Shown one piece after another: positions 1 through 43,663 of a DNA stretch of 43,663 bases. The translations under genes were made by a program, and so were the position numbers. Numbering within the stretch: position 1 is the stretch's first letter; the number at the start of each line of letters is the position of its first letter. Below the pieces are notes generated by a model. It saw nothing but the letters and a program-made list of their open reading frames with translations, made no database searches and was not told the origin of the DNA. This stretch comes from Candidatus Hecatellales archaeon B24 (GTDB lineage: Archaea > Thermoproteota > Bathyarchaeia > Hecatellales > Hecatellaceae): contig LUCC01000001.1 in assembly GCA_001593855.1 (NCBI GenBank), positions 1 to 43,663 of the forward strand. The letters are read 5' to 3'.

Positions 1-13
1 AAGCTTATCTCTT

Positions 14-532
14 CTAGGAGCCTTCCCCAGCCTTAACCCTACGGAGGATAACTCCCCTCCTGTCTATTTCTCCAGTTCTAATTCTGGCAGCTGAGATGGG
101 CTTGCCGTTTTCGGCTAGAACCTTCTCGAAGGAAACTATTTCCACCGGCTTTAAACCCCTACGCTTTCTCTCTTCGTTTATCATAGAAGCTCTGGAAAGG
201 TTTTCATGGCTTACGAGGACGGCGTCCATTTCAGGGTCTTCGACGGCGGTTCCAAGCCTGCTGCTTATGGAGACTATTTCAGCTCTACCCGCTAGGCCTT
301 CCCTTTTAAGGAAAACCTCAAGTCTCCTCCTACGCTCTTGGTACGGCGTGATTTCCCTCCTCTTAATTTCGGAGGCAAGCCCGTCAGTTGAAAGCCCTAA
401 AACCACTTTTTCTGCCAGCTGGAAGGCCAGCCTTAAAACGTATTCATGTCCCCTGTGCAGAAGGTCGAAGGTTCCGCCTAGGCCAAGTCTTTTGAAGCGT
501 TTACCCTGCCAGCCTGCTTCTTCCCTTTTCAA
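14..532 (-). CDS. Phosphopantetheine adenylyltransferase, archaeal type (cytidylyltransferase-family nucleotidyltransferase)
   Basis: 172-aa ORF. N-terminal GGTFDLLHRGH matches the (T/H)xGH nucleotidyltransferase signature, and size and layout fit archaeal PPAT. TTG start, so the 5' end is uncertain. Confidence 0.65.
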   Translation of the reverse strand: MKREEAGWQGKRFKRLGLGGTFDLLHRGHEYVLRLAFQLAEKVVLGLSTDGLASEIKRREITPYQERRRRLEVFLKREGLAGRAEIVSISSRLGTAVEDPEMDAVLVSHENLSRASMINEERKRRGLKPVEIVSFEKVLAENGKPISAARIRTGEIDRRGVILRRVKAGEGS

Positions 533-561
533 GGTTAACCTAAAAGCTTCTTGCAGGGCTG

Positions 562-1218
562 TTAAAGGTTTAGGTTGGAGGGGGTTGAGCTGGACTCGTC
601 GGCCTCCACTGGAAGGCTGGGAAACTTTTCCTTGGTTTTCTGCTCAGCTAGGAGGCTGGCGGCCTTCAGTATTTCCGCGGCTTCCCCGCTTAAAGGTTGA
701 AGGTTCTGCTCGTCTAGGGGGGAGGCTGTCCCGAACTCTGTGAGGAGGCTGCCCAGGGATCTGTCAACTTCTCCAAGCTGGTAGGATACGTCTGGGAGGA
801 CTTTTTCAAGCCGTCCCTTCAAGGATTTCAGCAGTTTTGACACGGGAGCCATGGCTGCTGCTGTGTCACCGAACTCCCGGATGGTTTCAAGGCGTAGGGC
901 TGCCTGCTCTAGGGCTAACTGGCTTCCCAGAATTATTCTAACCATCTTCCTGATTTCCGAGCATTCGTTAGCGTAAATTTTAGCTCTGCTCTCATCTCCA
1001 GTTGAGTAGGCGCCCATACATTTTTCTAGGTACTCTTTATCTCTATGCTCAAGTTTGCTGAGGAACTCGCTCAGCCTATCCCTTATGGAGTTAAGCTTGT
1101 AAATGGACTCTTCAACCCTGTGTTTCAGCGGAGGTTTCCTTGCGAAAACACCTGAAATCTTTTCTCCTAGACGGCTGGTTAGAGGCTCCTCTCTATCCCA
1201 GCCTTTAATCTTCTTCAA
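562..1218 (-). CDS. ESCRT-III / Snf7-family protein (CdvB-like)
   Basis: 218-aa all-helical protein. The heptad-rich core (KLNSIRDRLSEFLSKLEHRDKEYLEKC...AKIYANECSEIRKM...LEQAALRLETI) has Snf7/Vps24-like spacing, followed by an acidic Pro-containing tail. Recognised by eye only. TTG start. Confidence 0.5.
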   Translation of the reverse strand: MKKIKGWDREEPLTSRLGEKISGVFARKPPLKHRVEESIYKLNSIRDRLSEFLSKLEHRDKEYLEKCMGAYSTGDESRAKIYANECSEIRKMVRIILGSQLALEQAALRLETIREFGDTAAAMAPVSKLLKSLKGRLEKVLPDVSYQLGEVDRSLGSLLTEFGTASPLDEQNLQPLSGEAAEILKAASLLAEQKTKEKFPSLPVEADESSSTPSNLNL

Positions 1219-1363
1219 CTCAACCCCCCAAAACTTAGACGGAGCCCAAATAAAATAAGGGTTGAACCCCCTTCGGAGGCCGGAAGCCTCCTAGAAAAAG
1301 GTTGAAAAGTCCGCCTTATCGCTGTAAAGGATGAAAGGAAAAGCCTCTGCAACCGTCAACATG

Positions 1364-2041
1364 TCAAAGTTTATGATAAGCTTTCCCCGAAGGGCAGAGT
1401 CTTCTAACCGGGCATTCATGGCATTTAGGGTTTCGCGCTGAACAGTATTTTTTGCCGAGGTTTAAAAGGAGAAGGTGGGCTTCAGCTCTGCCTCCTTCCG
1501 GTATAAGCCGCTCATAAGCAGCCCTCACCTCATCGTAATCTTTGGAATCTGAAACCTCAAGCCTCCTAGCTAAGGTGAAGAGGTGGGTGTCAATGGGGAT
1601 AACGGGAGCCTCTGCTGAGAAGGCTAAAACCACGTCAGCCGTCTTGAAGCCGACTCCTGGAAGACCTAGGAGAAGCCTCCGCGCCTCTTCCACAGGTTTC
1701 TTTAAAACCTTTGAAAGGCTTCCGTTAAACTCTTCAACGATTTTCTTGGAAACCTGCTTAAGCCTTGCCGCTTTAACCTTGGCAAGTCCGGCGCATCGAA
1801 TATGCTTGGCGATTTCCCCTTCACCCATTCCGGCAAGAACCCTAGAGCTCAGCCTGCCCACCGCCTCCTCCAGCCTCTCGAAAGCTCTTTCGCTGTTAAC
1901 GTCGGAGGTATGCTGGCTTAGGATGGCGGCCACCAAAAGCTCAAATGGGTCTTCAAGCCTATGCCTCATAGGGCCGAACCTTTCCCTCAGCTTCTCCAAG
2001 ATCTCCGCCATCCGTCTCCTCCGTGCAGCCAAATCCTTCAT
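1364..2041 (-). CDS. nth: Endonuclease III (HhH-GPD DNA glycosylase/AP lyase)
   Basis: 225 aa. Helix-hairpin-helix LGLPGVGFKTADVVL, catalytic-Asp region IPIDTHL, and a C-terminal 4Fe-4S motif CSARNPKCHECPVRRLC (C-x6-C-x2-C-x5-C). Confidence 0.85.
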   Translation of the reverse strand: MKDLAARRRRMAEILEKLRERFGPMRHRLEDPFELLVAAILSQHTSDVNSERAFERLEEAVGRLSSRVLAGMGEGEIAKHIRCAGLAKVKAARLKQVSKKIVEEFNGSLSKVLKKPVEEARRLLLGLPGVGFKTADVVLAFSAEAPVIPIDTHLFTLARRLEVSDSKDYDEVRAAYERLIPEGGRAEAHLLLLNLGKKYCSARNPKCHECPVRRLCPSGKAYHKL

Positions 2042-2086
2042 CGCAAGGCCTTCCCCCTTTCAACTTTAATAAGCCATTACTGCTTA

Positions 2087-2437
2087 ATGCCTTTCGGAAT
2101 GGAGCCTAAAATACGAAGGGAAACCTTAAGCAGGCAGGGAAGAACCTTCACCGTTTACCTCTTAGAATTAGAAAACGCCGTCGTCAGCTTTTTCTTCGAA
2201 GAGGAAAAGTTTAGGCTTGGAACCTTGGCTCTAGCTCTTCCAAGAACCCTCCAGCCTCCAGGCCTTGGAAGCTCAAGCATTCTCCTAGGCCATAAAAACA
2301 TTAACATAGCAAGAATTCTCGCTGAATACCTGTCTTCAAGGTATGGTAAGCTCTCTTTAGCCTCCGTTTTCCTCCAAAAGGAAGCAGATTTTGAGGGAGC
2401 GAGAAACCTTCTGGAATTGGCTAAAACCTTGAAATAA
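2087..2437 (+). CDS. Hypothetical small protein
   Basis: The track ORF 1961..2437 overlaps the nth start, so I trimmed it to the first ATG (2087) downstream of nth. Its composition looks more protein-like than the antisense ORF 2155..2472. No family recognised. Confidence 0.4.
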   Translation: MPFGMEPKIRRETLSRQGRTFTVYLLELENAVVSFFFEEEKFRLGTLALALPRTLQPPGLGSSSILLGHKNINIARILAEYLSSRYGKLSLASVFLQKEADFEGARNLLELAKTLK

Positions 2438-2458
2438 GACTTTAAAACGTTTATTTTT

Positions 2459-3022
2459 ATGGGGTTAACCATCCAATTTTTTGGAATCCGAAAAGAGGGC
2501 CCTCCGATAGCAAAGTTTAAAGAATACGGAACTGTATCCCTATTGGGAGCTTCTTTGGATGAAAGCCTGAAAAGCCTTAAAGACGTTCAAAACTGGATTA
2601 AAACCGTTTATAATGACCCGATAGCAAAAATACTAATAGAAAACAGCAATTTAACAGAAATACAGCTTGAAACGCTCTTAATTGACGTTTTATCCGATTA
2701 TTTTACAGATAAAGAGATAAAAATCGAGGAAAAAGCTAAATTACGCATTAAAGGGGAAATTAGCAAAGGAGCGTTCAACAGAATTTTAAAACAGGCGAAA
2801 AGAAACATAATACACTCAATTTACACCCTAATCCTACTTCAATACCTTGGATTAATAAGCCTGACAACCCTCAGAAAATACCTAGAAATCCCGGAAAAAA
2901 TAAAAGAATACATGGAAGCCTTAAAAACTGCAAAAGAAAAAGAAGAGGCTGAATTTCTAAGAGAAGAGCTGAAAAAACTCCTAACAACCCTTGCAGACCA
3001 CAAAAACATTAAAAAAGAATAG
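2459..3022 (+). CDS. Hypothetical protein encoded by a low-GC segment; possible sigma-region-4/Tfx-like HTH
   Basis: 187-aa K/E/I/L-rich ORF with no competing frame. The segment LRIKGEISKGAFNRILKQAKRNI weakly resembles a sigma-r4/Tfx-type recognition helix. The DNA is clearly more AT-rich than neighbouring genes. Confidence 0.5.
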   Translation: MGLTIQFFGIRKEGPPIAKFKEYGTVSLLGASLDESLKSLKDVQNWIKTVYNDPIAKILIENSNLTEIQLETLLIDVLSDYFTDKEIKIEEKAKLRIKGEISKGAFNRILKQAKRNIIHSIYTLILLQYLGLISLTTLRKYLEIPEKIKEYMEALKTAKEKEEAEFLREELKKLLTTLADHKNIKKE

Positions 3023-3352
3023 TGTGACGTCACATGAACTGTGATATCACGTAATACGCTGTGACCTGTAACGTGATATCACCATTAAAGCCCATTAGAA
3101 CTAAAAACAAGCTTAAAAAGCCTTATTTAGCCAGAAAAGAAAGCTTTAGAAAAATATCACCTTATGATATAGCAGCTGTGATATCACAACATTTAAATTG
3201 TTAAAAAGGATAAAATAAGATTTAGAGGCGGATTAAAAGCTTGTTTCGGGGTTTAATTGCATGTGAGGTGTGACGTCACGTGATTTCTGTGAGGTGCACC
3301 GTGATGTCTCATGTGATTCTTTTGGGAGGGTGACATCATGCTTGATATCACA
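3023..3352. repeat. Array of GTGAYRTCAC palindromes in three clusters separated by AT-rich spacers
   Basis: Perfect 10-bp palindromes: GTGACGTCAC at 3024 and 3270, GTGATATCAC at 3041, 3073 and 3178. The copies at 3023 and 3177 extend to the 12-bp form TGTGAYRTCACA. Degenerate copies start at 3301, 3330 and 3343, with half sites at 3061, 3154, 3263, 3289 and 3313. Confidence 0.9.
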
Positions 3353-4057
3353 TTAGCGTCAATAGTTTTATCCTTGACAAGTCTGGCAGCGGTAGCCTAC
3401 CTGTATATTGCCTACAAGGGACGCCAGACCCTCGACCTAAAAGGGTTTAACGACCTTTTTCAGGCTTCAACCATGCATTTCATAAGCCGACTGCGCGGGG
3501 TTGAGAGCCGCGTGGAGGAGGCCGTGAAGAAAGCAGAGGCAGTGGCGTCAAAAATTGACTTCCTCGACCGCAATTTAGAGGAACGCGATTTCTCGCTTAG
3601 CACCTTGGCAGGCAGCCTTAAAACTTTGATGGAGGCGCAGGTTAAGTTTTCAAGGGCACTACGGGATTTTCAGGGAAAGCTTCTGCAGGTGGATGGGCGG
3701 CTTAACTCTGTTGAGGCAGCTGTTAAAGGTTTAAAGAAGCCTTCACCGCGTACGCCAACTAGGCCGGTGTTTCCCAAGCCTCCCAGCCCCGTCCAAGGGG
3801 AAGTCTCCTTTACAAATTTAAATCCCACCGAGATGGAAGTTTTACGCTTGCTTTACGTCAGCGGGCCTAAGACTGCCTCCGAGGTCAGAGAAGTCATCGG
3901 CCGTAGCCGGGAACATACGGCCAGGCTTATGAAGAAGCTTTACTTGGAAGGTTATGTTGAACGGGACACGGAGGCAATTCCCTTCACCTATAAACTGAGC
4001 GAGAAAATAAAGAAAAGCTTTGAGTTTTCCGTTAAGAGCCGGAGGGAAGCCGAGTAG
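3338..4057 (+). CDS. Membrane-anchored coiled-coil protein with C-terminal MarR/TrmB-like winged helix
   Basis: 239 aa. N-terminal hydrophobic helix ITLASIVLSLTSLAAVAYLYIAY, a heptad-rich middle, a Pro-rich linker (PSPRTPTRPVFPKPPSP), and a C-terminal wHTH-like segment NPTEMEVLRLLYVSGPKTASEVREVIGRSREHTARLMKKLYLEGYVER. GGGAGGGTGA Shine-Dalgarno-like sequence lies before the ATG. Confidence 0.65.
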   Translation: MLDITLASIVLSLTSLAAVAYLYIAYKGRQTLDLKGFNDLFQASTMHFISRLRGVESRVEEAVKKAEAVASKIDFLDRNLEERDFSLSTLAGSLKTLMEAQVKFSRALRDFQGKLLQVDGRLNSVEAAVKGLKKPSPRTPTRPVFPKPPSPVQGEVSFTNLNPTEMEVLRLLYVSGPKTASEVREVIGRSREHTARLMKKLYLEGYVERDTEAIPFTYKLSEKIKKSFEFSVKSRREAE

Positions 4058-4059
4058 CT

Positions 4060-4482
4060 TCAGCGGCCTTCAATCACTGCCTCCACGTTAAGCTTATACT
4101 TTAACATGTTAGAGGGCCCTCTCCTTACGAGAAGCCCTTTATCACAGTATCGGCCTAGATAGGTTGACACCGTGCTGAGGCTTATGGGCTCCTTGAATTT
4201 CTCTTCGTAGGCCAGTTGAACATCTGAGGATGAAAACCATGTTAAGGGGAATTTTTCCCTTATAAGCTCAATTATTTTTTTGAATTTTGGTTTGGGAGGC
4301 TGGTAGATTTCTCCAGCGGCTTTGAAGGCCTCAGCTTTTTCAGGTCCTGACATCATTTCCACAAGGTCGATAAACTGGATTACTTTGTCTCGGCTGATTG
4401 GATGAGTAATTGAAAATGTGTAGTGGTTACCTCTGTCGTCTTCTATTTCGACTTTAACCTTTCGGACAACCAATTCGGACAA
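4060..4482 (-). CDS. Small hypothetical protein with probable C-terminal winged helix
   Basis: 140 aa. The C-terminal segment LSTVSTYLGRYCDKGLLVRRGPSNMLKYKL looks like a wHTH recognition helix plus wing. TTG start with an in-frame stop immediately upstream. Transcribed divergently from orc1 across the origin. Confidence 0.5.
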   Translation of the reverse strand: MSELVVRKVKVEIEDDRGNHYTFSITHPISRDKVIQFIDLVEMMSGPEKAEAFKAAGEIYQPPKPKFKKIIELIREKFPLTWFSSSDVQLAYEEKFKEPISLSTVSTYLGRYCDKGLLVRRGPSNMLKYKLNVEAVIEGR

Positions 4483-4647
4483 CCATCATTTCAATCTTCA
4501 CTATACTATAAAGGATTTGTGAATGTGAAGCAATAAATAATAAACACGGCTTTATAAGTGAAATAGGCTATAAATATTACTCTTAGAGTTTTACAGCTTC
4601 ACATAAACTGTCGGGGCAAACTCCTTGATTTTCCTGCTTTCTGAGAG

Positions 4648-4670
4648 TTTCCAGTGGAAATGAAGGGGTT
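4648..4670 (+). promoter_or_regulatory. Origin recognition box ORB1
   Basis: TTTCCAGTGGAAATGAAGGGGTT: a CCAGTGGAAA dyad core followed by a G-string, as in Pyrococcus and Sulfolobus ORB elements. Confidence 0.7.
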
Positions 4671-4722
4671 AAAAGGGCTTTAATCTGTGAAGTAAAATAT
4701 TTCATTGAAATTATGCAGTGGA

Positions 4723-4749
4723 GGCCCCACCCCTCTGTTTCTACTGGAG
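4723..4749 (-). promoter_or_regulatory. Origin recognition box ORB2 (inverted relative to ORB1)
   Basis: The minus strand reads CTCCAGTAGAAACAGAGGGGTGGGGCC: a CCAnnAGAAAC core plus G-string, convergent with ORB1. Confidence 0.65.
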
Positions 4750-4872
4750 AAGAAAGCCTCCACAAACCGATTGCACAAATGATTTAGAATGATATATTTC
4801 AACTACAAGATTTTTGTCTGGCTTCCTTATAAGTCAAACTCTAAACTAGGGATGGGAGGCCTCTAGCCCCTC

Positions 4873-4890
4873 TAAAAAATAAAAGAAATT
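4873..4890 (+). promoter_or_regulatory. Candidate TATA/BRE-like A-rich box of the orc1/cdc6 promoter
   Basis: TAAAAAATAAAAGAAATT lies about 50-65 nt upstream of the GTG start at 4938. Based on position and composition only. Confidence 0.3.
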
Positions 4891-4903
4891 TAGTGGAGCC
4901 CTC

Positions 4904-4930
4904 TTTACACTGGAAACATTGGGGTCCCCC
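4904..4930 (+). promoter_or_regulatory. Origin recognition box ORB3
   Basis: TTTACACTGGAAACATTGGGGTCCCCC: an ACTGGAAAC core plus GGGGT G-string, ending 7 nt before the orc1 start codon. Confidence 0.6.
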
Positions 4931-4937
4931 TTCCTAG

Positions 4938-6155
4938 GTGCGAAAAAGATTGGTGGACAGGCTTGAAAGTCTCTTCGAAAGATATGTAAGCGAATCCTAT
5001 ATTTTCACTAACCGTGACGTTTTAAGCCATGATTTCATTCCAAGCCAGCTTCCTCACCGTGAAGGAGAAATTCTAAGGCTCGGATCTATTCTAGCTCCAT
5101 CTCTCAGAAAAATGAAATGTTCCAATGTTTTTATTTACGGTAAAACGGGAACAGGCAAAACGGCTGTTTCAAAATATGTTTTGTCAAGGCTCTCAAAAAA
5201 GAGTGAGGAAATTGGAGGCAATGTTAAAGTCTGTTACGTTAACTGCAGAGTTGCTGGAACCGAGTATAGAATCGCTGCCTCCATATGCTCTTTTCTGGGC
5301 GTTAACATCCCCTTCACAGGACTGTCAACAGCTGAAGTTTTGAACAGGTTCACCGTCAGAATTAGAGAAGTTAAAGCCCACCTCATCACCGTTTTAGACG
5401 AAATTGACGTGCTGGTTAAAGGGTATGGGGACAGACTTCTCTACGAGCTTACAAGAATAAACGAAAATCTTGGAGCAGGAAGAGTTTCCCTGATAGGAAT
5501 ATCCAACGACCTTTACTTCAAAGAACTTTTAGACCCAAGAGTTCTAAGCAGCCTAAGCGAGGAAGAAGTGGTTTTCAAACCTTACACTGCCAGCCAGCTT
5601 AAGGACATCCTGCTTCAAAGAGCGAAGCTTGCCTTCAAGCCTGGAGCCCTCACGGATTCAGCCTTAAACCTCTGCGCGGCTCTAGCTGCCTCCGAACATG
5701 GCGACGCTAGGAGAGCCCTAGACCTGCTAAGGATTGCCGGAGAGCTTGCGGAGAGAGATAACGCTGAAAAAGTTGAAGACCGCCACATAAAGGAGGCGCA
5801 GAAAAGAATAGAGCACGACCGAGTTTTCGAGGCTCTTTCATCACTTCCCCTCCACTCAAAAATAATTCTACACGTACTTTACTCCGCGGATAAGGCTGGA
5901 AAGAAAGGGGTGACCACAGGGGAACTCTACGACAAGTATCTCTCAACTTGCAGCCAGCTTGGAGTTGAAAACTTGACCTCCCGGCGTGTGGGTGGACTGC
6001 TTAACGAGCTTGACATGCTTGGAGTTGTAAACGCGCAAATAGTCAACCTCGGCAGGTATGGCAGAACCAAGCAGATTAAAATAAAGGTTCCCGCGAAAAT
6101 TCTTGAGAAGGCCTTCAAGGAAGACCTTTACCTTGGAAGCCTCTTTAACAGTTAA
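4938..6155 (+). CDS. cdc6: Orc1/Cdc6 replication initiator (AAA+ ATPase with C-terminal winged helix)
   Basis: 405 aa. Walker A GKTGTGKT, Walker B VLDEID, sensor region, and the DARRALDLL motif typical of Orc1/Cdc6, with a C-terminal wH (RRVGGLLNELDMLGVV). GTG start. Confidence 0.95.
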   Translation: MRKRLVDRLESLFERYVSESYIFTNRDVLSHDFIPSQLPHREGEILRLGSILAPSLRKMKCSNVFIYGKTGTGKTAVSKYVLSRLSKKSEEIGGNVKVCYVNCRVAGTEYRIAASICSFLGVNIPFTGLSTAEVLNRFTVRIREVKAHLITVLDEIDVLVKGYGDRLLYELTRINENLGAGRVSLIGISNDLYFKELLDPRVLSSLSEEEVVFKPYTASQLKDILLQRAKLAFKPGALTDSALNLCAALAASEHGDARRALDLLRIAGELAERDNAEKVEDRHIKEAQKRIEHDRVFEALSSLPLHSKIILHVLYSADKAGKKGVTTGELYDKYLSTCSQLGVENLTSRRVGGLLNELDMLGVVNAQIVNLGRYGRTKQIKIKVPAKILEKAFKEDLYLGSLFNS

Positions 6156-6774
6156 ACGCTCTGCCTCCTGCACGAAATAATTCTTTTCGGCGTTACGATG
6201 AGGTCCACCCGGCTGTCCCAGGCTTCAACAGGAACCCGGTCCACCAGTTGAAGCTCATGAACGGTTGTAACCACAAGGGCCTGCGGGGAGAGCCCCCTTA
6301 AAAGGCTGATTTCCCGATCCCCGTAGCCCCCTCCTTTTCCAAGCCGAAACCCCCTAAAATCAACAGCGACACATCCAGTGATTACCAGGTTAACCTTACG
6401 GAGGGCTTCTTGGGCTGCAGGAACGCCAAGCTGGAAGGCGCCCCTAATGGTTGAGGCATACCCCTCACGGCCTCGAACGCTTTCAGAGCTCAGTTGGAGG
6501 AAGCCTGCCTTAAGCCTTGGACTCGCCATTATAAGAGTTTTACCGTCGACCAACGCCAGCTGACGCAGGGGCTTCTGCGCCCGATCCGGGTTTGAGAAAA
6601 CAACAGCCGCTTTTTCCACACGTTCAGCCTCCTAACCCTTTCAGCCGCCTTCTCGGCGCCTTCAAAGTTTGGAATCCTCCCCCGGATAGGCAGAGGAAAC
6701 CGGGCTGCTCCCGCCTCTTCAAGCCGCCTCCAAACGGCTTCTCTAAGTTGCTGCTTTTCAAGTCTAGGGTTCAA
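6152..6774 (-). pseudogene. 5-formyltetrahydrofolate cyclo-ligase family (MTHFS-like) gene interrupted by a frameshift
   Basis: Two overlapping ORFs in different frames (6529..6774 and 6152..6619) together give one MTHFS-like protein (GRIPNFEGAEKAA ... GFRLGKGGGYGD ... VDLIVTP). The frames switch at the A5 run (T5 on the plus strand, 6611-6615). Confidence 0.7.
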
Positions 6775-6883
6775 CGTGCTAAAACCTTAAATTTCCAATT
6801 GAAGTAAAGGTATAAAAGGCGTTTTCCTAACATCATAAATAATTATCTTGCTTGCAGCGTTGTACGACCGTAAGGTGGAAAGC

Positions 6884-7432
6884 ATGATTGAAGTTCGATG
6901 GCATGGGCGTGGAGGACAGGGAGCCGTAACCGCGGCGGAAATCCTCGCCCACGCAGCCATAAGAGAAGGAAAATACGCGCAGGCATTTCCATCCTTCGGA
7001 CCTGAAAGACGTGGGGCTCCTGTGCTTGCCTTCAACAGGTTTGACGACAAGCCTATCTGGGTTCGCTCCGACGTCTACGAGCCCGATGTCGTAGCAGTCT
7101 TAGACCCAAGCCTATTGGCGGCTGTCAACGTTCTAGGCGGGCTTAAACCTGACGGGGTAGTCGTAATAAATGCTAGGGAGACCCTAAGCGAAATTAAGGC
7201 TCACCTAGGCTTCCAAGGGAAAACCGCCCTGATCAACGCGACAGACATCGCCTTAGAAGTGCTTAAAGTTCCCATCGTCAACACGGCGATGGTTGGAGCT
7301 TTCATAAAGGCAACAGGGTTAGTTAAGCTGGACTCGGCGGTTGAAGCGGTAATCGAGAGATTCGGGGGGAAAACTGGAGAGCGTAACGCTGAGGCTGTTA
7401 AGAAAGCCTATGAAGTCACAGTTTTGGGGTGA
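6884..7432 (+). CDS. porG: 2-oxoacid (pyruvate/ketoisovalerate):ferredoxin oxidoreductase, gamma subunit
   Basis: MIEVRWHGRGGQGAVTAAEILA is a typical gamma-subunit N-terminus. I trimmed the track ORF (6848) to the ATG at 6884, which is preceded by AAGGTGGA. First gene of a tightly overlapping four-gene set. Confidence 0.85.
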   Translation: MIEVRWHGRGGQGAVTAAEILAHAAIREGKYAQAFPSFGPERRGAPVLAFNRFDDKPIWVRSDVYEPDVVAVLDPSLLAAVNVLGGLKPDGVVVINARETLSEIKAHLGFQGKTALINATDIALEVLKVPIVNTAMVGAFIKATGLVKLDSAVEAVIERFGGKTGERNAEAVKKAYEVTVLG

Positions 7433-7770
7433 AAGGTTTGGGTGAGGCTAAGTCTGAAGTGGAAGAGAAACGTGAAAGATTGGAGGCGCCGCTTAGGGAC
7501 GGCTGGAGAAAGCTGCCGCACTCCCTCCTAATCTTCGAACCTGCCACCTCCCTATACTACTATACCGGGGATTGGAGAACCTTCAAGCCTGTCAGAGACC
7601 GGAGCAAGTGTATCGCCTGCCTCCTATGCTGGGTTTACTGTCCTGAAGGCTGCATCTACATTGCCAGCGACGGAGGAATCGACGTAGACCTCAACTACTG
7701 TAAGGGCTGCGGAATATGCGCGAAGGAGTGCCCGCTGGGAGCTATAACCATGGTGGAGGAGGAGAAGTAG
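7429..7770 (+). CDS. porD: 2-oxoacid:ferredoxin oxidoreductase, delta subunit (2x[4Fe-4S] ferredoxin-like)
   Basis: 113 aa with CIACLLCWVYCPEGC and CKGCGICAKECP cluster motifs. The GTG start overlaps the porG stop (GTGA). Confidence 0.85.
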   Translation: MKGLGEAKSEVEEKRERLEAPLRDGWRKLPHSLLIFEPATSLYYYTGDWRTFKPVRDRSKCIACLLCWVYCPEGCIYIASDGGIDVDLNYCKGCGICAKECPLGAITMVEEEK

Positions 7771-7772
7771 AG

Positions 7773-8948
7773 ATGGCTAGAAGAATCGCTGTGGAAGATT
7801 CCCATGCCGTCGCCCTCGCCGCAAAGATGGCCAACGTCGATGTGATTGCAGCCTACCCGATCACGCCTCAAACCCACATCGTTGAAGAGCTGTCAAGAAT
7901 GGTTTCGGATGGAGAATTCGACGCGGAATACATCAACGTTGAATCAGAGCATTCGGCCATAAGCGCCTGCATCGGGGCTTCAGCCGTCGGCGCCCGCTGC
8001 TTCACGGCTACAGCCGGGCAGGGCCTAGCCCTCATGCATGAAATCCTTTTCATAGCGGCAGGGAACAGGTTTCCCATAGTTATGGCTATCGCCAACCGCT
8101 GCCTTTCGCCGAACATTAACATTTGGGGAGACCAAAGCGATGTGATGTCGTCAAGGGACTGCGGCTGGATTCAGATTTTCGCCGAGAACGCCCAGGAAAT
8201 CTTCGACCTAATTCTTTCAGCCTTCAAAATATCTGAGGACGACCGGGTTTTGCTTCCTGTAGCCGTAAACTTCGACGGCTTCTACGCAACCCATGTCGTG
8301 GAAAGAATGGACTTACCGGAGGAGGAAGAAGTTCGACGGTTCCTTCCGCCTCACCGAACTGCGAGGTATAAGCTTGACCCTGACCGTCCTTTAACTTTCG
8401 GAGCCATAGGCTTTCCTGCAATCCAGTTCGAGCTTAGACGCCAGTGGGAGGAAGCCCTCTGCAACTCAAAGCAGGTTGTAAAAGAGGTCTGGCAGGAGTT
8501 CGGCAGAATTTTCGGCCGCCACTACGATGTTTTAGAACCCTACCGGATGGAAGACGCTGAAATAGGCTTCATACTCATGGGTGGAAGCAGTGGAACCTGC
8601 AGGGTTGCCGTTGACAGGCTTAGGGAGAGAGGCTTCAAGGCCGGCATGATTAAGCTCAGGCTTTTCAGGCCTTTCCCCAAGGAGGAAATTTTGGAAGCCG
8701 TAAGCAGGCTTAAAACCCTCATAACCGTTGACAAGCACATCTGCCTGGGAGGGTTAGGCGGGCCTCTCTTCAACGATTTACGCTCCCTCTTCTACGGCTT
8801 CCAACGCCGGATTAACGTTGCAGGCTTCATAGCTGGAGTGGGAGGCAGAGACATTAAAGTTGAAGACTTCGAGCACATGTTCGAAAAGGTGGTTAAGGGG
8901 GAAGTTTCCCCTGAAAAACACGTTTTCATAGTTAGAGGTGAAAGCTGA
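7773..8948 (+). CDS. porA: 2-oxoacid:ferredoxin oxidoreductase, alpha subunit
   Basis: The ATG at 7773 lies 2 nt after the porD stop. The N-terminus AVALAAKMANVDVIAAYPITPQT is the conserved alpha-subunit motif. The track ORF start (7716) lies inside porD. Confidence 0.9.
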   Translation: MARRIAVEDSHAVALAAKMANVDVIAAYPITPQTHIVEELSRMVSDGEFDAEYINVESEHSAISACIGASAVGARCFTATAGQGLALMHEILFIAAGNRFPIVMAIANRCLSPNINIWGDQSDVMSSRDCGWIQIFAENAQEIFDLILSAFKISEDDRVLLPVAVNFDGFYATHVVERMDLPEEEEVRRFLPPHRTARYKLDPDRPLTFGAIGFPAIQFELRRQWEEALCNSKQVVKEVWQEFGRIFGRHYDVLEPYRMEDAEIGFILMGGSSGTCRVAVDRLRERGFKAGMIKLRLFRPFPKEEILEAVSRLKTLITVDKHICLGGLGGPLFNDLRSLFYGFQRRINVAGFIAGVGGRDIKVEDFEHMFEKVVKGEVSPEKHVFIVRGES

Positions 8949-9868
8949 TGGCCGTAAGCCAAGAATACTTCAAAACCTTTAGAGACCTCCCACGGGAAGA
9001 CTGGTTTGTCTGCGGACATCGGGCCTGCCAGGGCTGCGGTGAAGCCATAGCGGTAAGGCTGATCCTTAAAGCCCTAGGCCCCAACACCATCGTGGTTTCC
9101 CCAACAGGCTGCCTTGAAATAATCTCCTCACCTTTCCCGTACACTTCCTGGGCAGTTCCATGGATTCACGTAGCCTTCGAAAACGCTGCCGCCGTAGCTT
9201 CAGGAATCGAAGCCGGCCTCAAAGTTCTAGCAAGAAAAGGCCTGCTGGAGAAGCAGAAAACTAACGTGCTGGTTCTGGCCGGAGACGGGGGAACCGTCGA
9301 CATAGGTCTTCAATCCCTTTCAGGCGCCCTTGAACGCGGACACGACTTCCTTTACGTATGCCTTGACAACGAGGCCTACATGAACACCGGTATCCAGCGT
9401 TCAGGAGCCACCCCCTTCATGTGCTGGACCACCACAAGCCAGGTTGGAAGGGTGAAAAGGGGAAACCTAACCTGGAAGAAGAATATGCCAGCTATCGTGG
9501 CAGCCCACCGGGTTCCCTACGTGGCCACCGCAACCGTAGCCTACCCCTTGGACCTAGCAAACAAAGCTAAGCGTGGAATAGAAACGGAAGGTCCAGCCTA
9601 CCTTCACGTTTTAGCTTCCTGCCCAACGGGGTGGAGGCTTCCTCCAGAGCTCTCAGTGGAAATTTCAAGGCTGGCCGTTCAAACAGGCTTCTTCCCCCTC
9701 TACGAAATCGTAGACGGAGAGTTCAGGGTAACCGTTGAAATCCCCAGACGTAAACCCGTAGCCGAATACCTTAAGCCTCAAGGACGCTTCAGGCATTTAA
9801 CCGACGAGGACATAGCTAAAATACAGGAGCAAGTTGATAGAGAATGCGCCAGGCTTGGAATCCCCTAA
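8948..9868 (+). CDS. porB: 2-oxoacid:ferredoxin oxidoreductase, beta subunit (TPP-binding)
   Basis: 306 aa. Cys motif CGHRACQGCG and TPP-binding GDGGTVDIG...N. The ATG overlaps the porA stop by 1 nt (TGATG). Confidence 0.9.
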   Translation: MAVSQEYFKTFRDLPREDWFVCGHRACQGCGEAIAVRLILKALGPNTIVVSPTGCLEIISSPFPYTSWAVPWIHVAFENAAAVASGIEAGLKVLARKGLLEKQKTNVLVLAGDGGTVDIGLQSLSGALERGHDFLYVCLDNEAYMNTGIQRSGATPFMCWTTTSQVGRVKRGNLTWKKNMPAIVAAHRVPYVATATVAYPLDLANKAKRGIETEGPAYLHVLASCPTGWRLPPELSVEISRLAVQTGFFPLYEIVDGEFRVTVEIPRRKPVAEYLKPQGRFRHLTDEDIAKIQEQVDRECARLGIP

Positions 9869-10587
9869 ACTTCCTCCATATTTTCTGGTTTAAACTCTTC
9901 AAAGGCTTCTGTCATCCCGCTTAGAAACTCGTTTAGCAAGCCCTCATCCTGGCTTAGGAAGCCCTTAGTCAGCTTCGCCAGCCCCCTGTAAAGGTCTAAC
10001 CTTGCCTCCTCGAACATGAGGTCGCAGAACCCTGGAATCCACACCTTCAAATGCTGCTTTAAAAAGGAATCCTGCATTCCAATAAGGCTTAAAGCCTTCT
10101 CAAGGTTTCCTTCCCCCCAGGCTGCAGCCTCCTCCCCACAGAGAAACCTCATGAAATCCAGTTCAAAGCCTAAATGGTCTGGAGGCTCCTCAGCACTCTC
10201 AGGAATTTTAACTCCAACCCTGCCGTAAAACAGGGTAACCCCAGCAGCTTCACCGCTTACATGGGCAGACTCGCAGGGAGGTGGCAGCCCGCGTCCTCCA
10301 AGCAGCCTATTCCTTTCGGAAGTAACAGCCTCTAGGGCTTCCTCCAAAGTTCTCTCCCTCCACTCACCAATGAACTTTCTTATCAGTCCTAAGCCCTCGT
10401 TAAGCTCCCCTGTAATGGTCGGCTGGGTTAGGAGGCCTGAAATTATTTCCTCAAACTCCTGGCTGAAGAGTTCCCTTAGAAACTCGCTGTCTGGAGGCCT
10501 AACGTAAAGCTGGCTTAAAAGCCCGTAAAGGCGTCCCCTAGAATTTGCAAGCCCAGAGAAAACCTTCAGGTAGTCCTCAACCTTCAA
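9865..10587 (-). CDS. TorD/DmsD-like cytoplasmic chaperone family protein
   Basis: 240 aa. Layout matches the TorD/NarJ family: RGRLYGLLSQLYVRPP near the N-terminus, a central ERNRLL...PPCESAHV segment, PDHLGFELDFMRFL, then FLKQHLKVWIPGF. Recognised by eye. Confidence 0.55.
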   Translation of the reverse strand: MKVEDYLKVFSGLANSRGRLYGLLSQLYVRPPDSEFLRELFSQEFEEIISGLLTQPTITGELNEGLGLIRKFIGEWRERTLEEALEAVTSERNRLLGGRGLPPPCESAHVSGEAAGVTLFYGRVGVKIPESAEEPPDHLGFELDFMRFLCGEEAAAWGEGNLEKALSLIGMQDSFLKQHLKVWIPGFCDLMFEEARLDLYRGLAKLTKGFLSQDEGLLNEFLSGMTEAFEEFKPENMEEV

Positions 10588-10707
10588 CCTTTCAAACCCT
10601 CTAGGGCTGGGCTTCTAAAACCAATAAGTTTTTCCCCTCCACACCCGGGAAGGCTAACCTTTAAACCTTCCAACGGTAGCCTTACCTTAGAAGGAGGCAC
10701 AGCCAAC

Positions 10708-11541
10708 TTGAGCTTAAACGTAGAACTCCTAAAGGAAATAGCCTCCGAAGTCAGGCACAGGGTTCAACCTCTAATAGGCGTGAAAAAGGCGTGGAGGACG
10801 CTGGGCCGTGGAGCCGGGGGAGACCGAACCAGGCTCATAGACGCCGTAGCTGAAGAAGCGGTTTTCGAGAAGCTTAAGGAGAAGAAGGTTTCCTGCGTGG
10901 TGGTAAGCGAGGAGAAGGGTGCAACGAGAATAGGCGGTGGAGGCGGCGGATACCTTATAGTTGACGCCCTAGACGGGACGAACAACGCCCTCAGGGGGAT
11001 ACCCTTCTGCTGCGTTTCACTTGCCGCCGCTGACAGGCCCAAGCTTTCAGCCGTCCACTCCGCGGTAGTTCAAGACCTCTACCACGGCGAAACCTTCTGG
11101 GCCCTGAAGGGTGGAGGAGCCTTCCTAGAAGGCAAACCGCTGGCTCCCTCGAAAACTGAAAGCTTAAGGGACGCCCTTGTAGGGGTAGATTTAAACCCGC
11201 CCATCCCGGAAGGGAAGGCTGGCAGCCTCCTAAGGCTTCTCAGAGCTGCCAAGCACAGCCGGCATTTCGGAGCTAACGCCTTGGAACTGTGCTACGTGGC
11301 TTCAGGCCGTCTAGACGCCTTCGTCGAGGTTAGAGACAGGATGAGGGTTACAGACCTGGCAGCCTCCCAGCTGATAATACAGGAGGCAGGAGGCCTGATA
11401 ACCAACGAAGCTGGAGGACGCTTGGACGCTCCGGCGAGCACACCCCGGTTTAGATTGTCCTTCCTAGCGGCGGGGAACAAAAACCTGTTAAACCGAATAG
11501 TTTCAATTCTCCACGGCGGCTCTTTAAGGCTTAATCCTTGA
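10708..11541 (+). CDS. suhB: Inositol monophosphatase / fructose-1,6-bisphosphatase family protein
   Basis: 277 aa. VVSEE metal-site motif, [10 protein letters not shown] (the DPxDGT-type motif), and a C-terminal GNK-type segment. Confidence 0.8.
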
Positions 11542-11812
11542 TGTTTTCGAGAACGCTTACCACATTCCAAACACGGGTTCTAGTGTAAGGAGGCATGTTA
11601 GGGTCCTGGGAGATCTCATCTAGAATGCCTATGGCGTTGGCCGCCCTAACCGCATGGCTTAAGCTTTGATCCTGAAGTGAGTCCATGGCGTTTTTAGCCG
11701 CCCTCCTAATGTTCCTAGGGGTTGTAGTGTCCTCCGATATGGCTTGAAGGATTTCCATGGCTTGAGCTATGTTCCGCTCGTACTCTTCAATCTTCCGCTT
11801 ACGCCTGGACAC
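11531..11812 (-). CDS. UPF0147-family small conserved archaeal protein
   Basis: 93 aa with [14 protein letters not shown]...[35 protein letters not shown], which matches my memory of the UPF0147 consensus. Confidence 0.65.
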
Positions 11813-11904
11813 GGGTTAAACCTCCCCTATAATCTTGAAAACACGTAATGCCAATAGTGTTCACCACCCTTAAATATTTTAAAATTTACCCTTGAAAGGT
11901 AAAC

Positions 11905-12312
11905 GTGAAACCAGCATGCTTTAAAGCGTCCTCAGCGAAGGTTTATTTGAGGCTGAAAAGTTTGGGTGAAGACCTGAAGCGTATGGCTGAACTGCTCAAG
12001 ACCGGAGCCTCCATGTTGGAGGAGGCGTGCCCCCAATGCGGTTCCCCCCTCTTCAAGCTTACCTCCGGCGAAGTTTACTGTGCCAAATGCGACAGAAAGG
12101 TTCTAATAGTTAAGTCCGACGAGGAGGTGCCCTCAGCCTTAACTCCTATGGCGCTTTCAACCCTGGAGGAAACCTTAACCGTGAACCTTCAAAGACTTGA
12201 AAAGGCTGTTAGAGCTGAAACCAGCCCAGAAGCCCTGGAAGGCCTCCTGAAACTCGTAAACTCACATTTAGAGGCCCTAGAAAGAATCAGGCGTATAAGA
12301 AGGCAGAGCTAG
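11905..12312 (+). CDS. UPF0148 / Sjogren-scleroderma autoantigen-1-like zinc-ribbon protein
   Basis: MAELLKTGASMLEEACPQCGSPLFKLTSGEVYCAKCD is the characteristic N-terminal Zn-ribbon of this family. The true start may be the internal ATG at 11983. Confidence 0.6.
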   Translation: MKPACFKASSAKVYLRLKSLGEDLKRMAELLKTGASMLEEACPQCGSPLFKLTSGEVYCAKCDRKVLIVKSDEEVPSALTPMALSTLEETLTVNLQRLEKAVRAETSPEALEGLLKLVNSHLEALERIRRIRRQS

Positions 12313-14546
12313 TCTTCCTCTACGTAGCCAGCTTCAATCACCCTTCTAATTCTTTCAGCAAGCTTTTCTCCTACACCCTTAACCCTTGTAAGCTCCTTCC
12401 TGTCAGCCTTAAAGACTCCTTCAACAGAACCGAACTCCTTCAGAAGCCTCCTAGCAAGGGTTCGCTCGACACCTGGAAGCCCGGCGACAATGTACTCTTG
12501 AATTTCTCGGAGGGTTGGAGGCTTTCCCTCCCTTAAGGCGGGGTAAGCCTTCCCGGCAGCCTGCTCTCTTCTGGCCAAAAGAAGGATTACCCTGGCAGCG
12601 TCAGCAGGGTTTCTCACCCATATCACCGGGAGCTTGAAGTCGTAGAGGAGGCTTAGCATGGCGCCCAGTAAGGCTTGCGGCTGAACTCCCGCAGAGGCTT
12701 CTTCCCCCTCAACCAGCAGGAGGGCTCTGGGATACGTGGAAACAAGGCTTCGAGCCTGGCTGAAAAGCCTTCCATCCATGAGGCTTCGGGCGAAATCCTC
12801 CATCCGCTTACGTTCCACAGCCAGGTCTTGGGAGACCACGTAGTCGGCAACCTGGAGGCTTCTAAGCTCGATGCTGACTCCCAACCTTAGAAGCTCTCTG
12901 ACCACTTGGCTTCCCCCCTCACGATAGTCTACCAGCACCTTCAACTCCTCTCCTCCACCTGCCCTTCCAGTTTCAAGATAGAAATGGATGGTTTCCTGTT
13001 TAGGCTGAACGGCTTCCTCACGTTGAAGTTCGGTTATAGTCTTTCTCATCGCTTTCTCCCTGTGAACTCCAGCCCAGTAGTAGGCTTCGTCGCTGGTTCC
13101 CTCAGCCATGAAAATTACAACCTTGCCAGGCTGCCTCCTGCCAACTCTGCCCCGGCGCTGAACAAATCTAACCGCACTGGGGACATTATCATAGAAGACC
13201 ACCACGTCGGAAGCGGAGATGTCCAAGCCTTCCTCACCCACCTGGGTTGCCACCAGCACGTTGTAGACACCTTCTTTAAAGGCTTCTAAGGCTTCAACCT
13301 GCCTCCGCTGGCTTAACCCTTTATCCTCGCCTCTGCTGGCATGTCCCACAAGCCTTACCGCCCTAACGCCTTCAACGCCTTCAAGCTCTTCTTCGAGAAG
13401 CTTAGCGGTACTCCTGTAATTGGTGAAAACGATTATTCTCCTCGCACCTTCGGCTAGGAGGCTTCTTAAAACGCTGGGAAGCTTTTCAAGCTTAGGATGC
13501 TTAACCCCCCGGCTTAACCCTATAAGGGCAAAGTTTACAGCCTCAACGATTCTCCCATCGGAGAAAAGCATTTTAAGGCTTGTAGGAGGCCTACGGGAGG
13601 AAGCCTTATCCTTCAGCCTGGAAAAATATTCGTTGAAGGCTTCTAAGCCCTGCCCTTCCACTAGGGCTAAGCCCTGCCTAACCCTTTTAGCGTTTAAAGC
13701 TTCGCAGAGCAGCCTTAAGGCTTCCACGTTTCTCCCTTCAGCCGCCAGCATCCTTCTAAGCTGGCTTTCAGCTTCGGTTAGGGCTTTATAGCTTACCCTG
13801 CCTCCTCCCGGCAGGAGTTTACGCTCTTCAAGAAGCTTAATCTTCTCTTCCAAGTATTCCTTCAGGAGCAGTCTGACCTGCTTAAGGGCTCCTTCAAGCT
13901 TAACTTTAACCCATTCAACCTTCATCGCTTTAACGTAGGGTCTAACGTCCGGGCTTAGGTCTGTCCGCGCCTCCACGAATCTTATGGACAGGTTGCGTTT
14001 AACCTCTTCAATTTGCTCCCTAGTTGAGCCGGGGGAGGCTGTCAGGGCTAGGATAAGCGGGCTGCTGGAACGTTTAACGTACTGCTCGGCTAGGAAAACG
14101 TAGGAGTGGTTTCCAACAGCCCTATGCGCCTCGTCGAAAACCATTAAAACCACGTCTTCAAGCCTGAATCTTCCGGCTAGAACATCGTTTTCCATGGCTT
14201 GAGGCGTGGTGAAAACAATTTTGGCTTGGAGTTTTTCCCGCTTCTCCGGCGGGGTTTCACCTGTGAGGAGGGTGAAGTCTTCGGCTGGAAGCTTTAAGGT
14301 TTCCATGAAGTTTCTGTGGTGCTGGTGGGTTAGAGGCCTCGTAGGAGCTAGAACTACCACTTTTCCCTCCGGGTTTGCCTTAAGCCTTTCAGCGGCAGCC
14401 AGCATGGCTATAACGGTTTTACCCAGCCCCGTAGGCAAAACCACTAAGGTGTTCCCTTTAAGGCAGGTGGCAAGGATTTTCGCCTGGTAGAGGCGGAACT
14501 CTAAGGTTTCAGGCTTGACAAGCGGATGGGTGAAATACTGAGGCAT
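12309..14546 (-). CDS. hef: Hef: fork-structure helicase fused to an ERCC4/XPF-type nuclease (FANCM/XPF homologue)
   Basis: 745 aa. Helicase motifs PTGLGKT and DEAH, with SF2 C-terminal motifs. ERCC4 nuclease signature VADYVV...AVERKRMEDF and a terminal (HhH)2 (LPGVERTLARRLL...VKGVGEKLAERI). Confidence 0.9.
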   Translation of the reverse strand: MPQYFTHPLVKPETLEFRLYQAKILATCLKGNTLVVLPTGLGKTVIAMLAAAERLKANPEGKVVVLAPTRPLTHQHHRNFMETLKLPAEDFTLLTGETPPEKREKLQAKIVFTTPQAMENDVLAGRFRLEDVVLMVFDEAHRAVGNHSYVFLAEQYVKRSSSPLILALTASPGSTREQIEEVKRNLSIRFVEARTDLSPDVRPYVKAMKVEWVKVKLEGALKQVRLLLKEYLEEKIKLLEERKLLPGGGRVSYKALTEAESQLRRMLAAEGRNVEALRLLCEALNAKRVRQGLALVEGQGLEAFNEYFSRLKDKASSRRPPTSLKMLFSDGRIVEAVNFALIGLSRGVKHPKLEKLPSVLRSLLAEGARRIIVFTNYRSTAKLLEEELEGVEGVRAVRLVGHASRGEDKGLSQRRQVEALEAFKEGVYNVLVATQVGEEGLDISASDVVVFYDNVPSAVRFVQRRGRVGRRQPGKVVIFMAEGTSDEAYYWAGVHREKAMRKTITELQREEAVQPKQETIHFYLETGRAGGGEELKVLVDYREGGSQVVRELLRLGVSIELRSLQVADYVVSQDLAVERKRMEDFARSLMDGRLFSQARSLVSTYPRALLLVEGEEASAGVQPQALLGAMLSLLYDFKLPVIWVRNPADAARVILLLARREQAAGKAYPALREGKPPTLREIQEYIVAGLPGVERTLARRLLKEFGSVEGVFKADRKELTRVKGVGEKLAERIRRVIEAGYVEED

Positions 14547-14571
14547 GCTTCCAGCCTTACCATGATGAGGC

Positions 14572-17500
14572 CTATAGGAAGTCCGTTAGCTGGGCGGGCT
14601 TCCTTTTCTCCTCTCCTTCAGCCGAGAAGACGGCTCCTATTTCACTTTCCACGAGGATAACCCGCTGCTTGTAGTAGTCTTCTATCCCGTAGGCTTCAGC
14701 CAGCCACCTGGCAATTTTCAGATATTTCTCTACGGAGCCGCGGTAAACCGTTAAAGCCAGCTCGCCTCCGCAGCGGGGGCACCTTCCAACCAAAGGTATA
14801 CGCCTGAACCTCGCGTTGCAGCGTTTACAGCGGAAGGCTTGGGAGGCGAAAACCTTAAGGTTGCCTATGATGTCCCTCATGAGGTGGACGCCTAGAACCC
14901 GTTTGGCTACTTCCCTCACTTCGACACCTTCAATTTTACCCATAAGCTCCATCTGGCTTCTAAGCTTTTCAGCCATGGTTTTAAGCCTTTTATACGTGTT
15001 CTCCCTGACACCCTCGTTAATGTTTGAAACCTCGTGGGCGTACCTGTAGCCCTCATACTGGTCAGGCCTCCCCAGCCGCTGCATAACCATGCTTACCAGC
15101 GAAGCTACATGCTTAGGAGGAGGCTCCTCAAGGCTTCTAAGGTAAAACTCTAAGGGGTATCGGGCTGAAAGGTCTAAGCTCCAAACCTGGTCGTCTACTT
15201 CCAGCGGGTTTACCACGGGCTGAAGCAGCATAGGCGAGTCCATTAACCCTCCAATCTGGGCTGGAAGATACTGGCGGGAGAAGTTTAAGAGCACGTCTAA
15301 GGCAAGCATTACGGAGTCTTCATCGCCGTCGCAGTCCCTCCGCTTAGCTGAAATCCACAGAGGATGCGAATAGCATACGTTATGTTTGGTGAAGCCTATG
15401 ATGCGGCCTAAAACCCCGCATAGGGTGTGAGGTGAAAGCCCTACAATCAGGTGGCCTACCAGGTCTTCTCTCCCTGCAATCCTGTAAAACCTTGGAAGCC
15501 TGTAGAATCTTTCAAGCAGCTCGTCTAGGAAGCCTGCAACCTTAACCAGGAACTCCGCACACTTCTCAGAGACTACGACGTCCTGGACTTTAAGCTCGCA
15601 GGTTTGCTCCGGGCTTTCCAAGGGCTTTCCATCCATGTCAACGGTGTATCCCAGCTCTCTAAGCTTTTCCACGGAAACCCCTATCTCGGAAGGCTTGAAA
15701 TGGGTTAGAGGAGCATTGGTAGAGTCAAACCTTACAGTTCCATCCTTGAAAACGGTTAAGCCGAACTTGGCTCTTAGAATACCTTTTTCAACGGGTTCAG
15801 GAATCTTCGCCTCGTTCATTAAGCCTTTAACTCCCTTCACGGTCTCCGGAATGGATAGGCCAAGCCTCTTAGAAGCTCTTTCAAGCAGGCTTCCAAGGTT
15901 TACAGGCTGCCTGGCGTAGGCTGCAGCTTCAACCCCGCATTTAGGGCAGGTGGAAGCTTCAAGAGGCCTTAAACATTTCGGGCAGACCTTGACGGGAAGG
16001 GTTCTGCCTCCGCAGAGGGAGCATTGAGCGTCGAAGGTTTCAACCCCGCAGCCCGGGCATTTCCGCTTTGCAATTTCAACTTCAACAGGTTTTCCAGCGG
16101 CTTCCACCAAGTTACGCTGGAGACCTCCTGCAAGCCCTACGGGGAACAGCACGTTGACAGGAGGCCTCATACGCCTCTCCTTAGCCTTCTCAGGTCTTCC
16201 CATCCTTACGCCTACAAACCTCGCATACTTGTCTTTAACTTCGAAGCCTGCTAGGAGGCTTACAAGCTTTAGGGGGGTCTGGCCTCCATCTGCAATAGGC
16301 TCAGCTTCAACCCTCCCAATTCCAAGGCAGTAGGCCAGTGGGGCTGCATCCTGGCTTCCAATCAGAATTTTCCCGTGACCTACTAGGTGGGGAACGAGAA
16401 GTCTTTCCAGAAGGCTTTTCACCTGGCTGTTTTCCTGAAGGGTTATAGACTGGGCGAACCCGTCTGCCCATTCAATCCTTGCCTGAGCTATAAGCCCTCG
16501 AAGAACCAGGATTTCCTCTACCGTAAGGTTTCTCCAGAAGTAGGTGTAGGCCGGGTGGAGGGAAACCTTAAGGCTGGCTGAAAGCTTCAGGGCTTCCTCA
16601 GCGGTAGGCTGAAAGCTTAGAGGCTTCTCAAGGAAGGCTTCAAGCCTTCCACGGTTCACCCCTGCCCTCCTAGAAGCTTCCTCCAAGGATTCTCCGCAGG
16701 CTTCCTGAACGGCTTTGCCGAGTTCCCAAGCCCACCATTCCTCTACGAAGCTTGAAGGCACCAACGGCTTATCGTTTTCGTAGAACTCAGCGTAGGAGAC
16801 GAGGAGGTCGCCTAGGAAGAGGATTTTCCCTATTTCACCTTGAACCTTTAAGGCTTCTCCAGGGCTTCTAACCCTGATAACGCTGCCTGACTTAAGTTTT
16901 ACAATGGGAGGCTCGATGGTTTCAACAGCTCCAACGATTCCTCCTTTACCTGGAAGCTCCAGTTTAAGCTGGGTTCCAACGGCTATGAAGCCTTCTAGGA
17001 TGGCCATGGTTGCAGGGTGCACGCCTACGCTGGTAAGCCCTGTGTTCCGGGCACGCCCATACCTAAGCCTGAACCTACCCTCATACTTGGGGGCGGGAAA
17101 GGAGAAAACAGGCCTTCCGGCGATAATATCTTGGAGGTATCCGGCTTCATCTTCCTCAGCCTTCCCGGCAACCACGTTTTTAAGCCAGTCCCAGCCTGGA
17201 AGATTCAGGTCTTTAACAGCTTTCCAAACCTTGGAGGCTCTCCCAGCAATACCGTCGTTTACAACCCTGAGGGCTCCTCCTCGAAGCCCGTTGGTTTCCA
17301 CGCTTGGAATATCCCGGAAGGTTGAAACCTCTGTGGGGTCCGTCTTTATCCCGGTAACTTCGACGGGAAGGTTGCGGAGCACGTACTCCAGGTTTTCATC
17401 GCTTATATGATATTGGAAGCGTCCAACCTCCCGTTCGTAGAGGCGGAGTTCCTCCAAGAAGCGTCCAACCTCATCGTCGCCAGCCCTCCAAGCCTCAAGC

Positions 17501-18012
17501 CCCATGATACGCCTCACGTAGTCGCCCAGCACCACCACCAACGCCTGTTCTGTTCCACCAGCAGACCTCATGGGGCCTGCGAAGTAAATGGCGAGGTGCG
17601 GCCCCTTCCTAGGCTTCCTTTTCACGGTCACCCTTGCTATTCCATGAATGTGGGCTGCAGTCACACCGTCGGTCAGAATAGCTGTTCCCGTCCTAACAGC
17701 CTGCTCCAAAGCTTTTTCAGGTTCAAAGCTTCCGAAGGCTCCGTAAACCACTTCCTCAGCTATTTTGAAGGCTAGAAGGGTTGGGGGAAGCCTGCTTAAC
17801 TCCCTTATACGTTTTCCAACCTTTGGAGGCCCTACGGTGTGCTCAACCCTGTCAGCCAGGTCCCTTGAAATTCTAACCTCCTCGTGGGCTGAGGTTTTAG
17901 GGTCAAAGCCTCTAGACTTCGCTTCGTCAGCTAGCTTGAAAAGCCTTTCAAGCTCTCCTTCAAGGTCTTCAAAGTATTTTTGGTAGGCAGGGCTGGCTTT
18001 AACCTCTGCCAA
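14572..18012 (-). CDS. polC: DNA polymerase D (Pol II) large catalytic subunit DP2
   Basis: 1146 aa. Its length, multiple Cys4 zinc modules (CPGCG...CSLCG, CPKC...CPKCG, CKRCN...CPRCG) and conserved blocks are typical of DP2. No intein-sized insertion is apparent. Confidence 0.9.
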   Translation of the reverse strand: MAEVKASPAYQKYFEDLEGELERLFKLADEAKSRGFDPKTSAHEEVRISRDLADRVEHTVGPPKVGKRIRELSRLPPTLLAFKIAEEVVYGAFGSFEPEKALEQAVRTGTAILTDGVTAAHIHGIARVTVKRKPRKGPHLAIYFAGPMRSAGGTEQALVVVLGDYVRRIMGLEAWRAGDDEVGRFLEELRLYEREVGRFQYHISDENLEYVLRNLPVEVTGIKTDPTEVSTFRDIPSVETNGLRGGALRVVNDGIAGRASKVWKAVKDLNLPGWDWLKNVVAGKAEEDEAGYLQDIIAGRPVFSFPAPKYEGRFRLRYGRARNTGLTSVGVHPATMAILEGFIAVGTQLKLELPGKGGIVGAVETIEPPIVKLKSGSVIRVRSPGEALKVQGEIGKILFLGDLLVSYAEFYENDKPLVPSSFVEEWWAWELGKAVQEACGESLEEASRRAGVNRGRLEAFLEKPLSFQPTAEEALKLSASLKVSLHPAYTYFWRNLTVEEILVLRGLIAQARIEWADGFAQSITLQENSQVKSLLERLLVPHLVGHGKILIGSQDAAPLAYCLGIGRVEAEPIADGGQTPLKLVSLLAGFEVKDKYARFVGVRMGRPEKAKERRMRPPVNVLFPVGLAGGLQRNLVEAAGKPVEVEIAKRKCPGCGVETFDAQCSLCGGRTLPVKVCPKCLRPLEASTCPKCGVEAAAYARQPVNLGSLLERASKRLGLSIPETVKGVKGLMNEAKIPEPVEKGILRAKFGLTVFKDGTVRFDSTNAPLTHFKPSEIGVSVEKLRELGYTVDMDGKPLESPEQTCELKVQDVVVSEKCAEFLVKVAGFLDELLERFYRLPRFYRIAGREDLVGHLIVGLSPHTLCGVLGRIIGFTKHNVCYSHPLWISAKRRDCDGDEDSVMLALDVLLNFSRQYLPAQIGGLMDSPMLLQPVVNPLEVDDQVWSLDLSARYPLEFYLRSLEEPPPKHVASLVSMVMQRLGRPDQYEGYRYAHEVSNINEGVRENTYKRLKTMAEKLRSQMELMGKIEGVEVREVAKRVLGVHLMRDIIGNLKVFASQAFRCKRCNARFRRIPLVGRCPRCGGELALTVYRGSVEKYLKIARWLAEAYGIEDYYKQRVILVESEIGAVFSAEGEEKRKPAQLTDFL

Positions 18013-18024
18013 AGGCCAGCCCTC

Positions 18025-18267
18025 CTATCCCAGCTTCCTAGCATAGAAAAGGTCGCTGAACCGGCAGTAAATGTCCACCGGCTGGCTTGAGGGGGATACC
18101 GGAAGCTCCGCAGTTAAACCGCAGATGCTGCAGGTGACCTTGGCTTTCCCCGCACCCACGTTCATGAGGACTTTAACGGAGCGGGCGCCGCATCTGGGAC
18201 ATACGAAAACCTTTGGCAGAGTTTTCCTAACGATTTTAACTACCTTCCGCCTACGCCTCCTACCCAA
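18025..18267 (-). CDS. Elf1-like transcription elongation factor (zinc ribbon)
   Basis: 80 aa. Basic N-terminus MGRRRRRK, CPRCG...CSICG zinc ribbon and a PVDIYCRFSD tail, as in Elf1 (VDVY..WID). Lies 12 nt upstream of polC on the same strand. Confidence 0.7.
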   Translation of the reverse strand: MGRRRRRKVVKIVRKTLPKVFVCPRCGARSVKVLMNVGAGKAKVTCSICGLTAELPVSPSSQPVDIYCRFSDLFYARKLG

Positions 18268-18352
18268 CCCGGCTACACCTTCAAGGTCTTCAGAAAAACC
18301 TACCTACTTAAAAAGGGTGAGGAGCACATGAAAAATGTTTCCCCAGGCAGGC

Positions 18353-18372
18353 CTGTTCAAACCTTTGAACAG
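18353..18372. repeat. 20-bp palindrome CTGTTCAAA-CC-TTTGAACAG in a divergent promoter region
   Basis: Perfect 9-bp arms read directly from the sequence. It lies between the elf1 start (18267, minus) and the DUF541 gene start (18423, plus). Confidence 0.85.
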
Positions 18373-18422
18373 CCTGTTCTAAACCATATCATTAAGCAGG
18401 TTGAACTCCCATATTTAGGCTG

Positions 18423-19289
18423 GTGAAAAGGGAGATGAGCAACCAGGCAGGATTAAGAAACACGGTTTTAGCCTTATGCGTCGCCGCCGTTGTAATGCTG
18501 GCTGTAAGCCTCGCCGTAACGGTCCCCGTCTTCCTATCGTCTGGCAGAGGAGGTCAAGCCTACCCTACTTCAACACCCCAAGCTGCCCCGCCGCCAATAA
18601 GCCCTGAAGCCCTAGGCAGAAAAGCGGAAATGGCTGCTTTCCAAGGGGGAGAACAGGTGAAAACCATAAACGTGGTAGGCGTCGGCACCGTTAAGGCTAA
18701 ACCTGACAGGGCTGTTGTAAGCCTCAGCGTGGTAACCCGTGGGAACACTGCGGTTGAAGCCTACCAGCTTAACACCGAGAAAATGAACGGGGTAATCGCA
18801 GCCTTAAAGGAAGCTGGAATCCCCGAAAACAGGATGGAAACCACTGGCTACAGCCTCAATCCGGTGCGGAGCTACCCGAAAGATGAAGAGCCTGTAATCG
18901 TAGGCTACGAATGCCGTAACAGCCTGAAGGTTACCCTAGAAGACCTAGGCATGGTTGGAGAGGTGATAGACAGAGGTATTAAAGCTGGAGCCAACCAAGT
19001 TTCCTCGGTAAGCTTCACCCTCTCCGAGGAGTCCAAGGAAAAACTGAGGTTTGAAGCCTTATCCCTCGCCGTCAAGGACGCTAAGGCTAAGGCTGAAACC
19101 ATAGCTGAGGCCGCTGGCGTAACCCTGATAGGCCCTACCTCCATAAGCCTAAGCAGCATTCCCACTCCTCCGATGCCAGTTGTCTACAAGGAGGCAGCCC
19201 TTGTAGGCGCAGCGGCGCCGCCTCAAATAGTCGCACCGGAGGAGCTCAGCGTAACCGTGAACGTCAGCATGGTCTACGAGTTCAAGTGA
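18423..19289 (+). CDS. SIMPL/DUF541-family secreted or membrane-anchored protein
   Basis: 288 aa. N-terminal TM (VLALCVAAVVMLAVSLAVTVPVFL) and Pro-rich linker, then INVVGVGTVKAKPDRAVVSLSV...A...N...M, typical of DUF541. The start is either GTG 18423 or ATG 18435. Confidence 0.65.
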   Translation: MKREMSNQAGLRNTVLALCVAAVVMLAVSLAVTVPVFLSSGRGGQAYPTSTPQAAPPPISPEALGRKAEMAAFQGGEQVKTINVVGVGTVKAKPDRAVVSLSVVTRGNTAVEAYQLNTEKMNGVIAALKEAGIPENRMETTGYSLNPVRSYPKDEEPVIVGYECRNSLKVTLEDLGMVGEVIDRGIKAGANQVSSVSFTLSEESKEKLRFEALSLAVKDAKAKAETIAEAAGVTLIGPTSISLSSIPTPPMPVVYKEAALVGAAAPPQIVAPEELSVTVNVSMVYEFK

Positions 19290-19337
19290 AAGCCTAAACC
19301 TTTAGCCGTAAATTTATTTGTTGAAGGGGCTTCAGGG

Positions 19338-19784
19338 ATGGTGGAGGCAGAAGCCGAACTGGAGGCTAAGCTTCGAGGTAAAACCCTCCAAGTCTACTGG
19401 CATTTGCTTAAGGCTGGCGGAGGCAGAAGCTTCGGGGTTAGGGAAGTTCAAAGGGCAGTAGGCTTCAAAAGCCCGAGCGTCGCCCTCCACCACCTAGAGA
19501 AGCTTAGAGAGCTGGGGCTTCTGTCTAAAACTTCAACAGGCGAATACGTGGTAGCCCGAGAAGTGAAGGTGGGCTTCCTAAAATTTTTTATGAGGATAGG
19601 CCGCTTCCGGTTTCCCAGATGCCTGCTCTACGCCGTCTTCACCACAAGCCTCCTAGCCTCCTACGTAATATTTTACCCTCAAACCCTGTCCCTCCATAAC
19701 CTCATGGCTTTAATCTTCGGCCTCTCAGCCTCAACCATCTTATGGTATGAAACCTTCAAAGCCCTAAAGGAGTCTCCCCTCTGA
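19338..19784 (+). CDS. Winged-helix protein with two C-terminal transmembrane helices
   Basis: 148 aa. N-terminal wHTH-like segment (LQVYWHLLKAGGGRSFGVREVQRAVGFKSPSVALHHLEKLRELGLL), followed by two hydrophobic helices. Confidence 0.55.
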   Translation: MVEAEAELEAKLRGKTLQVYWHLLKAGGGRSFGVREVQRAVGFKSPSVALHHLEKLRELGLLSKTSTGEYVVAREVKVGFLKFFMRIGRFRFPRCLLYAVFTTSLLASYVIFYPQTLSLHNLMALIFGLSASTILWYETFKALKESPL

Positions 19785-19864
19785 AAACTGGAACAATTAG
19801 CTGGAAAGCTTATAGACTAACGCTTATAGTTTCAGGAGGCACCCCTATTCTTCGGTGTAAGAGG

Positions 19865-20209
19865 TTGGTGGAAGGCGGAGAAGAGCTGCCTCAGCTAAAA
19901 GAGTTATACGAGGAACTGCGGAGGGATGCCGCGGAAATCGTTAGAGACCTTTCCATGGCTAAACAGGTTTACCGGGTGGTAGGCATGGTAAGCGTCGTCT
20001 TCGGAGCGGTGCCCATGGCTCTGGGCATAGCAAGCATCATACTGACAACGCTGGCGGAACCATCCCTGTTCAACTGGCCTCACCTCAGCATGGTAATGTC
20101 GATAGCAATCGGGCTGACACTTATAGTGCTGGGAGGCATCCTGTTAAACAGGAGCGAAAGCATGGAAAGGAAATACGGGAAATTTGAAGTTTTAAGGAAG
20201 ATGGATTAG
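19865..20209 (+). CDS. Hypothetical membrane protein (2 TM)
   Basis: 114 aa with two hydrophobic stretches (VVGMVSVVFGAVPMALGIASIIL and MVMSIAIGLTLIVLGGILL). No family recognised. Confidence 0.4.
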   Translation: MVEGGEELPQLKELYEELRRDAAEIVRDLSMAKQVYRVVGMVSVVFGAVPMALGIASIILTTLAEPSLFNWPHLSMVMSIAIGLTLIVLGGILLNRSESMERKYGKFEVLRKMD

Positions 20210-20220
20210 GGTTTAGGAAA

Positions 20221-20520
20221 TTGTCGGAGGCAGCTGTGAAACGCTGTTTACGCTTTTTTAAGGCTATTGGTGAGAAGGGCGGCTCAGCCGGGAGATGGGA
20301 CCTTATAAAGGTAGCTGGCAACGAGGCTGCCTTTAAAAGATGGGTTGAAGATTTCCTAGTCTACCACGGCTTCGTTGAAGAGGTTGTTGAAGGAGGCAGA
20401 ACCGTGTACAGGCAGACGGAGAGAGGAAAAGACTTCCAACGCCTGCTTGAAGACCACGACTATCTCATGGCTTTTAGAAGGATAATGGGGAGAAAGCTAA
20501 GGGGAATCCTAAACGTATAA
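20221..20520 (+). CDS. Hypothetical small protein, possible winged helix
   Basis: 99 aa. The RWDLIKVAG...FLVYHGFVEEVVEGGRTVYRQTERG pattern resembles a wHTH helix followed by a beta-wing. TTG start. Confidence 0.4.
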   Translation: MSEAAVKRCLRFFKAIGEKGGSAGRWDLIKVAGNEAAFKRWVEDFLVYHGFVEEVVEGGRTVYRQTERGKDFQRLLEDHDYLMAFRRIMGRKLRGILNV

Positions 20521-20532
20521 TGCCAGCCCGGT

Positions 20533-21336
20533 TTAGAACGGCTCCAAGATGGGTGCGGCTCTAAGCTTGTGGAGGCTGGCTTCAACTTTATCCTTAACTT
20601 TTTCAATCAGCCTTCTTGAAGCCCCAGTCTGCCTGGCAACCTCTTGAGGGGTTAAACGCAAGTCTACGAGCCCGTGGAGAACCAAGTCTAAAACCTCATA
20701 TTTTACGCCCAGTTCACCTTCATCCGTTTGACCAGGCCACAAGCCGGCTGTCGGGGTTTTACCTAGGATTTCAGCTGGGATTCCGAGGTAGGCTGCCAGC
20801 TGTTTAACCTGGGTTTTATACAGTCCTCCCAACGGTAGAAAGTCGGCTGCTCCATCCCCATACTTGGTGAAGTATCCCACCAAAATTTCGCTTTTATTCC
20901 CCGTTCCAGCCACCAGCAGGTTGAACCTGTTGGCGAAATAGTATAAAATGGACATTCTAATTCTGGGCTTAAGGTTTCCCCACGCGACCAAGGTTTCCCT
21001 GTTAAAAATCGGGATGGACTGCTCTAAAGCCTTTACGACAGGTGAAATCTCAGCTTGGAAAAACTTCACTCCCAACCTTTCAGCAAGCTTTCCAGCATCT
21101 TTCAGGTCGCCTATGCTGGTAACTCCCTGCTCAGGCATGGCTACCGCGTAAACTCTTCCCGCACCCAAGGTTTTCACGGTGAGGGCTAAAACCGTGGAGG
21201 AATCCAGCCCTCCGCTTACGCCGACAACCACGCCTGAAGCCTTTGAGGCTTCCAGAAGGTTTAACGTCAGCCTTCCAAGCCTTTCCGCAGTCTTTCCAGC
21301 GTCTATTTTCAGCCTTTCAAGGTTGAGCTCTGCCAT
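20533..21336 (-). CDS. nadE: NH3-dependent NAD+ synthetase
   Basis: 267 aa. PP-loop VVGVSGGLDSS, a GTGNKSE segment and an FTKYGDG segment, all typical of NadE. Confidence 0.9.
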   Translation of the reverse strand: MAELNLERLKIDAGKTAERLGRLTLNLLEASKASGVVVGVSGGLDSSTVLALTVKTLGAGRVYAVAMPEQGVTSIGDLKDAGKLAERLGVKFFQAEISPVVKALEQSIPIFNRETLVAWGNLKPRIRMSILYYFANRFNLLVAGTGNKSEILVGYFTKYGDGAADFLPLGGLYKTQVKQLAAYLGIPAEILGKTPTAGLWPGQTDEGELGVKYEVLDLVLHGLVDLRLTPQEVARQTGASRRLIEKVKDKVEASLHKLRAAPILEPF

Positions 21337-21391
21337 GGGCAGCCCTCCATTAACAGTTTAAGCTTTAACAGTTCTTAAACCATAATTAGGC

Positions 21392-22021
21392 TTGTGGCTG
21401 AGGCTGGAGGCAGGCTGCTTGGGCAAGGGTAAACTCATAGTTTTAGAGGGGCTTGACGGCTCAGGGAAGACAACTCAAGCCCTCCTGCTGGCTGAAGCCT
21501 TGAGGGCTAGGGGTTTTAAGGCGTGCTACACCTGCGAGCCTACCTACTGGAGGGTTGGAGACCTTTTAAGACTTCACGTTTCAAGGCTTAAACGTAGAAG
21601 CCCTGTCTATGAAGCCCTACTTTTCGCTGCTGACAGGTATGAGCATGTGGCCAGGGAGGTAAGGCCTAAGCTTCGCAGGGGCTACGTAGTGGTTTCCGAC
21701 AGGTACCTACATTCAAGCCTTGCCTATCAGGGAGCTTCAGGGCTGAGCCTCCAATGGATTAAAAGGATAAACTTCTTCGCTCCCAAGCCTGATGCCATCA
21801 TACTCCTAGACGTTCCAGCTGAGGAAGCCTTAAAAAGAAAGCTTAAAGGGAAAAGGCCTGGAAAAGGATTCGAAAGCCTGTCCTTCCAGCGTAAGGTCAG
21901 AAAAGTCTACCTTAAAATGGCTGAGGAGGAAGATTTCCTAACCTTCAACGGCCTAAAACCTGTAGGCGAACTTCACAGGGAAATACTGGGGGAAGTGCTT
22001 AAGCTTCTGAGGAAGCATTAA
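21392..22021 (+). CDS. tmk: Thymidylate kinase
   Basis: P-loop LIVLEGLDGSGKTTQ and the DRY...S..AYQ motif (SDRYLHSSLAYQG). The true start is possibly the TTG at 21419, just before the P-loop. Confidence 0.9.
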   Translation: MWLRLEAGCLGKGKLIVLEGLDGSGKTTQALLLAEALRARGFKACYTCEPTYWRVGDLLRLHVSRLKRRSPVYEALLFAADRYEHVAREVRPKLRRGYVVVSDRYLHSSLAYQGASGLSLQWIKRINFFAPKPDAIILLDVPAEEALKRKLKGKRPGKGFESLSFQRKVRKVYLKMAEEEDFLTFNGLKPVGELHREILGEVLKLLRKH

Positions 22022-22560
22022 CGCCCTCTCAAAACCGATATTTGAGGTGGAGGCAGGCTTCGCCTGTCCGCTTCCAGCCTTACCTGCTCGATTATCCTGC
22101 TCAAAAGCTCGTCTAAAGGCAGCCTCCTCGTCCCCTTAAAGTGGAAAACCTGGATTTCAGCTGTATTCTCCTCCGGGAAAACAACTCTTACCCTTTGAAG
22201 GTCTCCCCAAAGCGACCTTGCCCTCCCTAAACTCCGCCTGTAATTGGCGTACACTATGAAGTCCAAGCGGGGAAGCCTCCTCTCTTTAAGGGTTTTCCTA
22301 AGCTTTCTTGCCTCCTCTCCCCCTAGGAAGGTGAAGTCTTTACCGTCGGCAACTCCCACCTCTAAGGTGCAGAAGACTTCCTCGTACGGAAGCTGGAAGC
22401 TCATCTTGTTGAGGCTGATGAAGGCTTCCGACAGCAGCCTTTGAAGCGTTGAAGCCTCAAACTCATAGTAGATTCTGGCGTAAGCATGAACCATTGGGAG
22501 AGGATGCTCTGAAACTCCTATCAAACTTTGAGCCACCACTTGAAAGAAGCTTTCCTCCAA
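22018..22560 (-). CDS. Hypothetical protein
   Basis: 180-aa ORF of ordinary composition filling the gap between tmk and the CBS gene. No family recognised. Confidence 0.45.
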   Translation of the reverse strand: MEESFFQVVAQSLIGVSEHPLPMVHAYARIYYEFEASTLQRLLSEAFISLNKMSFQLPYEEVFCTLEVGVADGKDFTFLGGEEARKLRKTLKERRLPRLDFIVYANYRRSLGRARSLWGDLQRVRVVFPEENTAEIQVFHFKGTRRLPLDELLSRIIEQVRLEADRRSLPPPQISVLRGR

Positions 22561-22615
22561 TACATGAAAAGTTTAAAGTTAATGTTAAACTATTTCTAGC
22601 TTGGTGTGTTAGCCT

Positions 22616-23023
22616 ATGCCTATAAGCGTTAGGGTTAGAGACGTTTTAGACCCGAACGTCGTGGAGGTTGATGCTTCCACAAGCATTCTAGACCTTACCA
22701 AAACCATGGTTGAAAGATACGTGGGCACCGTGGTGGTTACTAGGGAAGGCCTACCCGTCGGCGAAGTTACCGAGAGAGACATAATAGAAAAGTGCGTGGC
22801 TAAAGGCTTAGACGCTTCCAAGGTTACAGCTGAAGAAATTATGAGGTCTCCGCTGGTGACGATTGAGCCTGATTCAAGGCTTGGAGAAGCCATAAGGCTT
22901 ATGCTTGAAAGCAAGGTTAGAAGAATCTTCGTGGTTGAAAAAGGAAAAATCATGGGAAGCATAACCCAGACAGGCATCTGCATGAACATACTGAACATTG
23001 CGGGGGCTCTTCAAGCGCTTTAA
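22616..23023 (+). CDS. CBS-domain pair protein
   Basis: 135 aa. Two CBS-like units (VRDVLDPNVVEVD...VGTVVVT and AEEIMRSPLVTIEPDSRLGEAIRLMLESKVRRIFVVEKGKIMGSIT). Confidence 0.8.
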   Translation: MPISVRVRDVLDPNVVEVDASTSILDLTKTMVERYVGTVVVTREGLPVGEVTERDIIEKCVAKGLDASKVTAEEIMRSPLVTIEPDSRLGEAIRLMLESKVRRIFVVEKGKIMGSITQTGICMNILNIAGALQAL

Positions 23024-23039
23024 CCCCCTAAAAATTTTT

Positions 23040-23633
23040 TCACCCAGCAGGCTTCGGCTTCAATATTATGGCTAGTTGACCGGTTGGCTTCCACACTTTC
23101 AGCAGGGCTTGAGGGTTCGTTTTCATGTAGGCGCCTTCTGCAGGGTCGTGAATGTAAAGGTATTCTTCGCTGTATCCTACGGCCACGACGCTGTGCCTGA
23201 AGTTTCCAGACATGATGCGTAGGATTACAGGGTTTCCAGCGTCTATTTGGGCTTTAACCTCTTCAAGGCTTAACCCCTCCGAGTATTCAGCTTCCACGTA
23301 TCTTTGGAGGAAGGGAAGCATGTTCTCGAAGCGGTCGTAGCCCTGCCTGTTAACCTCCTCCTGTGAAACGTTGAAGCCGTAATATTGGAGAACCATGCTG
23401 GCTGAGGCCTCAGAACAATACCAAGGCTTCTGCTCCACGAAGGGAACCTTCAAAAGATGGGAGGCTCCTTCAACTTCAGCTCGGCTTAAAGAACCCCAGT
23501 AAAGCTTTTCAGGCTGACCCCGCGGAAATTCCACTTTCACGTTTGACGCCAAGAAAAGTATGGCTAAAAGTATGAGGACGGCTAGTAGAAGGGTTCCCCT
23601 TGAAACAGGAGTTTCACCACGCTGACTCTTCAA
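23040..23633 (-). CDS. Membrane-anchored peptidase C39-like (papain-fold) domain protein
   Basis: 197 aa. N-terminal TM, then VPFVEQKPWYCSEASASMVLQYYG (the Q...C motif of C39-like domains), with later HSVVAVGY and IHDP as candidate His and Asp residues. Confidence 0.5.
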   Translation of the reverse strand: MKSQRGETPVSRGTLLLAVLILLAILFLASNVKVEFPRGQPEKLYWGSLSRAEVEGASHLLKVPFVEQKPWYCSEASASMVLQYYGFNVSQEEVNRQGYDRFENMLPFLQRYVEAEYSEGLSLEEVKAQIDAGNPVILRIMSGNFRHSVVAVGYSEEYLYIHDPAEGAYMKTNPQALLKVWKPTGQLAIILKPKPAG

Positions 23634-23729
23634 GTGCTTTCCACTCCTTCGGGCACTAGGACCGCTGCCTCCAAAGCCAGACCTGCAGCAGCTTCTTCAG
23701 CCCTTAAATTTCTAACATCCTCGAGAAGC

Positions 23730-24383
23730 TTAGGGTTTTCGGCTGCTAGGGGCGAGGTCGAAAAATAAAATCAAAGGTTCCCCTGCTTCCTCACCCTCCA
23801 GAAGCCTCCAGTAACGCTTGGTTTCACGTCTAATTCTTTCAGCTCTCCTACGTTTGAAGGCTTCCAAGTCAAGTTTAGGCTTCCAGAGTTCCCCCGCTTC
23901 AGCTACGGATTTCTCGTAGGCATCCAAAACCGTGTAGTCGGCTATGCGGAAGTGAAGTTTCCAGCCTCTGCTGTCAGGCTTAACTCTGGCTTCAACTTTT
24001 CCCACGGCCAGCTTTGAGAGGGCTTCAGCAGCCCAGCTGCCCACTGCTATTATAGGGCTGACGTAGGCTGAAGCTATGACGAGGGCTTCCACAGCCTGCA
24101 AGGACGCTGAAAGATTCGAGGCGAAAGCCTCAGCCATCTTCCTAAGTTCCTCGGAAGGATGGAAAAGCTTTAGAAGCCTTCTGAAGCCTTTACGCTTCCT
24201 AAGCTCGGCCATGGATGGAGGCAGTCCGAGGTCTCGGTATTTGAAGCGTTTAAGAAGCCACTGAAGGGCTGTGTCCACTTCAGGTTTTCCAGCTTCAGCC
24301 AGAACAACGCCTCTAAGGTTTTTAACCAAAGCCGCATAGCGGGAAAGCACTTGGAGTTTTCCTCCTGAACTTTTAAAGGGCAA
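23730..24383 (-). CDS. Hypothetical protein
   Basis: 217-aa ORF upstream of the C39-like gene on the same strand. No family recognised. TTG start. Confidence 0.4.
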   Translation of the reverse strand: MPFKSSGGKLQVLSRYAALVKNLRGVVLAEAGKPEVDTALQWLLKRFKYRDLGLPPSMAELRKRKGFRRLLKLFHPSEELRKMAEAFASNLSASLQAVEALVIASAYVSPIIAVGSWAAEALSKLAVGKVEARVKPDSRGWKLHFRIADYTVLDAYEKSVAEAGELWKPKLDLEAFKRRRAERIRRETKRYWRLLEGEEAGEPLILFFDLAPSSRKP

Positions 24384-24472
24384 ACCAAGTTTAAGAGTTT
24401 AGTTTTCCAAAGCTTTCGCCTAAAGTAACTAATTTAAATTTTTTAACTGCAAATATTTTTAGGAGAGGTTCC

Positions 24473-24889
24473 TTGGAACTGCCAGAGTTCATCCTAACCG
24501 GCTTAGTAGTTTTATTCAGCTTCTTGGCGGTTTGGATGATTACTTCACTGGCGATTTTTTTGGCTGGGAGAGCGATTGCAGGCAGCTATGCAACCTTTCC
24601 TAAGGCTTCAGCTTTAATCCTCGTGGGCGGCATTCTTATAGGTATAACCTATGGGGTTGCCGCCTTCCTTTTCACTCCTCCCCTCGGATGGCTTGTGGCC
24701 TTCCTTGTCTGGCTGGGCCTAGTTAAACATTTTTTTGAAACAGGGTGGCTTGGAGCCTTCGTAATATCTCTCCTCGCCTGTATAATCCTCCTGCTGCTGG
24801 TTGCAGGGTTGGTGATAGCTCTAGCTATCATAGAAGTTCATGTGCCCTTCCTGCCTGAAACGCCGGAAGAGCTTCTTCCAACAGTTTAA
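24473..24889 (+). CDS. Hypothetical polytopic membrane protein
   Basis: 138 aa, almost entirely hydrophobic helices (about four). AGGAGAGG lies before the TTG start. The stop overlaps the htrA-like ATG (TAATG). Confidence 0.55.
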   Translation: MELPEFILTGLVVLFSFLAVWMITSLAIFLAGRAIAGSYATFPKASALILVGGILIGITYGVAAFLFTPPLGWLVAFLVWLGLVKHFFETGWLGAFVISLLACIILLLLVAGLVIALAIIEVHVPFLPETPEELLPTV

Positions 24890-26121
24890 TGAAGGTGGAA
24901 GATAAAATGGGTAGAATTGCGACCGCTGCCATAATAGTGCTGCTGGTTTTATCGTTGGGCTTCAACCTGGTAAACTACTATTCAAACCAAGACTTAGAAG
25001 GTGAAATTTCAACTTTAAAAAAAGAGTATTCAGACATTAACAGTCAGCTTAAGAGTTTAGATCAGAAGCTTGAAGGCTTAACCGTAACTCCCACCCCGCA
25101 GACAGTAACTGTAACCGTTACAGCCACACCCAAGCCCAGTGAAGAGCTGGCTCCCCAAGAAGTTTTCAAGTACGCTGAAAAGTCGGTTGTGCAGATAGTT
25201 ACCAAGGTTGTAACCCCCTTCGGAGTGGAAGGCGGCCAGGGCTCAGGCTTCATATACAACAGCAAAGGCTACATTATAACAAATAACCATGTGGTTGAGG
25301 ATGCCTCCAGCATAGAAGTACGGTTCATAGACGGGTCATCCTTTGAGGCTGAAGTTGTAGGGACAGATCCGTACAGCGACCTTGCCGTCCTGAAAATTAA
25401 AAACCTGCCGAAAAATGTTAAACCCCTGAAGCTTGGCAGCTCTTCAGAGCTTGAGATAGGGGACACCGTTGTGGCTATAGGAAACCCTTACGGGCTCAGC
25501 GGAACCATGACGCTTGGTATAGTAAGCCAGCTTGGCAGGCTTCTGAGAGCTCCAGGAGGCTATCTTATCGTCGACGTAATCCAGACGGATGCTGCTGTGA
25601 ACCCTGGAAACTCCGGGGGGCCTCTCCTAAACCTTAAAGGCGAAGTTGTAGGAGTTAACACGGCCATAATCTCGCCTACCGGAGCCTTCGCAGGAATAGG
25701 CTTCGCCATCCCCTCCAACACCGTTAAAATCGTGGTTCCAGACCTGATCGAGAAGGGCTACCACCCCCACCCGTGGGTTGGAGTCAGAGGAACGGATGTA
25801 ACGCCAAGCCTTTCCAAAGTCCTAAAGCTTCCTGTTGAAAGGGGCTTCCTAATATCGGATGTGCTGAAGGGAAGCCCCGCTGAAAGGGCTGGGCTTAGAG
25901 GGGGGACCACCGTTAAGGTGGTTGACGGCCAGCATATAAGGGTGGGTGGAGACATAATAGTGGGCATAGACAACATTAAAACCAGGGGAATCGCCGACCT
26001 CCTCCTATACTTGGAGAGGCACGTTAAGATAGGCCAGAAAGTAACCCTCCACATTGTAAGAGACGGGAAAAGCATGGATGTAACTCTAATTATCGGGGAA
26101 AGGCCTCCCCCCTCCGAGTAG
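24889..26121 (+). CDS. HtrA/DegP-family serine protease with PDZ domain
   Basis: 410 aa. N-terminal TM and coiled coil; catalytic triad contexts TNNHVV, DLAVLK and GNSGGPL; C-terminal PDZ-like segment (GFLISDVLKGSPAERAGLRGG). Confidence 0.9.
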   Translation: MKVEDKMGRIATAAIIVLLVLSLGFNLVNYYSNQDLEGEISTLKKEYSDINSQLKSLDQKLEGLTVTPTPQTVTVTVTATPKPSEELAPQEVFKYAEKSVVQIVTKVVTPFGVEGGQGSGFIYNSKGYIITNNHVVEDASSIEVRFIDGSSFEAEVVGTDPYSDLAVLKIKNLPKNVKPLKLGSSSELEIGDTVVAIGNPYGLSGTMTLGIVSQLGRLLRAPGGYLIVDVIQTDAAVNPGNSGGPLLNLKGEVVGVNTAIISPTGAFAGIGFAIPSNTVKIVVPDLIEKGYHPHPWVGVRGTDVTPSLSKVLKLPVERGFLISDVLKGSPAERAGLRGGTTVKVVDGQHIRVGGDIIVGIDNIKTRGIADLLLYLERHVKIGQKVTLHIVRDGKSMDVTLIIGERPPPSE

Positions 26122-26139
26122 CCTTAAAGGAACGTTAGC

Positions 26140-26148
26140 TTTTATATA
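26140..26148 (+). promoter_or_regulatory. Candidate TATA box upstream of the atpH-like gene
   Basis: TTTTATATA lies about 30 nt upstream of the TTG at 26175, consistent with a short-leader or leaderless archaeal promoter. Based on position only. Confidence 0.35.
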
Positions 26149-26174
26149 GGAAAGGATTACTTGAAAAAGAATAC

Positions 26175-26522
26175 TTGGAAAGGTTTAGGAAGGCTGGGGG
26201 AAGGCTGTTGTCGCTGGAAGCCCTTAAAAAAATTAGGGAAATAGAGGAGGAAGCTAAAAAAATAATTGACGAATCCGAAGTTAAAGCCCAGCAGATAATC
26301 AGAAAAGCCGAGGAGGAAGCTGAGAAAATTAAGAAGGAAGGCTTAGAAAAAGGGAAGGTTGAAGCTAAAAAAATGGTGGAGGAGGCTGAATCCTCCATAG
26401 CGGAGAAGGTAAAGCAGGTTGAAGCTGAAGCTAAAACCCAGATTTCAGCCTTAAAGGAGAAAGCATCCAAAAACATGAGCAAAACCGTGGAAAAAATAGT
26501 AGCTGAAGTTTTGGGGGGTTAA
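26175..26522 (+). CDS. atpH: A/V-type ATP synthase subunit H-like (peripheral stalk, coiled coil)
   Basis: 115-aa E/K/A-rich coiled coil (LEALKKIREIEEEAKKIIDESEVKAQQIIRKAEEEAEKI) immediately upstream of the subunit E gene. The assignment rests on composition and position. Confidence 0.5.
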   Translation: MERFRKAGGRLLSLEALKKIREIEEEAKKIIDESEVKAQQIIRKAEEEAEKIKKEGLEKGKVEAKKMVEEAESSIAEKVKQVEAEAKTQISALKEKASKNMSKTVEKIVAEVLGG

Positions 26523-26525
26523 ACC

Positions 26526-27125
26526 ATGAGCCAGGCTGTAGCGAAGCTTGGAGAAGAAATAATAGAGGAAGCCAAAGCCGAAGCCCAGCGGAGACTGGCT
26601 AAAGCCGAAGAGGAAGCCAAAAAAATAGTTGAAGCCGCTAGGGCTGAAGCCGGCAGACTGGTGGAGGAAGCTAAGGCTAAAGCCGTGGAAGAAGTCAGCC
26701 TAATAGAGCGGAGAAGGCTGAGTGAAGCCAGAAGGAAGGCAGCCCTCAAGATCCTTGAAGAGAAAAATAAGCTTGTAGCTGAAGCCTTCAAGAAAGCCTA
26801 CAGCCAGCTGAAAAACCTCAAATTTGAAGCTTACAGCCAAAGCATTACAAGGCTTCTGGAGGCTTCCATACCAAGCATAGCCTCCGAGGAAGTGCAGGTA
26901 TGGCTTAACAAGCGTGACCTTGAAAGGCAGAATAGGCTGCTGAAAAACGTTAAGCTTCCCAAAGGAGTTAAACTGACGGTAGCCGAAAAACCTTTGGAAA
27001 CCATCGGAGGCTTCGTCCTGACAAGCCCCGACGGGAAAATAAAGCTTGACCAAACCTTCGAGGTGAGGCTTCAACACGTTGAAAAACTTTTGAGGAAGGA
27101 GCTTTCAAAAATACTGTTTGCTTGA
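26526..27125 (+). CDS. atpE: A/V-type ATP synthase subunit E
   Basis: 199 aa. N-terminal coiled coil and C-terminal globular part with IGGFVLTSPDGKIKLDQTFEVRL....LRKELSKILF, typical of subunit E. Confidence 0.7.
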   Translation: MSQAVAKLGEEIIEEAKAEAQRRLAKAEEEAKKIVEAARAEAGRLVEEAKAKAVEEVSLIERRRLSEARRKAALKILEEKNKLVAEAFKKAYSQLKNLKFEAYSQSITRLLEASIPSIASEEVQVWLNKRDLERQNRLLKNVKLPKGVKLTVAEKPLETIGGFVLTSPDGKIKLDQTFEVRLQHVEKLLRKELSKILFA

Positions 27126-27261
27126 AGACCGGCTGTTCTCTACCGAAAACTTCCTTATTCCAATAGCTGTTATCATGTCGGCTTTCACGGAGAGTTTACC
27201 TGGGAGACCGCAACCTCTTTAAGCCTTTTCCCTCCATACCGCCATTTAGGGCTGAAACCCT

Positions 27262-28326
27262 TTGAAGATTACAAGCCTGCCAGACCTCGCCAGGAAGCTT
27301 CCAAGCAGGGAAAGAAAGCTTTTCAAGAGAATCTTCCAGGTTGAGGAAGTTAGGGGAAAACTTAGAGTTCCTGAAGCCTTAAAACCTTGGGTTGAAGAAA
27401 AGTTTGGCAGCGTAAGCCTGGTTGAGAAACAGCGTGTTGTGAAGGTTACCAACAAGGTCACCTTGGAGGCAGCCTTCTTCAACCAGCTTAGAAGCAGAAG
27501 ACCTGTGGAGGCTTCGGGGAAAGCCTTAGAAAGCCTTCTAGAAGCCGGTGAATGTCTTTTCTGCAGGCCTGAAACGTTTACGGCAGAAGACGTTTTCGGC
27601 AGAATCCGTGGGAAACACGGGGTCACCGCAGCTAATATTGCCAAGTATGACTGCTGGCATGGCCTGGTAGTTTTCACAAGGCATAATCCGCTGGGCTACC
27701 GTCGTGAGGAGGTTTTAGACTGTCTAAGCTTAGCCTTCAAATGGTTTAGGCAGGTTAGAAAAGCCGACGGGAAAGCTGTTTTCCCCTTTCTGCTTTGGAA
27801 CTGCCTCTGGAGGAGCGGGGCCTCCATCGTTCACGGCCACCTCCAAATCGCCGTCAGCCGGAAGGTCTATCCTAAAATAGAATATCTGCGCCGGTGTGCC
27901 GCCCGCTACCAGGCGAAATACCGCTCAAACTATTTCCAAGACCTTTTCAAAGTTTACCGGGAGTTGGGGTTAACCTTCAAACGTGGAAGCGTTAGGGTTA
28001 TGGCAAGCTTAACGCCTGTGAAGGAGAAGGAAGTTATCCTGCTGGCTGATAAAGCCGACACCAGACTTTTCGAAGCCGTATACAGGGTTTTCAAGGTTTA
28101 CCGGAGGCTTGGAGTTTCCTCCTTCAACCTTTCCCTGGTGCCGCCTCCGATGGCTTCCGTAAGAGGCTGGCAGGGCTTCCCGGTTATAGCTCGAATGGTT
28201 GACAGGGGAAACCTTGAGGAGCGCACCTCCGACATGGGGGGAATGGAACTTTACGCGGCAAGCATAATAGCCTCAGACCCCTTCCAGCTGGCTGAAGAGC
28301 TGAAGAAAACCTTTAAAGCTTCATGA
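27262..28326 (+). CDS. Galactose-1-phosphate uridylyltransferase-like HIT-superfamily nucleotidyltransferase
   Basis: 354 aa. CLFCRPE (GalT-type CxxC zinc motif), NIAKYD, VFTRHN, and SGASIVHGHLQI (HxHxQ catalytic motif). Confidence 0.55.
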   Translation: MKITSLPDLARKLPSRERKLFKRIFQVEEVRGKLRVPEALKPWVEEKFGSVSLVEKQRVVKVTNKVTLEAAFFNQLRSRRPVEASGKALESLLEAGECLFCRPETFTAEDVFGRIRGKHGVTAANIAKYDCWHGLVVFTRHNPLGYRREEVLDCLSLAFKWFRQVRKADGKAVFPFLLWNCLWRSGASIVHGHLQIAVSRKVYPKIEYLRRCAARYQAKYRSNYFQDLFKVYRELGLTFKRGSVRVMASLTPVKEKEVILLADKADTRLFEAVYRVFKVYRRLGVSSFNLSLVPPPMASVRGWQGFPVIARMVDRGNLEERTSDMGGMELYAASIIASDPFQLAEELKKTFKAS

Positions 28327-28477
28327 AGCCGGGTTGGCTTCTCAAAAATACATAAAAATGGCTTTCTCCTCCATTAACTTAGGTATATTAGTAGGCTAAA
28401 TTTGAACAGGCAGGCTGGGCTCCAGCCTGGTTTGAAGCTTGCTGGTTAAGTTTTGCCTTTCCTCGGGGGAGGCTGAA

Positions 28478-29572
28478 ATGGGAGTATTTATGGTGGTTAC
28501 GCATGGCAGAAGCTCTCTTGACCTTTACAGTTTAAGGCTTTCACAATATCTGGATGTTCCAGCTCTCCACACAGACATATACCAAGAGCTCTCCAAGGTT
28601 TTCAATAGGTTTCTTCCTCCTTCAATCGTTGCTTTCACCTTGAAGTCTCTAAACTTTATTAGGAGGCTTAAGGCGACTCCCGGGGTGCCTCACCTTCCAA
28701 ACCATCATCTTGGAAGGTTCACCCGCCTCCTGAGGAAGCCTTTCATTATAACAGTTCACGACCTGATACGCTACTTGGATACGGTGGGATATCTCGGTTC
28801 GCCTTTAATCCGCAGACCTGGGAAATGGGATGCGCTAGGTTTCACTTTAGACTTTAAAGCCGTAAGAAAGGCTCTCAGGGTGATTGCCCCGTCAAACCAG
28901 ACCAAAAAAGACCTAGTAAAGCTTCTACGTGTTCCAGAATGGAAAATTAAGGTTATCCACCACGGTGTCGACCGGGTTTTCAAGCCAACCTTCAGTAAGC
29001 GTCCATGCGAGGAACCATACATCCTCTACGTTGGCTCAGAGCATCCTAGGAAAAACCTTAAAACACTGCTCAGAGCCTTCAGCCTGCTTAAAAAAGACTC
29101 AAGATACCGTAGGCTTAAGCTTGTTAAGGTTGGAAGGGCTGGAGGAGGAGAATGCGATTTCAGAGGAGAAACCATGAGAATGGTTAAAGCCTTAAAAATC
29201 GAAAATGACGTAGTTTTCACCGGCTGGTGTTCCTCGGAGGACCTGGCCAGCTACTACAGTCAGGCTGAGGTTTTCGCTTTCCCCTCCGTGTATGAAGGCT
29301 TCGGCTGGCCTCCCCTCGAGGCCATGGCCTGCGGATGCCCCGTGGTATCCTCCAACGCAAGCAGTATGCCGGAAATCCTCGGCGGCGCAGCCTTACTTGT
29401 GAACCCCTACGATGTTGAAGGTTGGAGGCAGGCTCTTGACAGGGTTTTAAGCAGCGACAGGCTGAGAAGCAGGCTTTCAGCCCTAGGAATGGGTAGGGCG
29501 AAAAATTTCACGTGGGAGAAAACTGCCAAGCAGACCTTAGAGGTCTACATGGAAGTTGAAAGGCTTCTCTGA
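28478..29572 (+). CDS. Glycosyltransferase, GT4 family (Glycos_transf_1)
   Basis: C-terminal E-x7-E region FPSVYEGFGWPPLEAMACGCPVVSSNASSMPEI. I chose the ATG at 28478, 6 nt after GGGGGAGG, over the track TTG at 28439. Confidence 0.85.
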   Translation: MGVFMVVTHGRSSLDLYSLRLSQYLDVPALHTDIYQELSKVFNRFLPPSIVAFTLKSLNFIRRLKATPGVPHLPNHHLGRFTRLLRKPFIITVHDLIRYLDTVGYLGSPLIRRPGKWDALGFTLDFKAVRKALRVIAPSNQTKKDLVKLLRVPEWKIKVIHHGVDRVFKPTFSKRPCEEPYILYVGSEHPRKNLKTLLRAFSLLKKDSRYRRLKLVKVGRAGGGECDFRGETMRMVKALKIENDVVFTGWCSSEDLASYYSQAEVFAFPSVYEGFGWPPLEAMACGCPVVSSNASSMPEILGGAALLVNPYDVEGWRQALDRVLSSDRLRSRLSALGMGRAKNFTWEKTAKQTLEVYMEVERLL

Positions 29573-29584
29573 AGCGGGGAGGCT

Positions 29585-30355
29585 TCACTTCAGGGTTTTT
29601 CTTGCGAAGGTTAGGTAGCCTGTGTGGGCTACTGTCAATGTTTCAGGCCTAGTTCTTCCAGCCTCAACTTGGTAGCGTCTGATGAGGCATTCGACGGTTT
29701 CCACATCGGTGAAGTCAGAGGCTTTTAGGGTTTCAACGGTTTTCACCACCTGCTCTATGGTTGGGCTGAAGGAGGCGAAAACCCCGCTTGGCTTCAAGGC
29801 TTCCCAAGCGTTTTCCACTACAAGCCAGGGGGTTGCCATGTCCAAGACCACGGCGTCCACGTTTTCCTCCTCTATGCTTCGGGTTACATCTCCCTCCTTC
29901 AAGGTTACGTACTCCAAGACTCCTGCCCTTTCAAGGTTTCTACGGGCTGCCTCTAAGATTTCTCTTCTGACCTCGTAGCTGTAAACGTGGCCTGAAGGCT
30001 TAACCTGGTGGGCTAGGATGCTGGTTAAGGCGGCGCTTCCCGTTCCTGCTTCAACAACCTTTGAGCCGGGTTCTATGCCAGCGTATAAGACTATGAGGGC
30101 CATGTCCTTAGGGTAGATTATCTGGGTTCTCCTCGCAAATTTTACGGCGTAATCTTTGGGGAGAGGCTTTAAAGCGTAGAAGGTAACTCCAAGGCTGCTT
30201 TCAACCTTAACCCCGTAGGGTCTGCCGATTAGCTTCCCAAGCTTAACCACGCCCTTATGGGTGTGAAACTCTTCGTCAGCCTTAACCCTAACCAGATACT
30301 TCCGCCGCCCGTCCAAGTATAGCAGAAGGTCTTTTCCCTCCTCTATGGTTTCCAA
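29585..30355 (-). CDS. trmI: tRNA (adenine-N1)-methyltransferase TrmI/Gcd14 family
   Basis: 256 aa. N-terminal beta domain, SAM motif PGSKVVEAGTGSAALTSILA, and a DAVVLDMATPW motif. Confidence 0.8.
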   Translation of the reverse strand: METIEEGKDLLLYLDGRRKYLVRVKADEEFHTHKGVVKLGKLIGRPYGVKVESSLGVTFYALKPLPKDYAVKFARRTQIIYPKDMALIVLYAGIEPGSKVVEAGTGSAALTSILAHQVKPSGHVYSYEVRREILEAARRNLERAGVLEYVTLKEGDVTRSIEEENVDAVVLDMATPWLVVENAWEALKPSGVFASFSPTIEQVVKTVETLKASDFTDVETVECLIRRYQVEAGRTRPETLTVAHTGYLTFARKTLK

Positions 30356-30394
30356 GCTTTATAGACCCCTAAAAAATAGTTTAAACCGGAAGCT

Positions 30395-30964
30395 TTAAGA
30401 GGTTAATCTCCCACAGAGCTTCACGAAGTTCTCCAAGACGAGGGGGCCGTCGTTTCCCTCTCCCACCTCAGGATGAAACTGGACGGCGAAGAAAGGCTTA
30501 AACCGGTGTTTCACAGCCTGAATTTTGCAGGTCTCCGAGCTGGCATAGTTTTCGAAGGGGCCTTTCAAGTCTAAAAGTTCGTAGTCATGGTTTTCATAGA
30601 CTAGAAGCTCGCTTCTACCCGGAGCCAGAGGATACTCCCGGGAAAACCTTATCCATGTTAAGCCTACCTCGCTTAGGCTGAGCCTTCTCATCCTACAGCC
30701 GTGGCAGTGGCCGAGGATTCTAAGCCCCAAACATATGGCGAGCACAGGGATTTCAGCAAGCCCGTAAAGCCTGCAATACCATTCCAAGTGTTCCCTCCTA
30801 GTTTTGCCAGGAATAATGCCTCCTGAAACGATGAGGCCTGCATAGGCCTTCAGGTTCAGGGTTTCCATGGGCTGTTTAACGTCGTAGGCCACGTTCAAGC
30901 CTTCCAGCACCTCTAAAAGCTCCTTTAAAGTTTCGCTTCTGTTGTTCAAAACCAAGATTTTCAC
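30395..30964 (-). CDS. Class I glutamine amidotransferase (GuaA-A/TrpG-like small subunit)
   Basis: 189 aa. Nucleophile elbow PVLAICLGLRIL and VQFHPEV His/Glu motif. The GTG start overlaps the aminotransferase stop (GTGA). Confidence 0.65.
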   Translation of the reverse strand: MKILVLNNRSETLKELLEVLEGLNVAYDVKQPMETLNLKAYAGLIVSGGIIPGKTRREHLEWYCRLYGLAEIPVLAICLGLRILGHCHGCRMRRLSLSEVGLTWIRFSREYPLAPGRSELLVYENHDYELLDLKGPFENYASSETCKIQAVKHRFKPFFAVQFHPEVGEGNDGPLVLENFVKLCGRLTS

Positions 30965-32145
30965 GTTGAAACAGTTCCCTCCCAGCCTTCTTCAACCGTC
31001 AGCCTAATTCGCTCCGCAGCCTCCTTAAGGTTTTCTATGGATGCGGAGTAGGATATGCGTAGGTGTCCTTCGCCAGCTTCCCCGAAGCCTACGCCGGGGC
31101 TTGTCACCACATGGGCTTTCTCCGCTAGGAACCTTGCAAACTTGAAGGAGTCTCTTTCCAGGCTTGAAATGTTTGGGAATAGGTAGAAGGCTCCCTTCGG
31201 CTTGGAAACCTTGAAGCCTTTAACCCTGCTTAGAGCTTCATAAACAAGCTTTCTCCTCCTGTCGTATTCCCTAATCATCTTGGAAACGTAGGGTTCACCC
31301 TTTTCCAGGGCTGCCAGTGCAGCCTTCTGGGAGATGCTGCTGGCGCATACGTTTACCGCACCCCGCAGCTTCAGGATTCCGCTTACAGCTTTTTCAGGGC
31401 CTGCCACGTAGCCGATTCTCCAGCCTGTCATAGCGTAGGTTTTAGAGAAGCTTCCGACGACAACGGTTCTCTCCGCCATTCCTGGAAATGAAGCAATGCT
31501 GACATGTTTTTCTCCTTCAAAGACAAATCTTTCGTAGACTTCGTCTGAAATCACATAGAGGTCGTGGTCTACGGCTATCTCAGCTAAAGCCTTTAAAGTG
31601 TTCTCGCCGTATACGGCTCCCGTAGGGTTGCAGGGGCTGTTAACCATCATAAGCTTTGTTTTACCGGTGATTTTCTTCAGGGTTTCCTCTGGAACGGGGT
31701 TGAAGTTTTCTTTCTCCACGGGTATGAGCACAGGTCTGCCCATGGCAGCTATCACGGCTGAAAAGTAAGGCGGATAGTAGGGGCTGAAAATTATAGCTTC
31801 ATCTCCCTGGTCTACTAGGGCCATGATGGTGGCGAAGAGGGCTTCGGAGCTCCCCCCCGTCACGATGATTTCTCTTTCAGGGTTATACTCCAAGCCCAGG
31901 CTGGCTTTCAACTGTTCGGCTAGGGCTTCCCTAAGCGGTTTTATACCTCTCTCACCGGTGTAGTGGGTGAAGCCTTCCTCCATAGCCTTCTTTCCAGCTT
32001 CGATTATAGGCTGGGGGGTTGCAAAGTCTGGCTCGCCAATGTTGAGGTATATCATGTCTTCGAAGCCCAGCTTTGCAGCGTAGTCTCTCATTTCCCGGTG
32101 GAGAGGACGCTTAATCTGCTCTCCCCTAGAGGCTAAACTCTTCAA
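30961..32145 (-). CDS. Aspartate/aromatic aminotransferase (PLP-dependent, class I)
   Basis: 394 aa. NSPCNPTGAVY and the PLP-lysine motif SFSKTYAMTGWRIGY. Confidence 0.9.
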   Translation of the reverse strand: MKSLASRGEQIKRPLHREMRDYAAKLGFEDMIYLNIGEPDFATPQPIIEAGKKAMEEGFTHYTGERGIKPLREALAEQLKASLGLEYNPEREIIVTGGSSEALFATIMALVDQGDEAIIFSPYYPPYFSAVIAAMGRPVLIPVEKENFNPVPEETLKKITGKTKLMMVNSPCNPTGAVYGENTLKALAEIAVDHDLYVISDEVYERFVFEGEKHVSIASFPGMAERTVVVGSFSKTYAMTGWRIGYVAGPEKAVSGILKLRGAVNVCASSISQKAALAALEKGEPYVSKMIREYDRRRKLVYEALSRVKGFKVSKPKGAFYLFPNISSLERDSFKFARFLAEKAHVVTSPGVGFGEAGEGHLRISYSASIENLKEAAERIRLTVEEGWEGTVST

Positions 32146-32321
32146 GCAGACTTCAACTCCTTAAACATTAGCCAGCTAACCATATTAATTTAGTTTTCCT
32201 TGGTGGGAAAAGGTATTTTTATACTTAAAGCGGCGTTTACTCGGAAAGGAAAAAAGGCCTTTTTCCCTGTAAAAGTTTTGAAAATGGTTTACCGCCGTTA
32301 AATACTGATTTATATAGCTCG

Positions 32322-32675
32322 TTGAGTGAATTTCCTAGAGGTCTGTTGGAGATGGCGGCAAGTAAAAGAAAAGCTTTAAAGCGGAAGGTTAAGCAGAAAC
32401 TTGAGGTTTGGAAGGAGGTTCTGCCTTCCATAGGAAAGGCTGAACTTTATAGGCTTGTTTGCAGGCTTAAACGTCATGCCAGAATTTTCTCCTGCAGGGT
32501 TGAACGGGATGGTAAAGTCTCCCTCATCCTCGGTTACACTTCAACCAGGAAGCGTGTTAACACGCGTGTTTTGATTTCAAGCTGGATTGGGAAAAGAAGC
32601 TACAATTCTTACAAGCTTTCAAACTACAAGGTGAAAGGCGAACTTAAAAGGTTCACGGTGAAATATCCCTTCTAA
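32322..32675 (+). CDS. Hypothetical basic protein
   Basis: 117-aa K/R-rich ORF in an AT-rich 800-bp gap, followed by a hairpin and a T-run. The start is uncertain (TTG 32322 or ATG 32352). No family recognised. Confidence 0.35.
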   Translation: MSEFPRGLLEMAASKRKALKRKVKQKLEVWKEVLPSIGKAELYRLVCRLKRHARIFSCRVERDGKVSLILGYTSTRKRVNTRVLISSWIGKRSYNSYKLSNYKVKGELKRFTVKYPF

Positions 32676-32683
32676 ATTAACGC

Positions 32684-32701
32684 GGTTTTCCACCGAAAAC
32701 C
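32684..32701 (+). terminator. Hairpin plus T-rich tract after ORF 32322..32675
   Basis: GGTTTTC-CACC-GAAAACC (7-bp stem) is followed by CGTTTGTTT and further T-runs (CTGTTTTTC, CTGTTTTTG). Confidence 0.3.
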
Positions 32702-32794
32702 CGTTTGTTTACCTGTTTTTCTAAATCAATCTGTTTTTGAAGCATAAATTTTTTAAACTATAGGTCCAAAAGTATAAGGTTGGGGAGAAGAAAA

Positions 32795-32854
32795 ATGGCT
32801 AGAAAGAAAACGGCAAAGAAGAAGACCAAGGCTAAGAAAAAGAAGAAAAAATAG
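32795..32854 (+). CDS. Candidate 19-codon lysine-rich micro-ORF (MARKKTAKKKTKAKKKKKK)
   Basis: The ATG is preceded by GGGGAGAAG and an upstream TTTTTTAAA box. The ORF lies in a polypurine tract about 90 nt upstream of pdxS. Coding status is unproven. Confidence 0.25.
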   Translation: MARKKTAKKKTKAKKKKKK

Positions 32855-32947
32855 TTCGTCTGGGCAAGCTTACTTCGAAAAGTTAACCCAGAAATCCTAG
32901 TTGATTTTTTAGAGGATTTTTCCTCTTTTTATGGACGCTATGTTTTT

Positions 32948-33913
32948 ATGGTGGAATATGAGATGAATGGTTTAGGTGTAATAGTGTTGGAGCGAATTAT
33001 CGTTAAACCTTCTGAGAAGGTGGAGCCTGTTTACGGAACTGTCACCGTGAAGCGTGGGTTCGCCAGAATGCAGAAGGGCGGGGTAATCATGGATGTTACC
33101 AACGTTGAGCAGGCTCAAACAGCTGAGGAAGCAGGTGCCGTAGCCGTAATGGTGCTTGACAAGCTTCCAGCCGACGTGCGGAAGGCCGGAGGCGTAGCCC
33201 GCATGTGCGACGTGAAAATCATAGAGGAAGTTATGGACCATATAACCATTCCTGTAATGGCGAAATGCCGGATTGGGCATTACATGGAAGCCAGGGTTCT
33301 CGAAGCCATAGGCGTGGACATGATAGATGAAAGCGAAGTTTTAACCCCCGCTGACGAGCACCACCACATAAACAAATGGGAATTCAAAGTTCCCTTCGTG
33401 AACGGGGCGAGAAACCTTGGTGAAGCCCTAAGACGTATAGCCGAAGGAGCTTCCATGATTAGAACTAAGGGTGAAGCTGGAACTGGGAACGTGGCTGAAG
33501 CTGTGAGGCATGTTAAAGAGGTGATGGGCAGGATAAGAGAGCTACAAAGCATGAACGACGAGCAGCTCTTAGACGTGGCTAGAGAGCTAAAGGTTCCCTT
33601 CGAGCTTGTGAAGGAAACCGCCCTGCTTGGAAGGCTTCCAGTGGTGAATTTCGCAGCTGGAGGAATAGCAACCCCAGCTGACGCTGCCCTCATGATGCAT
33701 CTTGGCTGCGACGGCGTCTTCGTAGGTTCAGGCATCTTCAAGTCTGATGACCCCCTAGAGAGGGCTAAAGCCATAGTGATGGCTACAACCTTCTGGGATG
33801 ACCCTGAAACCGTGGCTGAAGCCTGTAAAATGGTGGTTGAGAAAAAGTCCATGTCAGGCGTAGACATTAAAACCCTCAAACCCGAAGAGCTCATGCAAAC
33901 CCGGGGGCAGTAA
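32948..33913 (+). CDS. pdxS: Pyridoxal 5'-phosphate synthase, lyase subunit PdxS
   Basis: [33 protein letters not shown] and GEAGTGNV motifs. An N-terminal extension means the start could be the ATG at 32963. Confidence 0.95.
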
Positions 33914-33920
33914 GCAAGCT

Positions 33921-34544
33921 TTGAAAGCTCTTCCAGAAGTTAAAGTGGGCGTTCTAAACTTTCAGGGAGCCGTCTCAGAGCATGTGGAAGCCCTAAACAA
34001 AACCCTGAAAGAGCTGAACCTTAAAGGGCAGGTTCTAACCGTTAAAACCTTGGAACAGCTTGAAGAAGTTAAAGGATTGGTGATTCCGGGGGGCGAAAGC
34101 ACAACCATCGGCAGGCTTTCAGCCAAGGAGCTTGCACCCAGAATCGTGGAAAGAGCTGCCAGCGGAATGCCTATCCTGGGAACCTGTGCAGGGCTGATCC
34201 TGATGGCTAAAGAGGTTTACGACGCCAAGATTGGCTCCGTAGAGCAGCCTCTCCTCCGCCTGATGGATATGAAGGCTGTTCGAAACTTTTTTGGGAGGCA
34301 GGGTGAATCCTTTGAGGCCCCGTTGACCATTCCATTACTGGGGCGTGAACCTTTCCCAGGGGTTTTCATAAGGGCTCCCGTGGTTGAAAAGGTTTGGGGT
34401 GAAGCTGAAGCTCTAGCCACCTACAACGGTAAGATAGTTGCCGTCCAGCAGGGCAGGCTTCTGGCAACAGTCTTCCACCCTGAGCTTGCAGAAGACCTGC
34501 GCCTCCACAAATACCTTATAAAACTTGTTTTAGACACGCTTTAA
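33921..34544 (+). CDS. pdxT: Pyridoxal 5'-phosphate synthase, glutaminase subunit PdxT
   Basis: 207 aa. GVLNFQGA, PGGESTT, GTCAGLILMA (nucleophile Cys) and FHPEL. Immediately downstream of pdxS. Confidence 0.9.
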   Translation: MKALPEVKVGVLNFQGAVSEHVEALNKTLKELNLKGQVLTVKTLEQLEEVKGLVIPGGESTTIGRLSAKELAPRIVERAASGMPILGTCAGLILMAKEVYDAKIGSVEQPLLRLMDMKAVRNFFGRQGESFEAPLTIPLLGREPFPGVFIRAPVVEKVWGEAEALATYNGKIVAVQQGRLLATVFHPELAEDLRLHKYLIKLVLDTL

Positions 34545-34602
34545 CCCAAACCTATTTTAGGAAGGCGGAAAATAAACTAAGAAGCGTGGAAGGTGAAACT
34601 GG

Positions 34603-34827
34603 ATGGTTGTAATTTACGTGCTAGTAGTCACAGAGGTTGGAAAAGAAAACGAGGTTGCAGGAGAGCTGAGTAAAATAAAAGGTGTAACTGAAGCTAAAAC
34701 AGTCTACGGCGAATTCGACGTTGTAGCCCGGATTGAAGCTCAAAACCTTAAGGAAGTAGATGAAATCATAACCTCTCTAAGGAAAATTCCGGGGATAATC
34801 AGAACCGTAACCCTGATTTCAGCCTAA
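34603..34827 (+). CDS. Stand-alone Lrp/AsnC ligand-binding (RAM) domain protein
   Basis: 74 aa. The pattern VIYVLVVTEVGKENEVAGELSKIKGVTEAKTVYGEFDVVARIEA...I is typical of the AsnC_trans_reg fold, without an HTH. Confidence 0.7.
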   Translation: MVVIYVLVVTEVGKENEVAGELSKIKGVTEAKTVYGEFDVVARIEAQNLKEVDEIITSLRKIPGIIRTVTLISA

Positions 34828-35762
34828 AAGCTTTCCAAGGCTTTCTCCAATTCTTTTAGCAGCTCCGAGGAGCTCCTATAGGTTTTATCCGGAATCTTCG
34901 ACAGAACGGTTTTCAGGGGATACTGTTTTCCAGGTTTAACCTCTAGGAGCCTCCACCCGATTTTACTGGTTAAAGCTTTTTTTGAGGCTGGAAGCTTAAG
35001 GTTTTTCATTATACGCCACGCAGCCTCCACACCGTAGGCGTCTGTTAAAGGCGGGAAGCTTCCCGTTTCAAGATAAGCCTTAAAACGCACGGCATCGTTG
35101 AACATGGCTAGGTTATTGAAGAGAACGTAGGCGGCTTCCACGCCTTTGACGCTTAAAATTTTCCGTTTAAGGTTTTCCAGCTCGCTGTTGGAGTACTCGT
35201 AGTAGTAGAGCTTCTCTCCTAAACCGTGAAGCCTGAAGTAGGCTATCCTTGAAACATGGGCAGGCTCCCCAAGGAAGGGGTCAACGCAGTGGACAACTCC
35301 AACCTTCGCCAGAAGCCTGCTTAAAGCCTTAAAGTTTTTAGGTTTAAACCATTCAGCCCCCCGGCTTTCCCATACCAAAGTAAGCCCCAAGCTTCCGGCT
35401 TTCTCGAAGAGCTTTCCAGCTTTCTCAAGGGTTTCCCCGGTAGGTTTCAAGGAGCCTGGGGTCTGGATTAGAAGGATTCCCGCGTCAAGTTCACGGCAAG
35501 TTTCAGCCATGCGTTTGAGGGCTTGAGCTGTCTCCCTGTTCCAGGAAAGCCTGTGGGTGTGGCTTATGTCTTGGTGGGCTTTAACCGTGAACTCGAAGCT
35601 TTTAGGGGCTTCCCTCCGCCATTTCACGAGCAGTTTTGAGTCTAGATACCTGTAGAAGGTTGCGTTTATCTCGACGAGGCTTAGGTTTTCATAGTATCTG
35701 CTTTTCGACACCGGGAAACCGCAGCATCCAACCTTGACTTCCAAGCTTCCGGGGCCTCCCAT
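34824..35762 (-). CDS. DUF72-family protein with C-terminal extension
   Basis: 312 aa. The N-terminal VKVGCCGFPVSKSRYYENLSLVEINATFYR matches the DUF72 hallmark (G..GW...FY......VE.N.TFY). Confidence 0.65.
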   Translation of the reverse strand: MGGPGSLEVKVGCCGFPVSKSRYYENLSLVEINATFYRYLDSKLLVKWRREAPKSFEFTVKAHQDISHTHRLSWNRETAQALKRMAETCRELDAGILLIQTPGSLKPTGETLEKAGKLFEKAGSLGLTLVWESRGAEWFKPKNFKALSRLLAKVGVVHCVDPFLGEPAHVSRIAYFRLHGLGEKLYYYEYSNSELENLKRKILSVKGVEAAYVLFNNLAMFNDAVRFKAYLETGSFPPLTDAYGVEAAWRIMKNLKLPASKKALTSKIGWRLLEVKPGKQYPLKTVLSKIPDKTYRSSSELLKELEKALESF

Positions 35763-35811
35763 AACCGTGAAGGGACGGGCTACTCTTAAATGTAACTCTC
35801 AACCTTAATTT

Positions 35812-36531
35812 TTGGTTGGGGAAGCCGGGTTGACATCCGTTAAGCCTCCCGTAGCCTTAAAGGTTAGAGACCTTGGAAACTTTGCAAGGCTCACCTTAGC
35901 CCTTACAGATTCGCCTCCGATAATCTGGCTTTTCAAGTATAAAGGTAAAAGGTATCTGGCAACTTTTTCCGTCTATCTTTCCTGGAAGGGGGATATACCG
36001 CTTTTCACCTACGTGGTCCTTAAAGGAAAGCCTGGGCCTTTCCTCGCCTATAAAAGCGACGGAGCCAGAGAGGAATACAAGTTTACCAACAACATTGAAA
36101 ACCCCCGCTATATTTACGCTCCCATCATAGTTCTAAGGGAAACCTACGACTTCCTTAAAGCTCCAGTGGAAGGAAAATTCCCGGAGCCCTCCAAACCCAT
36201 TAAAATGGAAGTCGACAGCCTCAACAGCCTCCTGCGCCTCCTCTACCTCATCTCGGTTAGGGAGGGCTCCCTTTTCCCGCTTTGGCTTTTCAAGTCTAAC
36301 GGTAAGCGTATCCTAGGCGTATGCGTGCCCTTCGAACACTATTACGAGGCCAGCGCGCTTCCGGTTTTCTTCTACGTGAAGCTTGGCAGGAGGCCTCCGG
36401 CCCCCTTCATCCGCTATATGACAAGCTCGCTGAAGGGAGAAAACATAGACTTCAGCCATAACACCAGCGACACCAAGTATTTCTACGCGAAAATAATCGA
36501 GGTTGAACGTATGCCCCTCTTCCCCGACTAA
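35812..36531 (+). CDS. Hypothetical protein made of two tandem copies of an unknown domain
   Basis: 239 aa. Residues about 11-110 and 127-232 align, for example IIWLFKYKGKRYLATFSVYL/PLWLFKSNGKRILGVCVPFE, IPLFTYVVLKGKPGPFLAY/LPVFFYVKLGRRPPAPFIRY and PRYIYAPIIVL/TKYFYAKIIEV. Confidence 0.55.
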   Translation: MVGEAGLTSVKPPVALKVRDLGNFARLTLALTDSPPIIWLFKYKGKRYLATFSVYLSWKGDIPLFTYVVLKGKPGPFLAYKSDGAREEYKFTNNIENPRYIYAPIIVLRETYDFLKAPVEGKFPEPSKPIKMEVDSLNSLLRLLYLISVREGSLFPLWLFKSNGKRILGVCVPFEHYYEASALPVFFYVKLGRRPPAPFIRYMTSSLKGENIDFSHNTSDTKYFYAKIIEVERMPLFPD

Positions 36532-36553
36532 CCCTCCGCCGGAGGCTTCAAAA

Positions 36554-37333
36554 ATGGAGAAGTTCGCAGACAGAATAGTTAAATCCTCGAAAAAGAGGAG
36601 GTCAAAGATAATTCTCGCGTTAGACCTCAACCCTTCAACCTCAAACCTGCTGGATAAAGGCTTAAAACTTTTAAGCCAGGTCTCCCAGAGCGTTTGCGCT
36701 GTTAAAATTAACAGGCATATGCTGTTGCCCCTAGGGCTTTTCGGAGGTGTTGAAAGGCTTGTGGACTATGCGCACAGGCTTGGGCTTCCAGCCATCATGG
36801 ACTGTAAGCTTAATGATATAGGTTCAACCAACAGGGTTATGGCTGAATGGTTTTTCAAAGCGGGCTTCGACGCTTTAACGGTTAGCCCCTACGTAGGCTG
36901 GGAGGAGGGGCTTGAACCGGTTTTCCGGTTTTCGAAGGAGCAGGGTAAAGGGCTTCTGGTTCTCACCTACATGAGTCATAAGGGGGCTGAGCAAACCTTC
37001 GAGAGGGCTCTCCTAGCCGGCTACGGGAAGCCTAAGCCAGCCTACAAGGTTTTCGCTAGGTGGGCTTTAGAGTGGAAGGCTGACGGTGCTATTGTAGGTG
37101 CAACTAGACCTGAAAAAATAGTGGAGGTTAAACGTATCTTGAAGGGGGAGGTCTCCATTTACTCTCCTGGGGTTGGAGTTCAGGGTGGAAGCCTTGAGGA
37201 GGCTGTGAAGAGTGGAGCTGACTACCTTATAGTTGGAAGAAGCATTCTTAGGGCTGAAAACCCCGGTGAGGCTGCTGAAAGCCTTAGGGAGAGGGCTTGG
37301 AAAGCTGCTGGAAGACGTAGGGGGGCTACCTGA
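36554..37333 (+). CDS. pyrF: Orotidine 5'-phosphate decarboxylase
   Basis: ATG at 36554 after GGAGG. Motifs [14 protein letters not shown] and [11 protein letters not shown] (D-x-K-x-x-D), plus a C-terminal GVGVQGG...IVGRSI segment. Confidence 0.85.
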
Positions 37334-37484
37334 TTACGGGCTGATGCTGCCAGAGCTCGCTTTTAAGCAGGTCTCTGACGGCCGCCCTTACCACCGCGCT
37401 TCTGCTGGGGTACATGCCTGACCTTACAAGCTCGTCTATCCCCTCAACCAGGGCTTCCGGAAGCTTCACGGTGACAAGCTTCAT
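37326..37484 (-). CDS. Ribbon-helix-helix (CopG/Arc/MetJ-type) DNA-binding protein
   Basis: [40 protein letters not shown] is a classic RHH pattern. I trimmed the track ORF (37568) to the ATG at 37484. The 3' end overlaps pyrF by 8 nt. Confidence 0.6.
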
Positions 37485-37737
37485 GGAGTTAACATTTATT
37501 CTGTTGGCCAAGGCTTCCTTCCAAGAGATGGTAAAGTATTTACCGCGTATATAAGGCGTAGTATCCAACTTTTTAGACTTTTAACTCTAAAAATGAAAAG
37601 TTCACCCAGTTTCTCCCCAGGCTTTAACCAGTTCCCTACGGTTTTCCACGCTTAAACCTGCGTTTTTCCATGGTTTTCAGCTTTAAGCTTTACCACAGCC
37701 AAGTTAAAGAGGGCTTAGCAAGGTAACCGTTATATTC

Positions 37738-38121
37738 ATGATTTGTAATGAAGCCTTATGGTTAAAGTGGTGGAGGGAGTGCAAGGTGGGTGGAGCCAAG
37801 AAGAAGCCTTTAAGCGCCGTGGAGAAAGCTCAAAGGCTTAGAGAGGAAAGAGACAGAAAGGCGAGGAGGGAAAGAGAGGAAAAGGAAAAGCGTGCAGCAG
37901 CAGCCATAAGCCTTCAAAACATAGACGATAAAACCGTTCTAAGCGAACTCCTAAAAATCAAGGCTGTAACCCCTGCCTCCATAGCTTCAGCCTTCAACGT
38001 CAAGGTAAGCGCAGCAGAAGACTTCCTAGAAGACTGGGAGAAACGCGGGCTCCTAGTTCCCGTGGCTAAATGCGAAAGGCTGAAGATTTACAGGCCAAAC
38101 CAGGCTGCCGCCCGCAGTTAA
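37738..38121 (+). CDS. rps25e: Ribosomal protein eS25
   Basis: Basic N-terminus GGAKKKPL, then KIKAVTPASIASAFNVKVSAAEDFLEDWEKRGLLVPVAKCERLKIYRP, an S25e-type winged helix. The true start is probably the GTG at 37786, 8 nt after GGAGGG. Confidence 0.75.
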   Translation: MICNEALWLKWWRECKVGGAKKKPLSAVEKAQRLREERDRKARREREEKEKRAAAAISLQNIDDKTVLSELLKIKAVTPASIASAFNVKVSAAEDFLEDWEKRGLLVPVAKCERLKIYRPNQAAARS

Positions 38122-38501
38122 CCGGATGACTCAGTTTTCTCCATTTTTATGATGGTTCCCCTTCCAGTTTTCTTCAGGGGCTCCAAGCTTCCTGTTATTT
38201 TGCCTATCGGGTTTACGGGGCTGTAGGGTTTGGTTTGGGCGTAGAAGAGGCATAGGGCTGAACCTTGAGGCCAGTAGGCTATGGTTCCGGCTTCCACCAC
38301 GGCTTTAGCCTTCTCCAGTCCCATCCTAAGGGAAACTGGAAAGTAAATTTCACCCGGCCATAGGGCTGCTTTTCCCTCCAGAGGTAAAGCCTTTACAACG
38401 GCTTCCACGGTTCTGGGAGCCCAGAAGCGTATAAGCTCCCCTGCGGTTTCGCCTACGCCTTCCAGCAGAATCCTTACAGGTATCCTGGAGATTCCAGCCA
38501 T
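38118..38501 (-). CDS. Cyclophilin-like fold protein (TM1367-like family)
   Basis: 127 aa. IRFWAPRTVEAVVKALPLEGKAALWPGEIYF...AGTIAYWPQGSALCLFY...PIGKI matches my memory of the Cyclophil_like family pattern. Confidence 0.55.
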   Translation of the reverse strand: MAGISRIPVRILLEGVGETAGELIRFWAPRTVEAVVKALPLEGKAALWPGEIYFPVSLRMGLEKAKAVVEAGTIAYWPQGSALCLFYAQTKPYSPVNPIGKITGSLEPLKKTGRGTIIKMEKTESSG

Positions 38502-38515
38502 CCTATGCCCGCTCC

Positions 38516-39868
38516 CTACGGTTTAGGAGGAAGCTTTCCGCCAGCGATTCTCTCCAGCTTTTTGAAGGGTAAAGCCTTCCGCTTCAAGCTTTTAGCCAGC
38601 TTTCTGAAGGTTTCAAACTGTCGGATTAGCTCTCTAACATCTTTCTCGCTGGTTCCAGAGCCTCTGGCCACCCTTCTAATCCTTGAGGAGCTCATAATCT
38701 TGGGGTTAGCTCTCTCCTCAGGGGTCATGGACTGGATGATGGCTTTCCAAGCCTTGAACTTTTCCTCTCCAAGCTGCACCGCTTCTTCGGGGAGTTCAAA
38801 GCTTAACCCCGGAATCATCTTCAAGATTTTACCGAGGGGGCCAAGCTTCCTAACGGATTCCATCTGCTCTAAAAGGTCTTCCAGCGTCATTCTGCCCGAG
38901 AGGAGGTCCCTAGCCTTCTTCCGGGGAACCACTATTTCTGCTTCCCTCACCCTTTCCAGAAGTCCTTGGAGGTCACCCATCCCCAGAAGTCTTCCGACAA
39001 ACCTAACCGGGTTAAAAAGTTCAAGGTCCTCTATTTTCTCCCCAGTTCCCAAGAATATTATGGGGGCTCCGACGGCGGCTACGGCTGAGAGGGCTCCTCC
39101 ACCCCTCGCCGACCCGTCCAGCTTGGCAACGGTTATGGAGCCTAAGGGTGTAGCCTCATGGAAAGCCTTCGCCTGGACGCCAGCCTGCTGGCCGATGGTT
39201 CCATCTATAACCATCATAACCTGGTCGGGTTTAACAGCGCCCCATATCTGCTTCATTTCTTTTATCAGGCTGCGCTCGTCCTTATGCCGTCCAGCCGTAT
39301 CCACAACTATGGCTTCATACCCTTCCTGCCTGAACCTTTCAACACCCTTCAAGGCGATTTCCACAGGGTTCTTAGAGGCTTCATCCCCGTAGACCGGTAT
39401 GTGAACCTGGCTGGCTAGCTGCTTAACTTGGGCCAGAGCTCCAGGCCTGTAGGTGTCAGCGCAGACGACAGCAGCCTTAAACCCTCTCTTGGCCAGGAAG
39501 CTGGCGATTTTAACCGCCGTGGTGGTTTTCCCTGAGCCCTGAATGCCCACAAGCATGATAACGTTGGACCTGCCCGGCTTTACAGGTATCTTAGCCGGTT
39601 TTTCGCCTAGAAGCTTTGCCAGCTCGTCGTATACCACTTTGACCACATGTTCCTTTCGGGAGATTCCTGGGGGAGGCTCCTCCTCTAAGGCTCGGCTTTG
39701 AATACGTTTCGAAAGCTCTAAAACAAGGTTTACGTTTACATCCGACTGGAGAAGGGCCCGCTGCAGGTCTCTCACAAGCTCTTTAACAGCTCTCTCGTCC
39801 ACGCTGGAAAGTTTAAGCAGTTTTCTAATGGACTGCTGAAGGCTGGCTCCAAGCTTTTCCAGCGTCAA
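38516..39868 (-). CDS. srp54: Signal recognition particle 54-kDa protein
   Basis: 450 aa. N domain, G domain with GIQGSGKTTT, DTAGR and TKLDG-type (AKLDGSARGG) motifs, and a Met-rich M domain. Confidence 0.95.
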   Translation of the reverse strand: MTLEKLGASLQQSIRKLLKLSSVDERAVKELVRDLQRALLQSDVNVNLVLELSKRIQSRALEEEPPPGISRKEHVVKVVYDELAKLLGEKPAKIPVKPGRSNVIMLVGIQGSGKTTTAVKIASFLAKRGFKAAVVCADTYRPGALAQVKQLASQVHIPVYGDEASKNPVEIALKGVERFRQEGYEAIVVDTAGRHKDERSLIKEMKQIWGAVKPDQVMMVIDGTIGQQAGVQAKAFHEATPLGSITVAKLDGSARGGGALSAVAAVGAPIIFLGTGEKIEDLELFNPVRFVGRLLGMGDLQGLLERVREAEIVVPRKKARDLLSGRMTLEDLLEQMESVRKLGPLGKILKMIPGLSFELPEEAVQLGEEKFKAWKAIIQSMTPEERANPKIMSSSRIRRVARGSGTSEKDVRELIRQFETFRKLAKSLKRKALPFKKLERIAGGKLPPKP

Positions 39869-39881
39869 AGGCTTTCCTCCT

Positions 39882-40847
39882 CTAAGAAGGCTTAACCCGC
39901 TTCTTCCTTTTAAGCTTGGATAAGGCGTAAGATACGAGAACTGGGAAGGCGAAAGTGTAGTCGGCTACTACCGTTACAAGCCGGCTTTCAGGCTTGGCTT
40001 TCCCCCACGATACCGCCTCTTCTAGGGCGGCTCCAGAAAGGCTTCCCCCCTCAGGCCTGTCGAGGGTAATCTGAACCGCCATGTCTAAGCCTCCCCTAAG
40101 CATGCAGGCACCTAGAACGTGGTGCTTTGGAAGTCCTCCGCCTAGGATAATGGCTCCAACCTTTTTAGCTTCGAAAACAAGGTCGGCTAGGAGGCTTAGG
40201 TCCCTGGCTAAATCCAGCTTTAACCCCTTAAGCCTAGAGTAGCTCCAAAGGTGAAGGCCCAGCATGGAGTCGTAAATGCCGGGGCAGAAAACCGGAATCC
40301 GCTTTCTGGCGGCAGCTTCCAGAATGAAGCTTCCTCCCTTCGCCTTCAGCCTTCTACCGAACTCCCAGAGCAGCTCGTAAACGGCTAGGGCTCTGCCTTC
40401 AGCTTCAACCTCTCCCAGAACCCGGTAAACCTCCTTCTCCAAGGCTTCGAAGGCTTCCTGCTCCACGTAGATGTCGCCAACGCGGCCTAATGCTTTCTCC
40501 TTCAGCTTTCTATCGTCGGCGTAAAGGCTGCCCTGCCTGTGGCGGAAGCCCAAGGCTTCCACTAGGTCATGTGTAACGTTGGCTCCGGTAGTTACAAGGG
40601 CGTCTAGGAGTCCCAGCTCGACAAGCCTTGCGATGATGCCTCTTAAGCCTCCTGGAACAGCAGGGCCGGCTGCGGCTAGGAAAACCCTGCAGTCACTGTC
40701 TTGGAAGAGTTCGGCGAGGAGGCTGGCTGCTCTTCCAACACGTCCGGCTCCGAGAACCCCGCATGCAGCCATTTCAGCAACAAGTTCTACGGTGGAAAGG
40801 TTAGGCTTAATCTTCATCTGCTTCACAGGCTTCAAAGGTTCCACCAA
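39882..40847 (-). CDS. dys: Deoxyhypusine synthase
   Basis: 321 aa. LDALVTTGANVTHDL and ILGGGLPKHH motifs characteristic of DHS. Lies 92 nt downstream of its substrate gene, aIF5A. Confidence 0.85.
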   Translation of the reverse strand: MVEPLKPVKQMKIKPNLSTVELVAEMAACGVLGAGRVGRAASLLAELFQDSDCRVFLAAAGPAVPGGLRGIIARLVELGLLDALVTTGANVTHDLVEALGFRHRQGSLYADDRKLKEKALGRVGDIYVEQEAFEALEKEVYRVLGEVEAEGRALAVYELLWEFGRRLKAKGGSFILEAAARKRIPVFCPGIYDSMLGLHLWSYSRLKGLKLDLARDLSLLADLVFEAKKVGAIILGGGLPKHHVLGACMLRGGLDMAVQITLDRPEGGSLSGAALEEAVSWGKAKPESRLVTVVADYTFAFPVLVSYALSKLKRKKRVKPS

Positions 40848-40939
40848 AAATAGGAGGAACGCCGGCTGCCCTTAAAGGCTTCCAACAGCCGGGCGATGGA
40901 TAAGCTTGAAGGAGGATTTAGGGGAGGGCCCAGCTCCGG

Positions 40940-41335
40940 CTAGGCTTTCACCCTTACGATTTTCACTCTGCCCAGTATTCTCCAGTATTCCACTTCTGCT
41001 CCGTCGGCTATCCGGCTTTTAAGCTCTTCCTCAGCTGGCATGGGAGTTTCAAAGGTTTCATAGGTTTCCAAGTCCATAAGCTGGACGACTTCCGGCGTGG
41101 TGGATATTACCTGCCCACTTCGCTTCTCTATCACCGGAACCTCTATCCTAGCGTCCACGGGGCTTACGATACTACGTTTGACACCGTCGAACACGCCTAT
41201 AGCCACTATGCGCGCCTTGGCTGAGCCGTGTTTTCCAGGTTTAGACTTTTCCAGGCTTACAACCCTGCACGGCTCCCCATCGACAATTATATATTGCCCC
41301 TCCTTAACCGAGCCCACATCCACAGGCCTGCTCAA
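40940..41335 (-). CDS. eif5a: Translation initiation factor 5A (aIF5A)
   Basis: 131 aa. Hypusination loop [14 protein letters not shown] and a C-terminal OB domain. Confidence 0.9.
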
Positions 41336-41426
41336 AACCTAATCCTCCTCCCAAACCAGCGTATAAGGATTTCTTAGCCCTTAAAGATAATAAATTTATG
41401 TTTAGGAAGCCTTCACGTTGAGGCTG

Positions 41427-42248
41427 TTAAAGACATGAAACGGAAAGCCTACGTTTAATTCTCTCGTAGAAGGTGAAGCCCCGCCTCAGGAAGATCACAT
41501 GCCTCCTAGAGCGTTTAACCCTAACATTTCTTGGAGGTAGAAGCCTTTTCGTTTCTAGGCCGTCGGCCACCACTAGGAGAGGTGTTTCACCTTCAGGCTT
41601 CACGGTTACCTCCACGCTTGAAGGTACCACGTAAGGTTTAAAGTTGGCTGAAAGCGGATACACCGGGGCTATTACAAGCGTTTCCAGCCTTGGGTCGATA
41701 AGGCTTCCTCCAACGCTGAAGGCGTAGGCTGAAGCCCCGCTGGGAGTTGAAACTAGGACGGCGTCAACCTTATCCCTGGCCAGCTTAAAGTCGCCTACGT
41801 AGACGGAAAGCTCCACCATGTGCTTCGGTTTTTCACTTCCGATCTTAATTTCATTTAAGGCGGGAGGCAGGCCTTTCACGTCGGCTTCAACCATGAACTG
41901 TTTGTCCTCCACGTATCGGCCTTTCAAGACTTCCTGGAGGAAGCTTGAAGCCTCGCCTGGTGCAGCCTCTCCAAGGAAGCCAACTCTCCCCATGCTGACC
42001 GTGAAGAGAGGTATTCCGTGTTGAAGCATGTGGACGGCTCTGAGAACGGTTCCGTCTCCTCCAACGATTACGGCTAGGTCTGCCTCAGCCCTAGAGGGGT
42101 CAACGCCTTTAACTCCAAGCCTTTCAGCCAGCCCAGCCTCATATTGAACCTTCACTTTCGCCTTTTCCAGCTGAGCTGCCAGTTTTCCAGCTAGCCTAAC
42201 CGCTTCCTCACGGTCAAGCCTTGAAAGGACTAGAGCCCTCCTGAACAA
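41427..42248 (-). CDS. nadK: NAD kinase
   Basis: 273 aa. GGDGTVLRA motif, NEIKIG, and STPSGASAYAFSVGG (TPTGSTAY-type) motif. Confidence 0.85.
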   Translation of the reverse strand: MFRRALVLSRLDREEAVRLAGKLAAQLEKAKVKVQYEAGLAERLGVKGVDPSRAEADLAVIVGGDGTVLRAVHMLQHGIPLFTVSMGRVGFLGEAAPGEASSFLQEVLKGRYVEDKQFMVEADVKGLPPALNEIKIGSEKPKHMVELSVYVGDFKLARDKVDAVLVSTPSGASAYAFSVGGSLIDPRLETLVIAPVYPLSANFKPYVVPSSVEVTVKPEGETPLLVVADGLETKRLLPPRNVRVKRSRRHVIFLRRGFTFYERIKRRLSVSCL

Positions 42249-42299
42249 TGGTTCACCCTTACCCTACCTACGCCTTTAAGGCATAAAACTAAATTCTCC

Positions 42300-42866
42300 G
42301 TGAAGGTTAAATGTTTAAGGGTTAGAAGGGCTGTGGCTGGAAAACGCAGGGTTTTCGTGTTTGACGCTTCAGGCTTTATAACCGGGCTTGACAGCCTGCT
42401 CCATGAAGGTGAAATCTACACCACTCCTGAAGTGGCAGAGGAACTTAGGGGGGCAGAGGTTAAAAGAAGATGTGAAACCGCCCTAAGCCTGGGCCGGGTT
42501 AAAATCGAAAGCCCTGAACCCGAACATCTAGAGGCAGCCAGGAAGGCAGCAGCCTCAACAGGAGACCTTTTCAAGCTTTCAAAAGCCGACCTTTCCATCC
42601 TAGCCTTAACAGTCATGCTTGAGGGCAGAGGTCTTCGTCCAACCCTGGTAAGCGAAGACTACGCCGTGCAGAACGTGGCTGAACATTTAAACCTCAACTA
42701 CTCTTCGGCGGTGGGAAGAATCCGGCTGGAGGTTAAATGGGCGGTGTACTGTCCTTCCTGCGGCAGAAGCTTCCAGCCCAGCCTTGAACTGCAAACCTGC
42801 CCTGTATGCGGTGAAAAACTTAAGCGGAAAGCCTGGAAGAGAAGGAGGTTAAAGGGGGAAACCTGA
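42300..42866 (+). CDS. nob1: Nob1-like endonuclease (PIN domain plus C-terminal zinc ribbon)
   Basis: 188 aa. PIN acidic residues (VFVFDASGFI, LSKADLSILALT, SEDYAVQNVAEHL), followed by CPSCG...CPVCG. Confidence 0.7.
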   Translation: MKVKCLRVRRAVAGKRRVFVFDASGFITGLDSLLHEGEIYTTPEVAEELRGAEVKRRCETALSLGRVKIESPEPEHLEAARKAAASTGDLFKLSKADLSILALTVMLEGRGLRPTLVSEDYAVQNVAEHLNLNYSSAVGRIRLEVKWAVYCPSCGRSFQPSLELQTCPVCGEKLKRKAWKRRRLKGET

Positions 42867-42868
42867 AC

Positions 42869-43159
42869 TTGGAGGTTAAAGGATTCCAAGAGCTTATGAG
42901 GCAAATATACTTTCACAGGGATTCCAAGCGGGGAGCCTACGGAACCTTCCTCTGGCTTCTCGAGGAGGTTGCAGAACTCGGAAAAGCCATACCCCAAAAC
43001 GACAGGAAAAACCTGGAAGACGAATTCGCCGACGTATTAGCCTGGCTGTGCTCCCTAGCCAACGTCCTAAACATAGACCTAGAAAAAGCTGCTCTCGCAA
43101 AGTATGCCGGTAAATGCCCTAAATGCGGGTTTAAGGTTTGCCGCTGCCCCGAGGCTTAG
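42869..43159 (+). CDS. mazG: MazG-like nucleotide pyrophosphohydrolase
   Basis: 96 aa. [12 protein letters not shown] and [16 protein letters not shown] (the EExxE...ExxD MazG pattern), with a C-terminal CPKCG..CRC tail. Confidence 0.75.
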
Positions 43160-43663
43160 CTTTGCTTCTTTATTTTGAGCCAGTATTCGCGGTTTAGGAT
43201 GCAGCCTGGGTCTGGGGCTAAAACGTCGCCGTAGTATCCGTAGGCTCTGGCTCTGCATCCTCCACAGGTGTACTTGTATTCGCAGGAGCCGCAGTTCTCC
43301 TTGAGGATGTCCTTATTCCGCAGGGCTTCTAGGAGCGGATGGTTTCTCCAGAGTTTTTCAAAGTCGTCGGTCAGAATGTTTCCAAGCTTCACGTTTTCAT
43401 CGTGGGGGAAGAAGACGCAGGGGTAGATGTCGCCGTTGGGCTCTATGGAAATGTAGAAGCGTCCTGCTCCGCAGCCTCCGATGAAGTCTGCCAGCTGCTT
43501 AAGCTGGCCTGTAAGCTTGGGATTATAGAAGTGGGTGGGAATTATGGCTTCCCCTTCAGCCTTGAGCTCTCCAACCTGCATTATACGGCTTATCTCAGGG
43601 GTGGAGTTCAGCCTCTCCCAGATTTTTCCCTCCTCTACCTCCTGGGCTATCCGGGCGAAGTAG
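43156..43663 (-). CDS. Radical SAM protein, C-terminal SPASM domain (5' end outside the window)
   Basis: [23 protein letters not shown] and [18 protein letters not shown] are SPASM/twitch cluster motifs. The frame stays open upstream of the track ATG (43581) to the window edge. Confidence 0.75.

Follow-up and report, generated by a model that had tools for sequence, protein, structure and literature searches.

A conserved three-gene module with accompanying motif arrays flanks the replication origin in Bathyarchaeia

RacA/ram of Bacillus is an origin-to-membrane anchor. In S. aureus, origins are anchored to the membrane by RicO, which has a sequence-specific DNA-binding domain and a membrane-binding helix (bioRxiv 10.64898/2026.03.06.710092). 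SegB sites cluster near segAB, and SegB foci show a peripheral bias (PMC12284271). The TrmB-family proteins TrmBL1 and Tgr recognise the TGM motif, TATCAC-N5-GTGATA (PMC4158304), and the haloarchaeal origin-associated proteins OapABC (now ArvABC) drive extracellular vesicle formation (PMC10927574).

The window analysed here is a 43,663-nucleotide stretch from a Hecatellales archaeon (Bathyarchaeia). Between positions 2516 and 4937 it holds three genes, termed P1, P2 and P3, accompanied by three motif classes: GTATAC-N6-GTATYC, GTGAY half-site arrays and TGTGAA boxes. Everything listed in the original prediction was recovered at or near its predicted position. The features were as follows:

2516..2521 (+), TATA-like box (TTTAAA) of the P1 promoter, read from the sequence
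2522..2539 (no strand), type I operator-like palindrome GAATACGGAACTGTATCC, following the TATA box and preceding the P1 start
2543..3022 (+), P1, about 155-159 aa, placed by its homologues; start TTG 2543, alternative TTG 2555
3024..3082 (no strand), site-A cluster; palindromes 3024-3033, 3041-3050 and 3073-3082, half-site 3061-3065
3156..3187 (no strand), site B; half-site ATCAC 3156-3160, palindrome GTGATATCAC 3178-3187, directly followed by ATTTAAAT
3192-3198, second candidate P2 TATA box, TTTAAAT
3252..3257 (+), candidate TATA box of the P2 promoter (TTTAAT), by analogy with other lineages
3270..3351 (no strand), site-C cluster, spanning the transcription and translation start of P2; GTGACGTCAC at 3270, GTGAT at 3280, GTGATGTCTC at 3301, GTGAT at 3313, GTGACATCAT at 3330, TTGATATCAC at 3342
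3338..4057 (+), P2; TM anchor at about residues 4-26, helical coiled-coil region, Pro-rich linker, C-terminal wHTH at about residues 159-225
4060..4482 (-), P3, 140 aa; alternative start 4473
4483-4937, oriC, intergenic, holding the P3 TATA box
4496..4530 (-), P3 promoter; TATA box TTTATA (minus strand) 4507-4512, flanked by GTGAAG 4496-4501 (minus strand) and TTGTGAA/TGTGAAG 4517-4530 (plus strand)
4597-4603 (-) and 4686-4692 (+), further TGTGAAG boxes, the second between ORB1 and the inverted ORB2
4648-4669 (+), 4729-4748 (-) and 4904-4925 (+), ORB-like elements from repeat analysis (direct family D1; inverted pairs I2, I3 and I5)
4938..6155 (+), orc1/cdc6 initiator gene; Pfam Cdc6_lid (9e-27), Cdc6_C (5e-26) and AAA_22

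The genes, their order and the motif array were found beside orc1 in essentially every related genome examined, despite differing flanks. When 80 species-level GTDB genomes were fetched and scanned to ±7 kb, the order P1 > P2 > < P3 - oriC - orc1 was canonical in 68 of the 80 loci, and in 10 others contig ends interrupted the module while the remaining order was consistent. A relative of P1 was encoded in 543 GTDB species genomes, the P1-P2-P3 order with oriC and orc1 was also seen in metagenome contigs, and the module was present in MAG GCA_038858225.1, labelled Nitrososphaerales. The flanking genes varied (in the window, PolD DP2, NAD synthase and an aminotransferase lie 10-28 kb distant), and the linkage to oriC/orc1 has persisted in hundreds of species and a second lineage although the flanks were extensively reshuffled. 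The module is single-copy and class-wide. It is an ancient module that flanks the replication origin in Bathyarchaeia, and the window holds its Hecatellales version. This co-occurrence bears out the proposal that the trio and the array are tied to orc1/oriC as a unit, and a functional unit linked to oriC is very likely.

P1 was first read as an ORF at 2459-3022 (+). Its homologues are 156-160 aa long and the promoter palindrome at 2522-2539 lies inside that ORF, indicating that the real start is TTG 2543 or 2555. The low GC content noted for this gene was confirmed (0.335 versus 0.50 for the window), with a GC3 of 0.34 and a third-position A of 0.48. P1 is poorer in GC than its own locus in 95% of lineages, which makes the bias a trait of the family. 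The possible HTH was not borne out, as profile and fold searches detected no DNA-binding fold. The AlphaFold model is all-alpha with seven helices (pLDDT 83) and had no match in PDB or BFVD; neither Pfam nor NCBIfam returned a family, and hhalign of the P1 family against DnaA domain IV gave a probability of 0.4%. P1 is a conserved protein-coding gene. Of the 80 species loci, 79 carry the type I palindrome (family consensus GTATACAAAANTGTATYC) in the interval from the TATA box to the P1 start; other lineages have a TTAAAA-type box at the equivalent upstream site, and the palindrome was also found in the Nitrososphaerales-labelled MAG. GTATAC-N6-GTATYC had a single match in the window, and 32 type I matches occurred elsewhere in 1.01 Mb.

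The palindrome array between P1 and P2 was predicted to be highly non-random and next to oriC. The former held: exact GTGAYRTCAC occurred at 3024, 3041, 3073, 3178 and 3270 and nowhere else in the 43.6 kb window, against 0.02 expected per window, and five copies were reached in 0 of 100 shuffles. With one-mismatch copies at 3301, 3330 and 3342 the exact and near copies span 3024-3351, and 16 GTGAY/RTCAC half-sites fall within a 320-bp span (window mean 0.43). The placement did not hold, as the array sits between two ORFs about 1.1-1.4 kb from the ORB-bearing oriC and orc1. Exact GTGAYRTCAC was present in the P1-P2 spacer of 78/78 loci, at 3.67/kb versus 0.08/kb elsewhere (46-fold enriched).

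The layout of this spacer is stereotyped (A/B/TATA/C). Site A begins 2 bp past the P1 stop codon in the window, and 75 of 78 other lineages have a copy overlapping that stop codon, whose TGA lies within GTGA. Lineages also share a site lying 150-170 bp downstream of site A. Site C overlaps a GGAGG-type ribosome-binding site and ATG 3338, and in other lineages it is preceded, at about 14 nt, by a TTAAAT box. The half-site grammar is fixed, direct repeats being spaced by 7 bp and convergent half-sites by 5 bp. A 17-nt composite site marks the module: of its 120 exact matches in the metagenome collection, 63 had a P1 or P2 homologue no more than 700 bp away. Altogether the module has about 16-20 GTGAY half-sites, one cluster of them kept within a neighbouring coding region. 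Each of the three motif classes occupies fixed positions with respect to TATA boxes, P1 stop codon and ORBs.

P2 had been described as a membrane-anchored wHTH protein, and both parts of this description were upheld. Its N-terminal hydrophobic helix (mean KD 2.03) is kept as a TM helix, with basic residues after it, in 76 of 77 orthologues, which are origin-linked; the anchor carries no sensing ectodomain. The C-terminal wHTH scored above the Pfam gathering thresholds of both MarR (29.8 bits) and TrmB (28.8 bits), and PDB searches returned the MarR protein TM0710 (E = 0.002), while coiled-coil-type Pfam matches were weak. The three proteins had been thought to match no recognisable family; P3, like P1, had no Pfam match, and for P2 the statement was incorrect. 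In some lineages an XRE-HTH and CBS sensor gene is inserted in front of P2.

In the AlphaFold model of P3, a disordered linker joins a small beta-beta-alpha domain at the N terminus to a C-terminal wHTH, and this model together with Foldseek agreed with the predicted convergent 140-aa protein ending in a wHTH. The Foldseek matches were generic wHTH proteins, among many of them the archaeal centromere protein AspA (E ~1e-2). A helix, PISLSTVSTYL.R, is nearly invariant among homologues. P2 and P3 are demonstrably winged-helix proteins. The P3 promoter was correctly placed inside oriC, its TATA box at 4507-4512 lying within 4483-4937, and its TTCAC-TATA-GTGAA arrangement is kept in other lineages. 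TGTGAA was found in oriC of all 68 P3-bearing lineages, at 7.1/kb versus a background of 0.6/kb (median 6 per origin) and with a fixed box position beside ORB1, and was missing from oriC of the single lineage with a replaced P3. A P3-NurA-like-HerA-like gene string, led by P3, occurs in 27 of 80 lineages. This pair, present in about a third of lineages, was an observation beyond the original prediction, as were the MarR/TrmB match of P2 and two of the motif classes. The window lacks the pair and lineages have lost it repeatedly, indicating that it is not essential to the module.

We propose that the trio and its arrays form a self-regulating, origin-linked DNA-binding module, an overall reading drawn from sequence to which we give an even chance. 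Binding of the three motif classes by the three proteins, whichever protein binds which class, is likely. Based on promoter proximity and a single natural co-loss, P1 would bind GTATAC-N6-GTATYC, P2 the GTGAY arrays including the 10-bp palindromes, and P3 the TGTGAA boxes, each protein binding the element at its own promoter and repressing itself. The assignment of P3 is fairly likely, and that of P2 is evenly balanced. P1 as the GTGAY binder in place of P2 is rather unlikely, although it would fit two observations: in locus L094, where P1 is inverted relative to P2, site A stays with the P1 3' end, and contig L062 retains GTGAY sites without a P2 gene. Half-sites 5 or 7 bp apart would be awkward for simultaneous occupancy by two wHTH domains. 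P2 is envisaged as a dimer with its N-terminal TM helix in the membrane and two wHTH domains hanging on the coiled coil and a flexible Pro-rich linker. Bound to about 16 half-sites 1.1-1.4 kb from oriC, such a dimer would hold origin-proximal DNA at the membrane. The tether or partition role raised in the original prediction is plausible for the membrane-anchored P2, although no motor ATPase lies nearby, and we put forward P2 as a membrane tether for the origin region only tentatively. P3 would bind the boxes flanking its own TATA box as well as those beside ORB1, between the inverted ORBs, which could couple its expression to Orc1 occupancy or origin firing, and in many lineages this coupling would extend to the downstream HerA/NurA-like pair. 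A direct effect of the module on initiation is possible, though somewhat doubtful.

An ordinary cluster of autoregulated transcription factors would explain several of these features without invoking replication. Its real targets or signals would be unconnected with replication, its adjacency to oriC would have no mechanistic meaning, and the arrays would be elaborate operators. All three motif classes do sit on the module's own promoters, a hallmark of autoregulation; the P2 wHTH is of the MarR/TrmB type, the XRE-HTH and CBS gene before P2 in some lineages suggests metabolic signalling, and OapABC are origin-adjacent yet act in vesicle formation (PMC10927574). We nevertheless consider this explanation rather unlikely, because the linkage to oriC/orc1 was kept through the flank reshuffling in hundreds of species and a second lineage, the TGTGAA boxes occur among the ORBs, at a fixed position, as well as at the P3 TATA box, the number of GTGAY half-sites far exceeds what simple autorepression needs, and the P2 anchor is universally conserved with no sensing ectodomain. 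A partition system without ParA, in which the GTGAY arrays are a centromere bound by P2 (or P1) and membrane attachment or, where present, a HerA/FtsK-superfamily ATPase drives segregation, is improbable. The arrays do bracket the promoter of the putative binder, as at parC/ParR or SegB sites, the clustering of SegB sites and the peripheral bias of SegB foci (PMC12284271) offer a parallel, the HerA-like ATPase and NurA-like protein lie between P2 and P3 in the 27 lineages, and AspA is among the P3 matches. However, as the original prediction had also found for ParA/SegA-type ATPases, no ParA, SegA, ParM or TubZ gene was present within ±7 kb in the 80 loci or in the 43-kb window, the HerA/NurA-like pair, missing from the window and repeatedly lost, is dispensable for the module, and the AspA similarity is generic.

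Two further origins for the arrangement had been suggested. An accessory initiator with iterons, or a second origin in which the AT-rich P1 region and the array are fired by P1 or P3 in the manner of WhiP, would account for the low GC of the P1 gene and spacer (0.335-0.375 versus 0.50), a bias reaching synonymous sites, and for the repeated putative binding sites. It is very improbable, given that no ORBs were found in 2440-4060, none of the proteins is a relative of Orc1, Cdt1/WhiP or Rep, the DnaA domain IV comparison was negative, and P1 is a conserved coding gene. Because the array sites lie on promoter/transcription-start positions and on the P1 stop codon, the iteron reading is unsupported for the array; a weaker version survives for P3, whose putative targets, the TGTGAA boxes, are inside the bona fide oriC. 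Descent from an integrated plasmid or virus would likewise match the low GC of P1 and its spacer, and three small DNA-binding genes with repeat arrays do resemble plasmid maintenance regions. This candidate was rejected and is effectively refuted: the module is class-wide, single-copy and at a constant chromosomal position, P1 relatives occur in 543 species genomes with low GC as a family trait, no integrase or flanking direct repeats were found in the window (as originally reported), IMG/VR viral contigs held no relatives of the module, and an Rfam search of the window returned no tRNA or other RNA match.

Since the whole arrangement recurs in hundreds of related species, the self-regulating, origin-linked module is probably an undescribed origin-associated regulatory or tethering system, and its resemblance to known systems is partial in each case. 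Like OapABC, it is a lineage-wide conserved cluster adjoining the main origin and orc1, but it is not homologous to that small GTPase, DUF2073 protein and DUF2072 protein, and OapABC serve as a warning against inferring function from origin adjacency. As with WhiP at Sulfolobus oriC3, a winged-helix gene (P3) lies beside an origin with extra non-ORB repeats (TGTGAA). The module origin also has canonical ORBs and orc1, however, P3 has 140 aa, one wHTH and no Cdt1-type match, and no sign of P3 replacing Orc1 was found. The repeat arrays next to the gene of a putative autoregulated binding protein recall SegAB of Sulfolobales, ParR/parC and AspA, but the module lacks a SegA, ParA or ParM partner, P2 and P3 are wHTH proteins with no specific SegB similarity, and the likeness to AspA is that of wHTH proteins generally.

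Among transcription factors, the P2 wHTH passes the thresholds of both the MarR and TrmB families, the module half-site GTGAT/ATCAC is the TGM half-site of TrmBL1 and Tgr, and the putative operators overlap the TATA box and transcription start as in archaeal repressors. Unlike MarR/TrmB factors, P2 has neither the MarR dimerisation helices nor the TrmB sugar-binding domain and is membrane-anchored, and its candidate half-sites form 10-bp palindromes and 7-bp direct repeats in place of the TATCAC-N5-GTGATA layout. With respect to RicO, P2 differs in having an N-terminal TM anchor followed by a coiled coil instead of a C-terminal amphipathic helix, in candidate sites that overlap its own promoter, and in its archaeal host. 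P2 and RicO nevertheless both join a DNA-binding domain (here a wHTH) and a membrane element (here a TM helix) in one protein with origin-proximal sites, the candidate sites of P2 being the GTGAY arrays 1.1-1.4 kb from oriC.

The module beside oriC is a conserved unit physically linked to the origin, made up of two winged helix-turn-helix (wHTH) proteins and one of unmatched fold, with three motif classes at operator-like positions. The original prediction had read a trio of small genes (P1, P2 and P3), a palindrome array, oriC and orc1 from a 2.5-kb stretch of the window, and all were confirmed there with three corrections. The features are as follows.

2459-3022, + strand: P1 as originally drawn, an ORF read from the sequence
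2522-2539: type I palindrome of the P1 promoter, window copy GAATACGGAACTGTATCC
3024, 3041, 3073, 3178, 3270: exact copies of GTGAYRTCAC, found nowhere else in 43.6 kb
3301, 3330, 3342: one-mismatch copies of that palindrome
3338-4057, + strand: P2, from Pfam, hydrophobicity and a PDB match
4060-4482, - strand: P3, convergent with P2
4483-4937, no strand: predicted oriC, 455 bp, AT-rich, three ORB-like elements, two inverted
4496-4501 (-), 4517-4530, 4597-4603 (-), 4686-4692: TGTGAA boxes
4648-4669 (+), 4729-4748 (-), 4904-4925 (+): ORB-like repeats
4938-6155, + strand: orc1, with AAA+, lid and winged-helix domains (Pfam)

The orc1 domains and the adjoining intergenic ORBs, at least two of them inverted, are the sequence criteria for an archaeal Orc1/Cdc6-ORB origin, and 4483-4937 is a predicted origin of this type. 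A Snf7/ESCRT-III-type gene (562-1218, - strand) was located 1.3 kb upstream of the module, and a Hef-like helicase-nuclease gene and PolD DP2 (12309-18012, - strand) 6 to 12 kb downstream of orc1. Across the 43.6-kb window, neither a tRNA nor any other Rfam family was found. Its rarest 5-mers were words containing GATC and GTAC (5 to 11 occurrences versus a mean of 85), which is compatible with restriction-site avoidance.

The closest homologues were found in Candidatus Hecatellales (Hecatellaceae), within Bathyarchaeia. Contigs of relatives at 65-70% protein identity keep P1, the spacer, P2, P3 (reverse), oriC and orc1, and the order also holds, with different flanking genes, in Bathyarchaeia that are much more remote (36-51% identity). 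When GTDB was scanned with the P1 profile at one genome per species, 543 genomes had a relative, and synteny was assessed from 80 loci among those matched, all from Bathyarchaeia save one 4-kb contig in a Bacteroidetes bin (homologous loci are designated L001 to L096). The original prediction had asked whether the gene trio and the array occur together near orc1 in relatives. They do: HMM searches of all ORFs recovered the canonical order and orientation at 68 of the 80 loci, and exact GTGAYRTCAC was present in the P1-P2 spacer at 78 of 78. Ten more loci were cut by contig ends and were consistent as far as the contig ran; the exceptions were L039, in which P3 is replaced by another small ORF, and L062, which has P1 only. 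In a MAG labelled Nitrososphaerales with a short P1, the same module lies between PolD DP2-PcrB-Elf1 and orc1-PolD DP1. Complete Bathyarchaeia chromosomes with the module are CP070649.1, CP070759.1, CP070714.1, OY970280.1 and OY970340.1. In the window, PolD DP2, NAD synthase and the aminotransferase are 10 to 28 kb away on the far side of orc1. The flanks have been reshuffled with the module still attached to oriC. Two contigs of one MAG (HHBFW-2_201803_bins_186; L022 and L030) each carried a complete module with orc1, with a HerA/NurA pair on only one of them, so that either the genome has two origins or the bin is mixed.

The suggestion that the module is a remnant of an integrated replicon or other mobile element was abandoned, as no module relatives were found on IMG/VR contigs. 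A defence system was also rejected, PADLOC having returned generic wHTH and HerA matches only. Literature searches yielded no description of this module.

The palindrome array predicted between P1 and P2 was borne out, with five exact copies in the 315-bp spacer against 0.02 expected in the window and none of 100 shuffles reaching five. The spacer also contained 16 GTGAY/RTCAC half-sites in 320 bp, compared with a window mean of 0.43. The array had been placed directly next to oriC; the actual distance is about 1.1-1.4 kb. In motif scans reaching ±7 kb per genome, the density of GTGAYRTCAC was 3.67 per kb in the spacer versus 0.08 per kb outside, a 46-fold difference. The layout of the spacer is stereotyped across lineages in the order site A, site B, TTAAAT box and site C. 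Site A consists of a palindrome with AA and RTCAC after it and sits at the P1 stop codon, which one copy overlaps in 75 of 78 loci, the TGA sitting inside GTGA. Site B, GTGAT-NN-palindrome, is 150-170 bp downstream of site A and is followed by the TTAAAT box, and site C, GTGATgtGTGAT...ATCAC-N6-ATCAC, covers the position expected for the start of P2 transcription. Spacing follows a narrow grammar, with 7 bp between direct repeats and 5 bp between convergent half-sites. When metagenomes were searched with the 17-nt composite GTGATNTGTGATGTCAC, 63 of 120 exact matches had a P1 or P2 homologue no more than 700 bp away, and the matches inspected outside the module resembled unrelated eukaryote-type inverted repeats.

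An extra cluster of at least five half-sites per 120 bp was present upstream of P1 in 65 of 73 loci, and in 23 loci it falls within aminotransferase coding sequence. At L016 (~6360-6410), L025, L006 and L007, for example, four or five half-sites are embedded in the P1-adjoining aminotransferase gene where it encodes ...DVMSLITDKSRVII.... Half-sites in such genes are kept even where the amino acids vary, and the homologous segment of the window aminotransferase gene (30961-32145), which is distant from P1, has a single half-site. Hecatellales lack the upstream cluster but have 15-18 spacer half-sites versus a median of 11, and the window array is therefore a lineage-specific concentration of a class-wide element. 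Where a CN-hydrolase gene precedes P1 (L005:5680-6000, L017, L022, L036 and L043), the half-sites form a dense cluster, which ~350 bp of non-coding and very AT-rich DNA separates from the P1 promoter; the AT-rich stretch gave no Rfam match and is missing from the window. Further single GTGAYRTCAC-like sites reappear at constant offsets: inside the P2 coding region, ~590-650 bp past the P1 stop, in about 17 loci, and ~2.4 kb upstream of the P1 stop in about 12. Outside the array, GTGAY half-sites were ~4-fold rarer than the average 5-mer in the window. Genome-wide avoidance of GTGAY is not claimed, because under a Markov model of the window it was not among the most depleted words.

A non-coding RNA in the spacer was considered and rejected. 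Rfam returned no match for 2200-5100 even at E ≤ 1, the window and seven loci gave none that reached the gathering score, and the spacer hairpin is not kept in other lineages. The palindromes themselves account for the z-score of -3.5 obtained when 3023-3337 was folded as RNA. A bacterial promoter and terminator scan was uninformative, the host being an archaeon.

The P1 reading frame was shortened relative to the original drawing. Its homologues are 156-160 residues long and the conserved promoter element lies at 2522-2539, placing the true start at TTG 2543 or TTG 2555. The AlphaFold model of P1 (pLDDT 83) is all-alpha, with seven helices. The suspected helix-turn-helix (HTH) was not confirmed: Foldseek gave no significant match in PDB or BFVD, Pfam gave none across 32 family members, and a PDB profile search was also empty. 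These searches gave no backing to a sigma-70 region 4 or UPF0251-like HTH. A resemblance to DnaA domain IV, prompted by weak Foldseek matches (E of 0.7-5), was discarded at an hhalign probability of 0.4%. No paralogues of P1, P2 or P3 were found within the window. A full HMMER search, covering 1.84 billion representatives, revealed a shorter P1 subfamily of ~130 residues.

The composition of P1 is unusual. The gene (2543-3022) has a GC3 of 0.34 and a third-position A of 0.48, compared with 0.46-0.59 and 0.18-0.34 for 12 other window genes, and P1 GC was below that of its own locus in 95% of 73 lineages. This synonymous-site composition suggests either an A-rich tract between motif arrays that is under DNA-level selection or unusual codon usage. 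In 79 of 80 loci the P1 start is preceded by the type I palindrome GTATACAAAANTGTATYC, which in turn has a TATA box of the TTAAAA type in front of it; the remaining 1.01 Mb gave 32 matches to the palindrome. In L094 and L095 P1 is inverted, yet the palindrome and the 3'-end half-sites are retained. For a related Hecatellales population, three independent assemblies (L001-L003) all break in the same ORF ~300 bp upstream of P1, which hints at a repeat or strain-variable junction there.

P2 had been said to match no recognised family, and this was incorrect. Residues 159-219 scored above the Pfam thresholds for both MarR (PF01047, 29.8 bits, cut-off 24.6) and TrmB (PF01978, 28.8 bits, cut-off 25.6), and P2 matched the MarR protein TM0710 in PDB (E = 0.002). 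P2 is predicted to begin with a TM helix, which leads into a helical stretch of ~100 residues that has coiled-coil character; a Pro-rich linker then connects to the 80-residue wHTH. Unlike canonical MarR proteins, which are soluble with dimerisation helices flanking the wHTH, P2 has its wHTH at the C terminus behind a TM helix, and unlike TrmB it has no C-terminal sugar-binding effector domain. The N-terminal hydrophobic helix followed by basic residues was found in 76 of 77 orthologues, and an N-out, C-in topology with a cytoplasmic wHTH is predicted from it. Among the best 120 database matches to P2, most were close to origin-linked orthologues, and two divergent homologues that were looked up were both origin-linked, which argues for an orthologous family and against membership of a large paralogous one. 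Palindromes and half-site arrays lie over the P2 promoter in 78 of 78 lineages.

P3 had no Pfam or NCBIfam match. In its AlphaFold model, a beta-beta-alpha domain is joined through a disordered linker to a wHTH, for which Foldseek returned generic wHTH matches only, such as Fur, MecI/BlaI, RosR, ArsR and AspA (E of 2e-3 to 2e-2). At the P3 5' end (4461-4485), TTCGGACAACCA is perfectly duplicated in tandem, the two copies lying 13 nt apart. The duplication gives two possible TTG starts, 4482 and 4473, of which the second is the annotated start in a database homologue with 99% identity.

In an unbiased 7-mer count of the intergenic region between P3 and orc1, TTGTGAA was the word with the widest distribution, occurring at 68 of 68 loci; it was 16-fold enriched and came ahead of the ORB G-string. 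An inverted pair of TGTGAA boxes flanks the P3 TATA box and another box is fixed just past the ORB1 G-string, between inverted ORBs; origins have two to nine boxes (median, six). The only origin without P3, that of L039, has its ORBs and no TGTGAA box in 723 bp. In place of P3 this locus carries an unrelated ORF of ~115-138 residues on the orc1 strand (L039:8569-8985), with an HTH-like stretch (ETAKILGISIRRVYFYL). Elsewhere in the window, four TTGTGAA words were observed within 2 kb (27437-29403), at 27437 (+), 27673 (-), 28540 (-) and 29397 (+), in and around an unannotated 354-residue ORF and a glycosyltransferase gene; these may be due to chance or mark a further binding region.

Additional genes occur in some lineages. 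In 27 of 80 (among L015-L088, e.g., L006:7727-10289), the interval between P2 and P3 encodes a NurA-like protein and a divergent ATPase of the HerA superfamily, on the P3 strand and downstream of P3, probably in an operon with it. The ATPase matched Pfam DUF87 and had weak NCBIfam matches to CedD and to HerA, the latter far below the cut-offs. The pair is absent from the window, and fragments left in four more lineages (L042, L058, L063 and L078) indicate its repeated loss. In L094 (5399-5998), L095 and L096 (1270-1851), P2 is immediately preceded by an inserted XRE-HTH and CBS gene that overlaps or abuts it, and the GTGAY array lies in front of the inserted gene. The view that this protein replaces P1 was withdrawn when hmmsearch found P1 still present, with XRE-CBS between P1 and P2. 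The original prediction had seen no ParA/SegA-type ATPase, and this held: no KGGxGK[ST] ORF was found within ±7 kb of P1 in the 80 loci or in the window, and Pfam scans of 27 window ORFs, a subset of the total, showed no ParA/SegA, ParM or TubZ-type ATPase.

Taken as a mechanism, we infer that each protein would repress its own promoter through its local motif. P2 would bind GTGAY, and as a membrane-embedded dimer on ~16 half-sites 1.1-1.4 kb from oriC it would hold the origin region at the membrane, and the P3 boxes beside ORB1 suggest cross-talk that involves Orc1 and the divergent promoters of P3 and orc1. The pairing of P3 with TGTGAA is favoured by one natural co-loss (L039). That of P2 with GTGAY is favoured because site C covers the P2 start in all lineages, because the arrays go with the P2 operon when another gene is inserted, because a flexible tether could tolerate varied half-site geometry, and because the half-site is identical to the GTGAT/ATCAC used in the TGM motif of the TrmB family (PMC4158304). 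P1 is still a candidate GTGAY binder, since site A stays with the 3' end of inverted P1 and L062 keeps GTGAY sites without P2. The fullest reading, which we put forward tentatively and consider rather doubtful, is that P2 anchors the GTGAY arrays to the cytoplasmic membrane, P3, sitting on the TGTGAA boxes near the ORBs, is an origin-binding cofactor modulating Orc1-dependent initiation and P1, with a new fold, sets the level of the system, together forming a new archaeal origin-organising system. If so, three proteins and three motifs would serve to position and control the origin in a large class of archaea that has no origin-linked ParA/SegA gene.

To our knowledge, archaeal origin positioning, segregation and regulation are largely unknown outside Sulfolobales and haloarchaea, and the cell biology of the abundant Bathyarchaeia has been little studied by experiment. 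The locus offers parts that are open to experiment: three protein families, of which one has an unmatched fold, three short motifs whose positions are fixed, a membrane anchor (76 of 77 orthologues) and an extra class of oriC repeat. Even if the module were purely regulatory, the motifs and trio would be a reliable marker of the primary origin in Bathyarchaeia MAGs, and three new families would be available for annotation. Singly, each of the concepts is known: wHTH factors that regulate themselves, anchors close to an origin and accessory repeats within one. What is new is their combination, in which the P1 and P3 families occur with a membrane-anchored protein of MarR/TrmB type and with three motifs laid out around an archaeal oriC.

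Comparison with known systems calls for caution, as origin adjacency alone has misled before: haloarchaeal OapABC is origin-adjacent yet drives vesicle formation (PMC10927574). None of P1 to P3 has the domains of OapABC/ArvABC (small GTPase, DUF2073, DUF2072), and the HerA-NurA end-resection pair is not in the window module, its copies in other lineages being divergent. With the partition systems ParABS, ParMRC and SegAB, the module shares, at the sequence level only, a centromere-like array beside the gene of a putative binding protein; the adjacent motor gene of these systems encodes an NTPase, either ParA/SegA with a deviant Walker A motif or ParM or TubZ, and the motif and Pfam scans described above found none. 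An accessory initiator of the WhiP/Cdt1 type has tandem winged helices, whereas P3 has only one wHTH and P1 is all-alpha without a match. A WhiP-like feature is the gene beside the origin with dedicated non-ORB repeats, the TGTGAA boxes, found in 68 of 68 origins and absent without P3. Direct attachment of the origin to the membrane belongs to the classical replicon model, and RacA is grouped with RicO as a functional class of origin-membrane anchors. P2 resembles this class in being predicted to combine a wHTH and a conserved N-terminal hydrophobic helix in one polypeptide. As regards a possible anchor-type concentration of sites, 5 of 5 exact sites in the 43.6-kb window fell in the array, enrichment was 46-fold in the ±7 kb scanned at 78 loci, and 63 of 120 metagenome matches to the composite were in the module. 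RicO of S. aureus holds the origin region at the membrane (bioRxiv 10.64898/2026.03.06.710092), and origin-to-membrane holding has been hinted at for SegB (PMC12284271). If P2 tethers the origin or P3 modulates Orc1, the module would represent a new archaeal solution to origin organisation that parallels RicO.

Follow-up and report, generated by a model that had tools for sequence, protein, structure and literature searches.

An undescribed array of phased GTGA heptads beside the replication origin of Bathyarchaeia, a probable operator region

What is the role of a dense set of short palindromes lying between two protein-coding genes, close to the replication origin of an archaeon of the class Bathyarchaeia, order Hecatellales? 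The set occupies positions 3023-3352 of the window, by which we mean the whole 43.6-kb stretch of DNA analyzed. An earlier note on this sequence had described it as three clusters of GTGAYRTCAC palindromes separated by AT-rich spacers and had considered a multi-operator control region, a centromere-like partition site or an accessory origin. Our analysis indicates that the element is the Hecatellales version of an undescribed array found beside the origin in essentially every Bathyarchaeia genome examined. Its sequence features suggest, with a probability of about 0.6, that it is an operator region whose regulator is encoded at the locus itself, the neighboring protein p239 probably acting on its own promoter.

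A 7-bp unit underlying the palindromes

The exact motif GTGAYRTCAC is present five times in the window, at 3024, 3041, 3073, 3178, and 3270, where shuffles predict 0.02 perfect sites and none of 100 shuffles reached this count. The enrichment beyond chance claimed in the earlier note is thus borne out, and so is the uniqueness of both 10-mers to the array, the window-wide search having returned no other perfect copies. Tolerating up to one mismatch adds just 3301, 3330, and 3342, which places all 8 of the 8 matches within the array (1.2 expected), and the 7 in-phase half-site pairs of the window all fall inside 3015-3360. Most details of the initial description could be retrieved as well, namely the 12-bp extensions TGTGACGTCACA (3023) and TGTGATATCACA (3177), the overlapping palindrome GTGACGTCACGTGA (3270-3283), and the AT richness of the spacers between clusters (70% AT over 71 nt and 72% AT over 74 nt, for 50% in the whole window). 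As to the lone half sites, those listed at 3061, 3263, 3289, and 3313 stand, while the one listed at 3154 is actually a TATCAC at 3155-3160, and a further one at 3280 is to be added. The coordinates of all features are collected in Table 1.

Table 1. Features of the locus, with positions in the window
Feature	Position	Strand	Basis or remark
p187	2543..3022	+	ORF opens at 2459, homologues (155-165 aa) start near 2543/2555; TAG stop at 3020-3022
12-bp palindrome TGTGACGTCACA	3023..3034	.	Corresponds to site A of the class, located at the upstream gene's stop codon
Palindrome TGTGATATCAC	3040..3050	.	Perfect-site search
Lone GTGA half site (TGTGAC)	3061..3064	+	Invariant in the five-sequence Hecatellales alignment
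Palindrome GTGATATCAC, closing cluster 1	3073..3082	.	Perfect-site search
AT-rich spacer 1 (71 nt, 70% AT)	3083..3153	.	Unalignable among relatives
Lone TATCAC half site	3155..3160	.	
12-bp palindrome TGTGATATCACA	3177..3188	.	4 nt before the TATA-like box, on the would-be position of the BRE (TFB recognition element)
TATA-like box TTTAAATT, predicted core promoter of p239	3192..3199	+	Conserved in relatives
GTGAggtGTGAcgTCACGTGA: direct heptad pair, palindrome, and overlapping TCACGTGA; opens cluster 3	3263..3283	.	
Three direct GTGA half sites at 3289, 3301 (GTGATGTCTC), and 3313	3289..3316	+	Unchanged in the closest relative (L001)
Shine-Dalgarno-like GGGAGGG (3324-3330), ATG (3338), degenerate copies GTGACATCAT (3330) and TTGATATCAC (3342)	3324..3351	+	
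p239	3338..4057	+	Scores 29.8 bits with Pfam MarR and 28.8 bits with Pfam TrmB (TrmB cut-off, 25.6 bits), exceeding the cut-off in each case
p140	4060..4482	-	Transcribed away from oriC; winged helix from AlphaFold2/Foldseek
oriC	4644..4925	.	ORB GAGAGTTTCCAGTGGAAATGAAGGGGT (4644-4670), a second at 4712-4735, inverted copy at 4895-4925
orc1/cdc6 replication initiator	4938..6155	+	NCBIfam ORC1-type, E = 1e-146; Pfam Cdc6 lid and winged-helix domains

In the closest relative (L001, 97% protein identity), neither the five perfect sites nor the site at 3301 show any change. The degenerate copies at 3330 and 3342 have each acquired one further mismatch there and, for that reason, are probably not functional sites. 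The 8 substitutions that separate the two sequences hit none of the sites, where ~1.5 hits would be expected, the pair being too alike for a test of selection. Over five aligned Hecatellales sequences, the conserved blocks are the array sites and ATCACAAnnTTTAAAT (sites plus TATA box) alone, and ATCACAAnnTTTAAAT is invariant. Furthermore, the GTAATAC(G)CTGTGA sequence that follows the TGTGATATCAC palindrome is kept in relatives with ~50% protein identity.

The real repeat unit, missed in the earlier note, is a 7-bp heptad, T-GTGA-Y-R, found as a single unit, head to head (which gives the palindrome GTGAYRTCAC), or as direct pairs 7 bp apart. Indeed, in 73 intergenic regions, GTGA is followed by GTGA at 7 bp 121 times, TCAC by TCAC at 7 bp 74 times, and GTGA by TCAC at 6 bp 103 times, and the consensus T-GTGA-Y-R-T was derived from 509 half sites. 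Runs of two (n = 133) or three heptads (n = 77) are the rule, runs of four (n = 2) and six (n = 1) being rare, and half sites are distributed alike on both strands (482 GTGA, 432 TCAC). The density of in-phase pairs reaches 14.1 per kb in the array intergenic region vs 0.05 per kb on the downstream side and 0.09-0.15 per kb within flanking coding sequences; the genome-wide count that had been proposed was made here over the window, with none beyond the array, and over ~0.5 Mb of sampled sequence. In-phase pairs also occur 5' of the upstream gene (2.3 per kb), and some sites lie far from any promoter, such as site A, which coincides with the end of the upstream gene, others within an aminotransferase gene, and, in some loci, yet others within the p239 coding region. 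A "third" perfect upstream site seen in many loci corresponds to Cys-Asp-Ile-Thr codons of NAD synthase and was set aside as a coding coincidence.

A class-wide locus next to oriC

The same order of genes recurs across the class, with the gene of a ~157-aa helical protein, the array, p239, a small winged-helix gene read from the other strand, oriC, and orc1. At least 525 Bathyarchaeia species genomes have p239, and in 80 of them this order and the array were found together, with 1.3-5 kb between the array and oriC/orc1. The array is conserved across the class, and the alignment of orthologous intergenic regions of relatives, which the earlier note had asked for, shows conservation of the sites and the TATA box alone. 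Most loci were retrieved via p239, which makes the co-occurrence of p239 and the array partly a product of construction; a metagenome retrieval based on the motif only (18-mer) led to this same locus in ~105 of 120 cases. The 15 other matches are isolated in unrelated DNA of low coding density and were taken as chance. None of the metagenome loci with sufficient flank has p187 without p239.

The ORB repeats lie 1.3 kb from the array, immediately 5' of orc1. In 47 loci, ORB cores occur at 2.4 per kb 5' of orc1 vs 0.035 per kb elsewhere, a ~70-fold difference, and they are absent from 3023-3352 in the window. The array is not the origin, and oriC is a separate element. An origin of the array from a mobile element was also considered and rejected: a search of the viral contig collection found no relatives of the p239 family, the generic four-heptad pattern gave ten viral matches that are isolated, in several cases near-identical, and devoid of nearby heptads, and PHROGs and PADLOC returned generic winged-helix matches only. 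A literature search on either 10-mer or on Bathyarchaeia origins found nothing relevant.

Promoter geometry and candidate binding proteins

From the position of the TATA-like box, transcription of p239 would start near 3220-3225. Other Bathyarchaeia have a CTTAAAT/TTTAAA box at a fixed distance from heptad pairs: the downstream double heptad starts 21-22 nt past the TATA box in 31 of 44 loci, a position that coincides with the predicted start site, a second double heptad generally precedes the TATA box by 44-50 nt, and the two are spaced by 68-70 bp in 31 of 54 loci. In the window, one cluster is located ~130 nt 5' of the TATA region and another in the predicted leader. The latter, cluster 3, lies ~40-130 nt past the predicted start site and hence off it, which counts against a function as operator, as do the sites found far from promoters and the way in which site A keeps to the 3' end of an inverted p187 gene in L216 and L217. 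Overall, the multi-operator control region is the best supported of the possibilities raised in the earlier note, as the sites flank and abut a conserved TATA box 5' of a winged-helix gene and, together with that box, make up all the blocks that relatives conserve. A palindrome that ends 4 nt before the conserved TATA box of the window, and class-wide a double heptad that starts 21-22 nt past it, give the predicted promoter the layout of an autoregulatory operator of an archaeal winged-helix regulator, in which dyad or repeated sites overlap the BRE, the TATA box, or the start site.

In the mechanism that we propose, a DNA-binding protein encoded at the locus would bind the heptads cooperatively and repress the promoter by occluding the BRE, the TATA box, and the start site, the flanking clusters contributing avidity or looping. 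In archaea, a regulator bound at the TATA box or past it represses by blocking the recruitment of RNA polymerase, and members of the TrmB family read TATCAC half sites (PMC4158304). The binder would most likely be the TrmB/MarR-like winged helix of p239, which would result in negative autoregulation.

p239 is predicted to have an N-terminal transmembrane helix (~4-26) and a coiled coil of ~100 aa (~45-135), which a Pro-rich linker joins to a winged helix of the TrmB/MarR type at the C terminus (159-219). Among 1575 homologues, the recognition helix REHTARLMKKL is invariant, as is the GTGA core, and 28 of 30 family members display an N-terminal hydrophobic window above 1.6. A profile search of the PDB with the p239 family returned coiled coils only. 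Compared in isolation with solved structures, the winged helix matched a MarR protein (E = 3.5e-4), and its matches to the ParB helix-turn-helix (E = 0.1) and to AspA (E = 0.4-0.6) were nonsignificant. The protein has no sugar-binding effector domain, its remainder consisting of the membrane helix and the coiled coil. p239 is the only neighbor present at every locus where arrays were seen and is the best candidate for the array-binding protein. A coiled-coil dimer of p239 would expose two DNA-binding heads on flexible Pro-rich linkers, and we propose that the tolerance of both direct and inverted heptads arises because these heads are flexibly linked. Two general considerations count against this assignment, namely that a permanent membrane anchor is unusual in a plain repressor and that a half-site spacing of 6-7 bp is unusual for a winged-helix dimer.

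The other two products of the locus were scrutinized in the same way. The gene of p187 lies 5' of the array in nearly all loci (45-65% identity), and its AlphaFold2 model is all helical (pLDDT 85). It matches no Pfam family and no PDB fold, Foldseek giving nothing below E = 1. A resemblance to sigma-70 region 4 was entertained but abandoned, no recurring helix-turn-helix match to Pfam emerging from 27 members. In 64 of 73 relatives, p187 stops at a TGA that is itself part of the first GTGA of the array, and in two loci where p187 is inverted (L216 and L217), site A remains at the 3' end of the gene. For p140, the AlphaFold2 model (pLDDT 75) has a beta-beta-alpha unit at the N terminus, connected through a disordered linker to a winged helix at the C terminus, for which Foldseek retrieved the DNA-binding domains of Fur, RosR, MarR, and ArsR (E ~1e-3, probability 1.0). 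Sequence searches of p187 and p140 against solved structures gave nothing, and no paralogues of p187, p239, or p140 were found within the window.

An operator region bound by another protein than p239, whether p187, p140, or an unlinked ribbon-helix-helix regulator with one heptad per dimer, is a possibility that we regard as tentative and on the whole unlikely. Half-site centers 6-7 bp apart are a hallmark of ribbon-helix-helix proteins such as omega (PMC9499535), and the 7-bp phasing and ATCAC core of the array match the WATCACW site read by the omega dimer; no ribbon-helix-helix protein was identified at the locus, however. The overlap of site A with the p187 stop, its displacement with the inverted gene, and the extra arrays 5' of p187 would point to p187, and both p187 and p140 possess invariant helices that are candidates for contacting DNA. 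On the other hand, p187 is missing from two loci that retain arrays (L057 and L215) and has no recognizable DNA-binding fold, p140 was undetected in several array-rich lineages (L009-L013 and L015), and a motif confined to a single locus points to a locally encoded regulator rather than to an unlinked one.

Relation to known systems and significance

The half site had been identified in the earlier note as that of the Thermococcales glycolytic motif (TGM), and rightly so: the TGM reads TATCAC-N5-GTGATA and is bound by TrmB-family regulators, and where the site stands with respect to the BRE, the TATA box, and the start decides the logic of control (PMC4158304), as it would in the array. The array shares the half site TATCAC/GTGATA with the TGM (TrmBL1/Tgr), and its candidate binder p239 also has a TrmB-type winged helix. 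The array is nevertheless not a TGM. Its half sites face the reverse way from those of the TGM and overlap (GTGAT-ATCAC, 2-nt spacer) or are direct at 7 bp, whereas TCAC followed by GTGA at 9 nt occurs once in 73 intergenic regions vs 103 10-bp palindromes, and the TGM spacing has zero occurrences in the window. A TGM-like spread over the promoters of sugar metabolism was not found in the ~0.5 Mb sampled, the array being restricted to one locus, and where the TGM binder has a sugar-binding effector domain, p239 has a membrane helix and a coiled coil instead.

A likeness in the arrangement of units is offered by omega, the ParB protein of plasmid pSM19035. Its site, 5'-WATCACW-3', is a 7-bp unit with the same ATCAC/GTGAT core, TGTGATA fitting WGTGATW, and both arrays associate direct and inverted units in contiguous 7-bp phasing and overlap promoters (PMC9499535). 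The omega arrays, however, comprise 7-10 contiguous heptads, of which at least four are required for partition, whereas the present runs extend over 2-3. Moreover, omega binds as a ribbon-helix-helix dimer and has a ParA partner, neither of which was found at the array locus, and it belongs to a Firmicute plasmid, whereas the array is part of an archaeal chromosome. Convergence is the most likely source of the resemblance in sequence.

The array could also be an origin-proximal membrane tether or a centromere-like site, used in the positioning or segregation of the origin, for which promoter control would be a by-product as in omega or AspA, an explanation that would follow from the architecture of p239 if p239 is the binder but that we consider improbable. 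The architecture that such a tether calls for is predicted from the sequence, namely the membrane helix conserved in the p239 family, the coiled coil, and the winged helix, encoded by a module that lies beside oriC and orc1 class-wide with several site clusters per locus, some of them away from promoters. There are precedents. The heptad arrays of omega serve as operator and centromere at once (PMC9499535). AspA, from the Sulfolobus plasmid pNOB8, forms winged-helix dimers able to spread as a helical filament and has its palindromic centromere 5' of its own gene, and the AspA sites, like the SegB sites 5' of segAB, are archaeal and palindromic, precede the gene of the binder, and may be centromere and operator together (PMC5120986). 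In Staphylococcus aureus, the DNA-binding domain of RicO is joined to a coiled coil and a membrane helix, and the protein anchors ricS sites close to the origin (bioRxiv 10.64898/2026.03.06.710092).

Each precedent also differs from the array. The AspA and SegB systems encode a ParA/SegA ATPase in the same operon and have no membrane anchor, whereas at the array locus palindromes do precede a winged-helix gene but a ParA/SegA-type ATPase was found neither in the operon, nor in the window, nor in the related loci examined; their motifs and proteins differ from those described here. The likeness to RicO lies in the protein architecture and in specific sites near the origin; RicO has a C-terminal amphipathic helix and 9 sites over ~700 kb, and p239 has an N-terminal transmembrane helix and sites within ~1 kb, not scattered round the origin. 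RacA-ram and Noc-NBS of Bacillus subtilis are further origin-to-membrane tethers of the RicO type. The haloarchaeal oapABC genes form a conserved three-gene cluster by the main origin, opposite the orc gene (PMC7002104), a likeness limited to arrangement, as the orientation of the genes is other than here and no cis element has been reported. Besides, the runs are shorter than the minimum of omega, control of the promoter explains by itself the fixed geometry around the TATA box, and p239 is a binder in candidate status only. The full form of the idea, in which the heptad arrays and p239 would constitute a Bathyarchaeia-wide origin-to-membrane tether, centromere-like without ParA, built on omega-like heptads, functionally analogous to the bacterial RicO-ricS or RacA-ram, and with p187 and p140 as accessories, is in our judgment quite improbable as an account of the locus. 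A tether and an operator are compatible with each other and not exclusive.

It is very improbable that the element acts as RNA, as a structured leader or a small RNA from the repeats: although cluster 3 lies in the predicted 5' leader and 3015-3200 folds with z = -4.6, this score is trivial, the apparent structure in cluster 1 arising from mutual pairing of identical palindromes, shuffled sequences fold as well as the predicted leader (3220-3345; z = -0.54), neither Rfam nor a tRNA scan gave any match in the window, a 10-nt palindrome cannot form a hairpin, and the equal use of half sites on both strands fits recognition of double-stranded DNA. The accessory origin of the earlier note, in which the AT-rich spacers would unwind and the flanking repeats bind the initiator, does recall archaeal oriC regions, with repeats around AT-rich spacers of 71-74 nt (70-72% AT) in a long intergenic region beside orc1/cdc6, but it is scarcely credible, given that the canonical ORB repeats (consensus TTCCAGTGGAAA plus G-string) and an AT-rich stretch lie 1.3 kb away at 4644-4925 and are lacking in the array, that the spacer sequences are not conserved, that the spacer between clusters 2 and 3 holds the conserved TATA box, and that orc1 is the sole initiator gene nearby.

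Bathyarchaeia are among the most abundant archaea of sediments, and to our knowledge almost nothing is known about their gene regulation; likewise, we know of little on the positioning and segregation of archaeal origins beyond SegAB and AspA-ParBA. The present analysis defines a precise and invariant cis element (T-GTGA-Y-R, GTGAYRTCAC) with a fixed promoter geometry, within a class-wide three-gene module beside oriC that provides a specific candidate binder. The pair is amenable to study with recombinant proteins and synthetic DNA, culture being unnecessary, and the array could serve as an oriC marker for metagenome-assembled genomes. If p239 binds the array, its architecture would link origin-adjacent DNA to the membrane; if the array is merely an autoregulatory operator, it would constitute the first well-defined regulator-site pair for Bathyarchaeia.

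The heptad array and its predicted promoter context

The window derives from the chromosome of a member of the Hecatellales, an order of Bathyarchaeia, and the array lies in a replication, repair and division neighbourhood whose features are collected in the table. The chromosomal origin is predicted between p140 and orc1 because textbook origin recognition box (ORB) repeats occur there in direct and inverted copies (GAGAGTTTCCAGTGGAAATGAAGGGGT at 4644, ATGCAGTGGAGGCCCCACCCC at 4712, and the inverted one around 4895-4925). In 47 related loci, ORB cores are about 70-fold more frequent upstream of orc1 (2.4 per kb) than in the remaining sequence (0.035 per kb), and the array is thus adjacent to the origin yet distinct from it. 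The remaining genes of the window are housekeeping genes (Hef, PolD DP2, NadE, Tmk, SRP54 and others), and no ParA/SegA-type ATPase is encoded in it. The G+C content is 0.40-0.46 at 2001-5000, covering the three-gene module and oriC, versus about 0.50-0.55 for the remainder.

Features around the array in the window (blank cells, no value)
Feature	Position	Strand	Remarks
ESCRT-III/Snf7 (CdvB-like) homologue	562-1218	minus	first in the local gene order, with endonuclease III; 2 kb upstream of the array
Endonuclease III		minus
112-aa ORF			between endonuclease III and p187
p187 (helical protein)			after the 112-aa ORF, before the array; homologues 155-165 aa
Three-gene module (p187, p239, p140)	2459-4482
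Array	3023-3352		between p187 and p239
TATA-like box	3192-3199		conserved
p239 (winged-helix protein)	3338-4057		after the array
p140 (small divergent winged-helix protein)	4060-4482	minus
Tandem 12-mer TTCGGACAACCA	4461-4485		two perfect copies, 1 nt apart, spanning the p140 start codon
Intergenic region			455 nt, between p140 and orc1/cdc6
Predicted oriC	4644-4925		ORB repeats
orc1/cdc6	4938-6155
Hef (helicase and ERCC4 nuclease) and PolD large subunit	12309-18012		8-13 kb downstream

Exactly five copies of GTGAYRTCAC are present in the 43,663 nt (starts at 3024, 3041, 3073, 3178 and 3270), where shuffles of the window predict 0.02, which bears out the claim of the earlier note that five perfect, clustered 10-bp palindromes are not due to chance. 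The 12-bp extensions, the overlap with TCACGTGA and the spacers of 71 and 74 nt (70-72% AT versus 50% for the window) are likewise present as first described, as are the lone half sites (GTGA or TCAC), save that the one put at 3154 is TATCAC at 3155-3160. A search allowing one mismatch adds only 3301, 3330 and 3342; all the degenerate copies are there, and the two that overlap the start codon (3330 and 3342) are discounted because each is one mismatch worse in the nearest relative, where the other sites are unchanged.

Half-site spacing, tallied in 73 non-redundant intergenic regions, shows that the unit of the array is a heptad: half sites are 7 bp apart in 121 GTGA-GTGA and 74 TCAC-TCAC pairs, and GTGA is followed by TCAC at 6 bp (the 10-bp palindrome) 103 times and at 13 bp 85 times. 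Once oriented, 509 half sites give the consensus T-GTGA-Y-R-T, and runs are short (133 of two heptads, 77 of three). An alignment of related intergenic regions, which the earlier note had proposed, returned the sites as conserved blocks; across five Hecatellales sequences, only the sites and ATCACAAnnTTTAAAT are conserved. In the window, the palindrome at 3178-3187 ends 4 nt ahead of the TATA-like box. In most other Bathyarchaeia, a site at the p187 stop codon (site A) comes first, a CTTAAAT box is preceded at 44-50 nt by a double heptad, and two or three TCAC half sites lie between a second double heptad and the start codon. This second double heptad begins 21-22 nt past the box, on the expected start site, in 31 of 44 loci, and the gap between the two is 68-70 bp in 31 of 54.

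Conservation across Bathyarchaeia

Scanning one genome per species gave at least 525 genomes with a p239 protein, from which the best 80 loci were fetched. The gene order is the same on contigs encoding close and distant relatives: p187 precedes p239 almost everywhere among these 80, and p140 and orc1 follow p239 directly or past an inserted HerA-like gene pair. The module beside oriC and orc1 (related loci L003-L084) encodes a helical protein of about 157 aa, a winged-helix protein with a coiled coil and a membrane anchor, and a divergent winged-helix protein of about 140 aa, none of which has a dedicated Pfam family. The inserted pair encodes a 518-aa HerA-like ATPase (DUF87) and a protein of 338 aa without a Pfam match (L049 3544-6079); it is found in about a third of loci L019-L084 and shifts p140 and orc1 about 3 kb further away. 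In some lineages, a gene with an XRE-type helix-turn-helix and CBS domains lies directly upstream of the p239 homologue (L018 2200-2790, L038 222-806, L216 9399-9998), with the heptad sites upstream of the gene pair.

Across loci, in-phase half-site pairs reach 14.1 per kb in the p187-p239 intergenic region, 2.3 per kb in the 600 nt upstream of p187, 0.09-0.15 per kb in the two coding regions and 0.05 per kb over the downstream sequence (about 219 kb, oriC and orc1 included). Most loci were retrieved via p239, and the sampling itself thus accounts in part for its joint occurrence with the array. A metagenome search with the site-A 18-mer, independent of any protein, yielded at least 120 loci; among the 120 matches listed, about 105 are at the p187-p239 locus and 15 are isolated in unrelated DNA.

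The end of the p187 homologue carries a perfect GTGAYRTCAC in nearly every locus, typically YGTGAYRTCACAAATCACA, and its stop codon is the TGA within the first GTGA of site A in 64 of 73 (e.g. L049 2548-2551). In two loci without p187 (L057 and L215), a thioredoxin-reductase-like gene ends in the same manner, and in two others (L216 and L217) p187 is inverted with a heptad pair still beside its 3' end. A phased site, GTGAtaaGTGAcgTCACatcaTCA, conserved at the DNA level, lies inside a class I/II aminotransferase coding sequence, some 600 nt ahead of the p187 homologue (L034 1620-1660, L028 1600-1625 and about 12 further loci). The perfect palindrome that recurs in NAD synthase was rejected as an array site, since it simply spells the codons Cys-Asp-Ile-Thr.

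Probable function and candidate binder of the array

The cis element is real, strongly non-random and conserved across the whole archaeal class, and has not previously been described. We consider it, with a probability of roughly 0.6, to be an operator array at the promoter of the origin-adjacent gene for the membrane-anchored winged-helix protein, serving a regulator encoded at the locus. In archaea, factors on or downstream of the TATA box block recruitment of RNA polymerase and those upstream of it can activate (PMC4158304), and the fixed geometry around the box fits this expectation. The motif is unique to the locus in all sequence examined, which points to a dedicated, locally encoded regulator. 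Against an operator stand the sites far from promoters, namely site A, the aminotransferase site and occasional sites in the p239 coding region, as well as the movement of site A with the p187 3' end upon inversion.

p239 is the leading, still tentative, candidate for the binder. It comprises a hydrophobic N-terminal helix (28 of 30 family members), a coiled coil of about 100 aa (weak Pfam matches to Tropomyosin, DUF1664 and Laminin_II; coiled-coil matches in the PDB), a Pro-rich linker and a C-terminal winged helix above the Pfam cut-offs for both MarR and TrmB, predicted to be cytoplasmic by the positive-inside rule from the basic residues following the N-terminal helix. The recognition helix, REHTARLMKKL...GY..R, is invariant in a family of 1575 detectable members. 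Among the three neighbours p239 is favoured because the TrmB family reads TATCAC half sites, because this helix and the GTGA core are equally invariant, because arrays persist without detectable p140 (L009-L013, L015) or without p187 (L057, L215), and because motif-anchored sampling gave no locus with p187 and without p239, given sufficient flank. The coiled coil would form a dimer with two winged helices hanging from flexible linkers, which could bind heptads in either orientation. A half-site spacing of 6-7 bp, however, is more typical of ribbon-helix-helix proteins. As for the neighbours, in p140 a disordered linker joins an N-terminal beta-beta-alpha unit to a winged helix matching Fur, RosR, MarR and ArsR domains, and p187 is modelled confidently as all helical (pLDDT 85), with no match to a solved fold or Pfam family.

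That the array serves as a membrane tether or in a centromere-like role is a less likely reading. The closest formal analogue of the array is the omega repressor/ParB system of plasmid pSM19035, whose 7-bp heptads WATCACW, direct and inverted, overlap promoters and double as operators and centromeres (PMC9499535); the TGTGATA of the array fits WGTGATW. Omega arrays, however, hold 7-10 heptads and are bound by a ribbon-helix-helix protein with a ParA partner, features that differ from those found here. The archaeal winged-helix protein AspA (pNOB8) has a palindromic centromere upstream of its own gene (PMC5120986) and works together with ParB and ParA. Matches of the p239 winged helix (3800-4054) to AspA (E = 0.4-0.6), to the ParB helix-turn-helix (IGKSRSHVANTMRLL versus IGRSREHTARLMKKL, E = 0.1) and to ScpB (Pfam E = 0.003) are weak and non-significant. 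RicO of S. aureus, which anchors origin-proximal sites to the membrane and combines a DNA-binding domain with a coiled coil and a membrane-binding helix (bioRxiv 10.64898/2026.03.06.710092), follows the same logic of parts as p239. By description only, the module also recalls haloarchaeal oapABC, a three-gene cluster of unknown function beside the main origin (PMC7002104).

Three further readings are very unlikely. An accessory origin, raised in the earlier note, would suit the position of the array, but the ORB repeats sit in the separate region before orc1. The link drawn there to the Thermococcales glycolytic motif (TATCAC-N5-GTGATA) holds for the half site, which both share, and fails for arrangement, protein domain make-up and distribution. 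An RNA element is hardly credible either, strand use being nearly equal (482 GTGA, 432 TCAC), which is what recognition of double-stranded DNA would give.

The membrane-tether or centromere-like role is the minority reading and the interesting one. Binding of the array by p239, should it occur, would necessarily place DNA 1.3 kb from oriC at the membrane.
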